Shown: positions 1-64,000 of the stretch, piece after piece
Numbering within the stretch: the stretch's first letter is position 1
Layout: the number at the start of each line of letters is the position of its first letter
Virus record (IMG/VR): IMGVR_UViG_3300042881_004206
Reading direction: 5' to 3' (one strand)
Length of the DNA: 64,000 nt
DNA from: a virus
Lineage: Duplodnaviria; Caudoviricetes
Made by a program: the position numbers and the translations under genes
The notes under the pieces: model-generated
What the model was told of the DNA's origin: nothing
The model's input: the letters and a program-made list of their open reading frames with translations, nothing else
Database searches by the model: none

Positions 1-2
1 AC

Positions 3-1442
3 TCAAAGAATGCTGATGCAAATACTTCCGTAACTAATGTACAAGTAAAAAATGAAGATGTTTTTGAGGTCTCTTATTTAAATAACACAAATTCGAACAA
101 CTATGGCGCATTCATGGCAAGATATCCAGGTGCGTTAGGAAATTCGTTAACAATTGAAGTATTTGACAGTTCAAATACCACTCTGTTCAATGCTTGGTCT
201 TATAAAAACTATTTCACAGCAGCTCCAGGCACTTCAGATTATGCATCTTCAGTAAACGGAAGCAATGATGAAATGCATATTATTGTTGTTGACACAGGTG
301 GTTTATTCACCGGTGCCGCCGGTACAGTGTTAGAAACATACCCATTTGTTTCAAAAGCTGTCGATGCAACAATCAACGGAACAACCAATTACTATAAACA
401 GTTAATATTCAATAACTCAAATTATATTTTTGCAACCGATCCAGTTGACTATGCAAACACAAACGCAACTTGGGGTCTGTCGGCGGCAAACACAACTTTT
501 GCTCGCACATCAACATCCACCGTTTCGGTAACATTATCAAACGGAACAGATGAGACACCAAGTTCATCAAACTTACATACAGCTTTTGATCTATTCAGTA
601 ACAAAGAAACTATAGATATTTCTTTGGTATTGACTGGAGATGCTCCTTATGCAACACAACAACATGTGATTGATAACATTGTTTCTGTTCGCAAAGATTG
701 TGTAGCGTTTGTTTCTCCTCCTTATTCTTCAGTTGTCAATCAAGCTGGAAACGAAACATCAAATATTCAAAGCTGGTTGAATAGTTTGAATAGATCTTCA
801 TCTTATGTTGTTGCGGATTCTGGTTGGAAATATCAGTTTGACAAATACAACAATGTGTATCGTTGGATACCGATGAACGGTGATATTGCTGGACTCTGTG
901 TGTATACCGACACAATCAAAGATCCTTGGTTCTCTCCAGCCGGTTTCAACCGTGGTGCAATCAAAAATTGCATCAAGTTGGCATGGAATCCAAACAAAAC
1001 GAGTCGGGATGTTCTATATTCAGCCGGCGTAAATCCAGTAGTTTCTTTCCCAGGCCAAGGAACAGTACTGTTTGGAGATAAGACACTGCAATCAAAACCT
1101 TCTGCTTTCGACAGAATTAATGTTCGTAGACTGTTCTTGGTATTAGAGAAGGCAATTTCAAATGCTGCTCAATACTCGTTGTTTGAATTAAACGATGAAT
1201 TCACAAGAGCTCAGTTTGTATCTTTGGTAACTCCATTCTTGCGAGATGTTCAAGGTCGCCGTGGTATTACTGATTTCAAGATTGTTTGTGACAGAACAAA
1301 TAATACCGCACAAGTTATCGACAGCAATCGTTTTGTTGGTGACATTTATATCAAGCCTGCTCGTTCAACCAACTACATTCAGCTGAACTTCGTTGCCGTT
1401 GGAACAGGTGTCGACTTCACAACAATCGTTGGTGCGGCCTAA
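3..1442 (+). CDS. gp18: Tail sheath protein (5'-truncated by window edge)
   Basis: Frame is open from nt 3. C-terminus WFSPAGFNRG...GTVLFGDKT...FDRINVRRLF is typical of T4-like sheath; directly upstream of tail tube. Confidence 0.97.
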   Translation, partial: SKNADANTSVTNVQVKNEDVFEVSYLNNTNSNNYGAFMARYPGALGNSLTIEVFDSSNTTLFNAWSYKNYFTAAPGTSDYASSVNGSNDEMHIIVVDTGGLFTGAAGTVLETYPFVSKAVDATINGTTNYYKQLIFNNSNYIFATDPVDYANTNATWGLSAANTTFARTSTSTVSVTLSNGTDETPSSSNLHTAFDLFSNKETIDISLVLTGDAPYATQQHVIDNIVSVRKDCVAFVSPPYSSVVNQAGNETSNIQSWLNSLNRSSSYVVADSGWKYQFDKYNNVYRWIPMNGDIAGLCVYTDTIKDPWFSPAGFNRGAIKNCIKLAWNPNKTSRDVLYSAGVNPVVSFPGQGTVLFGDKTLQSKPSAFDRINVRRLFLVLEKAISNAAQYSLFELNDEFTRAQFVSLVTPFLRDVQGRRGITDFKIVCDRTNNTAQVIDSNRFVGDIYIKPARSTNYIQLNFVAVGTGVDFTTIVGAA

Positions 1443-1469
1443 TAAATAAAACGATAACAGGAGAAAATA

Positions 1470-2012
1470 ATGGCATTTAACGTAGCAGAATTTAGAGCAA
1501 ATATGATTGGTGACGGTGCTCGTCCCAATCTATTCTCTGTGTCTCTAGTTTTTCCAACAGTCGCAACGAACTCAACTGCAGCCGGTCAGAAAGTAACATT
1601 CATGGCCAAAGCGGCACAGTTACCAGGTTCAACAATTGGTACTGTACCAGTCTTTTACTTTGGTCGCGAAATGAAATTTCCTGGTAACAGAAGTTTTGCT
1701 GATTGGACATTGACAATCATCAACGATGAAGACTTTGTTGTTCGCAATTCATTAGAATCTTGGTTGAATGCAATCAATAGTCACTCAACTAATGTTCGCA
1801 ATAATGTTGCACAAAATTCAACAGGTTATTCGGTTGATGCTTTGGTTACACAATATGGCAAAACTGGCGAAACATTAAAGACTTACAAGTTTGTTGGCTT
1901 ATTCCCTGTCGATGTTGCTCCAATTGATTTAGATTGGGCTTCAAATGATACAATCGAAGAATATACGGCAACCTTTGCATATCAGTGGTGGGAAACAAAT
2001 ACTACTACTTAA
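1470..2012 (+). CDS. gp19: Tail tube protein
   Basis: GARPNLF, GREMKFPGNRSFADWTLTIINDEDF and IEEYTATFAYQWW motifs; follows sheath. Late-promoter-like AATAAATA at 1441-1448. Confidence 0.96.
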   Translation: MAFNVAEFRANMIGDGARPNLFSVSLVFPTVATNSTAAGQKVTFMAKAAQLPGSTIGTVPVFYFGREMKFPGNRSFADWTLTIINDEDFVVRNSLESWLNAINSHSTNVRNNVAQNSTGYSVDALVTQYGKTGETLKTYKFVGLFPVDVAPIDLDWASNDTIEEYTATFAYQWWETNTTT

Positions 2013-2027
2013 TTGTTATATAATTCT

Positions 2028-2050
2028 GGAGGGCATTTTGCCCTCCTTTA
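2028..2050 (+). terminator. Intrinsic terminator after gp19
   Basis: GGAGGGCA-ttt-TGCCCTCC stem followed by T-rich tract. Confidence 0.75.
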
Positions 2051-2085
2051 TGTTTTTGTGATTTTGTAATTGAAAAGAAAGAAAT

Positions 2086-3777
2086 ATGGCAACAAATAAT
2101 AAATTTTCTCTGTTCGGATTCACTATATCCCGTGACAAGGATAGTGAAGAAGTACAGGCTGTTCAACAATCTTTTGCACCACCGGCTGCGGACGATGGGG
2201 CATTAACAATACAATCTGCTGCCTATTATGGTACCTATGTTGATTTAGATGGTACCGCAAAAAATGAAGTCGAGTTAATATCTCGTTATCGTGAAATGGC
2301 AATGCAACCAGAAATTGAATCGGCAATCGATGATATTGTTAATGAAGCTATCTGTCAAGACGATGATGGTAAAATTATTGATATTGTTTTAGATAATTTG
2401 AAACAACCTGATCGTATTAAGAAAGCAATCAAAGAAGAATTTCAAACCGTTTTGCGTCTTTTAAATTATAATAATATGGCGCAAGATATGTTTAGAAGAT
2501 ACTATATTGACGGTCGTATGTTTTATCATATTATTATTGATAAGACAGCACCTGATCAAGGTATCAAAGAATTGCGTTATATTGATCCACGCAAACTCCG
2601 TAAAGTGCGAGAAATCAGAAAACAAAAAGATGAACGCACCGGTGTGGAAACAATGAAAACAATTAATGAGTATTACATTTATAATGATAAAGTAGTTTCA
2701 GGTAGTTCTTCAAATTATGGACCAGTTGGTGTACGCATAACAACAGATTCTATTATTTCTGTTGTTTCTGGATTAATGGATTCACGCCGTGCAGTTGTAC
2801 TTTCTTATCTGCACAAGGCAATTAAACCATTGAACCAATTGCGCATGATTGAAGATGCTACTGTTATTTACCGTATTTCACGCGCACCGGAAAGAAGAAT
2901 ATTCTATATTGATGTAGGTAATCTGCCCAAATTAAAGGCGGAACAATATCTTCGTGACATTATGATTAAGTATAAAAATAAACTTGTATATGATGCAAAC
3001 ACCGGTGAAGTACGAGATGACCGTAAATTCCTGTCAATGATGGAAGACTTCTGGTTACCGCGCAGAGAAGGTGGCAAAGGCACAGAAATCACAACATTAC
3101 CAGGCGGTCAAAACTTGGGTGAATTGGAAGATGTTAAATATTTCGAAAAGAAACTATATAAATCATTAAATGTACCTGTATCTAGACTGGAACCAAATCA
3201 AGGTTTTTCTATTGGTCGGGTTGCCGAAGTTACAAGAGATGAACTAAAGTTTTCAAAATTTGTCGATAGATTACGCAATAAGTTTTCGGATGTATTTGAC
3301 CAAGCACTTAGAGTGCAGTGTGTTTTAAAAGGAATATGTACAGCCGAAGAATGGGATATTTTTAAAGAATACATATACTATGATTTTATTAAAGACAATA
3401 ATTTTTCTGAATTAAAAGAAGCAGAATTAATGACAAACAGATTGCAACTTTTAAGTTCAATCGATGCATATACAGGTCGTTATTTCTCTCAAAAATGGAT
3501 TCAGAGAAATGTATTGCGTTTAACTGACGATCAAATTAAAGAAATGCAATCTGAAATAGATAAAGAAAAACAAGAAGGTTTAGGTTTACCGACTGAAGTT
3601 ACTAACCAAGTCGCTCAAGCACAAATGATGGGTCAAGTAGAATTGGAACAACAAGCTCAAACGGCAGAAATTCAATCTGATACACAAAATAGACAAACAC
3701 AGCAACAAGTTCAACAAAAACCTGAAGCTGATTTGAAGCTAGAGAATACCTTTAGTAAATTGAAACGTATATTATAA
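2086..3777 (+). CDS. gp20: Portal vertex protein
   Basis: YLHKAIKPLNQLRMIEDATVIYRISRAPERRIFYIDVGNLPK and EDFWLPRREGGKGTEITTLPGGQNLG are hallmark gp20 motifs. Confidence 0.98.
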   Translation: MATNNKFSLFGFTISRDKDSEEVQAVQQSFAPPAADDGALTIQSAAYYGTYVDLDGTAKNEVELISRYREMAMQPEIESAIDDIVNEAICQDDDGKIIDIVLDNLKQPDRIKKAIKEEFQTVLRLLNYNNMAQDMFRRYYIDGRMFYHIIIDKTAPDQGIKELRYIDPRKLRKVREIRKQKDERTGVETMKTINEYYIYNDKVVSGSSSNYGPVGVRITTDSIISVVSGLMDSRRAVVLSYLHKAIKPLNQLRMIEDATVIYRISRAPERRIFYIDVGNLPKLKAEQYLRDIMIKYKNKLVYDANTGEVRDDRKFLSMMEDFWLPRREGGKGTEITTLPGGQNLGELEDVKYFEKKLYKSLNVPVSRLEPNQGFSIGRVAEVTRDELKFSKFVDRLRNKFSDVFDQALRVQCVLKGICTAEEWDIFKEYIYYDFIKDNNFSELKEAELMTNRLQLLSSIDAYTGRYFSQKWIQRNVLRLTDDQIKEMQSEIDKEKQEGLGLPTEVTNQVAQAQMMGQVELEQQAQTAEIQSDTQNRQTQQQVQQKPEADLKLENTFSKLKRIL

Positions 3778-3787
3778 GGAGTTAAAA

Positions 3788-3985
3788 ATGCCAAATACAC
3801 GAGCTATTATAGATTATGCTTTCGAAGATGATGCAAAAAATATGAGAGATGCATTTTATGCGGCTCTACAAGATAAAGTTTTGAATCATATTGAAACACA
3901 CAAAATTGAAGTTGCCAAAAATTTTTTCTCCAAGCCAGAAGAAACAATAGAAGTCGATACTGATACCAGTGGCGAACAACAATAA
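3788..3985 (+). CDS. Small acidic prohead core protein (gp67-like)
   Basis: 65 aa, acidic tail, between portal and protease; called by position. Confidence 0.6.
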   Translation: MPNTRAIIDYAFEDDAKNMRDAFYAALQDKVLNHIETHKIEVAKNFFSKPEETIEVDTDTSGEQQ

Positions 3986-3997
3986 TAGGAAATAAAA

Positions 3998-4537
3998 ATG
4001 CCAAATAGATTTTCTTATCAAGTATTAAAAGATGATACGCAATTTGCTGTTATCAAATTGACCGGAGAATTTGATGGTTCCGGTCAAGAAGATAATGTTC
4101 GTAGAATTCAAGCAAACACACTTTCTGGTGCAATGGATACATCGAAAGCGAATTTATTGTCATCGGCAGCCAACACTGGTGCATTACCATACTATGGTTT
4201 GTCTATAACTCGTTGTTGGTTTGAAACTGATACCAGTGGCGGTGATGTACAATTATATTGGGCAAATAACATAAGCGCCACGGCTGCTGATGGTGTTCCA
4301 ATCTTTTTATTGCAAGGTGGTGGCGAGTATGACATAACCGGAAGTTGGTCTTCAATGCACAATCCTACAGTAACGGCAAACAACAATGGTGATATTGCTA
4401 TTCGCACAAGAGGTCAGGTTGCCAACTCTAGTTACACTATTGTTTTAGAATTGCGCAAAGACAATGCACACTATCAGCGCGGTCAGTTCAACGATCCTGC
4501 TGCCTTCAACTACGGATCTTACGGAGTAAGGCCATGA
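3998..4537 (+). CDS. Hypothetical protein in head operon
   Basis: 179-aa ORF with AGGA RBS; ATGA overlap with gp21; beta-rich composition; no recognised motif. Confidence 0.6.
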   Translation: MPNRFSYQVLKDDTQFAVIKLTGEFDGSGQEDNVRRIQANTLSGAMDTSKANLLSSAANTGALPYYGLSITRCWFETDTSGGDVQLYWANNISATAADGVPIFLLQGGGEYDITGSWSSMHNPTVTANNNGDIAIRTRGQVANSSYTIVLELRKDNAHYQRGQFNDPAAFNYGSYGVRP

Positions 4538-5178
4538 AATTAATTAAAGAAGTTACCGAATCGGTCAATTATTTGACCGAGGAAAAAGACGGAAAAAAGT
4601 TCCTTTACATTGAAGGTCCTTTTTTGGTCTCTGAAAAAGTTAATCGTAACGGTCGCATGTATAAAGAAGAAACCATGCATAAAGAAGTAGAACGTTACAC
4701 TGAAGAATACATTAATAAAAACCGTGCCTTTGGTGAACTGGGTCATCCAGACACCCCATCTATTAATCTCGACCGTGTATCACACTTAATTGTTGGATTA
4801 CGCAAAGAGGGATCAGAGTGGATAGGCAAAGCGAAAATTCTTGAAACACCCATGGGCAATATCGCTCGTCAAATTATCGAAGGTGGTGGCCAAGTCGGCG
4901 TATCATCTAGAGGTTTGGGTTCATTAAAAACCGTTAACGGTGTTAATATAGTTCAAGATGATTTTCATCTAGCCACAGCGGCAGATATCGTAGCAGATCC
5001 TTCTGCACCCGGAGCATTCGTTCAAGGTATTATGGAAGGCAAAGAGTGGATGATGGTGAATGATGTTTGGACTGAAGTTCAGTATGAAGAAGCAAGAAAA
5101 CAAATTCGTCAAGCTTCTCGTAAAGAGATTGAACAAGTAAGTTTAAAGATATTCGAAAACTTCATCAAAAAACTCTAA
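4534..5178 (+). CDS. gp21: Prohead core protease
   Basis: NRNGRMY, AFGELGHP, GVSSRGLGS and DIVADPSAPGAFV catalytic motifs. Confidence 0.97.
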   Translation: MKLIKEVTESVNYLTEEKDGKKFLYIEGPFLVSEKVNRNGRMYKEETMHKEVERYTEEYINKNRAFGELGHPDTPSINLDRVSHLIVGLRKEGSEWIGKAKILETPMGNIARQIIEGGGQVGVSSRGLGSLKTVNGVNIVQDDFHLATAADIVADPSAPGAFVQGIMEGKEWMMVNDVWTEVQYEEARKQIRQASRKEIEQVSLKIFENFIKKL

Positions 5179-5179
5179 T

Positions 5180-5187
5180 TATAAATA
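5180..5187 (+). promoter_or_regulatory. T4-type late promoter TATAAATA
   Basis: Exact gp55 consensus upstream of gp22. Confidence 0.8.
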
Positions 5188-5216
5188 TCCAATATAAAAT
5201 TAAGGAGATTCTCAAA

Positions 5217-6491
5217 ATGGGAAAATTTAATCTGACAGATGCCGCTAAAGCAGTTTTAATCGAAGATGCAAAGTCATCATTCGATTCTAATGTTGCTTCC
5301 AAAAAAGGTGGCCAAGACAAGCCAGCCAAATTAGCAGCCGCTGTTGCATATGGCACAAAGGATGCAGGTAAGGTTGGTGATTCACCTGAGAAAGAGGATG
5401 ATGCAAATCCTGATTTCACAAAGGGCACACCTTCTGCTACCCCACCTGGTGCAACACCACCAGTAGGTGCTCAACCTATGGCAAAATTAGGTGGTCAGCC
5501 TGGTGAATCTGCAGGCGCAGAACACAAAGCTGTTCAAGAGCCTGCCACAGACTATTCTGCCATTCGTGACAGAATCAAGGCTAAATTAGCAAAGCAAACC
5601 ATGCAAGCTAATCCTGGCGCCGTAGCTCCTTATGTTCCAGAAGAAACTGAACAAGAAGGTGAATTGGTTTCGGAAGCCGAAAAAGAAAAAGAACACGAAG
5701 ATGAAGCTCAAGACAAAGCTCTCATCAAGAAAATGATGAAAAAAGAAAAGATGAAAGAGAAGATGAAAGAAGATGTTGATGCCCTTCTTTCTGGTGAAAA
5801 TCTTTCTGAAGAATTCGTTTCTAAGGCCACTACAATTTTTGAAGCTGCCGTCATTGCACGGTCACAAGCTATCGTAGAAGAAATTGAGAATGCTTTGACA
5901 GAAGAATTCGAAGTCGCTGTTGAAGAAGTCAAGAATGAGTTGGCTTCCAAACTAGACGATTATATTGGTTATATGGCGGAAGAATGGTTCAAAGAGAATC
6001 AATTGGCTATCGAGTCTGGTCTGCGTTCTGAAATCGTAGAAGACTTTATGGAAGGCCTACACAACCTGTTCAACGAACACTACATTGACATTCCAGAGGA
6101 AAAAGTTAATGTTGTTGAAGAATTGACCGACCGTGTTGTTGAATTGGAAGAATCTCTCAATCAAGAAATTCTGGCCGCAGTAGAACTACGCAAGGAATTA
6201 AACGAACACAAAAAAATTGAGGCCGTACATGCAGTATGTGAAGGCCTAACGCAGACTCAGGTAGAAAAACTAAAAGCGCTCGCAGAGGGTGTAGAGTTCA
6301 CTACTGAGGAAGAATTCATTGGCAAACTGGAAACACTAGTTGAGTCTTATTTCCAGACCCCAGTTAAAGCCGCCGAATCTTCTGCACTCAACGAGGAAGT
6401 TGAAATCGAAGAAGACAAGAAAATAAATGTTTCTGTCGATCCATCGGTTCAACATTACGCACAAATCATTTCTAAAACATTGGTAAAATAA
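5217..6491 (+). CDS. gp22: Prohead scaffold protein
   Basis: Acidic coiled coil with KATTIFEAAV, LDDYIGYMAEEWFKEN and EHYIDIPEEKV; between gp21 and gp23. Confidence 0.93.
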   Translation: MGKFNLTDAAKAVLIEDAKSSFDSNVASKKGGQDKPAKLAAAVAYGTKDAGKVGDSPEKEDDANPDFTKGTPSATPPGATPPVGAQPMAKLGGQPGESAGAEHKAVQEPATDYSAIRDRIKAKLAKQTMQANPGAVAPYVPEETEQEGELVSEAEKEKEHEDEAQDKALIKKMMKKEKMKEKMKEDVDALLSGENLSEEFVSKATTIFEAAVIARSQAIVEEIENALTEEFEVAVEEVKNELASKLDDYIGYMAEEWFKENQLAIESGLRSEIVEDFMEGLHNLFNEHYIDIPEEKVNVVEELTDRVVELEESLNQEILAAVELRKELNEHKKIEAVHAVCEGLTQTQVEKLKALAEGVEFTTEEEFIGKLETLVESYFQTPVKAAESSALNEEVEIEEDKKINVSVDPSVQHYAQIISKTLVK

Positions 6492-6532
6492 ATAAAATTT
6501 ACCATAATAGATACCTATAAGGAGATAACTAA

Positions 6533-7873
6533 ATGTATCTAACTGAAGAACTGCAAAAGAAATGGCAACCTGTTCTGGATCATCCAGAACTGGATGCTAT
6601 CAAGGATCCATACAAGAAAGCAGTTACTGCTCTTGTTCTGGAGAACCAACAGCGTGAAATGTCTGCAGCTGCACAGCAACTGAACGAAGCTACTGCTGCA
6701 GCACCAACAAACGTTGCAGGTGGTGTTTCTAACTACGATCCAATCTTAATCAGCCTGGTTCGTCGTGCTCTGCCTAACCTGATTGCTTATGACGTTGCTG
6801 GCGTTCAGCCAATGACAGGTCCTACAGGCCTGATCTTCGCAATGCGCGCTCGTTACAATGCTCAGTCCGGTGCTCCTTCGAACACCAACGAAGCTTTCTT
6901 CAACGAAGCTAATACCATTTTCTCTGGTACTGGTTCTTCTGCTAACCCATACGGCTTCCGTGGTAATAACGCTACTGACGTTGTTACTAACGCTGGTGCT
7001 GATCTGACTGCTAACAGTTATACAACTGGTATTGGTCTGCCAACATCAACTGCTGAAGGTCTGGGTGCAGATGGCAATCCTGCTTTCCAACAAATGGCAT
7101 TCAGCATTGAGAAGGTTACCGTTACCGCTCAATCACGCGCACTGAAGGCTGAGTATTCGTTAGAACTGGCACAAGACCTGAAGGCAATTCACGGTCTGGA
7201 TGCCGAGACAGAACTGTCTAACATTCTGTCTACAGAAATTCTGGCTGAAATCAACCGCGAAGTTATCCGTACAATCTATGCAACTGCTGTTGCTGGTGCT
7301 CAGTACGGTACAACAACTGCTGGTGCTTTCGACCTGGATACCGATTCTAACGGCCGTTGGTCTGTTGAGCGCTTCAAGGGTCTGATTTTCCAAATCGAGC
7401 GTGACGCTAACGTCATTGCCAAGCAGACTCGTAGAGGCAAGGGTAACGTTCTGATCGTTTCGTCAGACGTTGCTTCTGCTATGGCTATGGCTGGTGTTCT
7501 TTCTTATACACCTGCTCTGTCTGCTGACCTGCAAGTAGATGACACTGGCAATACATTTGCTGGTCTGCTGCATGGCCGCATCAAGGTTTACATCGATCCA
7601 TATTTCGGTGGTTATACATCTAATCAAGAACTGGTAACAGTTGGTTATAAGGGTACTTCTCCTTATGACGCTGGTCTGTTCTACTGCCCATACGTTCCTC
7701 TACAGATGGTTCGTGCAGTTGATCAGTTCACATTCCAGCCAAAGATTGGTTTCAAGACCCGTTATGGCATGGTTGCAAACCCATTTGCAACTGGTCTGAC
7801 AAGCGGCAACGGTGCTCTGAACGCTCGTTCGAACGTTTACTATCGCATCTTCGCTGTCAAGAACCTGATGTAA
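6533..7873 (+). CDS. gp23: Major capsid protein
   Basis: VQPMTGPTGLIFAMR, RALKAEYSLELAQDLKAIHGLDAETEL and YCPYVPLQM motifs; probable maturation site LNE/A. Confidence 0.99.
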   Translation: MYLTEELQKKWQPVLDHPELDAIKDPYKKAVTALVLENQQREMSAAAQQLNEATAAAPTNVAGGVSNYDPILISLVRRALPNLIAYDVAGVQPMTGPTGLIFAMRARYNAQSGAPSNTNEAFFNEANTIFSGTGSSANPYGFRGNNATDVVTNAGADLTANSYTTGIGLPTSTAEGLGADGNPAFQQMAFSIEKVTVTAQSRALKAEYSLELAQDLKAIHGLDAETELSNILSTEILAEINREVIRTIYATAVAGAQYGTTTAGAFDLDTDSNGRWSVERFKGLIFQIERDANVIAKQTRRGKGNVLIVSSDVASAMAMAGVLSYTPALSADLQVDDTGNTFAGLLHGRIKVYIDPYFGGYTSNQELVTVGYKGTSPYDAGLFYCPYVPLQMVRAVDQFTFQPKIGFKTRYGMVANPFATGLTSGNGALNARSNVYYRIFAVKNLM

Positions 7874-7903
7874 TTTTTGAGTCACCGCAGAGTGACACTT
7901 CAA

Positions 7904-7931
7904 AGGGGGCACTTCGGTGCCCTCTTTTTTT
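7904..7931 (+). terminator. Intrinsic terminator after gp23 (UUCG loop)
   Basis: AGGGGGCAC-TTCG-GTGCCCTCT followed by T run. Confidence 0.88.
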
Positions 7932-7961
7932 ATCTCCTAAATACCTACAAAGGAGATTCAT

Positions 7962-8471
7962 ATGACTGCTCTGAATAGAAATCCGCAGAACACCAATCCA
8001 TTACAACCAACAAAATTTCTTCTGACTTTCAGTAGAATATCCGATGTACAATATTTTTGTCAATCCGTAAACATACCAGGTGTTGGTCTAGGTGAAGTCG
8101 ATTATGTTACACCATTTTTGGATATATTTTTACCAGGCACCAAACTGAATTACGAACCATTGGAGATTGAATTTATAATAGATGAAGAACTGGCTTCATG
8201 GAAAAACCTATACAACTGGTTCACTTCCATTGCAGATCCAGATGGTTTCGAGAAGCGAGGTGTAAGTCAAGAGATTCAATATAGAAAACATTATTCTGAT
8301 GCAACCTTAACAGTATTGAGTGCATTAAATAATCCACTATTGCGTGTAGAATTCGCAAATATCTTTCCACTGACAATGAGTGATATCACTTTTGATACCA
8401 GATTATCTTCAGACACAATCATTACCGGAAGAGCAACATTTAGATACCAGTCATACAAATATTTGACATAA
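7962..8471 (+). CDS. gp3: Tail tube terminator / tail completion protein
   Basis: YFCQSVNIPG, YEPLEIEFIIDEEL..W and FANIFP; position after gp23. Confidence 0.85.
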   Translation: MTALNRNPQNTNPLQPTKFLLTFSRISDVQYFCQSVNIPGVGLGEVDYVTPFLDIFLPGTKLNYEPLEIEFIIDEELASWKNLYNWFTSIADPDGFEKRGVSQEIQYRKHYSDATLTVLSALNNPLLRVEFANIFPLTMSDITFDTRLSSDTIITGRATFRYQSYKYLT

Positions 8472-8491
8472 TTTATATTGTATGTTATAAT
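8463..8491 (+). promoter_or_regulatory. Sigma70-type promoter for uvsY-uvsW
   Basis: TTGACA-17 nt-TATAAT with extended TG. Confidence 0.75.
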
Positions 8492-8515
8492 GGAATTTTA
8501 TAATTGTAATTTATT

Positions 8516-8947
8516 ATGGAACTTGAAAAAATTCTAGAAGAATGGGAAAAAGATGCTGTAATCGATCAGACTGAACCTAGCAAGGAACTGATTCGAATTC
8601 CAATCCTACACAGCAAGTATATCAATGTTTTAGTTAAACACAAGATGGCTTCTAAAAAAGCCAACTTTGATTACCTAAAAATGCGAAAAATAAAGTGGGA
8701 ATACTACACAGGAAAGCTTTCACAAGAAGAACTCGGTGAGTATGGGTGGGAACCTTTTCCTTTTACTCTCAAATCCGACATTAATACATACTTAGAGAGT
8801 GATAAAGATTTAATTCGATTGCTCGAAAAGAAAGTTTATCATGATGAATCTGTCTCAGTAATTGAAGCAATTCTAAACGAATTGAAACAAAGAACATGGC
8901 AATTACGAGACTTTATAAGTTGGGAAAAGTTTATTAATGGCCAATGA
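8516..8947 (+). CDS. uvsY: Recombination mediator UvsY
   Basis: KWEYYTGK, PFPFTLKSDINTYLESD and RTWQLRDFISWEKF; adjacent to uvsW. Confidence 0.92.
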   Translation: MELEKILEEWEKDAVIDQTEPSKELIRIPILHSKYINVLVKHKMASKKANFDYLKMRKIKWEYYTGKLSQEELGEYGWEPFPFTLKSDINTYLESDKDLIRLLEKKVYHDESVSVIEAILNELKQRTWQLRDFISWEKFINGQ

Positions 8948-10439
8948 TATTGTTATAACTAAAAAAGATGAGGTATATGCAAAGATAACCTGTGAGAAAC
9001 ATCTCGCAAAAGAGTTGTCGGAATACTTTACTTTTTTTGTACCGGGTTATCAATTTGTTCCTGCATATAAAAATAAGATTTGGGACGGAAAAATAAGATT
9101 ATTTAACTTACAATCTTATACATTGTACTTAGGATTATTACCGTATCTCAAAGAATTTTGCGAAGAAAGAGAATACACATTTGAATTTGATGAAACGAGA
9201 GCCGATTTAGAAGACGAATTCAGTTTATATCAAGCAAAAAAATTCATAGATTCTCTACAGTTACATTCAAATAATTCACCTATTGAGGTGAGAGAACACC
9301 AACTAAATGCATTCATACATGCAATGCAAAGTCGCCGAGCACTTTTGGTGTCACCCACAGCATCAGGTAAATCACTAATCATTTATCTTTTGTTCAGACA
9401 ATTTTTAGATTATCAGAACCTTAAAGGATTAATCATAGTTCCCACAACATCTTTGGTTGAACAATTATACTCCGATTTTAAAGATTATTCAAGCCACAAT
9501 GGTTTCAATGTTTCAGAAAATGTACACAGGATTTATCAGGGTAAAGAAAAAAATTCTGAAACATCGAAACTATACATATCAACTTGGCAATCACTATATA
9601 ATTTACCTAAAGAATATTTTCAACAATTCGATTACATCATTGGTGATGAAGCACATTTGTTCAAGGCACAGTCACTGACAAACATAATGACCTCTGCAAC
9701 AAAAACAAAATATCGCATAGGTTTAACTGGTACATTAGACGGAACAAAAACACACAAGTTAGTATTAGAAGGACTTTTTGGTTCAGCAGAAAAAGTTATA
9801 TCAACAAAAGAACTTATTGACAAAAAACAACTTGCAGATTTTACAATCAAGTGTCTGATATTAAAACATCCTGACGATGTATGTGAGAAATCAAGAGACT
9901 GGTCTTATCAAGAAGAAATTGAATATCTTATCACATCTGAAAACAGAAATCGTTTTATCAGAAATCTTTCGGTAAGCTTGAATAAAAACACTCTTGTTTT
10001 GTATCAAATGGTTGAAAAACATGGAAAGATATTGTATAATCTAATCAAAGAGAAAGCAACTGATAGAAAGGTATTTTTTGTACACGGTGGTGTTGAAGCT
10101 GAAGATAGAGAAATGATCCGTTCAATTATGGAGAAAGAAAATGATGCTATCATTGTCGCATCTTTTGGTACTTTCAGCACTGGCATTAATATTCGAAATC
10201 TTCATAATATTATATTTGCTAGTCCTTCCAAGTCTAGAGTAAGAAACTTACAATCAATCGGAAGAGGCCTACGACAAAATACAGGAAAAGAAGTTGCAAC
10301 TCTATATGACATTGCTGACGATTTAAGATTTAAAAAACATATGAACTTTACACTCAGACATTTTGTTGAAAGAGTCAAAATATATACAGAGGAAAAGTTT
10401 CCCTTTAAAATTTACAACATAGGGATTAAAAATGGATAA
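8937..10439 (+). CDS. uvsW: SF2 DNA helicase UvsW
   Basis: SPTASGKS, DEAH, GLTGT, GTFSTGIN and QSIGRGLR motifs. Confidence 0.96.
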   Translation: MANDIVITKKDEVYAKITCEKHLAKELSEYFTFFVPGYQFVPAYKNKIWDGKIRLFNLQSYTLYLGLLPYLKEFCEEREYTFEFDETRADLEDEFSLYQAKKFIDSLQLHSNNSPIEVREHQLNAFIHAMQSRRALLVSPTASGKSLIIYLLFRQFLDYQNLKGLIIVPTTSLVEQLYSDFKDYSSHNGFNVSENVHRIYQGKEKNSETSKLYISTWQSLYNLPKEYFQQFDYIIGDEAHLFKAQSLTNIMTSATKTKYRIGLTGTLDGTKTHKLVLEGLFGSAEKVISTKELIDKKQLADFTIKCLILKHPDDVCEKSRDWSYQEEIEYLITSENRNRFIRNLSVSLNKNTLVLYQMVEKHGKILYNLIKEKATDRKVFFVHGGVEAEDREMIRSIMEKENDAIIVASFGTFSTGINIRNLHNIIFASPSKSRVRNLQSIGRGLRQNTGKEVATLYDIADDLRFKKHMNFTLRHFVERVKIYTEEKFPFKIYNIGIKNG

Positions 10440-10800
10440 CAATATTAAAATTTTAAGATTTAAAGATGGACTTGATGTAATCTGTAAAGTAACAGAAGAA
10501 TCTATAATTTCACTTGATATCGAAGATCCAATGATGTTCGAAGTTAGAAATTCGAATCTATTGATTCAACAATGGCTTCCTATTGCAACCACAAAAACTA
10601 ACAAGGTAAGTATTAGACAATCCGATATACTGTTCAAGATTGAACCTAATGAAAACTTCAAAGAATATTATGAAGGATTGGTTTCTAAGATAAACGATGT
10701 GGTTGAAAGTAATGATATCAGAAATGCTTCTATGGATAAAATCAAAGCTTTAATGGAAGAAATAGAATCATCCGCTAACGGTAACCAGGTGGTCCATTAA
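10432..10800 (+). CDS. Hypothetical protein (possible Sm-like fold) upstream of gp55
   Basis: IKILRFKDGLDVIC...IQQWLP pattern; overlaps uvsW stop. Confidence 0.55.
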   Translation: MDNNIKILRFKDGLDVICKVTEESIISLDIEDPMMFEVRNSNLLIQQWLPIATTKTNKVSIRQSDILFKIEPNENFKEYYEGLVSKINDVVESNDIRNASMDKIKALMEEIESSANGNQVVH

Positions 10801-10878
10801 ATTAATTATCTCTGGGCTACACCGAGAATTTAACATTCTGTCAAGCCTTTTGTCAACAACTTTTTATGGTATATTTGA

Positions 10879-11418
10879 ATGAGTAAACAAGGTCACTACA
10901 TCAACAACGAAGACTTCTTGAGGGCATTGGTTGCCTATAAAGAGGCATGTGCAACTGCCAAAGAACAAGGGTTACCTAAACCTAAGATACCAAATTATAT
11001 TGGTGAATGTTTCATGAAGATTGCCGAAGGTCTATCACATAAGCCAAACTTCATTAATTACCCACACCGAGAAGATATGATTGGTGATGGTATTGAAAAC
11101 TGTTTGATGTATTTCGAGAACTTTGATCCAGAAAAATCAAAGAATCCATTTGCATATTTTACTCAGATCATTTACTTTGCTTTTCTTAGAAGAATCCAAA
11201 AAGAAAAGAAACAGTTGTATGTGAAGTACAAATCAACCGAAATGTTTGGTATTCTAGATGAGTTCGATACTTCAGACTCCGATGAATCAGGCGGTAAACA
11301 ATTTGAATTATACGACAACATTGCCGAGTTTATAGAAAATTATGAGATATCTAGAAAAAATAAAAAAACAGAAAAGATAGTTGTAAAAAAAGGTATAGAA
11401 AAATTTATGGAAGAATAA
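10879..11418 (+). CDS. gp55: Late transcription sigma factor
   Basis: HYINNEDF, YIGECFMKIAEGLSHKPNFINY and NPFAYFTQIIYFAFLRRIQKEKKQ. Confidence 0.96.
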   Translation: MSKQGHYINNEDFLRALVAYKEACATAKEQGLPKPKIPNYIGECFMKIAEGLSHKPNFINYPHREDMIGDGIENCLMYFENFDPEKSKNPFAYFTQIIYFAFLRRIQKEKKQLYVKYKSTEMFGILDEFDTSDSDESGGKQFELYDNIAEFIENYEISRKNKKTEKIVVKKGIEKFMEE

Positions 11419-11422
11419 TATC

Positions 11423-11863
11423 ATGAAGATTGGTTTTAATTGCAGTACTTTTGATTTATTTCATGCAGGACATGTTGCGATGTTGAAGATAGAAAAACAA
11501 CATTGTGACCATCTAATTGTTGCACTACAATCAGATCCAACAATCGACAGGCCCGATACCAAAAATAAACCAGTGCAGTCATTGTATGAACGATTTGTTC
11601 AGGTTTCATCGTGTAAGTATGTCGATGAAGTCTTGGTGTATGAAACGGAAGAAGATTTGGAAAACATTTTCAAAACTCAAACCATACATGTTCGTTTTTT
11701 GGGAGAAGAATACCGAAACAAACCTTTTACCGGAAAACAATATTGCCTTGACAGGGGTATTGAAATCTTTTATCATAATCGGGATCACACTTATTCAAGT
11801 TCAAATCTTAGAAAAAGAGCTTATGAAGCCGAAAAACGGCGTTTGGAAAAAGATAACCAATGA
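11423..11863 (+). CDS. Cytidylyltransferase (TagD/RfaE-like)
   Basis: STFDLFHAGH (HxGH) motif, NKPVQSLYER and YSSSNLR. Confidence 0.88.
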   Translation: MKIGFNCSTFDLFHAGHVAMLKIEKQHCDHLIVALQSDPTIDRPDTKNKPVQSLYERFVQVSSCKYVDEVLVYETEEDLENIFKTQTIHVRFLGEEYRNKPFTGKQYCLDRGIEIFYHNRDHTYSSSNLRKRAYEAEKRRLEKDNQ

Positions 11864-12939
11864 AAGTAGCAATAATAACAGACCAACATTTTGGTGCAAG
11901 AAACGATTCGATACACTTTTTGGACTTTTATGAAAAGTTTTACCGAGATGTTTTCTTTCCGGCCTTAAAAAAGAACGACATTAAAACTCTTTTAATATTG
12001 GGTGATACATTCGATAGACGAAAATATGTAAACTTCTATTCTCTGAAAAGAACAAAAGAAATGTTTTTTGATGTTCTACACGAAATGAAAATCGAAGTTC
12101 ATATGTTGGCCGGTAATCATGATACTTATTTCAAAAACACGAACGATGTGAACTCAGTTGATCTTTTGTTAAGAGAATACGATAACATCAATGTAATTGA
12201 TTCTCCGCAAACTATACATCTGGAATATGGTAATACATCATCCGATGTGTGTATGATTCCCTGGATTTGTCCAGAAAATTATAATAATTGTATGTCTGAG
12301 ATCAATAATACATCAGCAACATTGTGCATGGGACATTTTGAAATTGCTGGTTTTGCAATGTATCGTGGTATGCCATCTGAAGAAGGATTGGAAAAAGGTT
12401 TGTTCCGAAAGTTTGATTGTACATTCAGTGGTCATTATCATCACAAGTCCAGTAGTGATGACATTTATTACTTAGGTAATCCCTATGAATTAACCTGGCA
12501 AGATTATAATGATCAACGAGGTTTTCATATTTTTGATCTCAACAATAGAGAATTAACCTTCATACCGAATCCATATAAAATGTTTCATAGAATCGTTTAT
12601 GATGACAAACAAGAAACAATCACCGAGATTACCAATAAAGATTTAACCGAATATGCAAACACTTATGTTAAGGTGGTAGTAATTAATAAAACCAATCCTT
12701 ATTTGTTTGACAAATTTATGAATAACTTGTATAATGTTAATCCTGTCGACATTACAGTTGCGGAAGACTTTACTGATTTGAATGAAGGTATCGATGACAA
12801 TATGGTTGATCAAGCCGAAGATACATTGACCATATTGAACAAGTACATTGATAATATCAAAGAAGATAGCATACAAAACGACAAACTAAAAACTTTGATG
12901 AAAGAACTCTACATAGAGGCATTGAATACTGAATCATGA
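11860..12939 (+). CDS. gp47: Recombination endonuclease subunit (Mre11-like)
   Basis: TDQHFG, LGDTFD, GNHD and SGHYH metallophosphoesterase motifs; followed by gp46. Confidence 0.96.
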   Translation: MKVAIITDQHFGARNDSIHFLDFYEKFYRDVFFPALKKNDIKTLLILGDTFDRRKYVNFYSLKRTKEMFFDVLHEMKIEVHMLAGNHDTYFKNTNDVNSVDLLLREYDNINVIDSPQTIHLEYGNTSSDVCMIPWICPENYNNCMSEINNTSATLCMGHFEIAGFAMYRGMPSEEGLEKGLFRKFDCTFSGHYHHKSSSDDIYYLGNPYELTWQDYNDQRGFHIFDLNNRELTFIPNPYKMFHRIVYDDKQETITEITNKDLTEYANTYVKVVVINKTNPYLFDKFMNNLYNVNPVDITVAEDFTDLNEGIDDNMVDQAEDTLTILNKYIDNIKEDSIQNDKLKTLMKELYIEALNTES

Positions 12940-14651
12940 TTTTATTTCAGAAAGTACGTTGGAGAAATTTTCTATCGACTGGTGCAAACTTCACCGAAGT
13001 TGTCTTAACAAAATCAACTAACACATTGATCATTGGTCAAAATGGTGCGGGAAAATCCACCATTCTGGATGCTCTGTGTTTTGGTTTATTTGGAAAACCT
13101 TTTCGTAAGATAAATAAGCCACAATTACTAAACTCAATCAACCAAAGAGAAGCTATTGTTGAAGTTGAGTTTACGATTGGTAAAAAGAATTACAAAGTTA
13201 TTCGTGGTATCAAACCAAATGTTTTTGAAATTTACTGTAATGATGTTTTGCTGAACCAGGATGCAGCTGCAAAAGATTACCAAGATGTACTAGAGAATTC
13301 AATTCTCAAACTAAACTTTAAATCTTTCACGCAAGTGGTCATCCTTGGTTCAGCATCCTTTACTCCTTTCATGCAACTATCTGCCTCCGACAGGCGTGCT
13401 CTGATAGAAGACCTTTTGGACATTCAAATATTTTCTTCGATGAACAACATCGTTAAAGAAAAAATGTCCGATATCAAAGACAAATCTTCAACCAACAACT
13501 ACAATATCAGCCTAACTGAAGAAAAAATTAATCTTCAGTTGCAAAATATTGAAGCAAACAAGAAGTTGAATGAAGAAGAAATCGAAAAGAAAAAGGTTGA
13601 AATCGAACAATCAAATCAGCAAATCAATAAGTTACAAGATGATATTGTATTGATACAAAAACATGTTGATGTTTTGATAAAGAAAATTTCCGATGAGAAT
13701 ACCATCTCATCTAAATTAAAAAAATTGTTCCAGTTGGAAGCAAAGATTGAAACTAATATTAAAAAGAATGAAAAAGATATTGAGTTTTATGAAAGTAATG
13801 ATAATTGTCCAACATGCAAACAACATATCAATGAACATCACAAGAATGAAGAAATAACCTCCAGAAAAAATAAAGTAGATGTGCAAAAAAATGGTCTAAA
13901 AGAAATAGAAGTTGAAGTGGAAAAATTAAATCTGAGAGTTTCGGAAATTGAAAAAATAAACAAACACATTGTCGCACACAACAATGAAATTGTTAGTCAC
14001 AATTCGACTCTATTATCTCTCAACAAATACATCACTAAATTGAATAAAGAAATTATAGAATTGTCAAACAAGAAAAATAATCTGGAAGAAGTCAATGAGA
14101 AATTGAAAGAACTGAAGATTGAAATGGACAATTATTTAAAAATTAAAGAAGAACTTATTGTTGAAAAACATTACTACGAATTTGCATCAACACTTTTAAA
14201 AGATACTGGAATCAAAACAAAAATTATTAAACAGTATTTACCTATTATGAATAAATTGATTAACAAATATTTGTCAGCAATGGACTTCTTTGTTAATTTT
14301 AATATCAATGAAAATTTTGAAGAAACGATTAAGAGTAGACACCGAGATGAATTTGGTTATGCAAATTTCTCAGAAGGAGAAAAAATGCGCATCGACCTTG
14401 CACTGTTGTTTACTTGGAGACAGGTAGCTAAGTTAAAGAATAGTACAAATACCAATTTGTTAATATTGGATGAAGTGTTTGATTCATCACTGGATACAGG
14501 CGGCACAGAAGAATTTTTAAAGTTGATTCAAGAAATGGGAACCGACACAAACATTTTTGTCATTTCACATAAGGGTGATCAATTATTTGATAAGTTCCGT
14601 AGTGTCATTCGTTTTGAGAAAAAAGGAAACTTTTCAAGGATTGCGAAATGA
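12936..14651 (+). CDS. gp46: Recombination ATPase (Rad50/SbcC-like)
   Basis: GQNGAGKST Walker A, CPTC zinc hook, [14 protein letters not shown] and LILDEVFD. Confidence 0.97.
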
Positions 14652-15667
14652 GAATTGAAGATGATGTTAAATTGGATTTTCAGGATGTATTAATTCGTCC
14701 CAAACGGTCAACTCTTAGTAGTCGTAAAGAAGTTAGTTTATATCGAAATTTTAAATTTAAACATAGTCAAGTGGAATGGGCCGGAATTCCTATTATGGCC
14801 TCCAATATGGACGGAGTAGGCACATTCAAAATGGCAGAGGCTTTATACAAACATGAAATGTTTACTTGTTTGGTGAAAAGTTATGATTTGGAATCATTCA
14901 TTGACAATCAAGATTCTATATTCGAAACATCTTTATCCATCAGCACAGGAACTAGTGATAGAGACTGGACTAAACTGCAACAGATTCTGAATGTTTTTCC
15001 CAATCTAAAGTTTATTTGTATTGATGTGGCGAATGGTTACAGCGAACATTTTGGTGACTTTGTTGCCAAAGTTCGCGAAAGATATCCTTCGCATACAATT
15101 ATTGCAGGTAATGTGGTTACAGCAGATATGACACAGGAGTTAATTTTACGTGGAGCAGATATTGTTAAAGTTGGTATTGGGCCCGGTTCAGTTTGTACTA
15201 CAAGGATTCAAACAGGTGTTGGATATCCTCAATTATCCGCCATTATTGAATGCGCTGATGCAGCTCACGGTCTTGGAGCGCATATTATTGCTGATGGTGG
15301 CTGTACTTGTCCTGGTGATGTTGCTAAGGCATTTGGTGCCGGTGCTGATTTTGTAATGTTGGGTGGAATGTTGGCAGGTCATGACGAAGGCGGAGGCCAA
15401 GTCGATGGAGGCAAAGTTACATTCTATGGCATGAGCAGTGATACTGCCATGAATAAACACCACGGAGGAGTTGCAGAATATCGCAGCAGCGAAGGCCGAA
15501 CAGTTGAAGTGCCATATCGTGGTGCAGTTAAAAATACTGTTCTCGATTTGTTGGGTGGTTTGCGCAGTTCTTGTACATATGTTGGTGCATCAAGTTTAAA
15601 ACAACTAAGTAAATGCACCACATTTATTCGTGTGAATAATCAATACAACAAAGTATTTTTGAAATAA
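14648..15667 (+). CDS. guaC: GMP reductase
   Basis: [42 protein letters not shown] and YRSSEGRTV; no CBS domains. Confidence 0.93.
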
Positions 15668-15678
15668 GGATTTTAAAA

Positions 15679-16284
15679 ATGTCCACTGATAATGATTTAC
15701 TAATTTATAATACAGAAGAATCTGTTATTGCATCAAATCAGAAACCAAAAATTTTAAAATTGGTTAATGAATCAGATTCTATTTTAAAAGAAGTTATGCC
15801 TAATTTTGATTTTTCAGATAAATCATTAAATGCTGTTGAGCTGGCAAATTCTTTGGTCGAATCGTGTAAGTTATATAAAGGTTATGGATTATCAGCCAAC
15901 CAATGTGGTATTAGGGCAAGAGTTTTCGTTATGGGTGCCGAGAATGAATATGTAGCATTTTTTAATCCTAAATTACTCTCATCAAAAGGAGAAATACACC
16001 TAGAAGAAGGTTGTTTATCTTTTCCACTTCTAGGATTAAGAGTTACCAGACCTAAAGAAATTGAAGTGGAATACCAAGACTACACTGGAACGACCAAGTA
16101 TATGAGATTGGATGGCATAAGTGCTAGAGTTTTTCTGCATGAGCTTGACCACATGAACGGAATAGTGTATACTGATCGCGCTAAACCATTGGCACTTGCC
16201 TCTGGTCAGAAAAAACGTCAGAAACTATTCAAGAATATTTTAAATAATGGTAAAAAAGTTCAAGAAGCCTATACCTACAGTTGA
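15679..16284 (+). CDS. def: Peptide deformylase
   Basis: GYGLSANQCG, EGCLS and HELDH motifs. Confidence 0.95.
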   Translation: MSTDNDLLIYNTEESVIASNQKPKILKLVNESDSILKEVMPNFDFSDKSLNAVELANSLVESCKLYKGYGLSANQCGIRARVFVMGAENEYVAFFNPKLLSSKGEIHLEEGCLSFPLLGLRVTRPKEIEVEYQDYTGTTKYMRLDGISARVFLHELDHMNGIVYTDRAKPLALASGQKKRQKLFKNILNNGKKVQEAYTYS

Positions 16285-17524
16285 AGAACAATGGGATCAA
16301 TGGAAAACAATAAATGATCCCGTTCGTTTTACACACATTGGAACAGATACACTAAAAGAAGTCTTGGTAAAAGACTTGACTTATGCCTCACAAATGGATG
16401 TGAGAGAATACACTTTGTATCAAAAGTGGTGTGAAGTACATGAAAAGTATCCTACTGAAGTAAGAAACACCTTTGAAGGTGAACAGCTTGTGTTGCTTGA
16501 CCATAAACAAATGCGCACAGTCAATGAAGTCAAAGGTAAATTTTGGATGCCCAAAGAACCTGATGATTATCAGAATCTAAAGCCTAAATTGGTTCTTTCC
16601 AACGAAAAAGAAACCGATACTTGGAATACTATACGTACATTTTCTTCAACAATGAAGAATAACTCCAATATCGGCCGTAACTTATACTATACAGTAGTTG
16701 ATGATGTTACTGGAAACTATCTTGGTGTTATTTGTATATCATCCGATTTCTTGGATTTGACTCCGAGAGATAATGCAATTGGTTGGTCTAGAGATGTTAA
16801 GACCAAACAAAACATGATTAACCACACAGCAATAGGTTCGACCATTGTTCCTTTACAACCACTAGGTTACAATTACATGGGTGGAAAATTACTCGCTTTG
16901 TTATGCCTGGCTGATACTGTACAGAGTGATTGGAAACAAAAATATGGTGATGTTCTGGTTGGTGTCACAACAACATCACTTTATGGAAATACTAAATCAA
17001 ATGGACTTTCACAGTATGACGGTTTAGAACATTGGAATAAGATGGGTTTCTCCAGTGGTTCAGTTGCATTCGAACCCACAAGAAAAACCATGAATATGGT
17101 CTTCGACTGGATTAAAGAGAACCATACACGTAAGTATTTCGAATGGTGGGAAGCAAAAAATCCTCAAGGATTACCACTGAAACGAGATCACAAAAACCGT
17201 TCTCTAAATTTTGCTTATTCAAAATTACAGATACCTAAGAACTTAATTCGTACCGAACATCAGAGAGGCATCTATTTTTCTCCTCTCTATGATAACACCA
17301 ATGAATTTTTGCGGAAAGAAATTGGTGAAGATAAACTGGTAAAATCATTTGATACCAGTGAAGAAACTTTGGCTAATATTTGGAAAACAAAATATGCCAA
17401 AGGTAGAATTTCAATGTTGAAAAAGAAGAACACGGTTTCCTATGAAAACCTATTCTATGATGACTTGATTTTCCTCTCTTGGGAAGAAACCAAAGAGAAA
17501 TATCTGCCACAAGTTGGCAGATAA
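16247..17524 (+). CDS. DUF4338/DruA-like protein, copy 1
   Basis: IVPLQPLGYNYMGGKLLALLC and TTTSLYG...SQYDG motifs, shared with ORF at 39.4 kb and recalled from the DruA family. Confidence 0.65.
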   Translation: MVKKFKKPIPTVEEQWDQWKTINDPVRFTHIGTDTLKEVLVKDLTYASQMDVREYTLYQKWCEVHEKYPTEVRNTFEGEQLVLLDHKQMRTVNEVKGKFWMPKEPDDYQNLKPKLVLSNEKETDTWNTIRTFSSTMKNNSNIGRNLYYTVVDDVTGNYLGVICISSDFLDLTPRDNAIGWSRDVKTKQNMINHTAIGSTIVPLQPLGYNYMGGKLLALLCLADTVQSDWKQKYGDVLVGVTTTSLYGNTKSNGLSQYDGLEHWNKMGFSSGSVAFEPTRKTMNMVFDWIKENHTRKYFEWWEAKNPQGLPLKRDHKNRSLNFAYSKLQIPKNLIRTEHQRGIYFSPLYDNTNEFLRKEIGEDKLVKSFDTSEETLANIWKTKYAKGRISMLKKKNTVSYENLFYDDLIFLSWEETKEKYLPQVGR

Positions 17525-17546
17525 AAAAAGTATACCGCAAAAAAGG

Positions 17547-17575
17547 TTGACAAGTTCACTATATAATAGTATGAT
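17547..17575 (+). promoter_or_regulatory. Sigma70-type promoter
   Basis: TTGACA-17 nt-TATGAT upstream of wHTH gene. Confidence 0.7.
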
Positions 17576-17630
17576 GTGAATTCTTGTTACAAACAAGGTT
17601 TTTTAATTTTATCATTTAGGAGTGATTATT

Positions 17631-17900
17631 ATGGCTAAACTTTCTGCTAAGCAAAAGATTCTGAACTTCCTCAGCAAGCGTGAGGGTTACAATACACTGA
17701 GCGTTGCACAAGCTCGTGCTCGTTTCGGCATTCAGAATGTTGCTGCTCGCATTGAAGAACTTCGTCAAGAAGGCAATGTTATCTACACCAACACACGCAC
17801 TCGCGGTGATGGTACTAAGGTTTCCGTTTATCGTATTGGCACACCAACCAAGTCTATGGTTCGTGCTGCTCTGCGTTCCGGTTATTCTTTTGCTGCCTAA
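17631..17900 (+). CDS. Small basic winged-HTH DNA-binding protein
   Basis: LSVAQARARFGIQNVAARIEELRQEG helix-turn-helix with wing; AGGAG RBS supports ATG 17631. Confidence 0.7.
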   Translation: MAKLSAKQKILNFLSKREGYNTLSVAQARARFGIQNVAARIEELRQEGNVIYTNTRTRGDGTKVSVYRIGTPTKSMVRAALRSGYSFAA

Positions 17901-17914
17901 ACAGCATTAAGAAA

Positions 17915-17948
17915 GGGGAAAGCCATTCGTGGCTTTCCCCATTTTTTT
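17915..17948 (+). terminator. Intrinsic terminator (UUCG loop)
   Basis: GGGGAAAGCCA-TTCG-TGGCTTTCCCC followed by T run. Confidence 0.88.
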
Positions 17949-17963
17949 ATTTTTGGAGAACAC

Positions 17964-18761
17964 ATGGAAATTTCTATTAAAAAAGAAGACCTACAAAAGA
18001 AAAGCATCTTTGTTGCAACTCCGATGTATGGTGGTATGAATCATGGCCTTTATGCTAAAGCTTGTCTCGACTTACAAGCTATCTGTGTTCAGTATGGCGT
18101 TACTGTAAAGTTCTCTTTTCTTTTCAATGAATCATTGATTACAAGAGCACGAAATTATCTTGTAGATGAATTTCTAAATCGTTCGGAATGCACACATCTT
18201 TTGTTTCTTGATTCCGACATTCACTTTGATCCTAGAGATGTTATTGCGATGTTGGCTCTAGATAAAGAAGTTATTGGTGGACCTTATCCCAAGAAAGCTA
18301 TTAAGTGGCGTTCTGTAAAGAAAGCTATCGAAAAGAATCCTGATATCGATCCACAACTATTGGAAAAAGTTACTGGTGACTATGTTTTTAATCCTGTTCG
18401 TGGTACTGCACAATTTTCTGTAACTGAACCACTAGAAGTTCTGGAAATTGGAACAGGTTTTATGATGGTTCAACGAGAAGTATTTCCAAAGTTTGCAGAA
18501 GCTTATCCACAATTAAAGTATAAACCTGATCATGTTGGTCAAGCACACTTTGATGGAAGTCGGTATATTCATGCATATTTTGACACAGTAATTGATAAAG
18601 AATCTGAAAGATATTTGTCAGAAGATTATATGTTCTGTCAGTGGTGGAGAAACATTGGTGGAAAAATTTACCTCTGCCCTTGGATGAGAACTGACCACAT
18701 CGGCACATATCACTTCAAGGGAGACATGCCTGCTGTTGCTAACTATGTAGGAGAAATGTAA
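17964..18761 (+). CDS. GT-A fold glycosyltransferase-like protein
   Basis: IFVATPMYGG, ESLITRARN, HLLFLDSDI (DxD), GTGFMMV and YLSEDYMFC. Confidence 0.75.
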   Translation: MEISIKKEDLQKKSIFVATPMYGGMNHGLYAKACLDLQAICVQYGVTVKFSFLFNESLITRARNYLVDEFLNRSECTHLLFLDSDIHFDPRDVIAMLALDKEVIGGPYPKKAIKWRSVKKAIEKNPDIDPQLLEKVTGDYVFNPVRGTAQFSVTEPLEVLEIGTGFMMVQREVFPKFAEAYPQLKYKPDHVGQAHFDGSRYIHAYFDTVIDKESERYLSEDYMFCQWWRNIGGKIYLCPWMRTDHIGTYHFKGDMPAVANYVGEM

Positions 18762-19189
18762 TGAAATCTGAAGATTTTTCTCCGTCAGCACCAACGATTA
18801 CTATTGGTGGTGCCGCTGCTGAACCAATAATTGAAACAATTAATCTAGATGATATTTCAATTACTTTGAGTGATGATATCATCAAATTTCATGATATAGA
18901 TGGACGCAAGTTTGATGACGGTAAACTTGAATATGGTTTGTTGCCTCCTTTGGCACTTAAAGCTACAGTTGATGTTCTAACTTTTGGTGCACAAAAATAT
19001 GAACGAGACAACTGGAAGTTTGTGGATGATTCGAAAAGGCGTTATTTCGATGCATTACAAAGGCATTTGTGGGCTTGGAAAGAAGGAGAAGAAAATGATC
19101 CGGAATCCGGTAAACACCATTTAGCTCATGCAATGTGTTGCCTAATGTTTCTTTATGAACACGATGTGAAATATTCCACGACAGAATGA
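18761..19189 (+). CDS. dATP/dGTP diphosphohydrolase domain protein (DUF5664-like)
   Basis: GRKFDDGKLEYGLLPP, VLTFGAQKYERDNW, YFDALQRHL and DPESGKHHLAHAMCCLMFL. Confidence 0.8.
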   Translation: MKSEDFSPSAPTITIGGAAAEPIIETINLDDISITLSDDIIKFHDIDGRKFDDGKLEYGLLPPLALKATVDVLTFGAQKYERDNWKFVDDSKRRYFDALQRHLWAWKEGEENDPESGKHHLAHAMCCLMFLYEHDVKYSTTE

Positions 19190-19236
19190 AAATAATGTTG
19201 TATAATGATATGAATTTTTATTATGGAGATTGAAAA

Positions 19237-19908
19237 ATGAAATTGTCAGCCGACACACTAACTGTTCTCAAAAATTTTGCCAGTATCAATCCTGGTTTGG
19301 AATTTAAACAAGGTAATCAACTTTCTACAATGTCACCCACCAAGACTGTGCTCGCAAAAGCTACAGTTGGTGATAGCTTTCCAGAAGACTTCTGTATCTA
19401 TGACTTGAACCAATTCTTATCGGTTCATTCTTTGTTCAAAGATGCTGATGTGGATTTTGAAGATGCCAATGTTATTTTCAAGAGTGGCAGAAGCAAGACG
19501 AAGTATCGCAAGACTTCAAAAACAATGATTGTTACAGTACCCGAAAAAGAACTGAACTTGCCCAGCGTGGAAATTTCTTTCACATTTAATGATGAAGATT
19601 TTGCCTCTGTTATGAAGTCTGCAAGCGTACTACAATCACCTAATGTCTCCATCGAATCCGATGGTGAAAAGATTTATGTGACTTGTTTCAATGCAGCAGA
19701 TGATTCTTCGCACACAAATCTGATTGAAGTTGCTGATGGAAACGGAAGTAAGTTCAAATCCGTATTCAGTACTGATAATCTGAAGATGATTCCTGGCACA
19801 TATGATGTTCAGATTTCATCAAAAGGTATTTCTTTGTTTAAGAATACAAATGGTAATCTAAGTTATTGGATTGCAATTGAATCTAAGTACTCAAAGTTTG
19901 AGGCTTGA
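19237..19908 (+). CDS. gp45: Sliding clamp
   Basis: MKLSADTLTVLKNFASINPGL, FCIYDLNQFL and YWIAIE; sigma70-like ACGACA-17-TATAAT at 19178-19206. Confidence 0.94.
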   Translation: MKLSADTLTVLKNFASINPGLEFKQGNQLSTMSPTKTVLAKATVGDSFPEDFCIYDLNQFLSVHSLFKDADVDFEDANVIFKSGRSKTKYRKTSKTMIVTVPEKELNLPSVEISFTFNDEDFASVMKSASVLQSPNVSIESDGEKIYVTCFNAADDSSHTNLIEVADGNGSKFKSVFSTDNLKMIPGTYDVQISSKGISLFKNTNGNLSYWIAIESKYSKFEA

Positions 19909-19910
19909 TT

Positions 19911-20183
19911 ATGAAAGTAAATACAATTTTTGGTTCGTTTGATGATGAACAGTTGTCCAAACTGAAAGGTTATATTGGAGAAGCAGTTCAAGTGATGGAC
20001 AAAATGGATGTAAAGAAGATTGAATTGCGTGATATCATTGATGCTGCTTATGATGATTTCAAAATTCCTAAAAAGATTTTGCGTAGAATGATCAAGGTAC
20101 AACGTAATCAGTCCTTTCAAAGTGAGGTTGCAGAGTATAAAGAATTTGAAGCCTTGTTTGAGGGCATGAACGAGGTCAAGTGA
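19911..20183 (+). CDS. DsbA-like dsDNA-binding / transcription protein
   Basis: ~90 aa helical protein with IIDAAYDDFKIPKKILRRMIK..FQSEVAEYKEFEALFE, resembling T4 DsbA. Confidence 0.55.
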   Translation: MKVNTIFGSFDDEQLSKLKGYIGEAVQVMDKMDVKKIELRDIIDAAYDDFKIPKKILRRMIKVQRNQSFQSEVAEYKEFEALFEGMNEVK

Positions 20184-20512
20184 TGAATGGTCGCAGAAAC
20201 TTTGCAAAAGGCCTGGGTTTAGCAGGCCTTTTTTTGGCTGGTGTTGCAGGTTATAGAGAAGTTAAAGAAAGAATTGTTTATAAACAAGATGAACTTCCAA
20301 CATCAGAATTGGAAAAACAACTTGAAGGTAAACCAGTTCTTCAATTAAGTGCAACATACGGGGAATTAAAACCTCTGCCACCAAATTCATTTTATATTTC
20401 TGGTTATGAAAATTATGTTGAAGGTACAAAAAAAGAAGTTTCGGTAAATATTGTGCCTGGTCCTGATGGTAAACTGTACGTCAAAGAGAATGACACTTGG
20501 CGTAAAATTTGA
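20180..20512 (+). CDS. Hypothetical protein with twin-arginine-like N-terminus
   Basis: GRRNFAKGLGLAGLFLAGVAG N-terminus. Confidence 0.6.
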   Translation: MMNGRRNFAKGLGLAGLFLAGVAGYREVKERIVYKQDELPTSELEKQLEGKPVLQLSATYGELKPLPPNSFYISGYENYVEGTKKEVSVNIVPGPDGKLYVKENDTWRKI

Positions 20513-20544
20513 TATAATGTTTTTTTATACTATGGAGAATGTGA

Positions 20545-21483
20545 ATGAACGAACAACATGTGTTGTGGGTCGAGAAGTATCGCCCACAGAAAGTGGAAGA
20601 TTGTATTCTGCCTGATAATATCAAGGCAACTTTTCAAGAATATGTAAACAGAAAAGAAATTCCGAATCTTCTCCTTTCGGGAACAGCTGGTGTCGGCAAG
20701 ACAACCATTGCAAAAGCTCTGTGTAATGAGATTGGTTGTGATTATATTGTAATTAATGGTTCCGATGAGTCAGGAATCGATGTTCTTCGGAACAAGATTA
20801 AGAACTATGCATCTTCTGTTAGTTTATCTGGTGGTCGTAAGGTCATTATTATCGATGAGGCAGATTATCTAAATCCAAATTCAACTCAACCTGCACTTCG
20901 TGGTGCAATTGAGGAGTTCGCCTCCAACTGTTCGTTTATCTTCACCTGTAATTTTAAGAATAGAATTATTGATCCTATTCACTCTAGGTGTACAGTTATT
21001 GATTTTAAAGTAAACGGCAATAAAGCTAAACTAGCTACACAATTCTTTAAGCGTGTCGAATGGATTCTTGAAGAAGAAAATGTTCAGTATGAAAAAGAAG
21101 TTGTTGCTGCCGTCATCACGAAACATTTTCCCGACAATCGGCGAATTCTAAACGAACTGCAACGATACTCTGTTTCCGGTCGTATCGATAAAGGTATTCT
21201 AAGCTCAGTTAGTGATGTTCTAATTAATGAACTGATCAAATCACTAAAAGAAAAAGATTTTTCTTCTGCTCGTAAGTGGGCGACCAATAATCTAGATAAT
21301 GATCCTTCTCGGATTTTTCGCAAACTCTATGATAGCTTAAACGAATCTCTTAAACCCAATTCTATACCACAGTTGGTTTTGATTTTAGCTAAGTATCAAT
21401 ATCAAGCTGCGTTTGTCGCTGACCATGAAATTAATATGGTTGCTTGTCTCACAGAAATAATGGTAGATTGTGAGTTCAAATAA
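20545..21483 (+). CDS. gp44: Clamp loader large subunit
   Basis: LWVEKYRP, GTAGVGKTT, IIDEADYL and CSFIFTCN; ATGACA-17-TATAAT at 20490-20518. Confidence 0.97.
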   Translation: MNEQHVLWVEKYRPQKVEDCILPDNIKATFQEYVNRKEIPNLLLSGTAGVGKTTIAKALCNEIGCDYIVINGSDESGIDVLRNKIKNYASSVSLSGGRKVIIIDEADYLNPNSTQPALRGAIEEFASNCSFIFTCNFKNRIIDPIHSRCTVIDFKVNGNKAKLATQFFKRVEWILEEENVQYEKEVVAAVITKHFPDNRRILNELQRYSVSGRIDKGILSSVSDVLINELIKSLKEKDFSSARKWATNNLDNDPSRIFRKLYDSLNESLKPNSIPQLVLILAKYQYQAAFVADHEINMVACLTEIMVDCEFK

Positions 21484-21869
21484 TGCCAGATATTTTTAAA
21501 GAAATAATCCCATCTATTCTGGAAACCAAAAAATCTGTTATAAATGACGATATTGATGCAAAGTCTTATGCGCCTTATATAGTCAACCGGGCCTTGTCCT
21601 ATCACTTGGATTGCGTTGCTTTCGTAAATGAAATGAACATGTATCCAGAAATCGATAAAGACATGCAATATCAGTATTATCTAAATAGTATTAGATCAAT
21701 GAAACGGAAATTTAAACCGTGGCAGAAATCTAATAAAGTTGAGAATATTGAGTGTGTGAAAGCCTTTTTTGGTTATTCGGACAACAGAGCCAAGGAAGCC
21801 CTCCTTATTCTCACCGAAGAACAAATCGCTGAGATAAAAATAATAACAGATAAGGGCGGAATGAAATGA
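21483..21869 (+). CDS. gp62: Clamp loader small subunit
   Basis: YAPYIVNRALSYHLD and QYQYYLNSIRSMKRKFKPW; follows gp44. Confidence 0.9.
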   Translation: MPDIFKEIIPSILETKKSVINDDIDAKSYAPYIVNRALSYHLDCVAFVNEMNMYPEIDKDMQYQYYLNSIRSMKRKFKPWQKSNKVENIECVKAFFGYSDNRAKEALLILTEEQIAEIKIITDKGGMK

Positions 21870-22273
21870 TTAATGTAGAAGATTTAGTTGAAGTGACACT
21901 AAATGAACAGGATGATTTTCTAAAAGTACGAGAAACCTTAACACGGATTGGTGTTGCTTCCAAGAAAGAAAAAATTTTATACCAATCTTGCCACATCCTC
22001 CACAAAAGAGGGCAATATTACGTGGTGCATTTTAAGGAATTGTTTGCATTAGACGGAAAACCAACAGATATTACTGAAAGTGATCTTTCTCGCAGAAATG
22101 CAATTGTAAATTTATTGGAAGATTGGGGACTGGTAAAAATTGTCAAAAAAGAAAAGACACAAACACCAGAACCAATTTTTCTCTCACAGATTAAAATCAT
22201 TTCACATAAAGAGAAAAAAGATTGGCAATTAGTACCAAAATATAGTATTGGTAAAAAAGCACAAAAAGATTGA
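21866..22273 (+). CDS. regA: Translational repressor RegA
   Basis: DDFLKVRETLTRIGVAS, LYQSCHILHKRGQYYVVHFKELF. Confidence 0.96.
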   Translation: MINVEDLVEVTLNEQDDFLKVRETLTRIGVASKKEKILYQSCHILHKRGQYYVVHFKELFALDGKPTDITESDLSRRNAIVNLLEDWGLVKIVKKEKTQTPEPIFLSQIKIISHKEKKDWQLVPKYSIGKKAQKD

Positions 22274-22299
22274 CAAATTAATATAAATACTTATATAAT
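22270..22299 (+). promoter_or_regulatory. Nested sigma70 and late promoters for hsp20
   Basis: TTGACA (22270)-18 nt-TATAAT (22294), with TATAAATA at 22282-22289 in the spacer. Confidence 0.7.
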
Positions 22300-22303
22300 C
22301 CTA

Positions 22304-22410
22304 GTCCCATCGGGATGGGAGCAGCAGTCCGAGGTCAGGCTGCATATAAATTCCTCGGGCCAACGCCTTTTGGGTTGGCATTATTAACTCGCTTATTTAA
22401 GGAGATTTAA
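22304..22410 (+). promoter_or_regulatory. Structured 5' leader with ROSE-like thermometer hairpin
   Basis: Three hairpins, a possible pseudoknot, and CTCGCTT/AAGGAG pairing over the SD with a bulged G. Confidence 0.6.
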
Positions 22411-22854
22411 ATGACCTCTATTCATAATCTTTTCGATTTTCACAAGTTTGATCCTTTTGCTGTCGGATTCAATGATGTTTTCAAGGACCTACAAGAAATG
22501 TCCAAGAATCTAAAGGCAGTTAGTTATCCTCCATACAATATCAAACAAGTCAAAGAAAACAAGTATGTTATCGAAATGGCTGTTGCTGGTTTTAGCAAGT
22601 CTGATATTGAAATTACTTTGGAAGGTAATAAACTTATCGTTAAGGGTAATACTCAAGAAAATGAAACCGACGACAATTTCATTTTCAAAGGTATTGCAAA
22701 TCGTAATTTTTCCCGTGAATTCAAAATCAATGACAAGATTGAAATTGAAAATGCAGAATTGGCTAACGGTATGTTGAAGATTTGGTTGCAGAATATGATT
22801 AAGGCACAAGACCTAGTGAAAAAGATTCCTTTGGTTTCCAAAGAAGAAAAATAA
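22411..22854 (+). CDS. hsp20: Small heat-shock protein Hsp20 (IbpA-like)
   Basis: SYPPYNI, IEMAVAGF, KGIANRNFSREF and AELANGMLKI. Confidence 0.95.
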   Translation: MTSIHNLFDFHKFDPFAVGFNDVFKDLQEMSKNLKAVSYPPYNIKQVKENKYVIEMAVAGFSKSDIEITLEGNKLIVKGNTQENETDDNFIFKGIANRNFSREFKINDKIEIENAELANGMLKIWLQNMIKAQDLVKKIPLVSKEEK

Positions 22855-22881
22855 ATCGGTTATCTTTTAGGTAAATAACCG

Positions 22882-22920
22882 AAAGGGGCTCTTGACAGAG
22901 CCCTTTATTTTTTGTATAAT
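22882..22920 (+). terminator. Intrinsic terminator overlapping a sigma70 promoter
   Basis: GGGCTC-TTGACA-GAGCCC followed by T run; loop is the -35, with TATAAT 17 nt downstream. Confidence 0.75.
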
Positions 22921-22926
22921 ACTATG

Positions 22927-23112
22927 ATGAAAAAACAAAACATTACATTCCGTAAAGTTCGTCCTCGTAATGGTACAGACATTTACTACACCTCACCTTC
23001 TTGGGAAACCAAAGAGGTTGATGGTATAGTTTTTGTCTATGTGATTAAAAATCCTGCCGTGAGAGAAACACCTAAACTCATGCGCAAGGATTCTTTGGAG
23101 AATATTAAATGA
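22927..23112 (+). CDS. Hypothetical protein (possibly leaderless)
   Basis: ATG 7 nt after the -10 box (alternative ATG 22924); no SD. Confidence 0.5.
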   Translation: MKKQNITFRKVRPRNGTDIYYTSPSWETKEVDGIVFVYVIKNPAVRETPKLMRKDSLENIK

Positions 23113-23321
23113 TTTTGAATAAACTGAATGAACAGCTGGCCAATCGCAAAATTTTTGATCCATCAAATAGTGAACATTTAAAATTAGTTCGCATTTTTAT
23201 GCAAGAGAACGCATGGAAAAATACAAGTGCTATGGGCACATGTCCATTTCTACTGGAATGGCCATATTTGTCTGTTCCTGATATGATTAAAGATAAAATT
23301 GTTCGCAATCTTCTCGATTAA
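23109..23321 (+). CDS. Hypothetical protein
   Basis: 70-aa ORF overlapping upstream stop; CPFLLEWPYLSVPDMI. Confidence 0.55.
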   Translation: MILNKLNEQLANRKIFDPSNSEHLKLVRIFMQENAWKNTSAMGTCPFLLEWPYLSVPDMIKDKIVRNLLD

Positions 23322-23384
23322 TTTACAAACTATCGTTGTGATTAAAAAATACAATTAGACTTTCTTCATTAATAGTGTTATACT
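23319..23384 (+). promoter_or_regulatory. Sigma70 promoter with candidate OxyR-like operator
   Basis: TAGACT-17-TATACT; TAAT-N7-CTAT-N7-ATTA-N7-CAAT ends at the -35. Confidence 0.4.
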
Positions 23385-23429
23385 ATTATAAGTAATCATT
23401 GGAGTTACTTAACTTTTGAAAGGAAAATC

Positions 23430-23879
23430 ATGTCACTCACGATTAAAAACCTAGAAAGTGCATTGGCTGGAGAGTCAATGGCACATATCAAATATCGTTA
23501 TTTTGCAAAGATTGCTCGTGAAGAAGGATTCGAAGATGTTGCAAAACATTTTGAACATACAGCAGATCAAGAAATTAAACACGCTTGGGGTCATCTGGAG
23601 TTGTTGATTGGTAAACCTTCTACGAAAGAATGTCTTGAAAAAGCAATTGAAGGTGAAACATACGAATTTACGGAGATGTATCCTAAGTTTCATGCTGAAG
23701 CGGTTGCTGAGGGTGATCTAAAAAGTGCCGAAGAAGCAAAAGAACAATTATTCGAATCGCGCCGTCACGCCAAAGAATTCATTGAAATTTTAGAATTGGC
23801 GGAAAAGCGTTTTGCAGCACTCAAGAAAGTGGAAGAAAGACACGCCAATGCTTACAAAAATGTACTAGGAGGTCTATAA
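23430..23879 (+). CDS. rbr: Rubrerythrin (ferritin-like diiron domain)
   Basis: NLESALAGESMAHIKYRYFA, TADQEIKHA, AIEGETYEFTEMYP and VEERHA. Confidence 0.92.
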   Translation: MSLTIKNLESALAGESMAHIKYRYFAKIAREEGFEDVAKHFEHTADQEIKHAWGHLELLIGKPSTKECLEKAIEGETYEFTEMYPKFHAEAVAEGDLKSAEEAKEQLFESRRHAKEFIEILELAEKRFAALKKVEERHANAYKNVLGGL

Positions 23880-24019
23880 TGTCTGAACAAAAAGAAAGAA
23901 TCTATGTTTGTATTGTTTGTGGCCACACATTGTCTGAATCTGATTGGTTGAGTTTGCCTGACGAAGTTAATTGTCCAGAATGCGGCGTTTCAAAACAGGA
24001 TTATGTTTTGATGGAGTGA
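23879..24019 (+). CDS. Rubredoxin (46 aa; absent from supplied ORF track)
   Basis: Translated by hand: MSEQKERIYVCIVCGHTLSESDWLSLPDEVNCPECGVSKQDYVLME, with two CxxC motifs; TAATG coupling to rbr. Confidence 0.9.
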   Translation: MSEQKERIYVCIVCGHTLSESDWLSLPDEVNCPECGVSKQDYVLME

Positions 24020-24020
24020 T

Positions 24021-24449
24021 ATGAAACAAAAATTTCGTGATGCGTATATGAAAACGGCCGAGGTGTTTGCTGAACTATCCTCGGCTCGCAGACTTCATGT
24101 TGGTGCGATTATTGTTAAAGATGATCGCATCATTTCTATTGGTTATAACGGCATGCCATCTGGTTGGGATAATAATTGTGAAACAGAAGAATTTGGATTA
24201 CATGAAGGATATTATTTAAAAACAAAACCGGAGGTATTACATGCTGAAACTAATGCAATTGCTAAACTGGCAAAATCTAATGAATCTGGTAACCAGGCTA
24301 CTATGTTTATCACTCATTCCCCATGCTTGGAATGCGGTAAACTTATTTACCAAAGTGGTATTAACAGTGTTTATTATCGTAACTCTTATCGTAACGATGA
24401 TGGAATTAATTTCCTGGAGAAAGCAGGAGTGAAAGTAGAAAAACTGTAA
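24021..24449 (+). CDS. cd: dCMP deaminase
   Basis: IGYNGMPSG, VLHAETNAI and SPCLECGK zinc motifs. Confidence 0.93.
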   Translation: MKQKFRDAYMKTAEVFAELSSARRLHVGAIIVKDDRIISIGYNGMPSGWDNNCETEEFGLHEGYYLKTKPEVLHAETNAIAKLAKSNESGNQATMFITHSPCLECGKLIYQSGINSVYYRNSYRNDDGINFLEKAGVKVEKL

Positions 24450-24481
24450 GGCAATAAATATAATCTGGATGGGAGGATTTT

Positions 24482-24988
24482 ATGAGAATAAAGGTGTTCA
24501 ATTGTCCAGACAAAGAATTTAAACCTTATATTGAGGATGCAGCACTCTTTTATGCTCAGGAATTAATAACCAATACTAGAATTCGAAATAATTGTTACAC
24601 AACAATACGATTTGATGCTTCATTAAAAGAATATGGTTATGCTTCAATCGAAGAATATAATACTCAGAAGAATCCCAGACAATTTTTAATTGAAATACAT
24701 CCTGGTATAGGTGTAAAAAATATATTATCGACACTTGCTCATGAAATGGTTCATGTGAAACAATATATAAATGGTGAAACTGATGACAAACTATCTATTT
24801 GGAGAGGCAAAAAAATAAATTCCGATGAAGTTGATTATTGGGATCATCCATGGGAATTAGATGCACATGGTCGAGAAGTCGGTTTATTCTACAAATATAG
24901 TGTTAAAAATTGTTTGTGGGAAGTATTTGAAGAATTTAAAAATCCAAACTTACCTATAGTTTCTACACCTATTAAGTGGAAGAAATAA
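24482..24988 (+). CDS. Putative zinc metallopeptidase (HExxH)
   Basis: LAHEMVHVKQY and PWELDAH. Confidence 0.7.
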   Translation: MRIKVFNCPDKEFKPYIEDAALFYAQELITNTRIRNNCYTTIRFDASLKEYGYASIEEYNTQKNPRQFLIEIHPGIGVKNILSTLAHEMVHVKQYINGETDDKLSIWRGKKINSDEVDYWDHPWELDAHGREVGLFYKYSVKNCLWEVFEEFKNPNLPIVSTPIKWKK

Positions 24989-25009
24989 AAAATACCTATA
25001 TAATATACT

Positions 25010-25044
25010 AAAACCCCTAGTACCGAAAGGTCTAGGGGTTTTTT
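25010..25044 (+). terminator. Intrinsic (possibly bidirectional) terminator
   Basis: AAAA-CCCCTAG...CTAGGGG-TTTTTT with GAAA tetraloop. Confidence 0.85.
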
Positions 25045-25065
25045 GTTGTATTTTTACAACACCAG

Positions 25066-25094
25066 TTGACAACACACAAAACCCGTTGTATACT
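25066..25094 (+). promoter_or_regulatory. Sigma70 promoter of tRNA array
   Basis: TTGACA-17 nt-TATACT with TG extension. Confidence 0.75.
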
Positions 25095-25128
25095 GCGTTT
25101 TGTTCTTTAAAAATTTGTAGAGTCTTTT

Positions 25129-25218
25129 GGAAACGTGTCCGAGCGGTTTATGGAACTGGTCTTGAAAACCAGCGTGTCAGAAATGGCACCGTGAGTTCGA
25201 ATCTCACCGTTTCCGCCA
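25129..25218 (+). tRNA. tRNA-Ser(UGA)
   Basis: Cloverleaf; CTGGT-CT TGA AA-ACCAG; long V arm; CCA end. Confidence 0.93.
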
Positions 25219-25223
25219 TTAAA

Positions 25224-25315
25224 GGTGAGTTGGCTGAGTGGTCGAAAGCAGCAGTTTGCTAAACTGTCCTCCTCTTTAAACGGGAGCATAGGTTCGAATC
25301 CTATACTCACCGCCA
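25224..25315 (+). tRNA. tRNA-Ser(GCU)
   Basis: GCAGT-TT GCT AA-ACTGT; long V arm; CCA. Confidence 0.93.
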
Positions 25316-25322
25316 AATCATC

Positions 25323-25412
25323 CCCGCCATAGCTCATGGAGAGCAGGAGCGCTTATAACGCTTTCGTCCAGATAAGACCCAGGATGTGGTTCGATTCCAC
25401 ATGGCGGGACCA
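25323..25412 (+). tRNA. Atypical tRNA with UAU anticodon (Ile) and long variable region
   Basis: Acceptor CCCGCCA/TGGCGGG; GAGCG-CT TAT AA-CGCTT; 21-nt V region; TTCGATT T-loop; ACCA. Confidence 0.75.
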
Positions 25413-25418
25413 AACAAA

Positions 25419-25496
25419 GGGCCGGTAGCTCATGCTGGTTAGAGCAGTGGACTCATAATCCATTGGTGGTCAGTTCGACTCTGACCCGGCCTACCA
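25419..25496 (+). tRNA. tRNA-CAU (Ile2-like or Met)
   Basis: GTGGA-CT CAT AA-TCCAT; C4:G69 and C5:G68 pairs as in lysidine-modified Ile2 tRNAs. Confidence 0.85.
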
Positions 25497-25502
25497 AATT
25501 TT

Positions 25503-25578
25503 GTATGCGTGACCCGAACGGTTAGGGAGCGGATTGCAAATCCGTTTTATGCAGGTTCGATTCCTGTCGCATACTCCA
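25503..25578 (+). tRNA. tRNA-Cys(GCA)
   Basis: GCGGA-TT GCA AA-TCCGT; U73; CCA. Confidence 0.92.
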
Positions 25579-25581
25579 ATT

Positions 25582-25657
25582 GCTCGGTTCGTCTATCGGT
25601 TTAGGACGCTAGCCTTTCACGCTGGAAAGACGGGTTCGATTCCCGTACCGAGTGCCA
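25582..25657 (+). tRNA. tRNA-Glu(UUC)
   Basis: CT TTC AC loop; cloverleaf; CCA. Confidence 0.92.
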
Positions 25658-25659
25658 TT

Positions 25660-25773
25660 TGTTTTGCTGATTGTAAGCCATGGGCTTGATCATGCCCGAG
25701 TAACTGTGTACATAATTGCGGTAATTCTAGACTATCCCGCATGAGCACAGCAAATAGTGCAGTCAGCAAAACA
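25660..25773 (+). ncRNA. Unassigned structured RNA in tRNA array
   Basis: Closed by perfect 11-bp TGTTTTGCTGA/TCAGCAAAACA helix; internal stems; no tRNA signature. Confidence 0.65.
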
Positions 25774-25776
25774 AAT

Positions 25777-25852
25777 GGGACGTTAGCTCAGTTGGTAGAG
25801 CAGTAGACTTTTAATCTATTGGTCGTGGGTTCGAACCCCGCACGTCCTACCA
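25777..25852 (+). tRNA. tRNA-Lys(UUU)
   Basis: GTAGA-CT TTT AA-TCTAT; CCA. Confidence 0.94.
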
Positions 25853-25857
25853 AATAA

Positions 25858-25942
25858 GGAGAACGAGAAGCATTGGTGACTTCAGCAGACTGTAAATCTG
25901 TCGCCTCAGGCATACGGGGTTCGAATCCCTGGTTCTCCACCA
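25858..25942 (+). tRNA. tRNA-Tyr(GUA)
   Basis: GCAGA-CT GTA AA-TCTGT; long V arm; CCA. Confidence 0.92.
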
Positions 25943-25978
25943 TGGCCTCATTGAGGCCGCCATATATAATGGTTCAAT

Positions 25979-26053
25979 TCCCTAGTAGCTCAGCGGTAGA
26001 GCAGCAGACTGTTAATCTGTTGGTCCGTGGTTCGATCCCACGCTGGGGAGCCA
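25979..26053 (+). tRNA. tRNA-Asn(GUU)
   Basis: GCAGA-CT GTT AA-TCTGT; G73; CCA. Confidence 0.94.
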
Positions 26054-26060
26054 GTTTTTT

Positions 26061-26138
26061 CGGGGTGTAGCACAGCCTGGTTAGTGCGCCTGCTTTGGGA
26101 GCAGGAGGTCGTGAGTTCGAATCCCACCACCCCGACCA
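26061..26138 (+). tRNA. tRNA-Pro(UGG)
   Basis: CCTGC-TT TGG GA-GCAGG; CCA. Confidence 0.94.
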
Positions 26139-26147
26139 TATTAAAAA

Positions 26148-26221
26148 GCCCCTGTAGCATGAAGGTCGTGCAGTTGCCTTGTAAGCATCAGGTCCGTGTT
26201 CGATTCACGGTGGGGGCACCA
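26148..26221 (+). tRNA. tRNA-Thr(UGU)
   Basis: CT TGT AA loop; cloverleaf; CCA. Confidence 0.9.
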
Positions 26222-26227
26222 GACTTT

Positions 26228-26302
26228 GGGCTGCTAGTGATAATGGGAGCACGCCGCCTTTGCACGGCGGAGGTTGGAGTTCGATCCTCCAGCGGTCCAC
26301 CA
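26228..26302 (+). tRNA. tRNA-Ala(UGC)
   Basis: CCGCC-TT TGC AC-GGCGG; G3:U70 present; CCA. Confidence 0.93.
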
Positions 26303-26306
26303 AGAA

Positions 26307-26495
26307 CGTGCCGTTTCGTCAACGGCTAGTCTGACCCGGACGATGAGAAGGTAGATGACGTCTACAGGGTGGTTCTGGTCCTACCGAACCAGCGCTGGCA
26401 ATGCGAGAACGGGACCTGTTGGGAAGCGGGTGGAAGGTGCAAGTGATGGCCTGCAGGCTTGATGCACTATAATTACCGCCAGGGTCCGTCAGAGC
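26307..26495 (+). ncRNA. ~190-nt multi-stem structured RNA (candidate manA-RNA-like motif)
   Basis: GC-rich non-coding stretch between tRNAs with at least six stems and long-range TCTGAC/GTCAGA pairing; family assignment is tentative. Confidence 0.65.
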
Positions 26496-26499
26496 ATAT

Positions 26500-26575
26500 G
26501 GTGATATAGCTCAACTGGTAGAGCACCTCCTTCATACGGAGACGGTTGTAGGCTCGGATCCTACTATCACCACCA
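26500..26575 (+). tRNA. tRNA-Met(CAU), elongator type
   Basis: TT CAT AC loop; paired G1:C72; non-canonical T-loop CTCGGAT; CCA. Confidence 0.85.
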
Positions 26576-26583
26576 AATTTCAC

Positions 26584-26658
26584 ACCGACATAGCTCAGCG
26601 GTAGAGCAGCGTCTTGATAAGGCGTTGGTCGGTGGTTCAATCCCACCTGTCGGTACCA
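26584..26658 (+). tRNA. tRNA-Ile(GAU)
   Basis: GCGTC-TT GAT AA-GGCGT; CCA. Confidence 0.93.
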
Positions 26659-26682
26659 TCGATTAAATATAAGGAGAATAAT

Positions 26683-26859
26683 ATGTCGGATGGAGGTAAA
26701 GGTTCTTCACCGAGACCGTATAGTGTCTCACATGAAGAATTTTCAAAAAATTGGGACAATATCTTTAAGAAAGATAAAGAACCAAAAAACGAAGAAGTAG
26801 AAGATAAATTAACTAGAAACAATGAAGAAACTCAATATATAAAGAGTATATCTCGCTAG
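26683..26859 (+). CDS. Small hypothetical protein
   Basis: AAGGAG RBS; MSDGGKGSSPRPYSVSHEEFSKNWDNIF; stop lies inside tRNA-Trp 5' end. Confidence 0.65.
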   Translation: MSDGGKGSSPRPYSVSHEEFSKNWDNIFKKDKEPKNEEVEDKLTRNNEETQYIKSISR

Positions 26860-26923
26860 TGTAACGGCAGCATACCGGTCTCCAAAACCGTTGGTCGGGG
26901 TTCGAATCCCTGGCGAGGTGCCA
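26850..26923 (+). tRNA. tRNA-Trp(CCA)
   Basis: CT CCA AA loop; acceptor ATCTCGC/GCGAGGT; GCCA. Confidence 0.9.
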
Positions 26924-26938
26924 ATAGAAAGGTTTATT

Positions 26939-27421
26939 ATGTTAAAACTCAACATTCAAGAGGTTAAGGATTTTATTCAATCACAAAGTCCGGATACTAA
27001 AATTTACCTTGGTGCAGACTCGGAAAGATTTCATATGAATGGTAAATGGTATGCTGATTACACTCTTGCTGTTGTAGTTCATATTGATGGTCGACATGGA
27101 TGTAAGATATTTGGTGAAGTTCATCGTGAGTTGGATTATGATCACAAGAAAAGCAAACCTGCTATGCGATTGATGAATGAAGTTTATAAAGTAGCAGATT
27201 TGTTTCACCAATTAATTGATGTGTTGGAAGATAGACATGTAGAAGTTCACCTGGATATTAATCCAGATGAGCACTATGGTTCTTCTTGCGTGGTGCAACA
27301 AGCAATAGGTTATATCAAAGGTACATGTGATGTTGTACCAATGGTGAAACCAAAAGCATTTGCTGCTTCATATGCAGCAGATAGACTGAAACATGTGATG
27401 GCTATGGCAAAAGTTGTTTAA
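26939..27421 (+). CDS. RNase H-like protein (YkuK/DUF458 family)
   Basis: IYLGADSE, YTLAVVVH, RLMNEV, EVHLDIN and FAASYAAD; ATG 26939 after GAAAGG. Confidence 0.75.
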   Translation: MLKLNIQEVKDFIQSQSPDTKIYLGADSERFHMNGKWYADYTLAVVVHIDGRHGCKIFGEVHRELDYDHKKSKPAMRLMNEVYKVADLFHQLIDVLEDRHVEVHLDINPDEHYGSSCVVQQAIGYIKGTCDVVPMVKPKAFAASYAADRLKHVMAMAKVV

Positions 27422-27422
27422 T

Positions 27423-27497
27423 GGTGTCTATGGTGTAGTGGAAGCATTGCTCTCTGTGAAAGAGTAGGTACGAGGTCGGTACTCGTTAGACACCCCA
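27423..27497 (+). tRNA. tRNA-His(GUG)
   Basis: 8-bp acceptor with G-1:C73; CT GTG AA loop; non-canonical T-loop GTCGGTA. Confidence 0.88.
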
Positions 27498-27512
27498 AAA
27501 TAAGGATTAATT

Positions 27513-27752
27513 ATGAAACCACTAGGTAATAATGTTATTGTGAAACGTGCAGAAAAAAATCTGACAACAGGTTCAGGTATTATTTTGCAAAGAAGTGATG
27601 AAGCCGATTATGGTGTCGTAGTGAATATTGGACCTGATGTTGTTGATGTGTCGATTTCAGACAAGGTACTGTTGGATTGGAATAAAGCACTTCAAATCGA
27701 TAAAGAAAATTATAAAATTTCAATTGATAGTATTATTGCTATCATTGAGTAA
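27513..27752 (+). CDS. Co-chaperonin GroES/gp31-like
   Basis: MKPLGNNVIVKR, TTGSGIIL and GVVVNIGPDV. Confidence 0.88.
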   Translation: MKPLGNNVIVKRAEKNLTTGSGIILQRSDEADYGVVVNIGPDVVDVSISDKVLLDWNKALQIDKENYKISIDSIIAIIE

Positions 27753-27759
27753 ATTTTAA

Positions 27760-27833
27760 GCCTCTTTAGTTTAATGGTAAAACTCCGCCCTTACAAGACG
27801 GTTACGGCAGTTCGATTCTGTCAAGAGGCACCA
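27760..27833 (+). tRNA. tRNA-Val(UAC)
   Basis: CT TAC AA loop (one C-A mismatch in stem); CCA. Confidence 0.9.
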
Positions 27834-27844
27834 GGAGAGATAAA

Positions 27845-28036
27845 ATGTACATAGAAAGCATCCAAAAACTTTTTACCATTTGGCCTGTTTATACTAAAGA
27901 AACGGTATACAAAACATTGGTGGATCCTGTGACGGATAAAAAAGTTGTTGACATTGTGACTTATTATGTGTATAATGACAAAGCAAAAATTGATACGAAT
28001 GAAAACAACAAAACAAACATTGATGTAAAAGTTTAG
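27845..28036 (+). CDS. Small hypothetical protein
   Basis: AGGAG RBS; 63 aa; stop overlaps first base of tRNA-Leu. Confidence 0.55.
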   Translation: MYIESIQKLFTIWPVYTKETVYKTLVDPVTDKKVVDIVTYYVYNDKAKIDTNENNKTNIDVKV

Positions 28037-28112
28037 CCCCGGTGACGGAATTGGTATACGTGTTGGTCTTAGAAGCCAAATTTTAGGAGTTCGACTCTCC
28101 TCTGGGGCACCA
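28036..28112 (+). tRNA. tRNA-Leu(UAG) lacking long variable arm
   Basis: TTGGT-CT TAG AA-GCCAA; V region only ATTTT; A73; CCA. Confidence 0.85.
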
Positions 28113-28118
28113 AATAAA

Positions 28119-28193
28119 CTGGCCGTAGTATAATGGAGAATACAGTTGCCTTCTAAGCAATCAATCCAGGTTCGATTCCTGGCGGCCGGACCA
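28119..28193 (+). tRNA. tRNA-Arg(UCU)
   Basis: GTTGC-CT TCT AA-GCAAT; CCA. Confidence 0.92.
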
Positions 28194-28198
28194 GATAT

Positions 28199-28283
28199 GC
28201 GACTGTGGTGAAATAGGTAGACACAAGAGACTTAAAATCTCTCGACTTCGGTCGTGCCGGTTCGATTCCGGCCAGTCGCACCA
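28199..28283 (+). tRNA. tRNA-Leu(UAA)
   Basis: AGAGA-CT TAA AA-TCTCT; V arm CGAC-TTCG-GTCG; CCA. Confidence 0.94.
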
Positions 28284-28296
28284 TATATAGTAGTAT

Positions 28297-28370
28297 GCGG
28301 GATTAGTTTATCGGTAAAACGAAACCTTGCCAAGGTTTAGTGACCAGTTCGACTCTGGTATCCCGCTCCA
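28297..28370 (+). tRNA. tRNA-Gly(GCC)
   Basis: AAACC-TT GCC AA-GGTTT; U73; CCA. Confidence 0.93.
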
Positions 28371-28388
28371 AATATACCATAATAATTC

Positions 28389-28416
28389 TTGACTCTACAA
28401 ATTTTTCTGTTATAAT
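28389..28416 (+). promoter_or_regulatory. Internal sigma70 promoter in tRNA array
   Basis: TTGACT-16 nt-TATAAT with TG extension. Confidence 0.6.
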
Positions 28417-28428
28417 TAATTCATAAAT

Positions 28429-28496
28429 GCGGTGTGTTGTAGAACAGAGTGGATGTCCAATTCACTTGCTTGGTGCAAACCCAAGACGCCGCTCCA
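28429..28496 (+). tRNA. Degenerate 68-nt tRNA-Gly(UCC)-like RNA
   Basis: Acceptor GCGGTGT/ACGCCGC plus TCCA; tiny D arm; 6-bp anticodon stem with loop TG TCC AA; T-loop TGCAAAC. Confidence 0.7.
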
Positions 28497-28500
28497 AATG

Positions 28501-28575
28501 CGCGGGATGGAGAAGTGGCAACTCGCCAGCCTCATAAGCTGGAGATCGCAGGTTCAAATCCTGCTCCCGCAACCA
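28501..28575 (+). tRNA. Initiator-type tRNA-fMet(CAU)
   Basis: C1xA72 mismatch, CGCGGG 5' end and TTCAAAT T-loop; lacks the three anticodon-stem G:C pairs. Confidence 0.85.
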
Positions 28576-29304
28576 CTAAGAATGCAATTTAAATAAACTG
28601 AGTGCTTCCGGTATTCTTGTTTTTGTGTTCTGGCTTCCCAACAATATAACAATTCGTTGACTGATTCCATTTGTCAACATCATAGCAATACATCCACCAG
28701 ATGCTGTTATGAATCCAGTTTTACTTACAATAAATTCATATTGTTGAACCAACGGATTTGTATTGTTGTAGGTTAAAAATTTATTTTTTGTTGTTTGTAT
28801 TTTTATTGATGGCATTTTACTACTTTCAACAATTTCAGGATAATCTTTTGCCATCATTACAATTTTAATCAGTTCTTCAGCTGTACTGATATTCATTATA
28901 CTTAAACCTGTTGGTTCCACGAATCTGGTCTGTTCCAGGCCATGCATACGCATTTTTAGATTCATACTATAGATACACGCAGAAGTTCCACCAGGATAGT
29001 TCTCACATAATGTTACGGCCGCGGAATTACTTGAATTCACCATTGCCAATTGTATCAATTCTTTCCTTGTCAACTTACCTATTTTTTCATTTAGGTCTTG
29101 TTGTGCATCTAAAACAACCATCGATGTGACCAATTTTGTAATACTGGCAATCGACCTCACATCAGTTGTATTTTTACCTTCAATTATTTTGCCATTTTCG
29201 TCTGACACAATCCAGGCTTTTGCGGTAATAGGCTGTGTTGCGTTAACTGGTTCAGTATAAAATGCGGCGAAAACCAACAATAAAGAAATAATTTTGTATA
29301 GCAA
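28576..29304 (-). CDS. Serine D-Ala-D-Ala carboxy/endopeptidase (peptidase S11, PBP5/PBP7-like), exported
   Basis: Signal peptide; SITK (SxxK), SSN (SxN) and KTG motifs. Confidence 0.9.
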   Translation of the reverse strand: MLYKIISLLLVFAAFYTEPVNATQPITAKAWIVSDENGKIIEGKNTTDVRSIASITKLVTSMVVLDAQQDLNEKIGKLTRKELIQLAMVNSSNSAAVTLCENYPGGTSACIYSMNLKMRMHGLEQTRFVEPTGLSIMNISTAEELIKIVMMAKDYPEIVESSKMPSIKIQTTKNKFLTYNNTNPLVQQYEFIVSKTGFITASGGCIAMMLTNGISQRIVILLGSQNTKTRIPEALSLFKLHS

Positions 29305-29336
29305 TTTAAAATCTCCATAGTGTATACTCTACTTAG

Positions 29337-29519
29337 TCACTGTTTTTTTGTGCCCACCAAACATTCATTCCTAAACTTTTCATTAGCTGAAGCGGCTTTT
29401 CCATAATCAGCCTTTGGATTATTTTCTCTCCAATTCTTTTGTTTTTTTTCGACGCATTTTTCTACCGGATCCGTGCAAGCAACAAGTGTAAATGAAAGTA
29501 ATAAGATTAAATATTTCAT
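29337..29519 (-). CDS. Small lipoprotein
   Basis: MKYLILLLSFTLVAC lipobox; start reassigned to 29519; second Cys pair. Confidence 0.7.
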   Translation of the reverse strand: MKYLILLLSFTLVACTDPVEKCVEKKQKNWRENNPKADYGKAASANEKFRNECLVGTKKQ

Positions 29520-29523
29520 AGAT

Positions 29524-30021
29524 TTATCTCCCGCAACTTCCTGTATTATTACAATATTGGATGAGTTCGTAACCACCCCAAAAAAGTCCAACAAGAAATA
29601 AAAGAATTATAGTTATAGAAATAGACATTTCTATTGCTTCTAAAATTTGTCTTTTTCTTTTGGCTGCAAATTCTTTTGCCCTTCTAGCTTCATGTGCAGC
29701 TTCTATGTCCATTGCTGCAGCTCTTGCTTTTATTTTATTCCAAACATCAATTTTTCCAGCTTGCATAAAAAGAAGTTGCAATTCATTTTCAAATTGTTTA
29801 GCTTGATCTAAGGCCATTTCAATTTGAATGGCTGCACCCATACTGGAACTAGTCCCACTTCTCTTAGCTTCTACTGCGGCTTTTGTTGCGGTGCTTTTGG
29901 CATCAAAATATTTACCCAAAACTGGCCCTAACGATGAAACATCGTCTACCGTTTTTGATATTTTTTTGACCAGCGCTACTGCCGACTGAATGCCGGCTAA
30001 TGCTGTAATTGGATCAATCAT
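29524..30021 (-). CDS. Membrane protein, unknown function
   Basis: Helical N-terminus MIDPITALAG; C-terminal TM ISITIILLFLVGLFWGGY. Confidence 0.7.
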   Translation of the reverse strand: MIDPITALAGIQSAVALVKKISKTVDDVSSLGPVLGKYFDAKSTATKAAVEAKRSGTSSSMGAAIQIEMALDQAKQFENELQLLFMQAGKIDVWNKIKARAAAMDIEAAHEARRAKEFAAKRKRQILEAIEMSISITIILLFLVGLFWGGYELIQYCNNTGSCGR

Positions 30022-30638
30022 TTGTTTGCCAATGGATTATCCATCGCCTTTTGAATCTTACTGTCAACATCTTTCTTCAATGTTTCAACTTCTCTGTTGA
30101 TTTCACGACGAGCTGCGGTAAATTCACTATTGATTTCTTTGCGTGTTTGTTCCATATCCCTACGGATATTGTTTGCTTCTGTTCTAGCCTTCTCCAAATC
30201 CTCACGAACAGCCTTACGCATTTCACGCATTTCAGATTCGGTTTCTCTTTGAGCTTGTTTAACTGAGCGCTCAACTTGTTCAGTAACAGATTCATTTCTA
30301 CGAATATCACTCTTTAAATCATTTTTAATATCTCTAGTGTAATCACTGGTCTTTTGACTGTTTTCTTCAATAACAGCAAGTCGTTTGTCGAAATCCGACA
30401 AATCTGGTGAAACATATTCGGCAATTTTCTTTTTCATTCCCATATAATCTTTGTAGGCTTCAAAAACACCATAAAGACCACCCAATAAAGATGAGACAAG
30501 AGTAAATGCAATCATAAGTTTTGCCGGTGTAAATTCGTAACCACCAACACTGATGACAGTATCTTTGCTGGCATATTTTTTGACAGCAGCTTCCGCTTCA
30601 TCAATTTTTTTGTTTACGTCTTTAATTTCTTCTCCCAT
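30018..30638 (-). CDS. Single-TM coiled-coil protein
   Basis: TM LMIAFTLVSSLLGGLYGVF followed by ~130-aa heptad-rich coiled coil. Confidence 0.72.
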   Translation of the reverse strand: MGEEIKDVNKKIDEAEAAVKKYASKDTVISVGGYEFTPAKLMIAFTLVSSLLGGLYGVFEAYKDYMGMKKKIAEYVSPDLSDFDKRLAVIEENSQKTSDYTRDIKNDLKSDIRRNESVTEQVERSVKQAQRETESEMREMRKAVREDLEKARTEANNIRRDMEQTRKEINSEFTAARREINREVETLKKDVDSKIQKAMDNPLANK

Positions 30639-30639
30639 T

Positions 30640-32430
30640 TTAATTCCTTTTATATTGTTGGTTGACCATTTCTTGATGTAATCTATCCGAACTCATTTGT
30701 CTTAATGCTCGAACATTGTCAACATTTTTCTGTCCTTTATAAATTTCTTTCGGTGCATAAAAAGCCGCATCTGCAATGACAAGATTCAAATACTGATTAT
30801 AACCAACAGGTGTTGTTGCCATTCTAGAAATGTTGACACCACCAGCAATTTCATTATCAGACACATTTGTGTTTACGCTTGTTTTTGGTTGTACAGATGT
30901 TGTTGTTTGTAAGTCAACACCGCGACCTTCTATTATTTGATTAATCGGATTTGTTCTATCGGTCAAAAATCTTTGAGATTCAGACATAGACATTTCGAAA
31001 GATGAAGTAGTTGATTGTTGATTTGTTGAAAACGAAGTTTGAGAAACTTGTGTTGTTTCGGTTGATATTGGAACAAAATTTTGTGTAGTTGCATTTTGTA
31101 ACTGTTGTTGTGGTGGCAATAACGAATATATTATTTGTGTTTGTGCATTTTGAGTTTGTTCTTGGAACAAATTTGTTGTAACCGTGGATTGTACAATCGA
31201 ATTATCTGGAGAAACACTATTTGTTGAACCAAAACGATTTGTATCATTTGCTCTTGTGGTAGAAGTTTGTATGTTAGGCTGAGTAAATGTTGAAACAGAA
31301 GAAGATTGTGTAGTTTGTATTTGATTACTTGACTGATCACTTCTTTGTGCAACTGGACTAATTCTTAAAGAAGAACCAATAAGACTTTGACTACTTGCTA
31401 AACTTGAAGATTGAGCAATATTTACCGCTTCTTGCTGCGCTTGCTGTGCAGTTTGTTCGGCAGCAGCAACAGCATTCTGTGCAGCCTGCATTGCAATAGA
31501 TTGTTCTCTTTGTTGATTTCTAGCAACAACACTCAAACCAATTGAAACGCCATTAGAATTAACAGTTGTTTCTTTATTATTTACAGTTGATGTTAATGTT
31601 ACAGATGGTGTAGCGACTGTAGTTAAGCTCGATTCGGTTACCGGAGATTGTGTTACTGTGGTCGTTGGAGCCTGAGGCATTGTACTTGTGGTGTTTGTGT
31701 TTGTTACAATCTCTGTCGTACTTGTTGGCAAAGGCGGCGTCAGCTTTGCTAGAGCATCAGCAAAACCAGGACAAGTTGGACTATACAATGGATTGTTGAA
31801 ACACGGATCAACCGAATACTTTAAACTGAAACTCACATTGTAAACCTCAGGTCCATAAGGCCCTGCCCAAAAATTATTGTCTCGGCCAACAAAACCATAT
31901 TGCACACTTCCTAAATCTTTTGTAGCAAATGGTGTTGTGAAGTTTTCCGAAAAATTAAAATTGGTCCAATCAAACTTATATGTTAAATCATAGTTTCGAT
32001 TGAAAACAGTTGATCCTTTTGAATCGTAAAAACTCACATAAGCGTTAAGATAGTCAATTCGACCATCGTCCCAACCATTACCGTTTTTCGCTGTGAAACT
32101 AAAATTATAACCATTTACACGCAATCCTGTTCCTGAATTTGGAAGAAGACTGGATATAAGTTGCATCTGATATAAATTTGTAGTACCATATGAAAAATTT
32201 ATATTATTGCCTGGTCGGACAATAGCATTTGGACCACAATATCCGGGATCACCCGAAGCCCAACAAGTCAAACTATCCTGATAAACACCATTGACCCATG
32301 GTGTTGTGTTTGTACCAGAAACAGTCGGTTGCACCACATTTCCTGTGGTGTAAACTTGAGTTGGATCAAGTGTTTGAGCGGTTGCAATTGATGATAAAAA
32401 AACCATCAAAGCAAAAAAGAGATTTTTCAT
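30640..32430 (-). CDS. Exported protein with beta-rich N-domain, Cys motif and Thr/Ser/Gln-rich linker
   Basis: Signal MKNLFFALMVFLSSIATA; DPCFNNPLYSPTCPGF; long low-complexity region. Confidence 0.75.
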   Translation of the reverse strand: MKNLFFALMVFLSSIATAQTLDPTQVYTTGNVVQPTVSGTNTTPWVNGVYQDSLTCWASGDPGYCGPNAIVRPGNNINFSYGTTNLYQMQLISSLLPNSGTGLRVNGYNFSFTAKNGNGWDDGRIDYLNAYVSFYDSKGSTVFNRNYDLTYKFDWTNFNFSENFTTPFATKDLGSVQYGFVGRDNNFWAGPYGPEVYNVSFSLKYSVDPCFNNPLYSPTCPGFADALAKLTPPLPTSTTEIVTNTNTTSTMPQAPTTTVTQSPVTESSLTTVATPSVTLTSTVNNKETTVNSNGVSIGLSVVARNQQREQSIAMQAAQNAVAAAEQTAQQAQQEAVNIAQSSSLASSQSLIGSSLRISPVAQRSDQSSNQIQTTQSSSVSTFTQPNIQTSTTRANDTNRFGSTNSVSPDNSIVQSTVTTNLFQEQTQNAQTQIIYSLLPPQQQLQNATTQNFVPISTETTQVSQTSFSTNQQSTTSSFEMSMSESQRFLTDRTNPINQIIEGRGVDLQTTTSVQPKTSVNTNVSDNEIAGGVNISRMATTPVGYNQYLNLVIADAAFYAPKEIYKGQKNVDNVRALRQMSSDRLHQEMVNQQYKRN

Positions 32431-33689
32431 TCTCTTATAGCTTTAGGAATTTTGTCCGGATTTGCAGCCCAAGCGACTTTAGCTTGTTCACCAATCAAAC
32501 CTTCATATGGGCAAGGTGTACCGGCTGCCATCATGGCATCAAATACTCTACGATCCTGACACATCGTGGCAACTGCGGCAACTTTCATACCCATGTCAAA
32601 TAGTGTTTTGGAAAGTTTTAATCTTTCGCAATTTTGGTCACGCATTGTACCACCAAAACTTAAACCAAAAACTTGAGTTTGTGTAGCACCAGAAACACCA
32701 GTCACGCAAAGGTCTGAGCCCATACTCATCATTGCAGGTGCGATTGCTGTTGGTGGAGGTTGAACAACTTTTTGTGTGACGGTACTTTCATTGATATTGC
32801 GATTGGTCATTTCACCTGACTGAATGTTTTGATTAACATTTGTTGCAGTTGATGTGTTATTATTTTGGTTTACATTTGTACTTGTTGTTTGATTTACATT
32901 ATTATTGTTATAAGTCATTGTTCCAGAATTGATATTCTGATTGACATTTGTACTTTGACTATTGTTTACATTTAAATTTGTATTTCTACTTGTGCTTGTT
33001 GAAGTATTAACATTATTATTGTTATTTGTCATTGTACCAGTATTTTCATTTCTATTAATGTTGGTGCTTGTGCTGACATTATTGTTGTTATATGTCATTG
33101 TACCAGAATTAATGTTATGGTTCGTATTTGTTGAAGTGCTGGTACTTACATTGTTGTTATTGAATGTTTGTGTGCCACTATTAATATTATAATTTGTATT
33201 TGAATTTGTTGATGAGGATGTATTGGTGTTTACATTGTTGTTATTGTTTGTAACTGTTCCACTTTGTACATTATTGTTTGTGTAAGTAACAGAACCGCTC
33301 ATCACATTGTTGTTATTGTTTGTGATAGTGCCATTTGTGGTATTTTGATTGATGTTTGTAACTGTTCCACTTTGCACATTGTTATTATTGTTATTGTAAG
33401 TCACAGTACCGCTGTTCACATTATTGTTTGTGTTGACATTGGTGCTGTTGACGGTACTTGTACTGGTGGTCGTGCTTGTACTGGTACTATTATTGTTTGT
33501 GGTAACGGTACTTGTGCTATTTGAAGTGGAGTTGGTATCCACTAATGTCTTTGAATCATAACTACCTTGATTAATAGGTGTAGTTGTGCTTGTTGTTGTT
33601 CCACCGGTTGTACTCTGCGTACTTGTTGTTTGCGCAAATGCTGTACCCATAACAAAAAGTAAGGCTAAAGCCAACTTTTTGAAGTTCAT
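32427..33689 (-). CDS. Exported Asn/Thr-rich repeat protein with Cys-rich C-terminal domain
   Basis: AAGGAAA RBS before ATG 33689; signal MNFKKLALALLFVMGTAFA; repeats N(V/I)(N/Q)SGT(V/M)T(Y/N)NNNN; C-terminal DLCVTG..QNCERLK..TMCQD..TPCP. Confidence 0.8.
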   Translation of the reverse strand: MNFKKLALALLFVMGTAFAQTTSTQSTTGGTTTSTTTPINQGSYDSKTLVDTNSTSNSTSTVTTNNNSTSTSTTTSTSTVNSTNVNTNNNVNSGTVTYNNNNNNVQSGTVTNINQNTTNGTITNNNNNVMSGSVTYTNNNVQSGTVTNNNNNVNTNTSSSTNSNTNYNINSGTQTFNNNNVSTSTSTNTNHNINSGTMTYNNNNVSTSTNINRNENTGTMTNNNNNVNTSTSTSRNTNLNVNNSQSTNVNQNINSGTMTYNNNNVNQTTSTNVNQNNNTSTATNVNQNIQSGEMTNRNINESTVTQKVVQPPPTAIAPAMMSMGSDLCVTGVSGATQTQVFGLSFGGTMRDQNCERLKLSKTLFDMGMKVAAVATMCQDRRVFDAMMAAGTPCPYEGLIGEQAKVAWAANPDKIPKAIRE

Positions 33690-33747
33690 TTGATTTCCTT
33701 TTAATTTTGTTATGAAAAAAAACATTGGTAAATGTTTCAGGGACATA

Positions 33748-33795
33748 TTGCATGTCCGAACAAAATCATATATAATTGTATCACTCTTATTTATG
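33748..33795. promoter_or_regulatory. Face-to-face promoters: + strand sigma70 and - strand late-type
   Basis: TTGCAT-17-TATAAT (33748-33776, +); CATAAATA on - strand (33788-33795). Confidence 0.5.
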
Positions 33796-33872
33796 CGGGT
33801 AGACAGGTGAAGGGGCCACCAACAGCCTTCCAAGCTGAAGATCGCGGAGTTCGACTCTCCCTACCCGCTCCA
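33795..33872 (+). tRNA. tRNA-Gly(UCC) with irregular D arm
   Basis: Acceptor GCGGGTA/TACCCGC plus TCCA; CAGC-CT TCC AA-GCTG; TTCGACT T-loop. Confidence 0.8.
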
Positions 33873-33893
33873 CTTTTATTGGGAATTTAAATT

Positions 33894-34199
33894 ATGGATA
33901 TAATTGTATTGAAATTAATTACCGGCGAAGAAATCCTAGGTGAAATAGAATCCGAATCGGAAACCGAATTTGTCTTAGTCAATCCAGTAGGAATTGCAGT
34001 TGTTCGTGGCCAGGACGGTGCTCCCAATGTAGGTTTTGCACCATTTCCTATTCATGCCGAACAAAAAAGAGGTTCGACTATTGCCTTGGTGAAGAAACAT
34101 ATTGTATACTCATATGTTCCTGCCGAAGATTTTATCAATAATTATAATCAAATATTCGGTTCTGGAATTATTGTTCCCAACAAACAGCTTATTACATGA
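33894..34199 (+). CDS. Conserved hypothetical protein (Sm-like) upstream of DNA polymerase
   Basis: VLKLITGEEILG...YNQIFGSGIIVP pattern; ATGA coupling to gp43. Confidence 0.6.
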   Translation: MDIIVLKLITGEEILGEIESESETEFVLVNPVGIAVVRGQDGAPNVGFAPFPIHAEQKRGSTIALVKKHIVYSYVPAEDFINNYNQIFGSGIIVPNKQLIT

Positions 34200-36742
34200 G
34201 TTTTTATACAAACGTACAATCTATCGGTGGTAAAATCCTTTACCGTGGTGTAATCGGCGGTAAAAGAGTCAAACAAAAAATTGATTATACACCATCACTT
34301 TACATTCCCTCCAAGAAAGTAACCAATTACAAAACACTGGATGGAAAATATCTCGACAAAAAAGTTTTCGATAGTATTCATGAAGCGAGAGAATACACCA
34401 AACAATTTGATGGTTTAGTGAATGCCACCAAAATCTATGGTAATACCAGATATGAATATGCTTTCATAGCAGATCAACACCCCGAAATGGTCGAGTGGGA
34501 CCAAGATTTGATTTCTATTGCCGTAGTTGATATTGAAGTTGGTTCCGAAAATGGTTTTCCAGATCCTTACGAAGCAAACGAACCAATCACCGCAATCACC
34601 ATAACCTATCTGAATGGGTATACTTATGTCTATGGATGTGGTGATTACAACAACTATGATGATAATGTTTCTTATGTGAAATGTAAGGACGAATGGACAC
34701 TTTGCAAGAGATTCCTTGAAGATTGGATGAACAAATGTCCAGATGTTATCACCGGTTGGAACACCAAGTTTTTTGATATTCCATATCTAATTAATCGATT
34801 CAACCGCATTCTCGGTGAAGATTATGCAAAGAAACTTTCTCCTTGGAATATGATCTCTGAGAGAAATACTGTAATCAATGGTCGACAAATGAAAGCATAT
34901 GAAATTGTCGGTGTTGGTTCTCTTGATTACATTGAACTCTACAAATGGTATGCGCCAGGTGGTAAATCACAAGAATCTTATCGATTGGATAATATTGCAA
35001 ATGTCGAGCTCGGTGAAGGTAAGATTTCGTATGATGAATATGACAACCTGCATCAACTTTACAAACTGAACTATCAGAAATTTATTGAGTATAACATCAA
35101 AGACGTACAACTGATTCTAAAACTTGAAGATAAACTGAAGTTGTTAGAGTTGGCCTTAACTCTTGCGTATGATACCAAGTCAAATTATGAAGACGTTTTT
35201 GCGCAAACAAGAATGTGGGATTCTCTTACATATTCCTATTTGTTGCAACAAAATATTGTTGTTCCTCCGAAAGAAGTAAAAGAGAAAGACTCTGCTTTTG
35301 AAGGTGCTTATGTTAAAGTACCACAAGTTGGAATGCATGAATGGGTGGCCTCTTTCGATCTGAACAGTCTGTATCCGCATCTCATGATGCAGTATAATAT
35401 TTCTCCAGAAACTCTGATCGAACCGGAAAATTATACAGAAGAAATGCGAAATATCATTTCTCAAGGTATCAGTGTTGATAAGTTGTTGGCCAAAAAAGCT
35501 GATTTGTCAAAATTGACTGGTGCAACAATTACACCAAATGGACAATTCTTTCGCACAGATATTCAAGGTTTCTTACCCAAGATGTTGGAAGAAATGTATG
35601 AAGATCGCAAGAAATTCAAGAAGATGATGATTTCTGCAAAACAGGAATATCAGAAAGAAAAAGATCCAAAAGTAAGAAATGAACTTGAAAAGAAGATTGC
35701 ACGATATAATAATCTTCAGTTAGCAAAAAAAGTTTCATTGAACTCTGCTTATGGTGCTCTTGGTTCACAGTATTTCCGATTTTATGATTTGCGAATGGCT
35801 CTTGGTGTAACAACTGCTGGTCAATTGTCAATTCGTTGGATTGAAGCGAAGATTAATGATTATATGAACAAACTTCTGAAGACGGAAGCTGATTATGTTA
35901 TTGCATCGGACACCGATTCAATTTATCTCCGTTTGGGTGATCTGGTCAACAAAGTTTACGGATCAGATGGAAAAGTTTCGATGCCCAAACAAAAAGTTAT
36001 TGACTTCATGGATCGTGTTTGTGAGGACAAGATTCAACCATATATCGATAATTCATACGAAGAATTGGCAAATTATGTTAATGCATATGACCAGAAGATG
36101 CAAATGAAACGAGAAGCCCTGGCCGACAAAGGAGTTTGGACAGCCAAGAAAAGATATATTCTGAATGTATACAACAATGAAGGTGTCGCATACGATGAAC
36201 CATACATGAAAGTTATGGGTCTAGAAATGATTAAGTCTTCCACACCTTCTGCAATTCGCGAAAAAATGAGTCAAACAATTGAATTGATGATGCGTGGTAC
36301 CGAATCTGAAGTACAAGACTTTATTCAGAAATTCAAGGAAGAATTTAAAAGATTACCACCAGAAGAAATTTCTTTTCCTCGTGGTTTGAATGGACTCAAA
36401 ACTTATTCAGATTCGGTAAATCTATACACCAAAGGAACACCGATTCATGTGAAGGGTGCAATTCTATATAATCATTATCTGAAAGAGATGAAATTAACAA
36501 AGAAATATCCTCTCATTCAAGAAGGTGAAAAAATCAAATTCACATATCTAAAAATGCCCAATCATTTCAAAGATATGGTAATTTCTTATCCTGGTAGATT
36601 ACCAAAAGAATTTGGTCTTGACAAATATATTGATTATGATGTACAATTTGAAAAATCGTTTTTGGAACCGATTAGAGTAATTCTTGATTGTATGAATTGG
36701 TCTGCGGAGAAAACAAATTCGATTGAAGATTTCTTTTCATAA
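34196..36742 (+). CDS. gp43: Family B DNA polymerase (unsplit)
   Basis: DIEV exonuclease I, SFDLNSLYPH, KVSLNSAYGALG and ASDTDSIY. Confidence 0.98.
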   Translation: MSFYTNVQSIGGKILYRGVIGGKRVKQKIDYTPSLYIPSKKVTNYKTLDGKYLDKKVFDSIHEAREYTKQFDGLVNATKIYGNTRYEYAFIADQHPEMVEWDQDLISIAVVDIEVGSENGFPDPYEANEPITAITITYLNGYTYVYGCGDYNNYDDNVSYVKCKDEWTLCKRFLEDWMNKCPDVITGWNTKFFDIPYLINRFNRILGEDYAKKLSPWNMISERNTVINGRQMKAYEIVGVGSLDYIELYKWYAPGGKSQESYRLDNIANVELGEGKISYDEYDNLHQLYKLNYQKFIEYNIKDVQLILKLEDKLKLLELALTLAYDTKSNYEDVFAQTRMWDSLTYSYLLQQNIVVPPKEVKEKDSAFEGAYVKVPQVGMHEWVASFDLNSLYPHLMMQYNISPETLIEPENYTEEMRNIISQGISVDKLLAKKADLSKLTGATITPNGQFFRTDIQGFLPKMLEEMYEDRKKFKKMMISAKQEYQKEKDPKVRNELEKKIARYNNLQLAKKVSLNSAYGALGSQYFRFYDLRMALGVTTAGQLSIRWIEAKINDYMNKLLKTEADYVIASDTDSIYLRLGDLVNKVYGSDGKVSMPKQKVIDFMDRVCEDKIQPYIDNSYEELANYVNAYDQKMQMKREALADKGVWTAKKRYILNVYNNEGVAYDEPYMKVMGLEMIKSSTPSAIREKMSQTIELMMRGTESEVQDFIQKFKEEFKRLPPEEISFPRGLNGLKTYSDSVNLYTKGTPIHVKGAILYNHYLKEMKLTKKYPLIQEGEKIKFTYLKMPNHFKDMVISYPGRLPKEFGLDKYIDYDVQFEKSFLEPIRVILDCMNWSAEKTNSIEDFFS

Positions 36743-36751
36743 GGATTAAAC

Positions 36752-37801
36752 ATGAGCATTCTAGATAAAATTAAAAAGAATAGTAGTATCAAAGATTCAG
36801 CTATTCTGTCTCAATCGAAGTTTTTCAATGAGAAAGATATGATTCCTACTCCTGTGCCCATTGTAAATGTGGCACTTTCTGGTCGATTGAGTGGTGGATT
36901 GACACCAGGACTGACCATGTGGGCGGGACCATCAAAGCACTTCAAGACTGCATTTAGTCTGTTGATGGCAAAATCTTACTTGGAGAAATATGATGATGCC
37001 GCTCTACTATTTTATGATAGTGAATTTGGTACTCCTCAGTCTTACTTTGATTCATTTGGTATCGATACCAATCGTGTTTTGCATACACCAATCACCGATA
37101 TAGAACAACTGAAGTTTGATATTATGAATCAATTAACAAACCTAGAACGGGGAGACAGGTTAATTATTGTTGTGGATTCTATTGGTAATCTTGCATCAAA
37201 GAAAGAAGTCGAAGATGCTTTGGAACAAAAATCTGTTGCGGATATGTCTAGAGCAAAACAAGTTAAAAGTTTATTCCGTATGGTAACACCACACCTTTCT
37301 TTAAAGGATATTCCAATGATTGTTGTGAACCATACATACAAAGAAATCGGTATGTTTCCGAAAGATATTGTCGGTGGTGGAACAGGTTCTTACTATTCTG
37401 CTGATAATATTTTTATTATTGGTCGACAACAAGAAAAAGAAGGTACAGAAATTACCGGTTACAACTTTATTATCAATGTAGAAAAATCACGTTATGTAAA
37501 AGAGAAATCAAAGATACCTGTTTCTGTCTCATTTGAGGGTGGTATTAGTAAATGGTCCGGTTTACTTGACCTCGCACTTGAATCTGGTCATGTCGTAAAA
37601 CCAACCAATGGTTGGTATGCAAAAGTTAATCAAGAGACCGGAGAAGTTGGTGAAAAACACCGAATTAAAGATACTGAAACTAAAGAATTTTGGTTGCCAG
37701 TACTAAGTGATAAATCCTTCCACGAATTTGTAGAAAGTAAATATCGAGTCGCTTCCACAGATATTCTGCGACCAGAAGAAGTGGAGGAAGAAAATGATTG
37801 A
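36752..37801 (+). CDS. uvsX: RecA-like recombinase UvsX
   Basis: AGPSKHFKT, FYDSEFG, VVDSIGNLASKKE and IVGGGTG. Confidence 0.96.
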   Translation: MSILDKIKKNSSIKDSAILSQSKFFNEKDMIPTPVPIVNVALSGRLSGGLTPGLTMWAGPSKHFKTAFSLLMAKSYLEKYDDAALLFYDSEFGTPQSYFDSFGIDTNRVLHTPITDIEQLKFDIMNQLTNLERGDRLIIVVDSIGNLASKKEVEDALEQKSVADMSRAKQVKSLFRMVTPHLSLKDIPMIVVNHTYKEIGMFPKDIVGGGTGSYYSADNIFIIGRQQEKEGTEITGYNFIINVEKSRYVKEKSKIPVSVSFEGGISKWSGLLDLALESGHVVKPTNGWYAKVNQETGEVGEKHRIKDTETKEFWLPVLSDKSFHEFVESKYRVASTDILRPEEVEEEND

Positions 37802-38117
37802 AGGTATAGACTACTGTTTCATTTATCCGAAAAATGATAGTTCGTTGGTACACATAAAGCTACTGGAAGGTCCTTATAAAGATACTGTTTTTAAATACGG
37901 TAAAGTTAAATTTAAGGAAGAAAACGATTCCGTATATTTACTTTTCGCGTATGATGTGATAGAATCAACAAACGCGAAACCATCAAAGATGGAAAAAGAT
38001 GAGAAGTTCAAAAACTACATAGGCGACCTTCTCGTAGAGCTCATGTCATCCAATATTGAACAGGAAATTATTGATGAAACTGGAACAGACGATACTGAAA
38101 AACCTAGTTTACAATGA
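37794..38117 (+). CDS. Hypothetical protein between uvsX and gp41
   Basis: GPYKDTVFKYGKVKF...FKNYIGDLL; overlaps both neighbours. Confidence 0.6.
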   Translation: MIEGIDYCFIYPKNDSSLVHIKLLEGPYKDTVFKYGKVKFKEENDSVYLLFAYDVIESTNAKPSKMEKDEKFKNYIGDLLVELMSSNIEQEIIDETGTDDTEKPSLQ

Positions 38118-39471
38118 AGAATATTTACGGAAAGTCCTACCTTTTCTAAAAGAAGAATATTTTACCGATAGAACAGATAAAACTATATTCAATGAAATTT
38201 CATCGTTCGTACAGACTTACAATAACACGCCATCGATTGAAGCAATTGAATTGGCCGTCAAAGAGAGGCGTAATCTCACAAATGATGAAGTGGAGAGATG
38301 TGAATCTTATCTTAAAGAAATTGAAAAGACTGCATCAGAAAAATCCCAGGTTCAATGGCTTGTTGACAAGACAGAAAAGTTTTGTCAGGAAAAAGCTATC
38401 TACAATGCAGTATTGGGGTCTATTTCTATTCTCGATGGAAAAGACAAAACAAACGACAAAGGTTCGATTCCCAAGATACTATCGGACGCCTTAGCAGTAA
38501 GTTTCGACAATTCAGTTGGCCACGATTATTTGGAGAATTCAGATGAACGATATGACTTCTACCACAGAAAAGAAGAAAGAATCCCATTTGACCTGGAATA
38601 CTTCAACAAGATTACAAAAGGTGGTCTTCCTGCCAAAACTCTTAATGTTGCTCTTGCTGGTACCGGTGTGGGCAAGTCTCTCTTTATGTGTCATGTTGCC
38701 GCTTCGTGTCTATCTTTGGGTAAAAATGTACTTTATATCACCCTTGAGATGGCTGAAGAAAAAATTGCAGAACGTATTGACGCGAATCTTTTGAATGTCA
38801 CAGTTGATGAATTGATTGAACTACCAAAAGATTTATATGATAAAAAAATTAATCGAATCAAAGATAAAGTTGTTGGTAAATTAATCATCAAAGAGTACCC
38901 AACAGCATCAGCATCAGTTACACACTTCAGAACACTTTTGAATGAACTTAATCTAAAAAAGTCTTTTGTACCAGATATTATCTTTGTCGATTATCTTAAC
39001 ATCTGTTGTTCTTCCCGTATTAAACCAGGTTCAAATATTAATTCATACACATATGTTAAATCGATTGCTGAAGAACTTAGAGGTCTAGCAGTTGAGTTCA
39101 ATGTTCCTATTGTATCTGCTACACAAACTACACGATCAGGATTTACAAGTAGTGATCCTGGTTTGGAAGATACATCAGAATCGTTTGGTCTTCCAGCAAC
39201 TGCTGATATGATGTTTGCTTTAGTTTCGTCAGAGGAATTGGAAGAACTTGGGCAAATTATGGTCAAACAATTGAAGAATCGTTATTCAGATCCAACACAA
39301 TTCAAAAGATTTGCTCTAGGTATTGACAGGTCTAAAATGAGATTATATGATGTTGAACAATCAGCACAAAATGGTTTGGCGGATGCTGGAATTACCGATA
39401 AACCATTAAACACATTTGGTGACCGAGAAAGAAACACAAAGAAGGACAAGTTCAGTGCATTTAAAGTTTGA
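38074..39471 (+). CDS. gp41: Replicative helicase
   Basis: MKLEQTILKNL start; AGTGVGKS, ITLEMAEE, IFVDYL, SATQTTR and ESFGLPATAD. Confidence 0.96.
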   Translation: MKLEQTILKNLVYNEEYLRKVLPFLKEEYFTDRTDKTIFNEISSFVQTYNNTPSIEAIELAVKERRNLTNDEVERCESYLKEIEKTASEKSQVQWLVDKTEKFCQEKAIYNAVLGSISILDGKDKTNDKGSIPKILSDALAVSFDNSVGHDYLENSDERYDFYHRKEERIPFDLEYFNKITKGGLPAKTLNVALAGTGVGKSLFMCHVAASCLSLGKNVLYITLEMAEEKIAERIDANLLNVTVDELIELPKDLYDKKINRIKDKVVGKLIIKEYPTASASVTHFRTLLNELNLKKSFVPDIIFVDYLNICCSSRIKPGSNINSYTYVKSIAEELRGLAVEFNVPIVSATQTTRSGFTSSDPGLEDTSESFGLPATADMMFALVSSEELEELGQIMVKQLKNRYSDPTQFKRFALGIDRSKMRLYDVEQSAQNGLADAGITDKPLNTFGDRERNTKKDKFSAFKV

Positions 39472-40561
39472 TGACGCTTTATATTGTGCCAAAGTTTTTG
39501 AAAATTATTTTGGTAATTTTAATCGCATCGATGAATACATGAAGGATCAAAAGTTGGCATCTCTATCGGAGATACCGACTAATCCACTTTTTCCGATTGA
39601 AGATGATTTGTTTTCAAATTTTGCGATTCATCCATCAGATATGAATTTTGAAGTGTGTGAAATTGCACAAGATACATGGGAAACATTACTCAATATCACA
39701 TCATCACATATTAATGTTGCGCCAGTTGGTCGACAGATTCGTTTGGCTGTCAGAGAAACAAATACAAATAAATTTGTTGGTTTTCTTCGACTCGGTTCAC
39801 CCGTTATTAACATGAAGCCGAGAAACGAAATGCTCGGTCAGGTTTTTACACAACAACCAGAATGGGCAAAACAATTCAATGATTCTGCCATGATGGGTTT
39901 TGTAATTGTTCCTTCACAACCATTCGGTTATAATTATCTTGGTGGTAAACTTCTTGCACTTATTTGCACTTCACATGAAGTACGCGAAATCATTAACAAG
40001 AAGTATGGAATGAATTTTTGTTTGTTTGAAACCACAAGTCTCTATGGTAGTTCTAAGACAGTATCACAATATGATGGTTTGAAACCATATATTCGTTATA
40101 AAGGATTGACTGATTCAGATTTTGTGCCGTTGATGCACGGAAAGCCATACGAAGATTTGAGAAATTTTGTGGAAGACAAGATTGGTGATATTGTGGATCC
40201 GGATGCTTCCAGTAAGAAGCTAAAAACTACCATGAGAATTATTGCTCTCACCAAATCAGCACTCAAAGGTACTTCTGAAGGCGGCTCATTCCAAGCAACG
40301 ATTGAGAAGGCTAAGGGGTTGACAGAACAGAAAAGATATTATATCAGTGACTATGGTTATAAAAATATGGTGGATTATGTTAACTGTAAGTCGGACATGC
40401 TTATTCCTGGCGAAAACTATGAAAAACATCATTTGGTAAATTTGATTGGATGGTGGCGAAATAAAGCATCGAATCGATACGACACATTGAAATCGGAAGG
40501 CCGTTTACGCAATGAACTTGAAGTGTGGACCTCAGGAAAAGATATTCAGATAATTAGATAA
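39416..40561 (+). CDS. DUF4338/DruA-like protein, copy 2 (start possibly GTG 39455)
   Basis: VIVPSQPFGYNYLGGKLLALIC and FETTSLYG..SQYDG, shared with ORF 16247. Confidence 0.65.
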   Translation: MVTEKETQRRTSSVHLKFDDALYCAKVFENYFGNFNRIDEYMKDQKLASLSEIPTNPLFPIEDDLFSNFAIHPSDMNFEVCEIAQDTWETLLNITSSHINVAPVGRQIRLAVRETNTNKFVGFLRLGSPVINMKPRNEMLGQVFTQQPEWAKQFNDSAMMGFVIVPSQPFGYNYLGGKLLALICTSHEVREIINKKYGMNFCLFETTSLYGSSKTVSQYDGLKPYIRYKGLTDSDFVPLMHGKPYEDLRNFVEDKIGDIVDPDASSKKLKTTMRIIALTKSALKGTSEGGSFQATIEKAKGLTEQKRYYISDYGYKNMVDYVNCKSDMLIPGENYEKHHLVNLIGWWRNKASNRYDTLKSEGRLRNELEVWTSGKDIQIIR

Positions 40562-40564
40562 ATA
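40557..40564 (+). promoter_or_regulatory. Late-promoter-like GATAAATA
   Basis: 7/8 match to TATAAATA directly upstream of nuclease and glycan cluster. Confidence 0.45.
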
Positions 40565-40582
40565 TTTTTATTTGGGGTTCAA

Positions 40583-41332
40583 ATGGCTGCACAACAAGGT
40601 TTTCAATATGAAATTAATGCTGCAAATGTTCTAAAGCCTTTGGGTTTAGTGCCTAAATCTTTTGTTCCTGCTGGAGCTGGTCATGATCAACCAGATTTAA
40701 TGTTAGAACATAAAAAGGTAAAAGCTGGTTGTGAGTTAAAAATAACAGCAGCATCAGCTGGTTCTTTGGTTTTAAAATATGATACCGGCGATAAACGAAA
40801 TCCATGGAAGTTTGGTGATATCGGTGAAGATGATGCTGAAAAAACATTTATCAAAGACTTAGCAGAAGAAGTTGGATTATTCGATATTATCAAAAAAGAG
40901 TGGAAAGAAATGCCTTTCAAACGAGAGAAAGATGATCTCTGGAAAGCTACGGCAGGTAAATTAACAAAAAAACAACAATACGAAAGAGACAGAGATACAT
41001 TTCCTGATATACGAGGAGAAATCCCTGCTTCAAAAATAGAACAATACTATAATAGAAAAAATACTTACTATGTAAATGTGGGCACTCATGGTTTTTTTCT
41101 AATGGGAAAGAAAAATCCATTGAAACTAAAAGGAGTACCCCTTTTTGGACAATCAGCTAAAGCTACTTACAGAGCAAGAGTTCAATATAAAGGAAGTGAT
41201 AATTATCAATTCACTTTTGAAATGCAATTTTCAATACCAGCAAGTAAGAAGTCACCATTCAATATTGCTCCAGTCGATGGAAAAACTGTTGCAATAAAAA
41301 AAGAACTTTTAAACTTAAATTGCTTCATGTAA
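40583..41332 (+). CDS. PD-(D/E)XK nuclease-like protein
   Basis: GFQYE...QPDL-x10-CELK active-site pattern. Confidence 0.6.
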   Translation: MAAQQGFQYEINAANVLKPLGLVPKSFVPAGAGHDQPDLMLEHKKVKAGCELKITAASAGSLVLKYDTGDKRNPWKFGDIGEDDAEKTFIKDLAEEVGLFDIIKKEWKEMPFKREKDDLWKATAGKLTKKQQYERDRDTFPDIRGEIPASKIEQYYNRKNTYYVNVGTHGFFLMGKKNPLKLKGVPLFGQSAKATYRARVQYKGSDNYQFTFEMQFSIPASKKSPFNIAPVDGKTVAIKKELLNLNCFM

Positions 41333-41333
41333 T

Positions 41334-41615
41334 ATGACACCAAGTAATATAGATAAAATACTAGAAGAATTCGGCGACTTCGAAGATGATTTTGGATTCT
41401 CGGCTGTTTCTGAGGAAGAATACAATAAAGTAATTTCCGATACCACAGAGACTGCGGAAAATTTGAAGGATAGATTAGAAGAAATTGAAAAGTTGGTGAT
41501 ACCATTTTTGAAAAAACTTCATACCACTGGCGATAAAGAATATATCTACTGGCCAAACAGAAAACCAATCATAGAAAAACAAATTGAAAAAATATTGAAA
41601 CTGACAAGAGGTTAA
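41334..41615 (+). CDS. Hypothetical protein
   Basis: FEDDFGFSAVSEEE...PFLKKL..DKEYIYWPNR; tightly packed in operon. Confidence 0.6.
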   Translation: MTPSNIDKILEEFGDFEDDFGFSAVSEEEYNKVISDTTETAENLKDRLEEIEKLVIPFLKKLHTTGDKEYIYWPNRKPIIEKQIEKILKLTRG

Positions 41616-41617
41616 TT

Positions 41618-42331
41618 ATGAAAGCTACTGTGATTATACCGACCACTGGTTCACCAGAAGTTCGGAATGCTATAGAATCTGTACTAAAACAAACTATGGA
41701 AACTCAATGTTATGTTGTATGTGATGGTGAACAATATGGCGGTAAATCTGATGTTATAATTTCCGATTTTGGTGGTTGCAAAAATGTAAAATACACCAAA
41801 CTACCAATTAATGTTGGTGCAAATGGTTTCTATGGACACAGAATATATGCCGCTTTTACACACTTAATTGATACTCAATACGTTCTTTACCTGGATCAGG
41901 ACTGTTGGTTTGAACCAAATCATGTAGAAGAATGTATCAAGTCTATCGAAAGAAACGACCTGGATTGGTCCTATTCACTCCGTAAAATATGCAATAAAGA
42001 GGGCAAGTACCTTTGCAATGACGATTGTGAATCTCTCGGTGCATGGAAAACTTATCACGGAGTAAATCATATAGATACTAATTGTTATTGCATTAAAACT
42101 GAAGTTGCGATAAAATTGGCACAGGTTTGGCATGGAGGTTGGGGTCAAGACAGAGTTTGGCTTCAAGTTTTATCGCAACATTTTCCGAAATATGATTGCA
42201 CAGGCCTTTACACATTAAATTATAGAGTTGATGGAAATGCTGGTTCAGTAACCGCCGACTTCTTTTATAATGGTAATGAAGTTATGAATAGACGTTATGA
42301 TGGAGATTTCCCATGGAGAAAAAGAATTTAA
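41618..42331 (+). CDS. Glycosyltransferase family 2
   Basis: ATVIIPT, VVCDG, YVLYLDQDCW (DxD). Confidence 0.85.
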   Translation: MKATVIIPTTGSPEVRNAIESVLKQTMETQCYVVCDGEQYGGKSDVIISDFGGCKNVKYTKLPINVGANGFYGHRIYAAFTHLIDTQYVLYLDQDCWFEPNHVEECIKSIERNDLDWSYSLRKICNKEGKYLCNDDCESLGAWKTYHGVNHIDTNCYCIKTEVAIKLAQVWHGGWGQDRVWLQVLSQHFPKYDCTGLYTLNYRVDGNAGSVTADFFYNGNEVMNRRYDGDFPWRKRI

Positions 42332-43194
42332 TTATTGGAGGTTTCACCAATTACAATTATAGTCAGTTGAAACCTTGGGTCGAATCAATTGATGAATGTG
42401 GTTTTAGTGGTGATAAAGTGATGGTTGTTGGCAACGCATCACAGGAAACAAAAAATAAGTTACAAGAAAAAGGATTCGTATTGGTCGATATGCCACAGAT
42501 GAATGTGCCCATTCATGTTGCTCGATTTTTATCAATATACGAATATCTTAGAAATAACTGGCAAAATTATAATTATGTTGTGACAACAGATGTTAAAGAT
42601 GTTTATTTTCAAATTGATCCGTGTGAGTGGTTAGATTTTCATATAAACACTAAGTATAAGTTAGTTGCTGGTTCTGAAAGTATGAGATATAAAGATGAAC
42701 CTTGGGGAAATGAAAATTTGATGCAAGCATATGGTCCTTATATACACAACTTGTTTAAAGACACTGTAATATACAATGTGGGTACCATCGGTGGTAAATC
42801 AGAATATGTGAAAGACCTGGTCTTCAACATTTTCACAAATGCTATTAATAGACCTATTCCAATAGTTGATCAAGCGGTGTATAATGTTCTATTGAATACA
42901 CAACCATATAAAGATGTTACATTTTTTGCATCACAGTCCGATGGATGGGCTTGTCAAGCCGGCACCACAGTTGATCGATCAAAAATAGAAAAATTCAGAC
43001 CTTTCTTAACTGAAGCCGAACCTTTGTGGGAAAACGGTAAAGTTTTAACTGGTCAAGATTCGTCACATTGTAAAAAAGGAACTCCATTTTGCATCGTGCA
43101 TCAGTACGACCGAGTTCCTGAATGGAAAAAGTTTATACAAGAAAAATATGATCAAGACGATCCCAATCAACATTTTGTTTACAGGACAGTATAA
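42313..43194 (+). CDS. GT-A-like glycosyltransferase
   Basis: VVTTDVKDVYFQ, YNVGTIGG, DQAVYN and IVHQYDR. Confidence 0.7.
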   Translation: MEKKNLIIGGFTNYNYSQLKPWVESIDECGFSGDKVMVVGNASQETKNKLQEKGFVLVDMPQMNVPIHVARFLSIYEYLRNNWQNYNYVVTTDVKDVYFQIDPCEWLDFHINTKYKLVAGSESMRYKDEPWGNENLMQAYGPYIHNLFKDTVIYNVGTIGGKSEYVKDLVFNIFTNAINRPIPIVDQAVYNVLLNTQPYKDVTFFASQSDGWACQAGTTVDRSKIEKFRPFLTEAEPLWENGKVLTGQDSSHCKKGTPFCIVHQYDRVPEWKKFIQEKYDQDDPNQHFVYRTV

Positions 43195-43769
43195 TGAGTG
43201 ACCTTATAAAATTCAATACTTTTCAACAAGCTTTTGGAACACAAACACCAAAAAATATTTTCAAGTGTTCTGGATATGGTCTATCCGAACTGATAAAAGA
43301 TTTTAATAATCCTATTGGATTAGAAATTGGATGTGATATCGGTGACACAACAGAATTTTTGTTAAGTTCAAAAGAAGATTTAAATCTAATTTCGATTGAT
43401 CCGTATGAGAACTATGTTGATTGGAATGGTCGACCACTAAATGAACGAGAAGAAGTTTTCAATCGAATGATGGAAAGAATGAAAATTTTTAACAATCGTT
43501 TCACGCTTATCAGAAAAACTTCTGATGATGCGGTAGTTGATTTTCACGAAGAACAATTTGATTTTATTTTTATTGATGGTTTACATACTTATGATCAATT
43601 ATCTAAAGACTGTGAAAACTATTATAAATTCTTAAAACCTGGAGGCATATTCTCGGGACATGATTTTACAGCAATTGAAGGTGTCAATCGTGCAGCGAAT
43701 GAATTTGCAACAAAGGTCAACAAAGAAATAATGACAACCGAATGTGATGTTTGGTATTGGTACAAATGA
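43194..43769 (+). CDS. Class I SAM-dependent methyltransferase (Methyltransf_24-like)
   Basis: GLEIGC, ISIDPY, DFIFIDGLHTY and GGIFSGHD. Confidence 0.88.
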   Translation: MSDLIKFNTFQQAFGTQTPKNIFKCSGYGLSELIKDFNNPIGLEIGCDIGDTTEFLLSSKEDLNLISIDPYENYVDWNGRPLNEREEVFNRMMERMKIFNNRFTLIRKTSDDAVVDFHEEQFDFIFIDGLHTYDQLSKDCENYYKFLKPGGIFSGHDFTAIEGVNRAANEFATKVNKEIMTTECDVWYWYK

Positions 43770-44452
43770 AAAAGTGTATAATATTATCAGGTCAATACAG
43801 AACATTTGAAAAGACCAAAGAGAATATCAAAAAATTCATTGATATTAATGATATGGATGTTTATTGCCATATCTGGTCGATGGATGCGAGAGAAATAGAT
43901 GATGTCAAACATACTCTTGTTCCCAGAGCTATTCTCTGTGAAGATTTTAAAAAATACGAGGATCAATTCAACAAAATTGAATCTAGAATACGATCAACGA
44001 ATCCGAAAAATGCTCCAGACGATAAAGTTGCTGGAAATGCATCAATGAATTTTAGTCGAAAGAGAGCCTTTGATCTGATAGAAGAAAAATATGACATACT
44101 AGTTTATTGCAGATATGATATTGCATTCAAGTATCCTTTTCAATTTGAAAATGTCGATAAAATTTATACTCCCTTAGAAGAATCATACAATCTGATATCG
44201 GATATTTTTGCAATAATGCCGTTTGACTATGCAAAAAATTATTTTATATATGACAATTATGAAAAATTACACTCAACACAATTTGAAAAAGATTTTGAAG
44301 ATTATTTGAGATATAAAAAAGTTTACGGTGAAGAAAATATTAGAATTCATAAACATGAACGTTATTGCCCACATATGATGTTACTTAGAAATTTGGTAAT
44401 GACTAATACACCATTTGAAACATTCAATTTGCCAGTGGGTCTACAGAGATGA
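43766..44452 (+). CDS. Putative glycan-modifying protein (SGQxR family), paralog 1
   Basis: IILSGQYRT, DVYCHIW, YCRYD and ISDIFA; ATGA overlap start. Confidence 0.55.
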   Translation: MKKCIILSGQYRTFEKTKENIKKFIDINDMDVYCHIWSMDAREIDDVKHTLVPRAILCEDFKKYEDQFNKIESRIRSTNPKNAPDDKVAGNASMNFSRKRAFDLIEEKYDILVYCRYDIAFKYPFQFENVDKIYTPLEESYNLISDIFAIMPFDYAKNYFIYDNYEKLHSTQFEKDFEDYLRYKKVYGEENIRIHKHERYCPHMMLLRNLVMTNTPFETFNLPVGLQR

Positions 44453-45126
44453 AAATAGCACTATGTTTTTCTGGCCAGGCCAGATCCTTTGAAAAAGGTT
44501 TCGAATTTTATAAGAAAAATCTTTTGGATCACTATGATGTGGATGTTTATGTGCATTCTTGGAAATTCGAAAACGAAAGAAAACTGTTAGAATTATACCG
44601 ACCAAAAAATTATGAATTCGAAACTCCCCCTCTTGGTGATTTTGATAATCGTTACACTAATACTCCTAATCCCCAAAAGCATCCACCAAAATTTACATAC
44701 CGAATGTTATATTCCATGTATAGGTGCAGCCAAATTATATTAGGAGAATACGATTGGATTATCAAGTCTCGTACAGATTATGCGTTGAATGTGAAGATAC
44801 CCTTTGAAAAACTTGATAGTCGAATACTTTATATACCAAATTGTAGAATGGTACCTGAAAGAAATTTTGGTAATGATCAGTTTGCTTTTAGTTCGCATGA
44901 AAATATGTTGAAGTACATGTCGACCTACAATAACATTGATAAGTATTATAATGCAGGAAATCAATTCATAGGTGAAGATATGATGCGAGCAAATCTACAT
45001 GAACACAATTTACACGGAGAAAAACTTGTTTATGTTAACATGAACAATCCTTTTCCTCCAGGTCCGCACAATGGAACATGGCATTCTTTGATTCGTGATG
45101 ATTATGACCAATGGATAAAATCGTAA
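44449..45126 (+). CDS. Putative glycan-modifying protein (SGQxR family), paralog 2
   Basis: ALCFSGQARS, DVYVHSW, KSRTD and NDQFAF. Confidence 0.55.
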   Translation: MKIALCFSGQARSFEKGFEFYKKNLLDHYDVDVYVHSWKFENERKLLELYRPKNYEFETPPLGDFDNRYTNTPNPQKHPPKFTYRMLYSMYRCSQIILGEYDWIIKSRTDYALNVKIPFEKLDSRILYIPNCRMVPERNFGNDQFAFSSHENMLKYMSTYNNIDKYYNAGNQFIGEDMMRANLHEHNLHGEKLVYVNMNNPFPPGPHNGTWHSLIRDDYDQWIKS

Positions 45127-45866
45127 AAGAATTTCATGGCCATTCTGGTAGCCAAGTTTATTTGATGGAGAATGAACACGGACTATATGTTAAGAAAAAT
45201 GGTAATGTGTTAAGAAACATCGAAAGGATGCAGGCATTATTGAATGCTGGTTTTCCCGTGCCAAAAATTTATATTTGTGACTCGCAAACAATGAATATGC
45301 AATATATTCATGGTCTCGACATGAAAAATTATTTAATTCATTCCGACACAGATCCTTTGATTAATTTTATCAAGGAAACAATAGATAAATTTAAGTCTAA
45401 TACAAAAGAAAAAGACTACACGGAAATATACAATCAGAAGTTAATGTGGATGAATCAAGATAGTAATCTACCATTTACAAAAGATGAACTAATAGAATTA
45501 TTACCTAAAAAATTACCACAATCATTATATCACGGCGATATGACATTAGAAAATATTATGCATACAAAAAAAGGTTTCTATTTTATTGATCCCGTGACAA
45601 TCGAATATGACTCATACATATTTGATATAGCTAAATTGAGACAAGATTTGGAATGTAAATGGTTTCTGAGAAATGAAAATCTAAAATTGGATGTTAAGTT
45701 ACAGAATATTAAAGATGAATTAAAATATTTTTATCCACAAGCTTTCAATGATTCATTATTAATACTGATGTTACTCAGAGTTTATGTACATTGCAAAAAA
45801 GATGATTTCAATTATAATTTTGTGAAAAGAAATATAGAACAATTGTGGAATTATTTAAAAACATAA
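45111..45866 (+). CDS. APH/choline-kinase-like phosphotransferase
   Basis: GHSGS, YHGDMTLENI and FIDP...FDIAKLRQDL. Confidence 0.8.
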   Translation: MDKIVKEFHGHSGSQVYLMENEHGLYVKKNGNVLRNIERMQALLNAGFPVPKIYICDSQTMNMQYIHGLDMKNYLIHSDTDPLINFIKETIDKFKSNTKEKDYTEIYNQKLMWMNQDSNLPFTKDELIELLPKKLPQSLYHGDMTLENIMHTKKGFYFIDPVTIEYDSYIFDIAKLRQDLECKWFLRNENLKLDVKLQNIKDELKYFYPQAFNDSLLILMLLRVYVHCKKDDFNYNFVKRNIEQLWNYLKT

Positions 45867-45882
45867 GTGAAATGGAATAACT

Positions 45883-46914
45883 ATGGAAATTATTGTGCCT
45901 GCGGCTGGATTATCAACTCGTTTTCCAGATATGAAACCAAAATATCTTCTTTTTGACTACAAACACGATATGATGCTCTCAAATTCTGTTTACAGATATA
46001 AGGAGATGGGACACAATATCACTATTGGTATCTTAAAGGAACATGATGAAAAATACAACGCAAAAGATTTTATACATCATGAATTGGGAGAAGATGTGCG
46101 AGTTGTAATTTTAGAAAAGCCAACGAGAGGTCCTGCTGAAACCGTCTATGAAATCCTAAAGATAGCAAATATTGTCGATGACGAAATCTTTATCAAAGAT
46201 TGTGACAGTTTCTTTGATCATGAAATAGAATCTGGAAATTATATTTGTGTTTCAGACATTACAAAGCACGAAGTGTTGAAAAAACTCTCATCAAAAAGCT
46301 TTGTTATTGCAAATGAACAGATGATCATTACGAACATAATTGAAAAGCGGGTTGTTTCTAATACATTTTGTGTTGGTGGTTATAAATTCAGCAGAGCAAA
46401 AGATTATATCGAATCGTATGAAGAAATATGCAAATATACAGGAGAAATATTTGTATCTGATGTAATTGGAAGGATGATTGACAAAAATCATGTTTTCATC
46501 AAAAAAGATGTGACGAATTATTTTGATGTTGGTACTGCACAAGATTGGTTTGAATATAATGATAAACCTGTATTCTTCTGTGATATTGACGGCACACTCA
46601 TAAAATCACAAACAAGAGTTGGATCAAACACATATTATGATCCACCAATTGTTTTAGAGAACAATGTAAAAATTATGTTGGAATATCAAAGTAAAGGCGC
46701 ACAAATTATTTTTACCACTTCTCGACCTAAATCTGTTGATCACATTACACGGTCCATGTTAGAATCTTTAGGTTTCAAAAACATTCAATTGATTTCCGGA
46801 TTACTTAATTCCAAACGAATACTGATAAATGATTTTAATGCTGGAAATCCTTTTCCGAGGGCCGAGGCTATAAATTTATTCAGAGATGATGATTTATTGA
46901 AAAATTTTCTATGA
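45883..46914 (+). CDS. Nucleotidyltransferase fused to HAD phosphatase
   Basis: IVPAAGLSTRF N-terminus; FCDIDGTL, FTTSRP and LINDF HAD motifs. Confidence 0.82.
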   Translation: MEIIVPAAGLSTRFPDMKPKYLLFDYKHDMMLSNSVYRYKEMGHNITIGILKEHDEKYNAKDFIHHELGEDVRVVILEKPTRGPAETVYEILKIANIVDDEIFIKDCDSFFDHEIESGNYICVSDITKHEVLKKLSSKSFVIANEQMIITNIIEKRVVSNTFCVGGYKFSRAKDYIESYEEICKYTGEIFVSDVIGRMIDKNHVFIKKDVTNYFDVGTAQDWFEYNDKPVFFCDIDGTLIKSQTRVGSNTYYDPPIVLENNVKIMLEYQSKGAQIIFTTSRPKSVDHITRSMLESLGFKNIQLISGLLNSKRILINDFNAGNPFPRAEAINLFRDDDLLKNFL

Positions 46915-47606
46915 TTCCAGATAAAAATTTATTTATTGTAACATCTTGTATAAAACCCGTAATTGGTGTTTTTTCAGAAGAAGTTAGATTTTTGCAAACA
47001 ATCGATTCACTAATATCAATTAGAGAAAAAGATCCTGATGCGATTATATTTTTGTGTGATGCATCTGTAAATAAACTCACCGAAAAAGAATTAGATAAAC
47101 TAAATCGATATTGCAATTTGTTTATTGACATGAATAATTTTCCTCATGTCAGAGAACTTTCATCTAAAGGTCTAAAAAGTCATGCCGAAAATGCTCTAAT
47201 GTTTGGAGTATTGGCATCACTAAAACAAGGTGTAAATTCACAGAAAATGATGTATTCTGTGAAAAGAATATTCAAATATTCTGCACGAACAAACTTAAAT
47301 GAAAACTTTAGATTAGAAGATTATGATAATCTTTTCGGCAAGTTTGTTTTCAAGAAAAGAATACCAACTTGGATGCAAAATGTACAAAATGATGCAACGA
47401 ATCTTTTAATAACAAGACTGTTTTCTTTTTGTCCCTCGTTGATTGATGTATACTTGAATGTCATCAATGAGAATTTCAGATTATTGAATTATATGGACAC
47501 CGAACATGCACACTTTGTAAACATACCAAAAAAATACTTAGTGGAGTTCGATAATATAGGTTGCGTGGGTTTTTTGGCAGGAAATGGTGCGACCGAGGTA
47601 TATTAA
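46911..47606 (+). CDS. Hypothetical protein (possible glycosyltransferase-associated)
   Basis: FIVTSCI...RFLQTIDSLISIR...IFKYSAR; last gene of cluster. Confidence 0.5.
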   Translation: MIPDKNLFIVTSCIKPVIGVFSEEVRFLQTIDSLISIREKDPDAIIFLCDASVNKLTEKELDKLNRYCNLFIDMNNFPHVRELSSKGLKSHAENALMFGVLASLKQGVNSQKMMYSVKRIFKYSARTNLNENFRLEDYDNLFGKFVFKKRIPTWMQNVQNDATNLLITRLFSFCPSLIDVYLNVINENFRLLNYMDTEHAHFVNIPKKYLVEFDNIGCVGFLAGNGATEVY

Positions 47607-47643
47607 TTCCAAGGTTTTGACTTTTATATATCAAATACAAGAT

Positions 47644-47684
47644 TTGACTTTTTAAACCTCTTATGATATAATTCGTTATAAATA
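47644..47684 (+). promoter_or_regulatory. Tandem sigma70 and late promoters
   Basis: TTGACT-17-TATAAT (47644-47672) with TG, then TATAAATA (47677-47684). Confidence 0.72.
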
Positions 47685-47729
47685 ACTCCACGGGCAACCA
47701 AAGTGTGTTGCATATCTAGAGGTAAATTA

Positions 47730-48923
47730 ATGAAATCTTTCGTTTCGTTTCTCCGTGAAGAATCAGAACAGCCGGAAGGCGAAAAACTCAAACATATTGA
47801 GCACCTAGAAGACCATCCTATTAACGATGGTAAAAGGGGATTTGAACACGCCGTTGGTGCATTAGATCAGGCACACAAACACATCATTGCTGGTAGTCAC
47901 GATTCAACTTTGACTATGAAACACGATGGATCACCTTCTATTGTATTTGGTCATCATCCTGAAACTGGCAAGTTTTTTGTGGCATCAAAATCGGCTTTCA
48001 ATAAGAATCCAAAAATCAACTACACACCAGAAGATATTAAAAATAACCATGGCCATGCACCAGGTCTAGTAGAAAAATTAACTCACGCACTACAACACCT
48101 ACCTAAAATTACACCAAAACAGGGTGTTTTTCAAGGTGATGTTCTTTTCTCCGGCAAAGACAAGACTACTTCCGGCGGTGTAACAAAGTTTACTCCCAAC
48201 ACAATCACTTATTCCGCAGACAATCCGGAAGAAGAAAAAAAGATCCGTAAGGCCAAATTCGGCATCTATAATCATACAGAGTATGTTGGTAAGTCTGCCA
48301 AGGCAATGACTGCAAACTACAGTCCCAACTTTGAAAATTTCAAAGAACATCCCGAGGTATATCACCGAATGGGTGGTCATGATACATCTAAGGTCAAAAT
48401 GACTGGCAATCAACATGTTGAATATGCGCAACATCTGAAAGCTGCAAATAAAGTGCATAATGCACACGGCAACTACATGTATGATGCGCTGGAAAACCCT
48501 GGATCCTATGGATCACTTCGTGATCATGTGAAAACATACATTAATTCAACTGTGGATACACAAGAAAAACCATCTGTTCCGGGTTTACAGAAACATTTGG
48601 AAAACAAATACAACAAACAGATCGACAAAGTTAAAACTGATGCTGCCAAGAAAAAGTATCAGGATGAAGTTGCGAGTCACATTAAACATACCAATTTACA
48701 CAAACAAAACTTAGAAAATGTATTCTCTGTACACCATCACTTGCAGAAAGCTAAAGATGTTCTCGTACATGCACTCTCAACACATACTGGTGGTCTCAAA
48801 CATGAATATAAAGGACAACCAGTGAAACCTGAGGGATTTGTAATTAACCATGAAGGTCAACTATCAAAATTCAATGACCGCAATGAATTCAATAGACTCA
48901 ACAGACTAGCAAGATCAAAATGA
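47730..48923 (+). CDS. Ligase-like nucleotidyltransferase-fold protein with capsid-targeting-like N-terminus
   Basis: MKSFVSFLREE; KHDG (motif I KxDG), QGD, EGFVI and K in motif order. Confidence 0.6.
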   Translation: MKSFVSFLREESEQPEGEKLKHIEHLEDHPINDGKRGFEHAVGALDQAHKHIIAGSHDSTLTMKHDGSPSIVFGHHPETGKFFVASKSAFNKNPKINYTPEDIKNNHGHAPGLVEKLTHALQHLPKITPKQGVFQGDVLFSGKDKTTSGGVTKFTPNTITYSADNPEEEKKIRKAKFGIYNHTEYVGKSAKAMTANYSPNFENFKEHPEVYHRMGGHDTSKVKMTGNQHVEYAQHLKAANKVHNAHGNYMYDALENPGSYGSLRDHVKTYINSTVDTQEKPSVPGLQKHLENKYNKQIDKVKTDAAKKKYQDEVASHIKHTNLHKQNLENVFSVHHHLQKAKDVLVHALSTHTGGLKHEYKGQPVKPEGFVINHEGQLSKFNDRNEFNRLNRLARSK

Positions 48924-50734
48924 AGAAATTTTCAGAATTAGTAGAAGAAAAAAACAAACATCTCGTGATGTTGTTTGGACGCATGAATCCACCAACTAAA
49001 GGTCACGAAGAAAACGTCGAGGGAATGAAAAAAATGGCCCAACGAAATGGTGCCGACCATCTTGTTGTTGCTTCACATTCACAAGATGCAAAGAAAAATC
49101 CACTTTCTCCTGATGTTAAATTGAAGCATCTAAAACGTTCATTTCCAGATACGAATGTCATTACATCCAGTAAAGAGAAACCATCAATCATGCATCATGC
49201 TGCAGATGCATATAAAAAAGGTTATAGTCATTTGACGGTTGTTGCTGGTGCAGACCGCGTACCTGAATATGAAAGATTATTGAATCACTACAATGGCAAA
49301 TTCAAAGATGAAGCTGGAACACCAGTTGGCCATGGTGGTTATAATTTCAAGAGCATCAAAGTTGTTTCGACTGGTGAAAGAAAAAAAGGTATTTCTGGCA
49401 CCGATATGCGCAATCATGCACAGAACAACGATTTCAAATCTTTTCATGCAAATCTATCCTCGTCAATGAGGAAAAATCCAAATCATGCTAAAGAGTTATT
49501 TCATGATGTTAGAAAAGGTATGGGTTTAAATGAAGACACAAATCGTGGTATTTTCAAAGCCATCTTTGTGACGGGTGGGCCAGGTTCCGGAAAAGATATT
49601 GTTATCCGAGAAGCAATTTCTGAACAAAAAGCCGTTGAAATTAATATCACTCAAGCATATGATTTTCTCTGTGATAAACATAAACTGGCAGAAAAAACAA
49701 ATGATTATCGCAGAGAATCGATCCGTCTTCGTGGCCCATTAATTATCAATGGACCGGCCGATTCAGGAAAAGAAATGATTTGGGTGAAAGAAGAACTGGA
49801 AGAACTCGGTTACCAGACAATGATGGTGTTTGTTGATACGACAAATGAAGTTTCAAAACAAAGAAACATGAAATTGTCGAAAATGATATCGGAATCGATG
49901 CGCCAAGAAAAATGGATGGAAGCACAAAAATGCAAGGAATCTTATCAAAATTGTTTCGATGAATTCATCTATATCAATAACAGTGGATCCTATCAAGAAA
50001 TAGAAGATGATATTACTGATACCTATAAAGAAATAAATACATTTATTGAGGGCAAGAACTATAATGAGATTGCTTCTTATTGTATGGAAAACCGTGGTAA
50101 AAATGAAACCACATCTACTTTGAAGGAAAATGACTATGTTAAGAAAAATTCTAGATTTTTTGAGAATTACAAAACCAGCCGTGCAGGAAAAACACCCACT
50201 GGATATAGCAAAATATCAACCGGTGGTCCAAGAGCAGAAGGTCCAGGAGACATTACCCCAGACAACAGAGCCAGTGACACCAACACAGACAACATCAAGT
50301 GGGACGCACCAAAAAGAACAAAAACCTACACCTTCAGAACCTACAGTGAAGCCAAAGGCACCCCGCAAATCAAGGTCTACCCACAACCAAAAGAAACCAA
50401 CTTCAGTAAAGACAAAGAAAAAGTAAAGAAAAGGGGTATAGTTGATGCACCAACAGTCAGTCAAAGAATGAGAAATGTGACGAGTTTAGGTCCAGAGTTT
50501 GATACTAGACAACAAGGAACTGTGTACCCAATGTCTGGTTTAGGAGATGTGACATATAGAGAAGAAAAGAATTTTAGAAATTTTAAAAAATTCTTAGAAT
50601 CTCACATGGATCCGGGCGACAATGAAATGGGTGTTGGTGGCGTATTAGGTGGATCAACAAACAAAGAACCGATGGAAAACCCAAAGGATAAATTAGGTCA
50701 AACTTACACAATAAAAAAGAATAAAAAGAAATGA
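48920..50734 (+). CDS. Nucleotidyltransferase (HxGH-type) plus P-loop kinase fusion, putative head-internal protein
   Basis: MKKFSELVEE; FGRMNPPTKGH, VVAGADRV, ISGTDMR; then GGPGSGKD and GYQTMMVFVDT..SKQRN. Confidence 0.75.
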   Translation: MKKFSELVEEKNKHLVMLFGRMNPPTKGHEENVEGMKKMAQRNGADHLVVASHSQDAKKNPLSPDVKLKHLKRSFPDTNVITSSKEKPSIMHHAADAYKKGYSHLTVVAGADRVPEYERLLNHYNGKFKDEAGTPVGHGGYNFKSIKVVSTGERKKGISGTDMRNHAQNNDFKSFHANLSSSMRKNPNHAKELFHDVRKGMGLNEDTNRGIFKAIFVTGGPGSGKDIVIREAISEQKAVEINITQAYDFLCDKHKLAEKTNDYRRESIRLRGPLIINGPADSGKEMIWVKEELEELGYQTMMVFVDTTNEVSKQRNMKLSKMISESMRQEKWMEAQKCKESYQNCFDEFIYINNSGSYQEIEDDITDTYKEINTFIEGKNYNEIASYCMENRGKNETTSTLKENDYVKKNSRFFENYKTSRAGKTPTGYSKISTGGPRAEGPGDITPDNRASDTNTDNIKWDAPKRTKTYTFRTYSEAKGTPQIKVYPQPKETNFSKDKEKVKKRGIVDAPTVSQRMRNVTSLGPEFDTRQQGTVYPMSGLGDVTYREEKNFRNFKKFLESHMDPGDNEMGVGGVLGGSTNKEPMENPKDKLGQTYTIKKNKKK

Positions 50735-51846
50735 AAACATTCCTACAACACAGCAAAGATTATGAAAAGTCTGAGATAGAAAGACAACTTGCACATTTTA
50801 GGGATATGGCCGAAAAGAGTAAACTGTCGGCTGAAACCTCTTTGATGCGAGGTGACCTCGATGGTCATGTAACATTCATGGCAAAACATGCTCATTTCAT
50901 GAAGCAATATGATCACTTAAACTCCATAAAGGAAGGTGTTGAAAGGATTGAAGAAGGCGAAAGCATTGTAACACCTAGAAAAACACTTCATGGTGAACCA
51001 CCAAAAGGAACTTACGCATACGAAAGAAAATATGGTGCCTATACTGCCAAGGGTGAGCTTCGAAAGAAACCAAACCCAAATAAACCACCCGTTAAAGAAA
51101 GCATTGATGAAAGCCATGTTGCAATTGCAATGGGTAAAGAAATGGATGATGAAGGAAGTATGATCATGAATCAGCTGGATCAAATTCAGCGTTCATGTGA
51201 AATGCTTCGTAAAGAAATCAAAGATCCAGAAATGCAATTACCTGCATGGGTACAATCCAAAGTAACTTTGGCTGCTGATTATATGGAAACAGTTGCTGGT
51301 TATATGGCAAGCAAGAATGAAAAAGTTAACGAAGAAGTCGAAGAAATTTATGAAGGTGATTATTCGGTAACTGTTAAACACACCAAAGATGGTCAAACGG
51401 TTGATCATGAATATATTGTGAAAAACGCTCAGAGTCCGAGACACGCCAAACATATTGCAATGAACCGACATGAAAATAAAGTTGGTAGATTGCAACCAGG
51501 CGAACAATATAGTGCCAGCAACAACACGGTTAGAGAACTCAATAAAGAAGAAGTTGAAAATATTGAGGAAGCCACACCAGCCTGGCAACGCAAAGAAGGC
51601 AAGTCTGAATCTGGTGGCTTAAATAGAAAAGGTATTGCAAGTTACAGACGCCAAAATCCTGGTTCCAAGTTATCAATGGCTGTTACAACTAAACCATCAA
51701 AATTAAAACCAGGTTCTAAGGCAGCTAATCGCCGCAAATCTTTTTGTGCCAGAATGACAGGAATGAAAAAGAGATTGACTTCTGCCAAGACAGCAAAAGA
51801 TCCAAATTCTAGAATCAACAAATCACTACGCAAGTGGAACTGCTAA
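50731..51846 (+). CDS. Modular putative capsid-internal polyprotein 1
   Basis: MKTFLQH start; modules separated by IDE/IYE/IEE; basic C-module ATPAWQRKEGK..RRKSFCARM. Confidence 0.65.
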   Translation: MKTFLQHSKDYEKSEIERQLAHFRDMAEKSKLSAETSLMRGDLDGHVTFMAKHAHFMKQYDHLNSIKEGVERIEEGESIVTPRKTLHGEPPKGTYAYERKYGAYTAKGELRKKPNPNKPPVKESIDESHVAIAMGKEMDDEGSMIMNQLDQIQRSCEMLRKEIKDPEMQLPAWVQSKVTLAADYMETVAGYMASKNEKVNEEVEEIYEGDYSVTVKHTKDGQTVDHEYIVKNAQSPRHAKHIAMNRHENKVGRLQPGEQYSASNNTVRELNKEEVENIEEATPAWQRKEGKSESGGLNRKGIASYRRQNPGSKLSMAVTTKPSKLKPGSKAANRRKSFCARMTGMKKRLTSAKTAKDPNSRINKSLRKWNC

Positions 51847-51860
51847 ACGGAGAACAATAA

Positions 51861-53060
51861 ATGAACGACCTAAGAAAAAAAGATTCAGTTGCCGATTCAA
51901 TCCAATCAATTTTGGAAAAAGAATTGTCCACAAAACAAAAGAAAATTGCAAAAATGTCTCCACCAGAAGACAAGATTGACGCTGGTGATTTGGCTAAGTT
52001 GAGAGCTGGTCATAAACCAACTAGTGAAGAAATCGATCCTAATAACACAACAACAGATACATTAAAAGGTCGCGAGAAAAAAAGTGATAATCGGTTCCTC
52101 TCAAAGAAAGTTTTGATGGATGTTCCAGGAAATGTTAAAGAAGAATCGGAACAACTGGATGAACTGAAAAAGTCAACTGTAAAATCTTATATTGGCAAGA
52201 AAATGGATTCACTTCCGGGCAAAGATCCGAAGAAGGATCAAGAAAGTCTGATGAGAGCTCACCATCGTGTAACTGGTGTTAAGCCAACATCTGAATCAGT
52301 TAAAACATTAAAATCGTTTAGAGAAGAAATAGAAGAACCTATTTTGGACGAACTGATCAATGAAGTCTTGGGTAAAGACGCATCCGCTGGTGATTGGATT
52401 CACGATTTCGTTCATTCTGATAATCCAAAATTCAAGGGCAAGTCTAAAGCTAAACGCAAAGAAATGGCTTTGGCTGCCTATTATGCAAAACAACGTAATG
52501 AAGAAGTTGAACAATTGGATGAAGGTAAGATGAAAGAACTTTCTATTGATTTGAAAGATATGTCGCATGACGAATTTCAGAAACAATATGGCAAATCAAA
52601 AAGTCATTTCACTTCGAATCCAAAAGAAACTGGCGCAACCGTTTCGAGCATTCGTGCTAAATTAGCAGATAAGAAAATGGCAAAAGAAGAAATTGAAGTT
52701 GAAGAATCTGCTAATCCATTCAGTCCCGACTATAAAAGTCAAATGAAAACCAAACCAGGTGAAAAAGCTGGATTTGACTCCAAGAAAATTTCGACCGGCA
52801 CTGTTTATTCTAAAAAACATAAAGCAGAACCGGAAGATGATAAAAAAAAAGTAAATGAAATGAAAAGACCCGAGAGTGACACTGTTCCTTTTGTGAGTGA
52901 TGTGCCATTTGAGGGTCCTTATAAAAAATCTAGTTCAGCTTCTGTGGTCGACAAATCTGGAGCAAAACATACTCCTATGTCGAGAGTCAAACACTTAGCT
53001 AAACAATCAATGAAAAAAGTTAAAGCAGAAATGATGGGAAAAACAGGCACTTCTGAATAA
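51861..53060 (+). CDS. Modular putative capsid-internal polyprotein 2
   Basis: Repeated EQLDE/LINE/VEE linkers between basic modules such as DWIHDFVHSDNPKFKGKS. Confidence 0.65.
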   Translation: MNDLRKKDSVADSIQSILEKELSTKQKKIAKMSPPEDKIDAGDLAKLRAGHKPTSEEIDPNNTTTDTLKGREKKSDNRFLSKKVLMDVPGNVKEESEQLDELKKSTVKSYIGKKMDSLPGKDPKKDQESLMRAHHRVTGVKPTSESVKTLKSFREEIEEPILDELINEVLGKDASAGDWIHDFVHSDNPKFKGKSKAKRKEMALAAYYAKQRNEEVEQLDEGKMKELSIDLKDMSHDEFQKQYGKSKSHFTSNPKETGATVSSIRAKLADKKMAKEEIEVEESANPFSPDYKSQMKTKPGEKAGFDSKKISTGTVYSKKHKAEPEDDKKKVNEMKRPESDTVPFVSDVPFEGPYKKSSSASVVDKSGAKHTPMSRVKHLAKQSMKKVKAEMMGKTGTSE

Positions 53061-53068
53061 GGTCTAAG

Positions 53069-54403
53069 ATGAATAAATCACAAATTATCAAATCAGTTGT
53101 GAAGAAAAAGGGTCCTCCTACCACATTCGGTACGGACCCACAAAATCCATGGGCAACAAAATCAAATGTGACTGAATCTTCCATCAACGAATGGAAACAA
53201 AGCTCTGCTTTGGTTCGTTTCTTGAAATCAAAAGGTGTTGATCCGCGATATGTCACAAAAGACACAATGATCAGTCATTCGAAATCTGGAGAATTTTCTA
53301 AATGGAAGTCTGACCATAATATATCGGAAGAAGCTGATAAAAAAGATACAATCACTTTCGACATACCATTGATAATTCGCATGTTGGAGTTAGCCAGAGA
53401 AGATTTGAAGTCGGACGCTGATTTGCATCGTGTTGTTGAAAAATTAATTGAAATACGCAACAAAGGCGTATTGACTATGGACGATTATGATTATGTTGCC
53501 AACATTAAAGAAGGTTTTGAAGTTACGGATGAAATGCATGACATGTTGGATGAAGACCTGAGAAAATGGTTTAAACAAAAGTGGGTGCGTATGGATACCA
53601 AAGGTAACATAAAAGGTGATTGTGCTCGTGAACCGGGTGAAGGAAAACCAAAGTGTCTGCCTATGGCTAGAGCGCATGCTTTAGGAAAAGAAGGTCGCGC
53701 ATCTGCGGCTAAACGCAAGCGCAGAGAAGATCCTAATCCCGAAAGAAGAGGAAGTCCAATTAATGTGCGTACAGAAGAAGTTGAAGAATTGAACGAAAAA
53801 AATAAACCAACAAGTCCAGAAAAGTGGGCTCGTGCAAAGGCGGCTGCAAAATCCAAATTTGCAGTTTATCCTTCCGCATATGCAAATGCTTGGGCAGCCA
53901 AGAAATACAAATCCATGGGTGGTGGTTGGAGAAGTACGAACGAAGAATCGGAACAAGTTGACGAGAGATGCTGGCCTGGTTACAGACCAGTTAAAGGTAA
54001 AAAAGCTTATGATAAAGGATCTTGTGTGAAAGAAGACAAGTTTCAAGATCCTTATGCTGCCACACAGACAGTCGGTATGGAAATTGATACAGATTCTGTT
54101 CCAAGTAGAAAAAAAGAATTATCTAAATCTGCAAGAATCATAAAATCGATTTATAAAAAAAAGAACGTGAAAGAGGAATTATATGATCATGAAAAGGAAA
54201 AGAAAGTTCCTTCTTTAGGTAAAAAACCTAAAGTGTCTGAAATAGCTGGCGAAATCGGAAAAATGCCTGCGGCTGCTGCAGTCATGTCTGGTGGAACCAC
54301 CATGACTGGTGAAAAAAGAGATACAGTAGAAATTGACCCAATGATGAAATTCAAAGTTGGAGTTTCCGATAAGTCGGGTCAAGTAGATCCAACAAAAAGA
54401 TAA
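53069..54403 (+). CDS. Modular putative capsid-internal polyprotein 3
   Basis: INE/ISEE/LDE/LNE/VDE linkers; modules LRKWFKQKWV, YPSAYAN and CWPGY..C. Confidence 0.65.
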   Translation: MNKSQIIKSVVKKKGPPTTFGTDPQNPWATKSNVTESSINEWKQSSALVRFLKSKGVDPRYVTKDTMISHSKSGEFSKWKSDHNISEEADKKDTITFDIPLIIRMLELAREDLKSDADLHRVVEKLIEIRNKGVLTMDDYDYVANIKEGFEVTDEMHDMLDEDLRKWFKQKWVRMDTKGNIKGDCAREPGEGKPKCLPMARAHALGKEGRASAAKRKRREDPNPERRGSPINVRTEEVEELNEKNKPTSPEKWARAKAAAKSKFAVYPSAYANAWAAKKYKSMGGGWRSTNEESEQVDERCWPGYRPVKGKKAYDKGSCVKEDKFQDPYAATQTVGMEIDTDSVPSRKKELSKSARIIKSIYKKKNVKEELYDHEKEKKVPSLGKKPKVSEIAGEIGKMPAAAAVMSGGTTMTGEKRDTVEIDPMMKFKVGVSDKSGQVDPTKR

Positions 54404-54439
54404 ATAGTAACATAACCCTCGGTTAAAAGGAGAATAACA

Positions 54440-55123
54440 ATGTCATCTTGGGGAAATAACGACAATGCTGCCAATGCTCCATATTGGGCAGTCAATTCTA
54501 CAATCGTAAATGCAGCTGGAGTAAAGGCTTCCGCTGCAGCACCTACGGCCGCAAACGTTGCTTTATTATATGGCAACACAACCGCTGATGTATACACATC
54601 AGGTGAAACCATCGGTCTGTTTGGTGTTGATGCACAAGAAGCTACAGTTACTCATGCTCAACACACCGGATGGGTGTTGAGAACTACAGGTTCTGGTGGC
54701 CGTGCTAACAGAGTACAACATGAAGTGCTTGTTGCTTTAAGTGAAATGAAAGGACCTGACGGTGATGCGCAGCAGTATCCTAATGTGTCTATCACTTTAG
54801 TCAGCCCATCCGGTGCAACAGTAACTTCCAATACATCCAACGCCAACTTTGCGACATTTACCGTTGGAACATCATTGGTTGGAAACACAAGTGCAACACT
54901 GTCTTACCAGTGGCAAATTAATAGCAATACAGGTTCCCTTGGTTGGACAAATGTTGCAAACAATACACCAACCGCAACTGGTTACCTGGACGGAACAACC
55001 AATACACTCAAGGTTTACCCATACAACGCAACCGCAAACCAGTATGTTGTTCGCGCAATTGTTACGGCAGCCGATCAGGGTGTATCAGCAACATCCGCCA
55101 ACGCAATCGTTACAATTATGTAA
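54440..55123 (+). CDS. Virion structural protein with C-terminal Ig-like domain (head decoration-like)
   Basis: GATAAATA at 54399; Ala/Thr-rich; LSYQWQ...YVVRAIVT Ig pattern; own terminator. Confidence 0.65.
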   Translation: MSSWGNNDNAANAPYWAVNSTIVNAAGVKASAAAPTAANVALLYGNTTADVYTSGETIGLFGVDAQEATVTHAQHTGWVLRTTGSGGRANRVQHEVLVALSEMKGPDGDAQQYPNVSITLVSPSGATVTSNTSNANFATFTVGTSLVGNTSATLSYQWQINSNTGSLGWTNVANNTPTATGYLDGTTNTLKVYPYNATANQYVVRAIVTAADQGVSATSANAIVTIM

Positions 55124-55132
55124 TTTTAGAAC

Positions 55133-55155
55133 GGGGCAGTTCGCTGCCCCTTTTT
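55133..55155 (+). terminator. Intrinsic terminator (UUCG loop)
   Basis: GGGGCAG-TTCG-CTGCCCC followed by TTTTT. Confidence 0.88.
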
Positions 55156-55159
55156 AATT

Positions 55160-55546
55160 ATGTTTGATAATTTGAATGAAGATAATTTTATCATCTACGC
55201 AATGAAGTGTTATACTTCTCCGCATTGTATTATGTCGGAATTTGAAGGTGATATAAAAAGAACAAAATATCTAAAAAGATTGTTTCGAAGATATAAAATT
55301 ACTAAGTCATTAAAAGAACGTTTAATATTGAACCATATTATTCTGTTAAATAATGTATTTGGTAATGAAGCAACAACAAGAATTTTGTTTTACAAAACAG
55401 ATGAACGCGATTATGATGTTTTAAAGACATTTTTAATGTACTTAAATATTATGCCTGATGTGGTGTGTGGCATCAAAGGTAAAAACATACACATAGAAGA
55501 CATTCCTATTGATTCGAATATTGCAGAAATATTAAGTAAAATATGA
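55160..55546 (+). CDS. Conserved T4-like hypothetical protein
   Basis: NFIIYAMKCY..P.C..EFEGDIKRTKYLKRL...RLILNHIILLNNVFG. Confidence 0.65.
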   Translation: MFDNLNEDNFIIYAMKCYTSPHCIMSEFEGDIKRTKYLKRLFRRYKITKSLKERLILNHIILLNNVFGNEATTRILFYKTDERDYDVLKTFLMYLNIMPDVVCGIKGKNIHIEDIPIDSNIAEILSKI

Positions 55547-55734
55547 AAAATTTCAAAAAATTCGTATACGAAGATGGTGTCGGCGCAGTAGCTGCCGCAC
55601 CCACAAATACAACAGGATCCGGTCAAGTAGCTGGTATGGGTCAACCACCTGGTAGCAAATCTGGTGAACCAGGAGTCAGCAAAAAAAGAAATCCAATGAT
55701 GGGATTTTTTAAAAGAAAACAACCGAAAATGTAG
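55543..55734 (+). CDS. Small basic peptide with capsid-targeting-like N-terminus
   Basis: MKNFKKFVYE followed by Gly/Ala/Pro-rich and basic tail. Confidence 0.55.
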   Translation: MKNFKKFVYEDGVGAVAAAPTNTTGSGQVAGMGQPPGSKSGEPGVSKKRNPMMGFFKRKQPKM

Positions 55735-55743
55735 GATATTAAA

Positions 55744-56199
55744 ATGTGGATTTTAGAATGGTTGCCTTTTTGGATATTTTATGTTATACTTCTGATAGGT
55801 GTATTGGGACTGGCTGCAACCTTTCTGATGCGTTTTTTACCTATTCCTGGTCTATATCTTTATAAAACTGCAATACAACTAGTATCGATTGTTCTAGTCG
55901 TTATAGGCACCTATATGTCTGGTGCAATATCAAACGAAGAATCCTGGTTGGCAAAAGTCAAAGAACTTGAAACTAAAGTATCTGAATCCGAAAAAAAGGC
56001 AGCCGAAAAAAATACCGAAATTGTTGAAAAAGTAGTCACGAAGACTCAAGTTATAAAAGAAAAGGGTGATGATATCATTAAGTATGTGGACAGAGAAGTG
56101 GTAAAAAAAGAAGAAGTTGTCAAATTTGTTGAAAACTGTCCTATACCAAATGACATCATTAACGCTCACAATGCAGCTGCAAGCCTAAATAAAAAATGA
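55744..56199 (+). CDS. Putative i-spanin
   Basis: N-terminal TM segments, coiled coil, C-terminal Cys; overlaps lipoprotein gene. Confidence 0.6.
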   Translation: MWILEWLPFWIFYVILLIGVLGLAATFLMRFLPIPGLYLYKTAIQLVSIVLVVIGTYMSGAISNEESWLAKVKELETKVSESEKKAAEKNTEIVEKVVTKTQVIKEKGDDIIKYVDREVVKKEEVVKFVENCPIPNDIINAHNAAASLNKK

Positions 56200-56507
56200 G
56201 ATTAGTTTTACTTATTTTACCATTTTTATTATCGGCTTGCGCAATGTTTAAAACCGTTGTGCCCGTTGAAAGACATTTCCCCGAAGTGCCCAAAACATTA
56301 CAGGAAAAATGTAATGAATTAAAAACTTTACAGGGAGACAAGGTTTCAATTACAGATATGTTAAAAGTTGTGGTTGAAAATTATAGAATGTACTATGAGT
56401 GTTCAACAAAAGTTGAAGGTTGGCAAGAATGGTATGATGAACAACGGAAAATATTTGATGGTGTGGATAAAAAACAAAAATCTTGGTACAATATTTGGAG
56501 TAAATAA
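56196..56507 (+). CDS. Putative o-spanin lipoprotein
   Basis: LLSAC lipobox; FPEVP..C..L...YYEC pattern. Confidence 0.65.
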   Translation: MRLVLLILPFLLSACAMFKTVVPVERHFPEVPKTLQEKCNELKTLQGDKVSITDMLKVVVENYRMYYECSTKVEGWQEWYDEQRKIFDGVDKKQKSWYNIWSK

Positions 56508-56767
56508 TGAAATATTTAATTCTAGCACTCACTTGTCTCTCACTCACTGGCTGTGCAACAGCTAGTAAAGACCAATTATATTACGATACAGCTAAGTCAA
56601 TTAGTAAAGATAATACAATGTCACAAACAGCATGTTGGTCTGCTGTCACCGAAATAGCAAAAGGTGGCGACAACTCAGCTAAAGTTGGTGCAATTGCACT
56701 TGCTGATAGATGCAAAAATGAAACAGTTAAAATTGAAGCTCCAAAAAGAAATTGGATGGGATTTTAA
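56507..56767 (+). CDS. Lipoprotein
   Basis: MKYLILALTCLSLTGC lipobox. Confidence 0.7.
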   Translation: MKYLILALTCLSLTGCATASKDQLYYDTAKSISKDNTMSQTACWSAVTEIAKGGDNSAKVGAIALADRCKNETVKIEAPKRNWMGF

Positions 56768-56777
56768 AGGATAAAAA

Positions 56778-57404
56778 ATGGAATTAACATTAGAACAATT
56801 AAAACAATTACTTCCAAAAAATCCTTATGTAACTCATTGGCATAATGCTCTGGTGCAATTATTTCCTGACTATGAAATAAACACATCTAGAAGAATGGCA
56901 GCATTCATTGCTCAATGTGCTCATGAGTCTGGTGGATTCATGATTCTCACAGAGAATTTAAATTACAAATGGCAAACACTTAGAAAATTATTTCCAAAGT
57001 ATTTTCCTGATGATGCAACCGCACAAAGATACGCATCAATGCCGAACAAACAAGAGGCAATTGCAAATAGAATTTATGCAAGCCGGATGGGTAATGGACC
57101 CGAAGAATCTGGTGACGGATTCAAGTATCGTGGCCGTGGTTTGATTCAACTTACCGGTCGCGATAACTATTCTTGGTTTGCAGCTTCACTAGAAATTTCT
57201 GCCGAAGAAGCAACAGAATACCTAGGCACATTTGAAGGTGCTGCACAGTCCGCGTGTTGGTTCTGGGAAACAAATAAACTCAATCAATGGGCAGATAACG
57301 GCGACATTGTAACTTTGACAAAGCGAATCAATGGTGGAACCATAGGGCTTGATGATCGCATTAAACATTATGAACATGCGCTTCACGTTCTAGGGGGTCA
57401 CTGA
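56778..57404 (+). CDS. Glycoside hydrolase family 19 endolysin
   Basis: FIAQCAHESGGF, YRGRGLIQLTGRDNY, SACWFW and RINGGTIGLDDR. Confidence 0.92.
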   Translation: MELTLEQLKQLLPKNPYVTHWHNALVQLFPDYEINTSRRMAAFIAQCAHESGGFMILTENLNYKWQTLRKLFPKYFPDDATAQRYASMPNKQEAIANRIYASRMGNGPEESGDGFKYRGRGLIQLTGRDNYSWFAASLEISAEEATEYLGTFEGAAQSACWFWETNKLNQWADNGDIVTLTKRINGGTIGLDDRIKHYEHALHVLGGH

Positions 57405-57682
57405 TGAATGATAAAAAATTATTTAAATACCTACTCTTTCTTCTAGTTCTTCCAATTGGACTGGCAATTTTTGGTGGTGACAGATTTCGTTATCCATGTC
57501 AAGATCCAAAAAATTGGGACAAAGAGATGTGTCAAAAGCCACTGTGTGATGTGACAAGAACCTGTCCAGAACACGTATTTAAGGGTCAACGTGATCCTAG
57601 ATTAGGACCTCCAAATGATGCAATCAATAACCAACCTTCTCAACAAATTTGTGTTCCGCAAGGAGTCAGCTGTGGAAAATAA
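57404..57682 (+). CDS. Small membrane-anchored Cys-rich protein
   Basis: N-terminal TM; RYPCQDP..MCQKPLCDVTRTCP. Confidence 0.6.
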   Translation: MNDKKLFKYLLFLLVLPIGLAIFGGDRFRYPCQDPKNWDKEMCQKPLCDVTRTCPEHVFKGQRDPRLGPPNDAINNQPSQQICVPQGVSCGK

Positions 57683-58157
57683 ACCAGAATTTGTATACAC
57701 AGAAGAGCAATTAATGGCTCGTCTGAAATTCTTTATTGGTGTGTGTCTTGCATTAACTCTCACTGGTATTGTGTTCGTTGTTTTATATTCTTTAATTTTC
57801 GTCACACAGCCACTCAATGCAATTTCACCAATCGACCAAAAATTCTTTGAATTAATTGTTCCTATTGCCACATTCTTGACAGGTACACTTTCGGGCATCA
57901 TGTTATCTGGTGCTAAGAAAGAGGATCAAGAAGCCATGTTGGCCGCACAAAAATTGGCTAACGAAAACTTCGAAGCTACTAAGAAGGCAATGGTCGCACC
58001 ACCTCCGCCACCATCGATGCCAACAGTTACAGTAACTGACAAGGGCATAACAATTGGTGCCGGTGCGTCTAACGCTCCCACTCAATCTCCAGGACAAGTC
58101 GTTGTGGGATACGGAGGAAAACTAGCACCTCCACAGTCGCCACATCCTGAGATTTGA
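57672..58157 (+). CDS. Two-TM membrane protein (holin candidate)
   Basis: AGGAG RBS before GTG 57672; two hydrophobic helices; Pro-rich tail. Confidence 0.55.
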   Translation: MENKPEFVYTEEQLMARLKFFIGVCLALTLTGIVFVVLYSLIFVTQPLNAISPIDQKFFELIVPIATFLTGTLSGIMLSGAKKEDQEAMLAAQKLANENFEATKKAMVAPPPPPSMPTVTVTDKGITIGAGASNAPTQSPGQVVVGYGGKLAPPQSPHPEI

Positions 58158-58160
58158 TGA

Positions 58161-58469
58161 ATGCAAATCAAAAGTTTGCTCCAAGATGGTGTTGATGGGT
58201 CTTTAAGTAGTAGGCGCGTCATCACCTTCTTGGCGTTTGTATTTTGTAGTATTGCCTTTTTTGCCAATTTATTTTGGGGTAAAAAAGTAGATTCATTTAT
58301 GTTTGAAGGCATGATGTATATTGCGATAGCTGGATTGGGAGTAACTGTAGCCGAAAAATTTTCAAATAGAAATGCACCGATTATAAACTCACCATATCAC
58401 ACAGAAACAATAAATAGAAAACCAATTTACGGTACACCTTTACCTAAAATACAGGAGAGAGAAATATGA
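58161..58469 (+). CDS. Two-TM membrane protein (holin candidate)
   Basis: SSRRVITFLAFVFCSIAF and YIAIAGLGVTVAEKF. Confidence 0.55.
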   Translation: MQIKSLLQDGVDGSLSSRRVITFLAFVFCSIAFFANLFWGKKVDSFMFEGMMYIAIAGLGVTVAEKFSNRNAPIINSPYHTETINRKPIYGTPLPKIQEREI

Positions 58470-58699
58470 AAGCTATTGCCATCGTAACTCTAATTGCTTC
58501 TTCGCTTTTTTTAAATACATCATTTGCAAATGCACCTAAAGCTGAAGATAAACCGGCCGAAGTTAAAAAAGTTTGCATTGATAAAGTCACAAAAGACGGA
58601 AAGCCAGTTCTCGATAAAGCCGGCAAACAAGTGCAAGAATGTAAAGAAATGAAGGTTCATAAAAAATTAGAAGGAACAAAAGTTCCTGAAAAGAAATAA
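58466..58699 (+). CDS. Small exported protein
   Basis: Signal peptide ending SFA; Lys-rich with two Cys. Confidence 0.6.
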   Translation: MKAIAIVTLIASSLFLNTSFANAPKAEDKPAEVKKVCIDKVTKDGKPVLDKAGKQVQECKEMKVHKKLEGTKVPEKK

Positions 58700-59160
58700 T
58701 GTCTGTAAATACAAAAGGTGAAATTGATATACGGGTCGATGTGGTCGACCTGCAGGTTGATGTTGGTGTGATGAAACAGCAAATCACTAACATCACCTCA
58801 TTATGTGGAAAAATGGATTCACTGATAGAAAAAATGATGGAAAAACAAGATAAAATCGAATCTGAGATTTATAATCATGTTGAAAAGAAACAGGAAGAAA
58901 CAACTTCCGATGTGAAGGAATTACATTCCAGAATTACCACTGTTGATAGAAATCTTTCGGATAAGTTGGAACTTACCGAAAGAAGAATTATGGACGAAAT
59001 TAAATCGTTGAGACAGGAAATCAACGCACACAATCAAAGAGAAGACGACCAAATAGAAAAAATATTGGAGTGGAAATGGATGGCAGCCGGTGGCATTATT
59101 GTAATCGCATGGTTGCTTTCACACGTTAAATTTGATATAATTTCGAAATTATTCGGTTAA
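58699..59160 (+). CDS. Coiled-coil protein with C-terminal TM
   Basis: Heptad region followed by WKWMAAGGIIVIAWLL. Confidence 0.6.
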   Translation: MSVNTKGEIDIRVDVVDLQVDVGVMKQQITNITSLCGKMDSLIEKMMEKQDKIESEIYNHVEKKQEETTSDVKELHSRITTVDRNLSDKLELTERRIMDEIKSLRQEINAHNQREDDQIEKILEWKWMAAGGIIVIAWLLSHVKFDIISKLFG

Positions 59161-59184
59161 CTTTTTCTTTCCTTTAATTTTGTT

Positions 59185-60192
59185 ATGAGCGTTTTCATTG
59201 ATCGTACCTTTTTGCTACGGGTTTCTCCGAAGCTTCAAAAATTCACACAGAAAAAAGAGGATCTCTATAATTTTAGGTGTCCTCTCTGTGGCGATTCTTC
59301 AAAAAATAAAACCAAAGCTCGCGGTTATGTCTACCGCAAAAAGAATGATTATTTCTACATGTGCCATAATTGTGGTGCATCCACCAATTTTTATAATTTT
59401 CTCGATAAGGTGGATTCAAGCCTTGTCAAAGAATATGCTCTAGAGCGTTATAAAAATGAAACCGGTGCCAACAACTATAAGAAGCCAGATTTCGACGAAT
59501 TCAAAACCAAAACTACTTTTAAACAGAAACTTGATTTGCCTTCGATATCCGATTTACCCGATGAACATTATGCAAAAACATATGTTTTGTCCAGAGGTAT
59601 TCCAGAAGAACACCATTTAAATCTTTATTATGCAGAAGATTTTAAAAAGTTTGTTGAATCATTGGATGTGGAGAAAGATGGTTTAAAAGATAATGATCCC
59701 AGACTTATTATTCCCTTTTATGATGAAGAAAAAAATCTAGTTGCATTTCAAGGTCGTTCACTAGGTGAGTCTAAATTAAGGTACATAACAATCAAATTGG
59801 ACCAAGACAACTATAAAGTTTTTGGTCTCGACAGGATCGACCAGGATGAAATGATTTATGTAGTCGAAGGCCCTATCGATTCTTTATTTTTAAAAAATGC
59901 TGTGGCTACGGCCGATTCGAATTTGATGGCTGTTTCTAAGATATTTGATCGTTCAAAAGTAACTCTTGTGTATGATAACGAACCGAGAAATAAAGAATTA
60001 CACAAACAAATGGAAAGAGCAATTGAAGAACATTATAATGTGGTAATATGGCCGGAGATGATTGACAAAAAAGATATCAATGATATGATACTCGATGGTT
60101 TCTCATCGGATGAAATTCAAGATATCATAAGTAAAAATACATTTGTAAATCTTAGAGCGAAGATGGAATTCATAAATTGGAAAAAGACTTAA
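59185..60192 (+). CDS. gp61: DNA primase
   Basis: FRCPLCGDS..CHNC zinc finger, RLIIPF, YVVEGPIDSLF and YDNEPRN. Confidence 0.95.
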   Translation: MSVFIDRTFLLRVSPKLQKFTQKKEDLYNFRCPLCGDSSKNKTKARGYVYRKKNDYFYMCHNCGASTNFYNFLDKVDSSLVKEYALERYKNETGANNYKKPDFDEFKTKTTFKQKLDLPSISDLPDEHYAKTYVLSRGIPEEHHLNLYYAEDFKKFVESLDVEKDGLKDNDPRLIIPFYDEEKNLVAFQGRSLGESKLRYITIKLDQDNYKVFGLDRIDQDEMIYVVEGPIDSLFLKNAVATADSNLMAVSKIFDRSKVTLVYDNEPRNKELHKQMERAIEEHYNVVIWPEMIDKKDINDMILDGFSSDEIQDIISKNTFVNLRAKMEFINWKKT

Positions 60193-60202
60193 TGGAGAAT
60201 AA

Positions 60203-60859
60203 ATGAAAGTTAAATTAATTTCTTATACAAAAGATACTGAAAATAGATCGTTGATTGAACAAATTGCATATGTCGCTCGTGTATCAAACCCATCAAATCA
60301 AAATAATAATGATAATGCGGAAAAACTAGTTCGATATTTGATTAAACATAAACATTGGTCTCCTCTCGAAATGGTTAATGTGTGTTTAGAAATTCAAACC
60401 ACTCGCGATATTGCAAGACAAATAATTCGTCACCGTTCTTTTTCTTTTCAAGAATTTTCACAACGATATGCGGACCCAACTAAAGATTTAGATTTTGTGC
60501 AGAGAGAAGCGAGATTACAAGACCTGAAGAATAGACAGAATAGCATTCCTACTGATAATCAACAGCTTATGGCATTTTGGGAAGAAAGGCAGAAACGTGT
60601 CATCCGAGAATCAAAAGAAGCTTATGCGTGGGCTGTTGAAAATGGAATTGCTAAAGAACAAGCACGAGCAGTTTTGCCTGAAGGATTGATGGAATCTAGA
60701 ATTTATATGAACGGCACTTTGCGTTCTTGGGTTCACTATATACAACTCCGATGTGCAAATGGAACACAAAAAGAACACCAAGAAATTGCTATAAAATGTG
60801 CAGAAGAAATTCAAAGTATATTCCCAATGATTATGGAGTTTATCAATGAACAGTCGTGA
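60203..60859 (+). CDS. thyX: Flavin-dependent thymidylate synthase
   Basis: ARVSNP, RHRSFSFQEFSQRY and ARAVLP. Confidence 0.95.
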   Translation: MKVKLISYTKDTENRSLIEQIAYVARVSNPSNQNNNDNAEKLVRYLIKHKHWSPLEMVNVCLEIQTTRDIARQIIRHRSFSFQEFSQRYADPTKDLDFVQREARLQDLKNRQNSIPTDNQQLMAFWEERQKRVIRESKEAYAWAVENGIAKEQARAVLPEGLMESRIYMNGTLRSWVHYIQLRCANGTQKEHQEIAIKCAEEIQSIFPMIMEFINEQS

Positions 60860-61214
60860 TGATGTAAAAAAATTTATGGTTGCGTGTGATCAGAATGAAA
60901 TTGGTTTTGGTCCTCAATCTTCACTCTATTTCAATTTAATTGTTGAAGAATTTTGGGAACTAAAGAATGCTGTGCAGAAACGAGATATGATTGAAATTGC
61001 TGATGCTTGTGCAGATTTAAAATGGGTTATTGAAGGTTTAGAAAACTCTTTAAATATTCCCCAACAAGAAGTTTGGGACGAAGTTTCAAGAAGCAATCTC
61101 AGTAAGATTAGTTCCAATGGCAAAGTTATCAAAAGAGAAGATGGAAAGGTTTTAAAGCCAGATACATATTCTCCTCCTGACATTAAAAAAATTCTAGACA
61201 ATAATAAGGCATAA
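60846..61214 (+). CDS. MazG-like nucleotide pyrophosphohydrolase
   Basis: IVEEFWE, EIADACADL, EVSRSNLSK and REDGKVLKP. Confidence 0.82.
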   Translation: MNSRDDVKKFMVACDQNEIGFGPQSSLYFNLIVEEFWELKNAVQKRDMIEIADACADLKWVIEGLENSLNIPQQEVWDEVSRSNLSKISSNGKVIKREDGKVLKPDTYSPPDIKKILDNNKA

Positions 61215-61218
61215 ACAC

Positions 61219-63009
61219 ATGAAATATCTCGGCATCAATATAGACTTAGAAAGAGATAAATTATTCGACCAGTTAGGTATTAAAAGACTCCAAGAATCTT
61301 ACATGCGTGAAGACGAAACTTCACCACAACATAGATTTGCATATGTTTCAAAATCATTTGGTTCTAATCCGGAACATGCTCAGAGGTTGTATGACTACTC
61401 AAGTAAACATTGGCTTTCATATTCAACACCAATACTTTCTTTCGGCCGATCTAAAAGAGGAATGCCCATATCATGTTTTCTAAATTATATCGAAGATACA
61501 GCAGAGGGTCTAGTTGATAATCTGTCCGAGACTAATTGGCTCTCTATGTTGGGTGGAGGCGTGGGCATTGGTTTCGGTATTCGGAGCGCTGATGATAAGT
61601 CTACTGGTGTTATGCCTCACCTTAAAATCTACGATGCATCCTCTCTCGCCTACCGCCAGGGTCGTACTCGTCGCGGCTCTTATGCTGCATATCTTGATGT
61701 TTCACATCCTGATATTATTCCCTTTTTAGAAATGCGAAAACCAACCGGTGATCCAAATGTGCGTTGTTTGAATCTGCATCATGGTATTAACATCACAGAT
61801 GATTTCATGCAAGTAATCGAAAAGTGCATGGTTGATCCTGGTGCAAATGATAATTGGGAGCTTAAAGATCCACACACCGGCGAAGTGCGTGAAGTTGTTT
61901 CCGCAAAGATGTTATGGCAAATGATTCTAGAGTTGCGTATGCATACAGGTGAGCCGTATATTCATTATATTGATACGAGCAATCGTATGATGCCACAATG
62001 GCTCAAAGACAAAGGATTACGAATCAATCAATCCAATTTATGTTCAGAAATTATTCTGCCAACAAATGAAGAAAGAACTGCTGTATGCTGTTTATCAAGT
62101 TTGAATCTAGAGTATTACGATGATTGGAAAAATGATAAACTATTTTTGCGAGATGTTGCTGAGATGCTGGATAATGTGCTTCAGTATTTTATTGATAATG
62201 CTCCTGATTCCATTTCTAGGGCTAAGTATTCTGCTAGTCGCGAGCGTTCAATTGGTATTGGCGCTCTTGGTTTTCATGCCTACCTGCAATGCAATAACAT
62301 TGCTTTTGAAGGAGTGATGGCAAAGGTAACAAATAACAAAATATTCAAACATATTAGGAAGGAATTAGATGAAGCTAATAAGGTTTTGGGAGCAGAACGA
62401 GGTGAAGCTCCAGATGCTAGTGGGACTGGTCTGCGTTTTAGTCATCTTATGGCTGTTGCTCCAAATGCTTCTTCGTCTATCATTATGGGAAACACTAGCC
62501 CTAGTATCGAGCCTTATCGCGCTAACGCTTATCGTCAGGACACGTTATCTGGCTCATCACTAAACAAAAATAAGTATTTCGATAGAATTATTCAAAAACA
62601 TTCAAAAGGCCATGCAGAGGGATGGTCTGAAGAGGTCTGGTCTTCTATTATTGCTAATGATGGTTCGGTGCAACATCTTGAATGGCTTGATGAAAACGAA
62701 AAAGCTGTATTCAAAACTTCCATGGAAATTGATCAGAGATGGGTCATAGAACATGCTGCCGATAGACAACAGTATATTGATCAAGCACAATCATTGAATG
62801 TATTTTTCCGTCCCGATTCGAACATTAAATATGTTCATGCTATACACTTTATGGCATGGAAAAAAGGAGTAAAAACGTTATATTATTGTAGATCCGAAAA
62901 AATTGGAAAAGCAGATAAAGTTTCGAAGAAAATTGAAAGACAGGTAATCAAAGAACTTGACATGACACAAATTGCTCAAGGAAACGATTGTATAGCTTGC
63001 GAAGGATAA
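61219..63009 (+). CDS. nrdA: Ribonucleotide reductase class Ia alpha subunit (short, no ATP cone)
   Basis: PISCF, QSNLCSEI, AVCCLSS, APNASSS, TLYYCR and C-terminal CIACEG. Confidence 0.95.
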   Translation: MKYLGINIDLERDKLFDQLGIKRLQESYMREDETSPQHRFAYVSKSFGSNPEHAQRLYDYSSKHWLSYSTPILSFGRSKRGMPISCFLNYIEDTAEGLVDNLSETNWLSMLGGGVGIGFGIRSADDKSTGVMPHLKIYDASSLAYRQGRTRRGSYAAYLDVSHPDIIPFLEMRKPTGDPNVRCLNLHHGINITDDFMQVIEKCMVDPGANDNWELKDPHTGEVREVVSAKMLWQMILELRMHTGEPYIHYIDTSNRMMPQWLKDKGLRINQSNLCSEIILPTNEERTAVCCLSSLNLEYYDDWKNDKLFLRDVAEMLDNVLQYFIDNAPDSISRAKYSASRERSIGIGALGFHAYLQCNNIAFEGVMAKVTNNKIFKHIRKELDEANKVLGAERGEAPDASGTGLRFSHLMAVAPNASSSIIMGNTSPSIEPYRANAYRQDTLSGSSLNKNKYFDRIIQKHSKGHAEGWSEEVWSSIIANDGSVQHLEWLDENEKAVFKTSMEIDQRWVIEHAADRQQYIDQAQSLNVFFRPDSNIKYVHAIHFMAWKKGVKTLYYCRSEKIGKADKVSKKIERQVIKELDMTQIAQGNDCIACEG

Positions 63010-63012
63010 AAA

Positions 63013-63252
63013 ATGAAAATACTTAGATTCACAGCATCTTGGTGTCAGCCTTGTAACTCGTTAGCCAAAAATTTGGAAGAAGCAAAATTAAACATACCAG
63101 TAGAAGTTATTGATATTGATGTTCACAATGATTTGGCGATTGAATACGGAATTAGATCGGTTCCAACATTAGTCCTTATTGATGAAAATATTGAAGTCAA
63201 AAGATCTATAGGCACAAAAACAATCGAACAATTAAAGGAATGGGCAAGATGA
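63013..63252 (+). CDS. trx: Thioredoxin
   Basis: WCQPC active site; IRSVPT. Confidence 0.92.
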   Translation: MKILRFTASWCQPCNSLAKNLEEAKLNIPVEVIDIDVHNDLAIEYGIRSVPTLVLIDENIEVKRSIGTKTIEQLKEWAR

Positions 63253-64000
63253 TTAAAAAAGTTTCAGAACAAAAACTTACGGATGAAAGAAATCATTTTA
63301 AACCTTTCAATTATCCTTGGGCTTACGATGCATGGTTAAAGCATGAACAAAGTCATTGGTTGCATACAGAAGTTCCGATGTTGGAAGATGTTAAAGATTG
63401 GAAGAAAAGATTAACGAATGAAGAAAAACAATTTCTAACTCATATTTTTCGTTTTTTCACTCAAGGAGACATTGATGTTGCTGGTGGGTATGTTCGCAAT
63501 TATTTGCCATATTTTCCTCAACCTGAAGTCCGAATGATGTTGTTGGGTTTCTCTGCTAGAGAAGCACTACACATTGCAGCTTATTCTCATTTAATTGAAA
63601 CTCTCGGTATGCCAGAGAGCACATATAATCAATTTTTAGCATACGAAGAAATGAGAGATAAACATGAGTATATCACCGAAATTTCTTCTAAGAATGGAAC
63701 GGCCGAATCAACTGCAACACATATTGCTGCTTTTAGTGCATTCACAGAAGGTATGCAACTATTCAGTTCATTCATCATGTTATTAAATTTTCCAAGACAC
63801 GGAAAAATGAAGGGCATGGGACAAATTGTAACATGGTCAATTGTTGACGAGACACAACATGCAGAAAATATGATCAAGTTATTCAGAGCTTATGTTGAAG
63901 AAAATAAGGAAATCTGGAATGACGAACTTAAAGGAAAAATATATTCAATTGCTGAGAGAATGGTTGCTCTCGAAGACAGGTTTATTGATTTGGCATTCGG
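63249..64000 (+). CDS. nrdB: Ribonucleotide reductase beta subunit (3'-truncated; absent from ORF track)
   Basis: Translated by hand: MIKKVSEQKLTDERNHFKPFNYPWAY...FFTQGDIDV...AREALH...VDETQH. Confidence 0.93.
   Translation, partial: MIKKVSEQKLTDERNHFKPFNYPWAYDAWLKHEQSHWLHTEVPMLEDVKDWKKRLTNEEKQFLTHIFRFFTQGDIDVAGGYVRNYLPYFPQPEVRMMLLGFSAREALHIAAYSHLIETLGMPESTYNQFLAYEEMRDKHEYITEISSKNGTAESTATHIAAFSAFTEGMQLFSSFIMLLNFPRHGKMKGMGQIVTWSIVDETQHAENMIKLFRAYVEENKEIWNDELKGKIYSIAERMVALEDRFIDLAF

What the first reader, a model, noticed from the sequence alone, without database searches (positions are those of the whole stretch)
28576..33795. Antisense six-gene envelope cassette splitting the tRNA array
Seen: the only minus-strand genes in 64 kb form a tightly coupled operon (overlaps or gaps of a few nt, at most ~30) between tRNA-fMet and tRNA-Gly. 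Every product is predicted to be exported or membrane-bound: Asn-repeat secreted protein, Thr/Gln-rich secreted protein, TM coiled coil, TM protein, lipoprotein, and an intact D-Ala-D-Ala peptidase. A late-type CATAAATA lies upstream. Inference: an uncharacterised system that builds something across or on the infected cell envelope, with the peptidase remodelling peptidoglycan. Possible roles are superinfection exclusion, lysis timing, a surface coat or aggregation. It is separate from the lysis cluster at 55.7-59.2 kb.
Basis: partly seen in the sequence, partly recalled or inferred. Interest (0 to 1): 0.8.

Follow-up and report, generated by a model that had tools for sequence, protein, structure and literature searches.

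The report
Exported envelope cassette linked to lysis
A lake-water T4-like phage carries a real backward-facing operon of six exported or membrane proteins. Its conserved core (three exported proteins plus a membrane protein typical of lysis cassettes) lies inside the cell-bursting gene cluster of many related phages, so it is most likely an uncharacterised accessory of host lysis, not a stand-alone six-gene machine.

Summary
Six tightly coupled minus-strand genes (28576-33689) encode two signal-peptide proteins, two single-pass membrane proteins, a lipoprotein and an intact PbpG/PBP7-like DD-endopeptidase, behind a late-type CATAAATA motif.

The six genes are not one conserved unit.
- In 67 of 67 related viral loci with enough flank, only g1-g2-g3 stay together, in order, on one strand.
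- g4 follows in about half of them.
- The lipoprotein occurs only in the closest relatives.
- The peptidase is near in 5 of 43 loci and never on the same strand.

The link to lysis comes from relatives.
- In many T4-like relatives g1-g4 sit inside the lysis cluster, between the GH19 endolysin and holin-like genes.
- In Pelagibacter phage Mosig the trio follows the holin; in Roseobacter phage CRP-810 the g1-like gene lies two genes before the lysozyme.
- In 67 of 67 small aquatic phage loci a g4 homologue lies just upstream of an endolysin.

My reading is that this is a displaced, inverted piece of the lysis region: an uncharacterised, very abundant accessory lysis or envelope module. The g1 Cys domain matches no solved fold. 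The g2 N-terminal domain is lectin-like. The mechanism is inferred only.

First-stage notes of this scan flagged the same three-gene module in several other genomes. No follow-up on those was visible to me.

The parts
33788..33795 (-). Late-type promoter-like motif CATAAATA, about 95 nt upstream of the g1 ATG
   Evidence: it is one of only two minus-strand ATAAATA sites in 64 kb, and the motif is depleted overall (13 against 23.7 expected). ATAAATA lies within 200 nt upstream of g1 in 16 of 39 dereplicated relatives, against about 4% background per window of that size. Function not shown.
32427..33689 (-). g1: signal peptide, about 280 aa of Asn/Thr/Ser-rich degenerate repeats, then a conserved 4-Cys C-terminal domain of about 100 aa
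   Evidence: The C-domain family is very large: 7265 clusters at 90% identity (66-210 aa only) and 1529 clusters at 50% identity, with no Pfam family. The model has pLDDT 79 and shows a beta-hairpin between Cys28 and Cys54 plus 4 helices. No solved fold resembles it. Only the C-domain is conserved; the repeat region varies from 0 to 400 aa.
30640..32430 (-). g2: signal peptide, lectin/CBM-like beta-sandwich (about residues 25-235), disordered S/T/Q stalk with one long helix (294-350), and a conserved C-terminal domain (about 520-596)
   Evidence: The N-domain has pLDDT about 90. Its Foldseek matches are sugar-binding jelly-rolls (Fbs1 sugar-binding domain, an alginate CBM, phloem lectin, a hyaluronan-binding module; E about 1e-5, TM by target 0.4-0.5). 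Always directly downstream of g1 in the IMG/VR relatives (67/67).
30018..30638 (-). g3: bitopic inner-membrane protein with a conserved 38-aa cytoplasmic N-terminus, TM 41-59, a variable-length periplasmic coiled coil and a nearly invariant C-terminal DNPLANK tip
   Evidence: Present downstream of g1 on the same strand in 67/67 IMG/VR loci and in most divergent MAG-binned loci. Homologue in Pelagibacter phage HTVC115P gp49.
29524..30021 (-). g4: tail-anchored membrane protein (N-terminal amphipathic helix, helical cytoplasmic domain, C-terminal TM), family phrog_32327; a lysis-cassette gene in other phages
   Evidence: 6805 clusters; in 67/67 small-phage loci it lies 0.5-2 kb upstream of an endolysin on the same strand. 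One search gives the cassette anatomy. It is the only copy in this genome.
29337..29519 (-). g5: 60-aa lipoprotein (lipobox LVAC), specific to this lineage
   Evidence: Found only in L007 and L009. No family.
28576..29304 (-). g6: Sec-exported PbpG/PBP7-like murein DD-endopeptidase (Peptidase S11), compact form of about 240 aa
   Evidence: best solved relatives are 6azi and 6muq (E 5e-35); the SxxK, SxN and KTG motifs align; 3442 clusters, mostly 234-255 aa, from metagenomes. Its association with g1-g3 is loose. Elsewhere it is the last gene of a curli-like operon.
28501..28575 (+). tRNA-Met(CAT), last gene of the plus-strand tRNA array, abutting the stop codon of g6
33797..33867 (+). Degenerate tRNA-Gly(UCC)-like element on the other flank
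   Evidence: 27.5 bits, below the gathering score of 29; missed by ARAGORN. In relatives a normal tRNA-Gly(UCC) sits beside tRNA-Met on the same side of the module.
55744..59160 (+). The genome's own lysis cluster, the place where g1-g4 sit in many relatives: i-spanin-like, o-spanin lipoprotein, GH19 endolysin, Cys-rich small protein, TM proteins, and a coiled-coil protein with a C-terminal TM
   Evidence: phrog_456 Rz-like spanin; phrog_181 endolysin, E 1.5e-73. (synteny). It has no g4 copy.

Best explanation
The cassette is a displaced and inverted piece of this phage's lysis region. It is not a self-contained six-gene machine.

Its conserved core has two parts:
- An exported trio. g1 is a periplasmic 4-Cys domain on a long disordered stalk. 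g2 is a lectin-like domain, a stalk and a C-terminal domain. g3 is an inner-membrane anchor with a periplasmic coiled coil of variable length and a nearly invariant tip.
- g4, a tail-anchored membrane protein that is a regular member of endolysin cassettes in small aquatic phages.

Proposed working (inferred, not shown):
1. The genes are transcribed late.
2. g1, g2 and g6 are exported by Sec, and g3 and g4 insert in the inner membrane.
3. g3 reaches across the periplasm and, through its conserved tip, engages g2 and/or g1.
4. The lectin domain of g2 holds a glycan layer (murein strands or an outer glycan).
5. The complex then acts at the end of infection together with holin, endolysin and spanins. 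It either helps take the envelope apart or sets the time of lysis.

The lipoprotein g5 and the DD-endopeptidase g6 are lineage-specific additions. g6 would cut peptide cross-links from the periplasmic side without needing the holin.
For: Shown:
- g1-g2-g3 are colinear on one strand in 67/67 IMG/VR loci with at least 3.5 kb of flank, and g4 is present in 34/67. The trio also holds in divergent loci at 48-70% g1 identity.
- In many T4-like relatives the order is i-spanin, o-spanin, GH19 endolysin, g1, g2, g3, (42-aa ORF), g4, (49-aa ORF), w57404, w57615, w58161, all on one strand with near-zero gaps.
- The endolysin is among the five nearest genes in 14 of 57 dereplicated loci. Chance would give about 2-3% (my estimate: 5 of about 200 genes).
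- Cultured phages agree. Mosig has GTA_holin_3TM, then a g1-like gene, a g2-position protein, a g3-like protein and primase. CRP-810 has a g1-like gene two genes before the lysozyme. Podovirus MW202481 has g1, a g2-position protein, a weak g3 hit (E 1.8e-4), then holin and lysozyme.
- A g4 homologue lies upstream of an endolysin in 67/67 small-phage loci, inside a cassette that shares the w57404, w57615, DUF4337 and GTA-holin families with this genome's lysis cluster.
- g4 is single-copy here and overlaps g3 by 4 nt.
- A late-type motif lies upstream here and is about 10-fold enriched upstream of g1 in relatives.
- All hosts of cultured phages that carry g1 are diderm Proteobacteria.

Precedent: lysis cassettes can hold extra membrane proteins aimed at a further glycopolymer layer (LysZ, PMC13123898).
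Against: - In about half of the dereplicated loci the module lies among auxiliary or variable genes with no recognisable lysis gene nearby. The linkage is frequent but not obligatory.
- The genome and its relatives already have an endolysin, a spanin pair and holin-like genes, so no gap in the lysis pathway calls for this module.
- No component has sequence or fold similarity to a characterised lysis protein.
- Timing and strand of transcription are not measured. Only two short exact RNA-library contigs over g4/g5 were seen, and DNA carry-over is not excluded.
- Contact between g1, g2 and g3 is not shown.
Confidence: 0.45

Rival explanations
1. Superinfection exclusion or envelope masking. The exported proteins change or occupy the periplasm or surface of the infected cell. 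They would block incoming phages, their tail lysozymes or DNA entry, or mask receptors on debris so that progeny are not lost. The logic is that of T4 Sp and Imm or T5 Llp.
For: - All products are exported or membrane-bound.
- The stalk regions of g1 and g2, and the whole g2-position protein, are hypervariable between lineages, as expected in an arms race.
- In about half of the loci the module lies in variable, moron-like regions.
- It has a lectin-like domain.
Against: - Late-type promoter motif, whereas T4 imm and sp are early genes (established knowledge).
- Recurrent placement inside lysis operons, and translational coupling to g4, a lysis-cassette gene.
- The conserved parts (g1 C-domain 76-98% identical across 80 loci; g3 ends) are under strong purifying selection.
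Confidence: 0.2
2. All six genes form one dedicated system that builds a structure across or on the envelope, and the peptidase opens the murein for it.
For: - One tightly coupled operon here.
- Homologues of the peptidase end another exported-protein operon (CsgG, curlin-like, FecR, CHASE2 cyclase) in other phage contigs. That fits a general role as a murein-remodelling helper of envelope assemblies.
Against: - The six genes do not co-occur. g6 is near the module in 5/43 loci, always on the other strand; g5 is in two or three loci.
- g4 occurs without g1-g3 in 67 small-phage lysis cassettes.
- No outer-membrane channel or secretin is present.
Confidence: 0.1
3. No joint function. The operon is a mosaic of independently acquired genes (the g1-g3 module, g4, g5, g6) that only share a promoter in a variable region next to the tRNA array.
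For: - The four parts have different distributions.
- The position beside the tRNAs and auxiliary genes is a known hot spot of variable genes.
- Orientation and location differ even in the closest relatives.
Against: - g1-g2-g3 are inseparable (67/67).
- g4 follows g3 directly in many lineages, and overlapping start/stop codons argue for co-translation.
- GC content matches the genome.
Confidence: 0.12
4. Secreted fibre or functional amyloid (curli-like or beta-solenoid) built from the Asn-rich repeats of g1.
For: Degenerate 12/24-aa Asn/Thr repeats. Notes on other genomes in this scan made the same guess (unchecked).
Against: - The repeat region is not conserved. Many family members are only a signal peptide plus the Cys domain (97-160 aa).
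- No Curlin_rpt hit in g1 and no CsgG in the genome.
- About half of the homologues end in a short hydrophobic tail, which suggests membrane attachment.
Confidence: 0.04
5. Virion (tail or fibre) components.
For: Late motif; weak coiled-coil hits of g3 to tape-measure PHROGs.
Against: - Cleavable signal peptides, a lipobox and TM anchors.
- Location in lysis or variable regions, not in structural modules.
- The tape-measure hits are composition-driven (E 1e-3 to 1e-2).
Confidence: 0.03

Closest known systems
Two-component spanins (lambda Rz/Rz1; T4 PseT.3/PseT.2) within holin-endolysin-spanin lysis cassettes
   Same: g3 is an inner-membrane-anchored protein with a periplasmic coiled coil. It is encoded beside the endolysin in many relatives and sits behind a late motif. 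Its variable-length rod with conserved ends suits a periplasm-spanning tether.
   Different: - No conserved lipoprotein partner; g5 is separated from g3 by g4 and is lineage-specific.
- g3 has no Cys and a 38-aa conserved cytoplasmic head.
- Two large secreted proteins go with it.
- A canonical spanin-like pair (55744/56196) co-exists.
- No Pfam or PHROG spanin hit for g3.
T4 lysis-inhibition set: holin T, antiholins RI (periplasmic) and RIII (cytoplasmic)
   Same: The topology is parallel. g3 has the N-in, single-TM, large-periplasmic-domain layout of T. g1 and g2 are periplasmic like RI. The bulk of g4 faces the cytoplasm like RIII. The host phage is T4-like.
   Different: No sequence hit to these families. 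The periplasmic part of g3 is a Cys-free coiled coil, not a globular disulfide-bonded domain. The likeness is of layout only and rests on established knowledge of T4.
LysZ of corynephages and mycobacteriophages (PMC13123898)
   Same: It is an extra membrane protein encoded in the lysis cassette, needed to overcome a further glycopolymer barrier. This is the same logic I propose for a lectin-bearing accessory module.
   Different: Different hosts (mycolata) and no homology tested or expected. LysZ is a single protein.
E. coli PBP7/PbpG-type murein DD-endopeptidases (PDB 6azi, 6muq)
   Same: g6 aligns over the whole catalytic domain with SxxK, SxN and KTG, and has a signal peptide.
   Different: It is a compact form of about 240 aa with a deletion of about 20 aa after the SxxK helix. 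Its NCBIfam score (149) is below the equivalog cut-off (294). It belongs to a large clade of about 235-255-aa forms known only from metagenomes, some on phage-sized contigs.
T4 Sp (spackle) and Imm; T5 Llp (superinfection exclusion or receptor masking by exported phage proteins)
   Same: They are small exported or membrane phage proteins that act in the envelope of the infected cell. In T4, sp lies upstream of the primase gene (recalled, not checked here); in Mosig and in this window the lysis/g1-g3 region lies upstream of the primase gene.
   Different: No sequence hit, and the fold searches with the g1 domain returned no clear match to any solved chain, which does not exclude a relationship. 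Those genes are early; this operon carries a late-type motif.

Membership tests
Two-component spanin (Rz/Rz1 type) | i-spanin: N-terminal TM plus periplasmic coiled coil | tested here: met
   g3 has a TM at 41-59 followed by about 145 aa of charged helical sequence. This is topology only; no spanin family hit.
Two-component spanin (Rz/Rz1 type) | o-spanin: outer-membrane lipoprotein gene embedded in, overlapping or adjacent to the i-spanin gene and co-conserved with it | tested here: not met
   g5 is a lipoprotein, but g4 lies between it and g3, and g5 is found in only two relatives (L007, L009). g1 and g2 have SPase I-type signals, not lipoboxes.
Two-component spanin (Rz/Rz1 type) | Periplasmic Cys residues for intermolecular disulfides | tested here: not met
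   g3 has 0 Cys.
T4 holin T / RI / RIII lysis-inhibition system | Sequence membership in the T holin, RI or RIII families | tested here: not met
   No Pfam, NCBIfam or PHROG hit of g1-g4 to these families at E <= 0.1.
T4 holin T / RI / RIII lysis-inhibition system | Holin or antiholin activity (membrane lesion; delay of lysis on superinfection) | not testable with these tools
   Needs expression and infection experiments.
Peptidase S11 / PBP7-PbpG DD-endopeptidase | Catalytic motifs SxxK, SxN and KTG in an S11 fold | tested here: met
   Pfam PF00768 at 124.6 bits (cut-off 27.6). The alignment to 6azi shows ASITK, SSN and KTG in register.
Peptidase S11 / PBP7-PbpG DD-endopeptidase | Equivalog-level identity with PbpG (NF008668) | tested here: not met
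   149.3 bits against a curated cut-off of 294. It is a divergent, shortened clade.
Curli / functional amyloid secretion system | CsgA-type curlin repeats and a CsgG channel | tested here: not met
   No Curlin_rpt hit in g1. No CsgG in the 156.6-kb genome.
Phage lysis cassette (gene-neighbourhood definition) | Encoded next to and co-oriented with endolysin or holin genes across lineages | tested here: met
   g4: 67/67 small-phage loci. For g1-g3: the endolysin is among the five nearest genes in 14/57 dereplicated loci; 16 of the 52 loci with neighbours on both sides have an endolysin, o-spanin, w57404 or w57615 neighbour; and Mosig, CRP-810 and MW202481 agree. In this genome itself the cassette is about 22 kb from the lysis cluster.
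Phage lysis cassette (functional definition) | Required for, or modulating, host lysis | not testable with these tools
   Needs knock-outs or complementation.

The most novel reading that the evidence does not exclude
g1-g2-g3 form a new kind of lysis component: a periplasm-spanning complex carrying a lectin. It would grip and release a glycan-based envelope layer or tether that holin, endolysin and spanins do not deal with. g4 would be a new class of lysis-cassette regulator or holin. Both are used by very abundant aquatic phages, including phages of SAR11 and Roseobacter.
Probability: 0.2. Interest if true: 0.85.

Novelty: new variant of a known kind. Interest (0 to 1): 0.6.

Why it matters
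The g1 Cys domain and g4 are among the commonest uncharacterised proteins of aquatic phages. The g1 domain has 7265 clusters at 90% identity and g4 has 6805, and neither has a Pfam family. They occur in cultured phages of SAR11 and Roseobacter.

How these phages burst their streamlined hosts is largely unknown. This analysis ties both families to lysis cassettes and names cultured phage-host pairs in which deletion and complementation are feasible. That turns two 'hypothetical protein' families into a testable question about the last step of infection, which controls carbon release in lakes and oceans.

The work also shows that the eye-catching features of the finding are local accidents: six genes, the antisense strand, the split tRNA array and the peptidase.

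Tried and rejected
- **Complex prediction.** A job with the g1 C-domain, g2 480-596 and g3 120-206 gave no verdict (score 0.00). It is neither support nor evidence against binding.
- **Fold searches for the g1 domain.** Foldseek against the PDB gave a best E of 0.87. VIA-align against 48,161 chains gave a best Z of 2.4. The Atlas returned only viral hypothetical clusters. A PDB profile search gave 0 hits.
- **Family scans.** Pfam, NCBIfam and PHROGs gave nothing informative for g1, g2, g3 or g5. The coiled-coil hits of g3 (tape measure, MutS2, ZorA) are composition noise.
- **Other sequence searches.** tblastn of g2 against 50,697 phage records found no match. Atlas feature searches for g2 and g4 returned only unnamed viral clusters, plus a weak DUF642/CBM lead for g2.
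- **Outer-membrane pore idea.** I considered that the Gly/Ser-rich hairpin of g1 inserts in the outer membrane as an oligomeric pore. I set it aside because about half of the homologues carry a short C-terminal hydrophobic tail, which would keep the domain at the inner membrane.
- **'OmpA family' label.** The annotation of the CRP-810 homologue is not supported by Pfam.
- **Genome search for the g1 domain.** All 46 hits are metagenome-derived assemblies (MAGs or single-cell genomes) of mixed taxonomy, so they give no host call.
- **RNA evidence.** One metatranscriptome holds two short exact contigs over g4/g5 at depth 2-3, without strand information and with DNA carry-over possible. This is not counted as proof of transcription.
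- **Curli-like operon.** The operon seen with g6 homologues is absent from this genome and from the module loci.
- **Literature.** Three full-text searches found no description of the module.

Full report
**What the window is.** The window lies in a 156.6-kb single-contig virus record, on its minus strand. It is a T4-like myovirus.
- Its gp43 DNA polymerase (34196-36742) is about 50% identical to those of cyanomyophages.
- It carries 22 tRNA genes at 25129-28575.
- Near-identical copies of the studied stretch occur in lake and freshwater metagenomes of 13 studies. One is a single contig of a 2016 run spanning 28215-33852, so the arrangement is real.

**Check of the observation.** Six minus-strand ORFs occupy 28576-33689. 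Their junctions are a 4-nt overlap, a 1-nt gap, a 4-nt overlap, a 4-nt gap and a 32-nt gap.

| Gene | Coordinates | Size | Features |
|---|---|---|---|
| g1 | 32427-33689 | 420 aa | AFA\|Q signal peptide; 22% Asn, 19% Thr; degenerate 36/72-nt tandem repeats; 4 Cys, all in the last 100 residues |
| g2 | 30640-32430 | 596 aa | signal peptide; T/S/N/Q-rich |
| g3 | 30018-30638 | 206 aa | one TM at 41-59, then charged helical sequence |
| g4 | 29524-30021 | 165 aa | single C-terminal TM |
| g5 | 29337-29519 | 60 aa | LVAC lipobox |
| g6 | 28576-29304 | 242 aa | TTG start with GGAG 8 nt upstream; signal peptide; Peptidase_S11 |

- g6 scores 124.6 bits against Peptidase_S11. It is closest to PBP7/PbpG-type DD-endopeptidases (NF008668 E 1e-43; PDB 6azi and 6muq at E 5e-35), with SxxK, SxN and KTG in register.
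- All other minus-strand ORFs of 90 aa or more in the window overlap longer plus-strand ORFs. The whole genome does have a few other opposite-strand blocks.
- CATAAATA lies at 33788-33795 on the minus strand. ATAAATA is depleted in the window (13 against 23.7 expected), and its plus-strand copies sit mostly just upstream of genes, as expected of a real late-promoter element.
- The flanking 'tRNA-Gly' is a sub-threshold tRNA-like element: 27.5 bits against a cut-off of 29, and not called by ARAGORN.
- GC content matches the rest of the genome.

**Do the six genes travel together?** They do not travel as six.
- The C-terminal Cys domain of g1 has 324 relatives in IMG/VR. It has 7265 clusters at 90% identity among proteins of 66-210 aa alone and 1529 clusters at 50% identity. 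None has a name or a Pfam family.
- With profile HMMs on the fetched loci, all 67 loci with at least 3.5 kb downstream of g1 also have g2 and g3, and g3 is always on the same strand. 34 of the 67 have g4.
- g5 is found only in the two closest relatives.
- The peptidase lies within 10 kb in 5 of 43 well-flanked loci and is never on the module's strand.
- The trio persists in more divergent, MAG-binned contigs at 48-70% g1 identity.
- It also occurs in cultured phages. Pelagibacter phage HTVC115P has gp54 as g1, gp53 in the g2 position and gp49 as g3 at 36% identity. Pelagibacter phage Mosig has genes 202, 201 and 200, the last ending NPLAG.
- Between distant lineages the middle gene is not alignable, but it keeps its build: signal peptide, beta-rich head, low-complexity stalk and C-terminal piece.

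**Where the module sits elsewhere.**
- In many T4-like relatives the order is i-spanin-like, o-spanin lipoprotein, GH19 endolysin, g1, g2, g3, a 42-aa ORF, g4, a 49-aa ORF, then the w57404, w57615 and w58161 families. All are on one strand with near-zero gaps. These are the families of this window's own lysis cluster at 55744-59160.
- Among 57 dereplicated loci the endolysin is among the five nearest genes in 14. I estimate chance at about 2-3%.
- 16 of the 52 loci with neighbours on both sides have a neighbour from the endolysin, o-spanin, w57404 or w57615 families. The count is 25 of 52 if a DUF4337 membrane protein is included.
- In Mosig a GTA_holin_3TM holin directly precedes the g1-like gene, and the block ends at the primase gene. 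This window's lysis cluster ends at the same place.
- In Roseobacter phage CRP-810 the g1-like gene is two genes upstream of the lysozyme.
- In podovirus MW202481 the trio precedes holin and lysozyme.
- In roughly half of the lineages the module instead lies among auxiliary or variable genes (ferredoxin oxidoreductase, PhoH, carbamoyltransferase and others).
- The window-type placement, antisense between gp43 and the tRNA array, is shared by one subgroup only. In the closest relatives (L007, L009) the module runs with the tRNAs.
- In L067, L068 and L085 a normal tRNA-Gly(UCC) lies beside tRNA-Met on the far side of the module. The split tRNA array is therefore local to this lineage.

**g4 is a lysis-cassette gene in its own right.**
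- Its family (phrog_32327; 6805 clusters) was first seen in two small Manatee Spring phages, next to holin/M15 peptidase or lysozyme.
- I fetched 80 loci around the small-phage form. All 67 with at least 2 kb downstream have an endolysin 0.5-2 kb downstream on the same strand: 59 GH19 like this window's, 7 lysozymes and 1 M15. None has g1 or g3.
- One cassette reads: small coiled-coil+TM protein, g4, 50-aa TM protein, Cys-rich lipoprotein (w57404 family), TM+Pro-rich protein (w57615 family), Rz-like protein, GH19. The other reads: g4, DUF4337, GTA-type holin, GH19.
- This genome has one g4 copy. It is in the minus-strand operon, overlapping g3 by 4 nt, and the lysis cluster has none.

The operon is therefore functionally tied to lysis even though it lies about 22 kb from the lysis cluster.

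**What the proteins look like.**
- *g1 C-domain* (model pLDDT 79): a beta-hairpin closed by the first Cys pair, followed by four helices carrying the second pair. No solved structure resembles it: Foldseek best E 0.87, VIA-align best Z 2.4 over 48,161 chains. Atlas neighbours are viral hypotheticals. About half of the homologues add a short hydrophobic C-terminal tail; the window's copy does not.
- *g2*: residues 25-235 fold with pLDDT about 90 into a beta-sandwich. Its best matches are sugar-binding jelly-rolls: the Fbs1 sugar-binding domain, an alginate CBM, phloem lectin and a hyaluronan-binding module (E about 1e-5). A long helix spans 294-350. The conserved C-terminal 80 residues are poorly modelled alone.
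- *g3*: a strongly conserved cytoplasmic head, a TM and juxtamembrane stretch, a coiled coil whose length varies by whole blocks (174-217 aa overall), and a nearly invariant C-terminal DNPLANK. This is the pattern of a spacer rod with two docking ends.
- *g6*: belongs to a large clade of compact (about 235-255 aa) PBP7-like enzymes known only from metagenomes. On two other phage-sized contigs it is the last gene of a CsgG / curlin-like / FecR / CHASE2-cyclase operon, which this genome lacks.

**How it most likely works.**

Shown:
- It is a late-motif operon.
- All six products carry sequence signals for export or membrane insertion.
- g1-g2-g3 are an inseparable trio.
- The trio is recurrently embedded in lysis operons.
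- g4 is a regular lysis-cassette member.

Inferred:
- g3 anchors in the inner membrane and spans the periplasm.
- Its tip docks g2 and/or g1.
- The lectin head of g2 binds a glycan layer.
- The assembly acts with holin, endolysin and spanins at the end of infection, either as an extra envelope-disrupting device or as a timing device. Its layout parallels T4's T, RI and RIII.
- The Sec-exported DD-endopeptidase would nick cross-links independently of the holin.

I put 0.45 on 'accessory lysis module displaced from the lysis cluster', and about half of that on the disrupting rather than the regulating version. A precedent for extra lysis-cassette membrane proteins aimed at another glycopolymer layer is LysZ (PMC13123898).

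**Rivals.**
- Superinfection exclusion or envelope masking (0.2). It fits the hypervariable stalks and the moron-like locations, but fits the late motif and the lysis-operon embedding less well.
The distributions speak against it.
- A functionless mosaic (0.12).
- An amyloid fibre (0.04).
- Virion parts (0.03).

**Novelty and verdict.** No paper in the searched library describes the module. First-stage notes of this scan flagged the same trio in several other genomes, without follow-up. It is a real feature of unknown mechanism, built from families without known relatives, and attached to a known process. I class it as a new variant of a known kind, with interest 0.6. A 0.2 chance remains that it represents a truly new lysis function.

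Noticed in passing
L132:1-7729 and L134:1-7714 (other phage-sized contigs, 166.7 and 67.7 kb): An operon of CsgG (PF03783), a secreted curlin-repeat-like protein, FecR, a 409-aa repeat protein, a CHASE2+guanylate cyclase and, last, a homologue of the g6 peptidase. This looks like a phage-borne curli-like secretion and signalling operon. It is absent from this genome.
   Followed up: partly
L136-L215 (for example L137:4384-7410, L199:4849-7073): A recurrent lysis-cassette layout in small aquatic phages: a 51-70-aa coiled-coil+TM protein with a 'HEAVCAERY'-like motif, g4, a 50-aa TM protein, a Cys-rich lipoprotein, a TM+Pro-rich protein, an Rz-like protein and GH19. A variant has g4, DUF4337, GTA-type holin and GH19. 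Several of these families have no described function.
   Followed up: partly
L055:12640-12768, L076:12679-12807, L063:13259-13441, L020:5209-5352: A conserved micro-ORF (42-60 aa) lies between g3 and g4 in many relatives. It has a hydrophobic start and an invariant 'ECVRWTWSGDVYNRKV.CLEWRK' core with two Cys. The window has none.
   Followed up: no
window 33797-33867 (+): A tRNA-Gly(UCC)-like element is below Rfam's gathering score and missed by ARAGORN. Relatives have a normal tRNA-Gly(UCC) next to tRNA-Met on the other side of the module. The isolated copy here may be a non-canonical or decaying tRNA.
   Followed up: partly
L104:11572-12279, L088, L110, L087, L056; L033:3544-4035: A class-3 lipase (PF01764) lies just downstream of the g1-g3 module in 5 dereplicated loci. 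A signal-peptide staphylococcal-nuclease-like protein lies nearby in 5. These are further exported enzymes in the same neighbourhood.
   Followed up: no
window 57404-58469 (+): In this window the w57404-family protein lacks the lipobox Cys that its relatives have (LLAGC/LLASC against LAIFGGD here). It may be secreted or TM-anchored rather than lipidated in this phage.
   Followed up: no
window, whole: ATAAATA is about half as frequent as in shuffled sequence (13 against 23.7). It sits mainly in short gaps just upstream of plus-strand genes (for example 1442, 5181, 6488, 24454, 40558, 47678, 54400). A usable map of candidate late promoters.
   Followed up: partly
L216:4461-5408 (Ralstonia phage RSP15 ORF122): A g1-domain homologue in a cultured Ralstonia phage also lies beside a tRNA array. 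This is a second case of the module next to tRNAs, in an unrelated phage family.
   Followed up: no

Follow-up and report, generated by a model that had tools for sequence, protein, structure and literature searches.

The block of genes at positions 47730-55734 of the 64,000-nucleotide window (the whole stretch of DNA analysed here) raises the question of whether its products are internal head proteins that are packaged by means of a short N-terminal leader and cut into smaller proteins by the prohead protease, as was originally predicted. The reading that appears probable, judging from sequence, is that the block is a late-expressed group of head-cargo genes from a T4-like marine myovirus, coding for 'internal' or ejection proteins that would be targeted by the leader and trimmed by the protease.

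Layout of the block and associated head genes

The exact sequence noted ahead of the block is present: TATAAATA, a late-promoter-like box of the T4 type, is located on the plus strand at 47677..47684 and precedes ORF A by 46 nt. A second such box, GATAAATA (54399..54406, plus strand), is located upstream of ORF F. N-ATAAATA boxes on the plus strand lie 19-50 nt upstream of gp19, gp22, gp23, ORF A and ORF F, with only two copies on the minus strand. A plain count of TATAAATA (three copies versus 4.8 expected) revealed no over-representation; the worth of the box lies in its placement and not in its count. The promoter-like motif shared with gp19, gp22 and gp23 suggests that the block is expressed late, with the head genes. 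The window also encodes, on the plus strand, a gp21-type prohead protease (4534..5178; Pfam Peptidase_S77, E 4.9e-34), the His and Ser motif regions of which align with those of T4 gp21, and a gp22-type scaffold (5217..6491; Pfam T4_CASP, E 5.6e-65). The former is presumed to be the processing enzyme of the block, and the latter the docking core for the leaders. The LNE string that had been noted at the probable maturation site of gp23 was found at residues 50-52.

Two ORFs within 47730-55734 possess neither leader nor linkers, a point that the original prediction missed. ORF F (54440..55123, plus strand; 227 aa, acidic), which sits in the block yet outside the leader/linker system, corresponds by synteny to S-PM2d145 / 'S-layer domain' T4-GC425/537 of cyanophages (BLASTP E 6e-5 against S-PM2d145), which are virion proteins according to mass spectrometry (PMC3037559, Table S8). 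ORF G (55160..55546, plus strand; 128 aa) is a DUF7207 protein (Pfam E 4e-38) that is kept at the same position in all relatives. ORF H (55543..55734, plus strand; 63 aa), in comparison, consists of a leader (aa 1-10) and a 53-aa Gly/Pro-rich basic body with a pI of 10.7, which in relatives is found after an internal V-K-E or I-K-E, or after a leader.

Leaders and the enzymes that carry them

All four of the leader strings described as near-identical are present, namely MKSFVSFLRE in ORF A (47730-47759), MKKFSELVEE in ORF B (48920-48949), MKTFLQHSKDYE in ORF C (50731-50766) and MKNFKKFVYE in ORF H (55543-55572). The T4 record reads MKTYQEFIAE as the leader of IPII/IPIII, and in T4 residues 4 and 7 of the leader control targeting whereas residues 8 and 10 control processing (PMC9026906). 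The leaders of ORFs A, B and H fit at all of these positions, with F4/F7, F4/L7 and F4/F7, respectively, for targeting (Y4/F7 in T4) and L8/E10, V8/E10 and V8/E10 for processing, but the ORF C copy is degenerate, in that F4 fits and positions 7, 8 and 10 (S8, D10) do not. A T4-type leader was not found on ORFs D and E.

The proteome of the 156.6-kb genome (48,877 residues) was scanned with the leader core pattern K/R-x-F/Y-x-x-hydrophobic-I/L/V-x-E, which occurs seven times. Three occurrences start at protein residue 2, versus approximately 0.02 expected, and these belong to ORFs A, B and H, all within the block; the leaders of these three ORFs are not explained by chance. Codons differ between the leader copies, so that conservation is at the protein level rather than the DNA level. 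The leader is kept in >200 metagenomic homologues: among aligned DUF6267 homologues of ORF A (n=59), L8 is nearly invariant and M1 and E10 are invariant, while nearly all full-length homologues of ORF B carry the leader. In AF2 models of ORFs A and B it forms a short, low-confidence helix that is separate from the fold. The match in register at key positions, the conservation among homologues and the occurrence on unrelated proteins within one late-promoter block together support the proposal that the leaders act like T4 capsid-targeting sequences. Look-alike strings within ORFs are present as predicted (FRNFKKFLES at aa 552-561 of ORF B; KTLKSFREE at aa 148-156 of ORF D). Both motifs are conserved, but in no relative does a gene boundary occur there, which does not bear out their interpretation as marks of gene fusion.

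The original prediction missed that ORFs A and B encode enzymes: their motifs and predicted folds indicate that both are folded enzymes and not strings of short basic modules. ORF A (47730..48923, plus strand; 397 aa) comprises the leader (aa 1-10) and a DUF6267 nucleotidyltransferase (Pfam E 5e-93) with the motifs K64-x-D-G (K64-H-D66-G67), E368-G-F-V and K380, of which K64, D66 and G67 (ligase motif I) are invariant among the 59 homologues. The AF2 model has a pLDDT of 89, falling to 45 in the leader region. The top VIA-align matches to this model are almost all ligases, RNA ligases being the best, with Z values that are middling (5cot, Z 9.3, rmsd 3.7, 184 aligned; 1xdn, Z 8.4; T4 Rnl2, 2hvq, Z 8.0), and Foldseek returned DNA ligases with a probability of up to 0.97 but an E value of 5e-3. 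By motif and predicted fold, ORF A is an RNA-ligase-fold nucleotidyltransferase that belongs with the covalent nucleotidyltransferase (ATP-dependent RNA/DNA ligase) superfamily, K64 being the candidate adenylated lysine. Mature DUF6267 is depleted in the (I/L/V)-x-E motif (1.2 versus 3.9 expected; 119 homologues).

ORF B (48920..50734, plus strand; 604 aa) comprises the leader (aa 1-10), an HxGH-type nucleotidyltransferase (aa ~14-205), a conserved G-L-N-E junction (aa 202-205), a P-loop kinase (aa ~210-390) and a basic tail (aa 404-604). Pfam and PHROG call a cytidylyltransferase plus ATPase, with a Pfam CTP_transf_like score of 22.8 bits, just above the cut-off of 21. Within T26-K-G28-H29 and S159-G-T-D-M163-R164, which correspond to the nucleotidyltransferase signatures (H/T)-x-G-H and S-x-T-x-x-R, residues T26, G28, H29, S159, M163 and R164 are invariant among 40 homologues, as are six of the eight residues of the P-loop GGPGSGKD, with G220 nearly so. 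Foldseek matches to NadR (6gzo, E 4.6e-7; 1lw7, E 2.7e-6) align across both domains, although TM scores of only 0.23-0.32 indicate that the domain orientation differs, and the kinase domain matches NMP kinases and polynucleotide kinases equally well. On these matches, ORF B is a NadR-like nucleotidyltransferase plus P-loop kinase. Both the leader and the G-L-N-E site are kept in 120 homologues. The kinase domain is rich in (I/L/V)-x-E (8.2 versus 4.3 expected); unless these sites are buried, avoidance of the motif by cargo enzymes becomes a weak argument.

The nucleotidyltransferase of ORF B is homologous to T4-GC190 of phage S-SM1 and ORF154 of S-CREM2 (E 2e-26 to 3e-27), which occupy the same gene neighbourhood; T4-GC190 of S-SM1 begins MKKFSAFLNE, and the Syn9 cytidylyltransferase carries the same leader. 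In S-SM1 virions T4-GC190 was detected with 25 peptide counts, above the portal protein, together with the block neighbours GC1453, 1454, 1455, 425 and 426 (PMC3037559, Table S8). The cytidylyltransferase ORF154 and its neighbours ORF155, 156 and 160 were likewise detected in S-CREM2 virions, the former from only three unique peptides, for which the authors allow for co-purification (PMC10665884). For homologues, the literature thus shows that the ORF B family occurs in purified virions. T4-GC190 was undetected in virion studies of Syn9 (an older proteome; the protein has the leader) and S-PM2, and the S-SM1 DUF6267 homologue T4-GC71, which is without a leader, is absent from the detected virion proteins. 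HMMs built for the families of ORFs D and E gave no matches in phages with virion proteomes.

Acidic linkers and module shuffling

ORF C (50731..51846, plus strand; 371 aa) carries two acidic linkers (aa 201-208 and 273-280) in addition to its degenerate leader, and its C-terminal part (aa 281-371; pI 11.7) is a DUF6321 module (Pfam E 8.6e-17). ORF D (51861..53060, plus strand; 399 aa) begins with a 19-residue segment ending I-L-E, followed by basic modules between the linkers EESEQLDE (aa 94-101), EEIEE..LINE (aa 155-168), EEVEQLDE (aa 214-221) and EEIEVEE (aa 276-282); the linker EEVEQ(L/I)(D/E)E is kept in the homologues of relatives L009 and L012. In ORF E (53069..54403, plus strand; 444 aa), the modules at the N- and C-termini are conserved and surround an inserted run of DTITFD, RKWF/Cys, PEKW/DUF5872-like and CW-knuckle modules, each of which follows an (I/L/V)-x-E (aa 87, 148/162, 243, 299, 322). 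The modules are strongly basic (pI 9.4-11.7). The linker strings listed in the original prediction were all located: EQLDE (twice) and LINE in ORF D, EELNE and EQVDE in ORF E, ENIEE in ORF C and GLNE in ORF B.

The (I/L/V)-x-E motif is short, and is frequent in Glu-rich helices generally. ORF E contains 13 copies versus 5.7 expected, and no other ORF in the genome exceeds its z value of 3.4; gp22 is in third place (z 2.8), and ORFs C, B and D reach values of 1.7-1.9, the genome mean being 0.4. Within the proteome there are six copies of the extended linker EE-x-E-x-(L/I/V)-x-E, all six in ORFs C, D and E; in relatives it is found 19 times within the block and once outside. Motif enrichment, the block-specific linkers and their placement at module boundaries indicate several putative cleavage motifs in the linkers of ORFs C-E, the accessibility of which is suggested by the low-complexity acidic context.

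The block was compared with those of eight related phages (seven metagenomic relatives and phage C48C1). Leader-bearing ORFs, many of them small, cluster in these in the interval from the DUF6267 gene to the lysis genes, the only leader matches outside the block being two loose regular-expression ones, both in membrane proteins. Block content is hypervariable among close relatives. The DUF6321 module, for example, is a stand-alone leader-led ORF in L005, L008 and L012, in keeping with the predicted shuffling: modules located inside longer proteins here, behind (I/L/V)-x-E linkers, form leader-led genes of their own in relatives. The DUF6321, CW-knuckle, RKWF, PEKW, DTITFD and H-body modules begin 0-5 residues past a leader or an internal (I/L/V)-x-E, and in 6/6 DTITFD modules the hydrophobic P3 and Glu P1 are kept at the start despite unrelated upstream sequence. 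An anchor-free test placed a site near 20 of 33 fusion junctions versus 8.8 expected (P about 4e-5, the junctions not being fully independent). These sequence comparisons show modules passing in evolution between stand-alone leader-led genes and internal post-linker positions, and it is this linker and module-shuffling architecture that is new here.

Proposed packaging and processing, and alternative explanations

The occurrence of leaders on two enzymes and small basic proteins, adjoining the linker-bearing ORFs C-E, most likely reflects head cargo that undergoes trimming and is delivered together with the DNA. On the established sequence grammar, conservation, folds, synteny and module shuffling, a scheme for docking, cleavage, ejection and function can be proposed. 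The leader M-K-x-F-x-x-(F/L)-(L/V)-x-E of ORFs A, B and H, and weakly that of ORF C, would dock the proteins on the gp22 scaffold core as the prohead assembles, and the gp21-type protease would then remove it after (L/V)-x-E. The same protease would cut ORFs C, D and E after the EE-(V/S)-E-Q-(L/I/V)-D-E linkers, releasing small basic proteins that would stay with the DNA and exit with it. ORFs A and B together resemble a nucleic-acid end-repair or nucleotide-salvage kit. Similarly to RNA repair enzymes (T4 Rnl2, Pnkp and fungal Trl1), ORF A has a predicted ligase nucleotidyltransferase fold with K-x-D-G, and ORF B has a P-loop kinase and HxGH nucleotidyltransferase in a NadR-like arrangement, although identity to these enzymes is only 10-15% and Z values are middling (7-9); a 3'-phosphatase domain is absent from this block within the window.

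In T4, IPI, IPII, IPIII and Alt likewise share a 10-residue leader on unrelated proteins, with key positions 4, 7, 8 and 10 and ending (I/L)-x-E. Further likenesses are the presence of a gp21-type protease and gp22-type scaffold, the basic nature of the mature parts and the precedent of enzyme cargo (Alt). The present system differs in having L or V at position 8 (I in T4) and F at position 4 (Y in T4), in its ligase-fold and NadR-like cargo and three long multi-module proteins with internal linker sites, and in its origin from a Kyanoviridae-like marine lineage, for which no description of a capsid-targeting sequence was found in the searchable literature. The cyanomyovirus cytidylyltransferase (T4-GC190, ORF154) has been published as a detection without a loading mechanism, and ORF B differs from it in possessing a kinase domain and a basic tail in addition. 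In the jumbo phages phiKZ, 201phi2-1 and SPN3US, enzymes are packaged and ejected, and gp21-like proteases cut many head proteins, often at multiple sites, after the Glu of a three-residue motif. The resemblance to their inner-body proteins lies in this multi-site Glu motif, whereas the motif itself is (S/A/G)-x-E; to our knowledge, phiKZ-type phages have no common 10-residue T4-type leader, and no sequence similarity between the inner-body and ejection proteins of the three phages and ORFs C, D and E was found. T-even ip loci are hypervariable according to Repoila et al. (1994, as cited in PMC12373910), in that genes sharing only the leader swap at one locus. Different genes that share only the leader similarly replace each other here at the same locus in related phages, but the exchanges as cited there are of whole genes, whereas here modules also enter and leave larger proteins behind a conserved acidic linker.

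Alternatively, the proteins could be packaged via the leader, which may be removed, with ORFs C, D and E staying uncut and their acidic stretches acting as flexible, charge-balancing spacers between DNA-binding modules. The only arguments for cutting are a short motif and where it is placed, and Glu-rich linkers readily give rise to (I/L/V)-x-E. The kinase domain of ORF B, in a protein presumably kept whole, holds many copies, and enrichment in ORFs C, D and B is modest. This arrangement is nevertheless considered unlikely, given the retention of P3 and P1 at module starts behind unrelated sequence, the placing of the same modules after either internal linkers or cleavable leaders, the restriction of the extended linker to the block, and the cleavage of T4 core proteins into several pieces by gp21 at the same motif (PMC9026906).

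It is less probable still that the products are ordinary late cytoplasmic enzymes and charged proteins, with an N-terminus that serves expression, folding or some other interaction, and that the cyanophage virion data reflect carry-over. MK-rich starts are common, co-purification was raised by the S-CREM2 authors, whose study yielded few cytidylyltransferase peptides, and T4-GC190 went undetected in two virion studies. Conversely, the leader is conserved as protein across varying codons, fits the T4 positions mapped by experiment, among them the invariant Glu10, and is confined to one block behind a late-type promoter, while in S-SM1 T4-GC190 exceeds the portal in counts and five neighbouring products were detected as well. 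A further possibility is that the block supplies accessory scaffold or core parts for building or sizing the prohead, to be degraded and expelled afterwards like T4 gp22, gp67 and gp68 and not delivered as cargo. This would account for the presumed late expression along with head genes and for a motif enrichment like that of gp22, and T4 core proteins are indeed cut to several fragments, most of which exit the head (PMC9026906). However, ORFs A and B are enzymes whose catalytic motifs are intact, DUF6267 is site-depleted, the basic modules resemble DNA-associated T4 internal proteins, homologues are present in mature virions, and the hypervariable content among close relatives is unlike that of essential scaffold parts, such that this explanation seems very improbable.

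Trimmed head cargo therefore remains the favoured interpretation. A bolder extension, which is put forward tentatively and is on balance doubtful, is that the linker is a dedicated, portable protease-release cassette that forms with the leader a two-part grammar, and that the enzymes constitute an injected repair or salvage kit pre-empting host abortive infection. If so, marine T4-like phages could add any small module to a packaged polyprotein or release it again as a separate gene, and the injected kit would act before phage gene expression, against attacks such as tRNA cleavage or NAD depletion.

Genome setting and leader sequences

The window is part of a T4-like phage genome of 156.6 kb, the closest database relatives of which belong to the Kyanoviridae (phage C48C1, Pelagibacter phage HTVC008M, Methylophilales phage Melnitz and cyanomyoviruses). 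Structural genes in the window include those for the tail sheath, tube, portal (Portal_T4) and Gp23 major capsid protein, and Pfam identified a prohead protease (Peptidase_S77, 4534-5178) and a scaffold protein (T4_CASP, 5217-6491). The N-terminus of gp23 (6533-6688) is likely to be a propeptide of ∼52 residues, judging from motif and alignment, ending Q-L-N-E before A-T-A-A-A, as opposed to 65 residues (F-L-T-E then A-E-I) in T4. The candidate head-cargo genes form a block on the + strand comprising eight ORFs, A (47730-48923), B (48920-50734), C (50731-51846), D (51861-53060), E (53069-54403), F (54440-55123), G (55160-55546) and H (55543-55734), for which megablast against the phage collection returned no matches. 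Late-promoter-like N-ATAAATA boxes on the + strand are located 19-50 nt 5' of gp19, gp22, gp23, ORF A (47677) and ORF F (54399), the last being that gene's own GATAAATA box (54399-54406), and just two copies are found on the opposite strand. The plain count of TATAAATA was rejected as evidence, being not above chance; placement alone is informative. Immediately 3' of ORF H (55744-57404) are genes for a membrane protein, two small lipoprotein-like (spanin-like) proteins and a GH19-like muramidase, which looks like a lysis cassette and is kept in three relatives (loci L005, L007 and L008). The operon 5' of the block (41618-47606) encodes glycosyltransferase, methyltransferase, kinase and nucleotidyltransferase-HAD proteins; its gene content differs among relatives, and its proteins all lack a leader, i.e. 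a T4-type 10-residue N-terminal putative capsid-targeting sequence.

The leader of T4 IPII and IPIII, as read from the T4 record, is MKTYQEFIAE, in which residues 4 and 7 serve targeting and residues 8 and 10 processing, with gp21 cutting after L/I-x-E (reviewed in PMC9026906). The corresponding core pattern, (K/R)-x-(F/Y)-x-x-(F/L/Y/I/M)-(I/L/V)-x-E, has seven copies among the 48,877 residues of the proteome, and the three that begin at residue 2 are those of ORFs A, B and H; a looser pattern added a single protein, ThyX, by what looks like chance. All of the strings quoted in the original prediction are present in the sequence. Four T4-like leaders had been proposed, of which those of ORFs A, B and H fit all four T4 positions in register, whereas that of ORF C (M-K-T-F) misfits at positions 7, 8 and 10. 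In T4, having Asp as residue 10 prevents processing while leaving targeting intact. The internal strings FRNFKKFLES and KTLKSFREE, considered as possible vestigial leaders, are conserved as motifs, but in no relative does a gene start there.

Nearly all of 120 metagenomic homologues of the DUF6267 protein encoded by ORF A (52-89% identity) start with M-x-x-(F/I/L)-x-x-(F/L/Y)-(L/I)-x-E, and an alignment of 59 of them shows no variation at M1 and E10 and almost none at L8. Full-length ORF B homologues, in nearly all cases, start with M-K-x-F, with position 8 aliphatic and position 10 occupied by Glu. AlphaFold models of ORFs A and B predict the leader as a short, low-confidence helix preceding the fold. 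In seven metagenomic loci and phage C48C1, leader-bearing ORFs cluster between the DUF6267 gene and the lysis genes (with leaders such as MKSFKQYIAE, MKTFQEYITE and MKRFQEFINE in relatives' blocks), and leader-bearing genes occupy the same neighbourhood in HTVC008M, Melnitz, S-SM1 and Syn9; Pfam and PDB searches with the extra leader-bearing proteins of relatives gave no match. The alternative that leaders, and the acidic linkers described below, represent DNA-level repeats or recombination scars was rejected, since codon choice varies among the copies, indicating that conservation is at the protein level. D-like proteins, including ORF D (segment at 51861-51917) and those at loci L005 and L008-L012, have a distinct, longer N-terminal amphipathic segment of about 19-35 aa, which likewise ends (I/L/V)-x-E, usually followed by Ala, and may constitute a second class of targeting propeptide.

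Predicted processing sites, linkers and module exchange

Predicted cuts after (I/L/V)-x-E, the presumed motif of the gp21-type protease, would release basic fragments of pI 9.4-11.7 from ORFs C, D and E, along with short acidic ones. The motif is present 13 times in ORF E as opposed to 5.7 expected, which is the highest enrichment in the genome (z 3.4; genome mean z 0.4), with the gp22 scaffold ranking third and ORFs C, B and D being mildly enriched. The acidic linker, EE-x-E-x-(L/I/V)-x-E, is confined to ORFs C, D and E (six of six proteome copies), and linker-similar patterns in relatives number 19 inside the block and one outside.

The claim that the modules are shuffleable was borne out by relatives, which carry the modules inserted in ORF E as separate leader-led ORFs 3' of the DUF7207 gene. 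ORF E consists of N- and C-terminal modules common to the E-like proteins of relatives plus the inserted module run, and the DUF6321 module of ORF C is also encountered in relatives as a separate leader-led ORF. Modules start 0-5 residues past an (I/L/V)-x-E, whether this belongs to a leader or is internal. DUF6321 is preceded by F-I-N-E or Y-L-E-E in small ORFs and by N-I-E-E, E-L-D-E or H-L-E-E internally, the CW-knuckle module by Y-I-T-E, H-L-E-E, D-I-R-E or F-L-N-E in small ORFs and by Q-V-D-E or E-L-S-E internally, and hydrophobic-x-E precedes the DTITFD module in all six proteins despite unrelated upstream sequences. In an anchor-free test, where the first post-leader residue of small ORFs was mapped onto internal positions in proteins of other genomes, a site was nearby at 20 of 33 junctions compared with 8.8 expected (P about 4e-5, the junctions being not fully independent).

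The argument that cargo enzymes avoid the cleavage motif is equivocal, because mature DUF6267 (119 homologues) is depleted, with 1.2 sites against 3.9 expected, whereas the kinase domain of ORF B (49535-50119; 109 homologues) has 8.2 against 4.3, i.e. about twofold more. Such motif richness is unexpected for an enzyme presumed to lie beside the head protease.

Enzymes and other proteins of the block

ORF A is a DUF6267 protein (E 5e-93), the model of which (pLDDT 89) best matches RNA ligases, namely the Naegleria nick-sealing ligase (Z 9.3), trypanosome REL1 (Z 8.4) and T4 Rnl2 (Z 8.0), with further matches to Trl1 and DNA ligases; K64-x-D-G, E368-G-F-V and K380 are invariant in the 59-homologue alignment. 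Since the Z values are middling, the modelled protein is referred to as ligase-fold only, with no specific ligase family assigned. In ORF B, an HxGH-type nucleotidyltransferase, recognizable by its T-K-G-H and S-G-T-D-M-R signatures, is followed by a P-loop kinase and then by a basic tail of 200 residues. Both domains of the ORF B model align with NadR and with ATP sulfurylase/APS kinase, and the kinase part alone with NMP kinases and polynucleotide kinases; sequence searches of PDB chains with ORFs A and B gave no useful match. A conserved G-(L/I/M)-x-E site is located exactly at the transferase/kinase junction, and HTVC008M encodes the two domains by separate genes. S-PM2 has DUF6267 fused to the cytidylyltransferase domain in a leaderless protein of 591 aa (S-PM2d138, locus L003 8986-10761); this Rosetta-stone fusion connects ORF A with the N-terminal domain of ORF B and argues that both work together.

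The ORF B transferase domain (48920-49549) also has homologues in enterobacterial and Pseudomonas jumbo phages (PA5oct, Rak2-like phages), and since the PA5oct match begins at query residue 1 the leader may reach beyond marine phages. In two relatives a ∼210-aa protein adjoining the ligase-fold gene (L008 11170-11817; L011 12317-12928) has a D-V-D-D-T motif like that of HAD/DxDxT phosphatases, and the L008 copy bears a leader; Pfam and PDB sequence searches with this protein found nothing. Together, such a phosphatase-like protein, the kinase and the ligase-fold protein would make up a full set for healing and sealing ends.

The only family match within ORFs C, D and E is DUF6321, at the C-terminal end of ORF C; Pfam searches with single modules of the three proteins and with the ORF B tail yielded one weak, sub-threshold match, to DUF5872, for the PEKW module. 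ORF G is a leaderless DUF7207 protein and ORF H a basic protein of 63 residues. ORF F, which is acidic, leaderless and 227 aa long, resembles cyanophage virion proteins at the equivalent map position, its C-terminal part being similar to an S-PM2 'virion structural protein' and its N-terminus to virion proteins of S-SM1, HTVC008M and Melnitz labelled 'S-layer domain'. ORF F probably serves as a structural component of the virion, outside the cargo grammar.

Virion proteomes of relatives and interpretation

Mass spectrometry of S-SM1 virions detected the T4-GC190 'cytidyltransferase' (25 counts) and also GC1453, GC1454, GC1455, GC425 and GC426 (PMC3037559 Table S8). T4-GC190, the N-terminus of which reads MKKFSAFLNE, shares homology with the transferase domain of ORF B, GC1454 contains an EEVENVEE linker, and on the S-SM1 map the detected genes adjoin one another in a syntenic block between gp41/mazG and gp61. 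The S-SM1 DUF6267 protein (GC71), which is leaderless, is absent from the detected list (PMC3037559). S-CREM2 virions contained the cytidylyltransferase ORF154 and ORFs 155, 156 and 160, the authors describing such enzymes as frequent in cyanophage virions, offering no mechanism and cautioning about co-purification (PMC10665884). GC190 was not detected in older virion studies of S-PM2 and Syn9, although the Syn9 copy has a leader; leader presence was accordingly dropped as a predictor of virion detection in cyanophages, the Syn9 study being older and less sensitive. HMMs of the D and E families gave no match to block proteins of S-SM1, S-PM2, HTVC008M, Melnitz or C48C1, so that homology-based virion evidence reaches only ORF B and, weakly, ORF F. 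Complex prediction for the C-terminal part of gp22 with ORF H scored 0.00 and was not used as evidence either way.

The T4 capsid-targeting sequence and gp21 specificity are established, and in phiKZ-like phages gp21-like proteases are known to process head proteins at several sites (PMC9026906); leader-defined hypervariable ip loci are likewise established (Repoila et al. 1994, as cited in PMC12373910). No description of a capsid-targeting sequence for cyanophages or pelagimyophages, and no paper on DUF6267, was found in the searchable literature. The observation behind the original prediction is confirmed, and its interpretation is supported in part. Sequence and comparative data, together with homologue proteomics in the case of ORF B, give good support to capsid targeting and leader removal, and internal cleavage of ORFs C, D and E can coherently be inferred. 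T4-type targeting and processing were already known; the new element is the evidence for linkers and module shuffling.

These data would extend the T4 capsid-targeting and gp21-processing system to abundant marine Kyanoviridae-like myoviruses, and provide a candidate mechanism of loading for the "non-structural" cytidylyltransferases and neighbouring unknown proteins whose recurrence in purified virions has been a puzzle in studies of cyanophages. The leader/linker grammar is searchable, so that head cargo might be predicted from sequence across marine viromes, and the leader might serve to tag foreign proteins for packaging in marine T4-like phages. The findings suggest that such phages introduce enzymes and a shuffled assortment of small basic proteins as infection begins.
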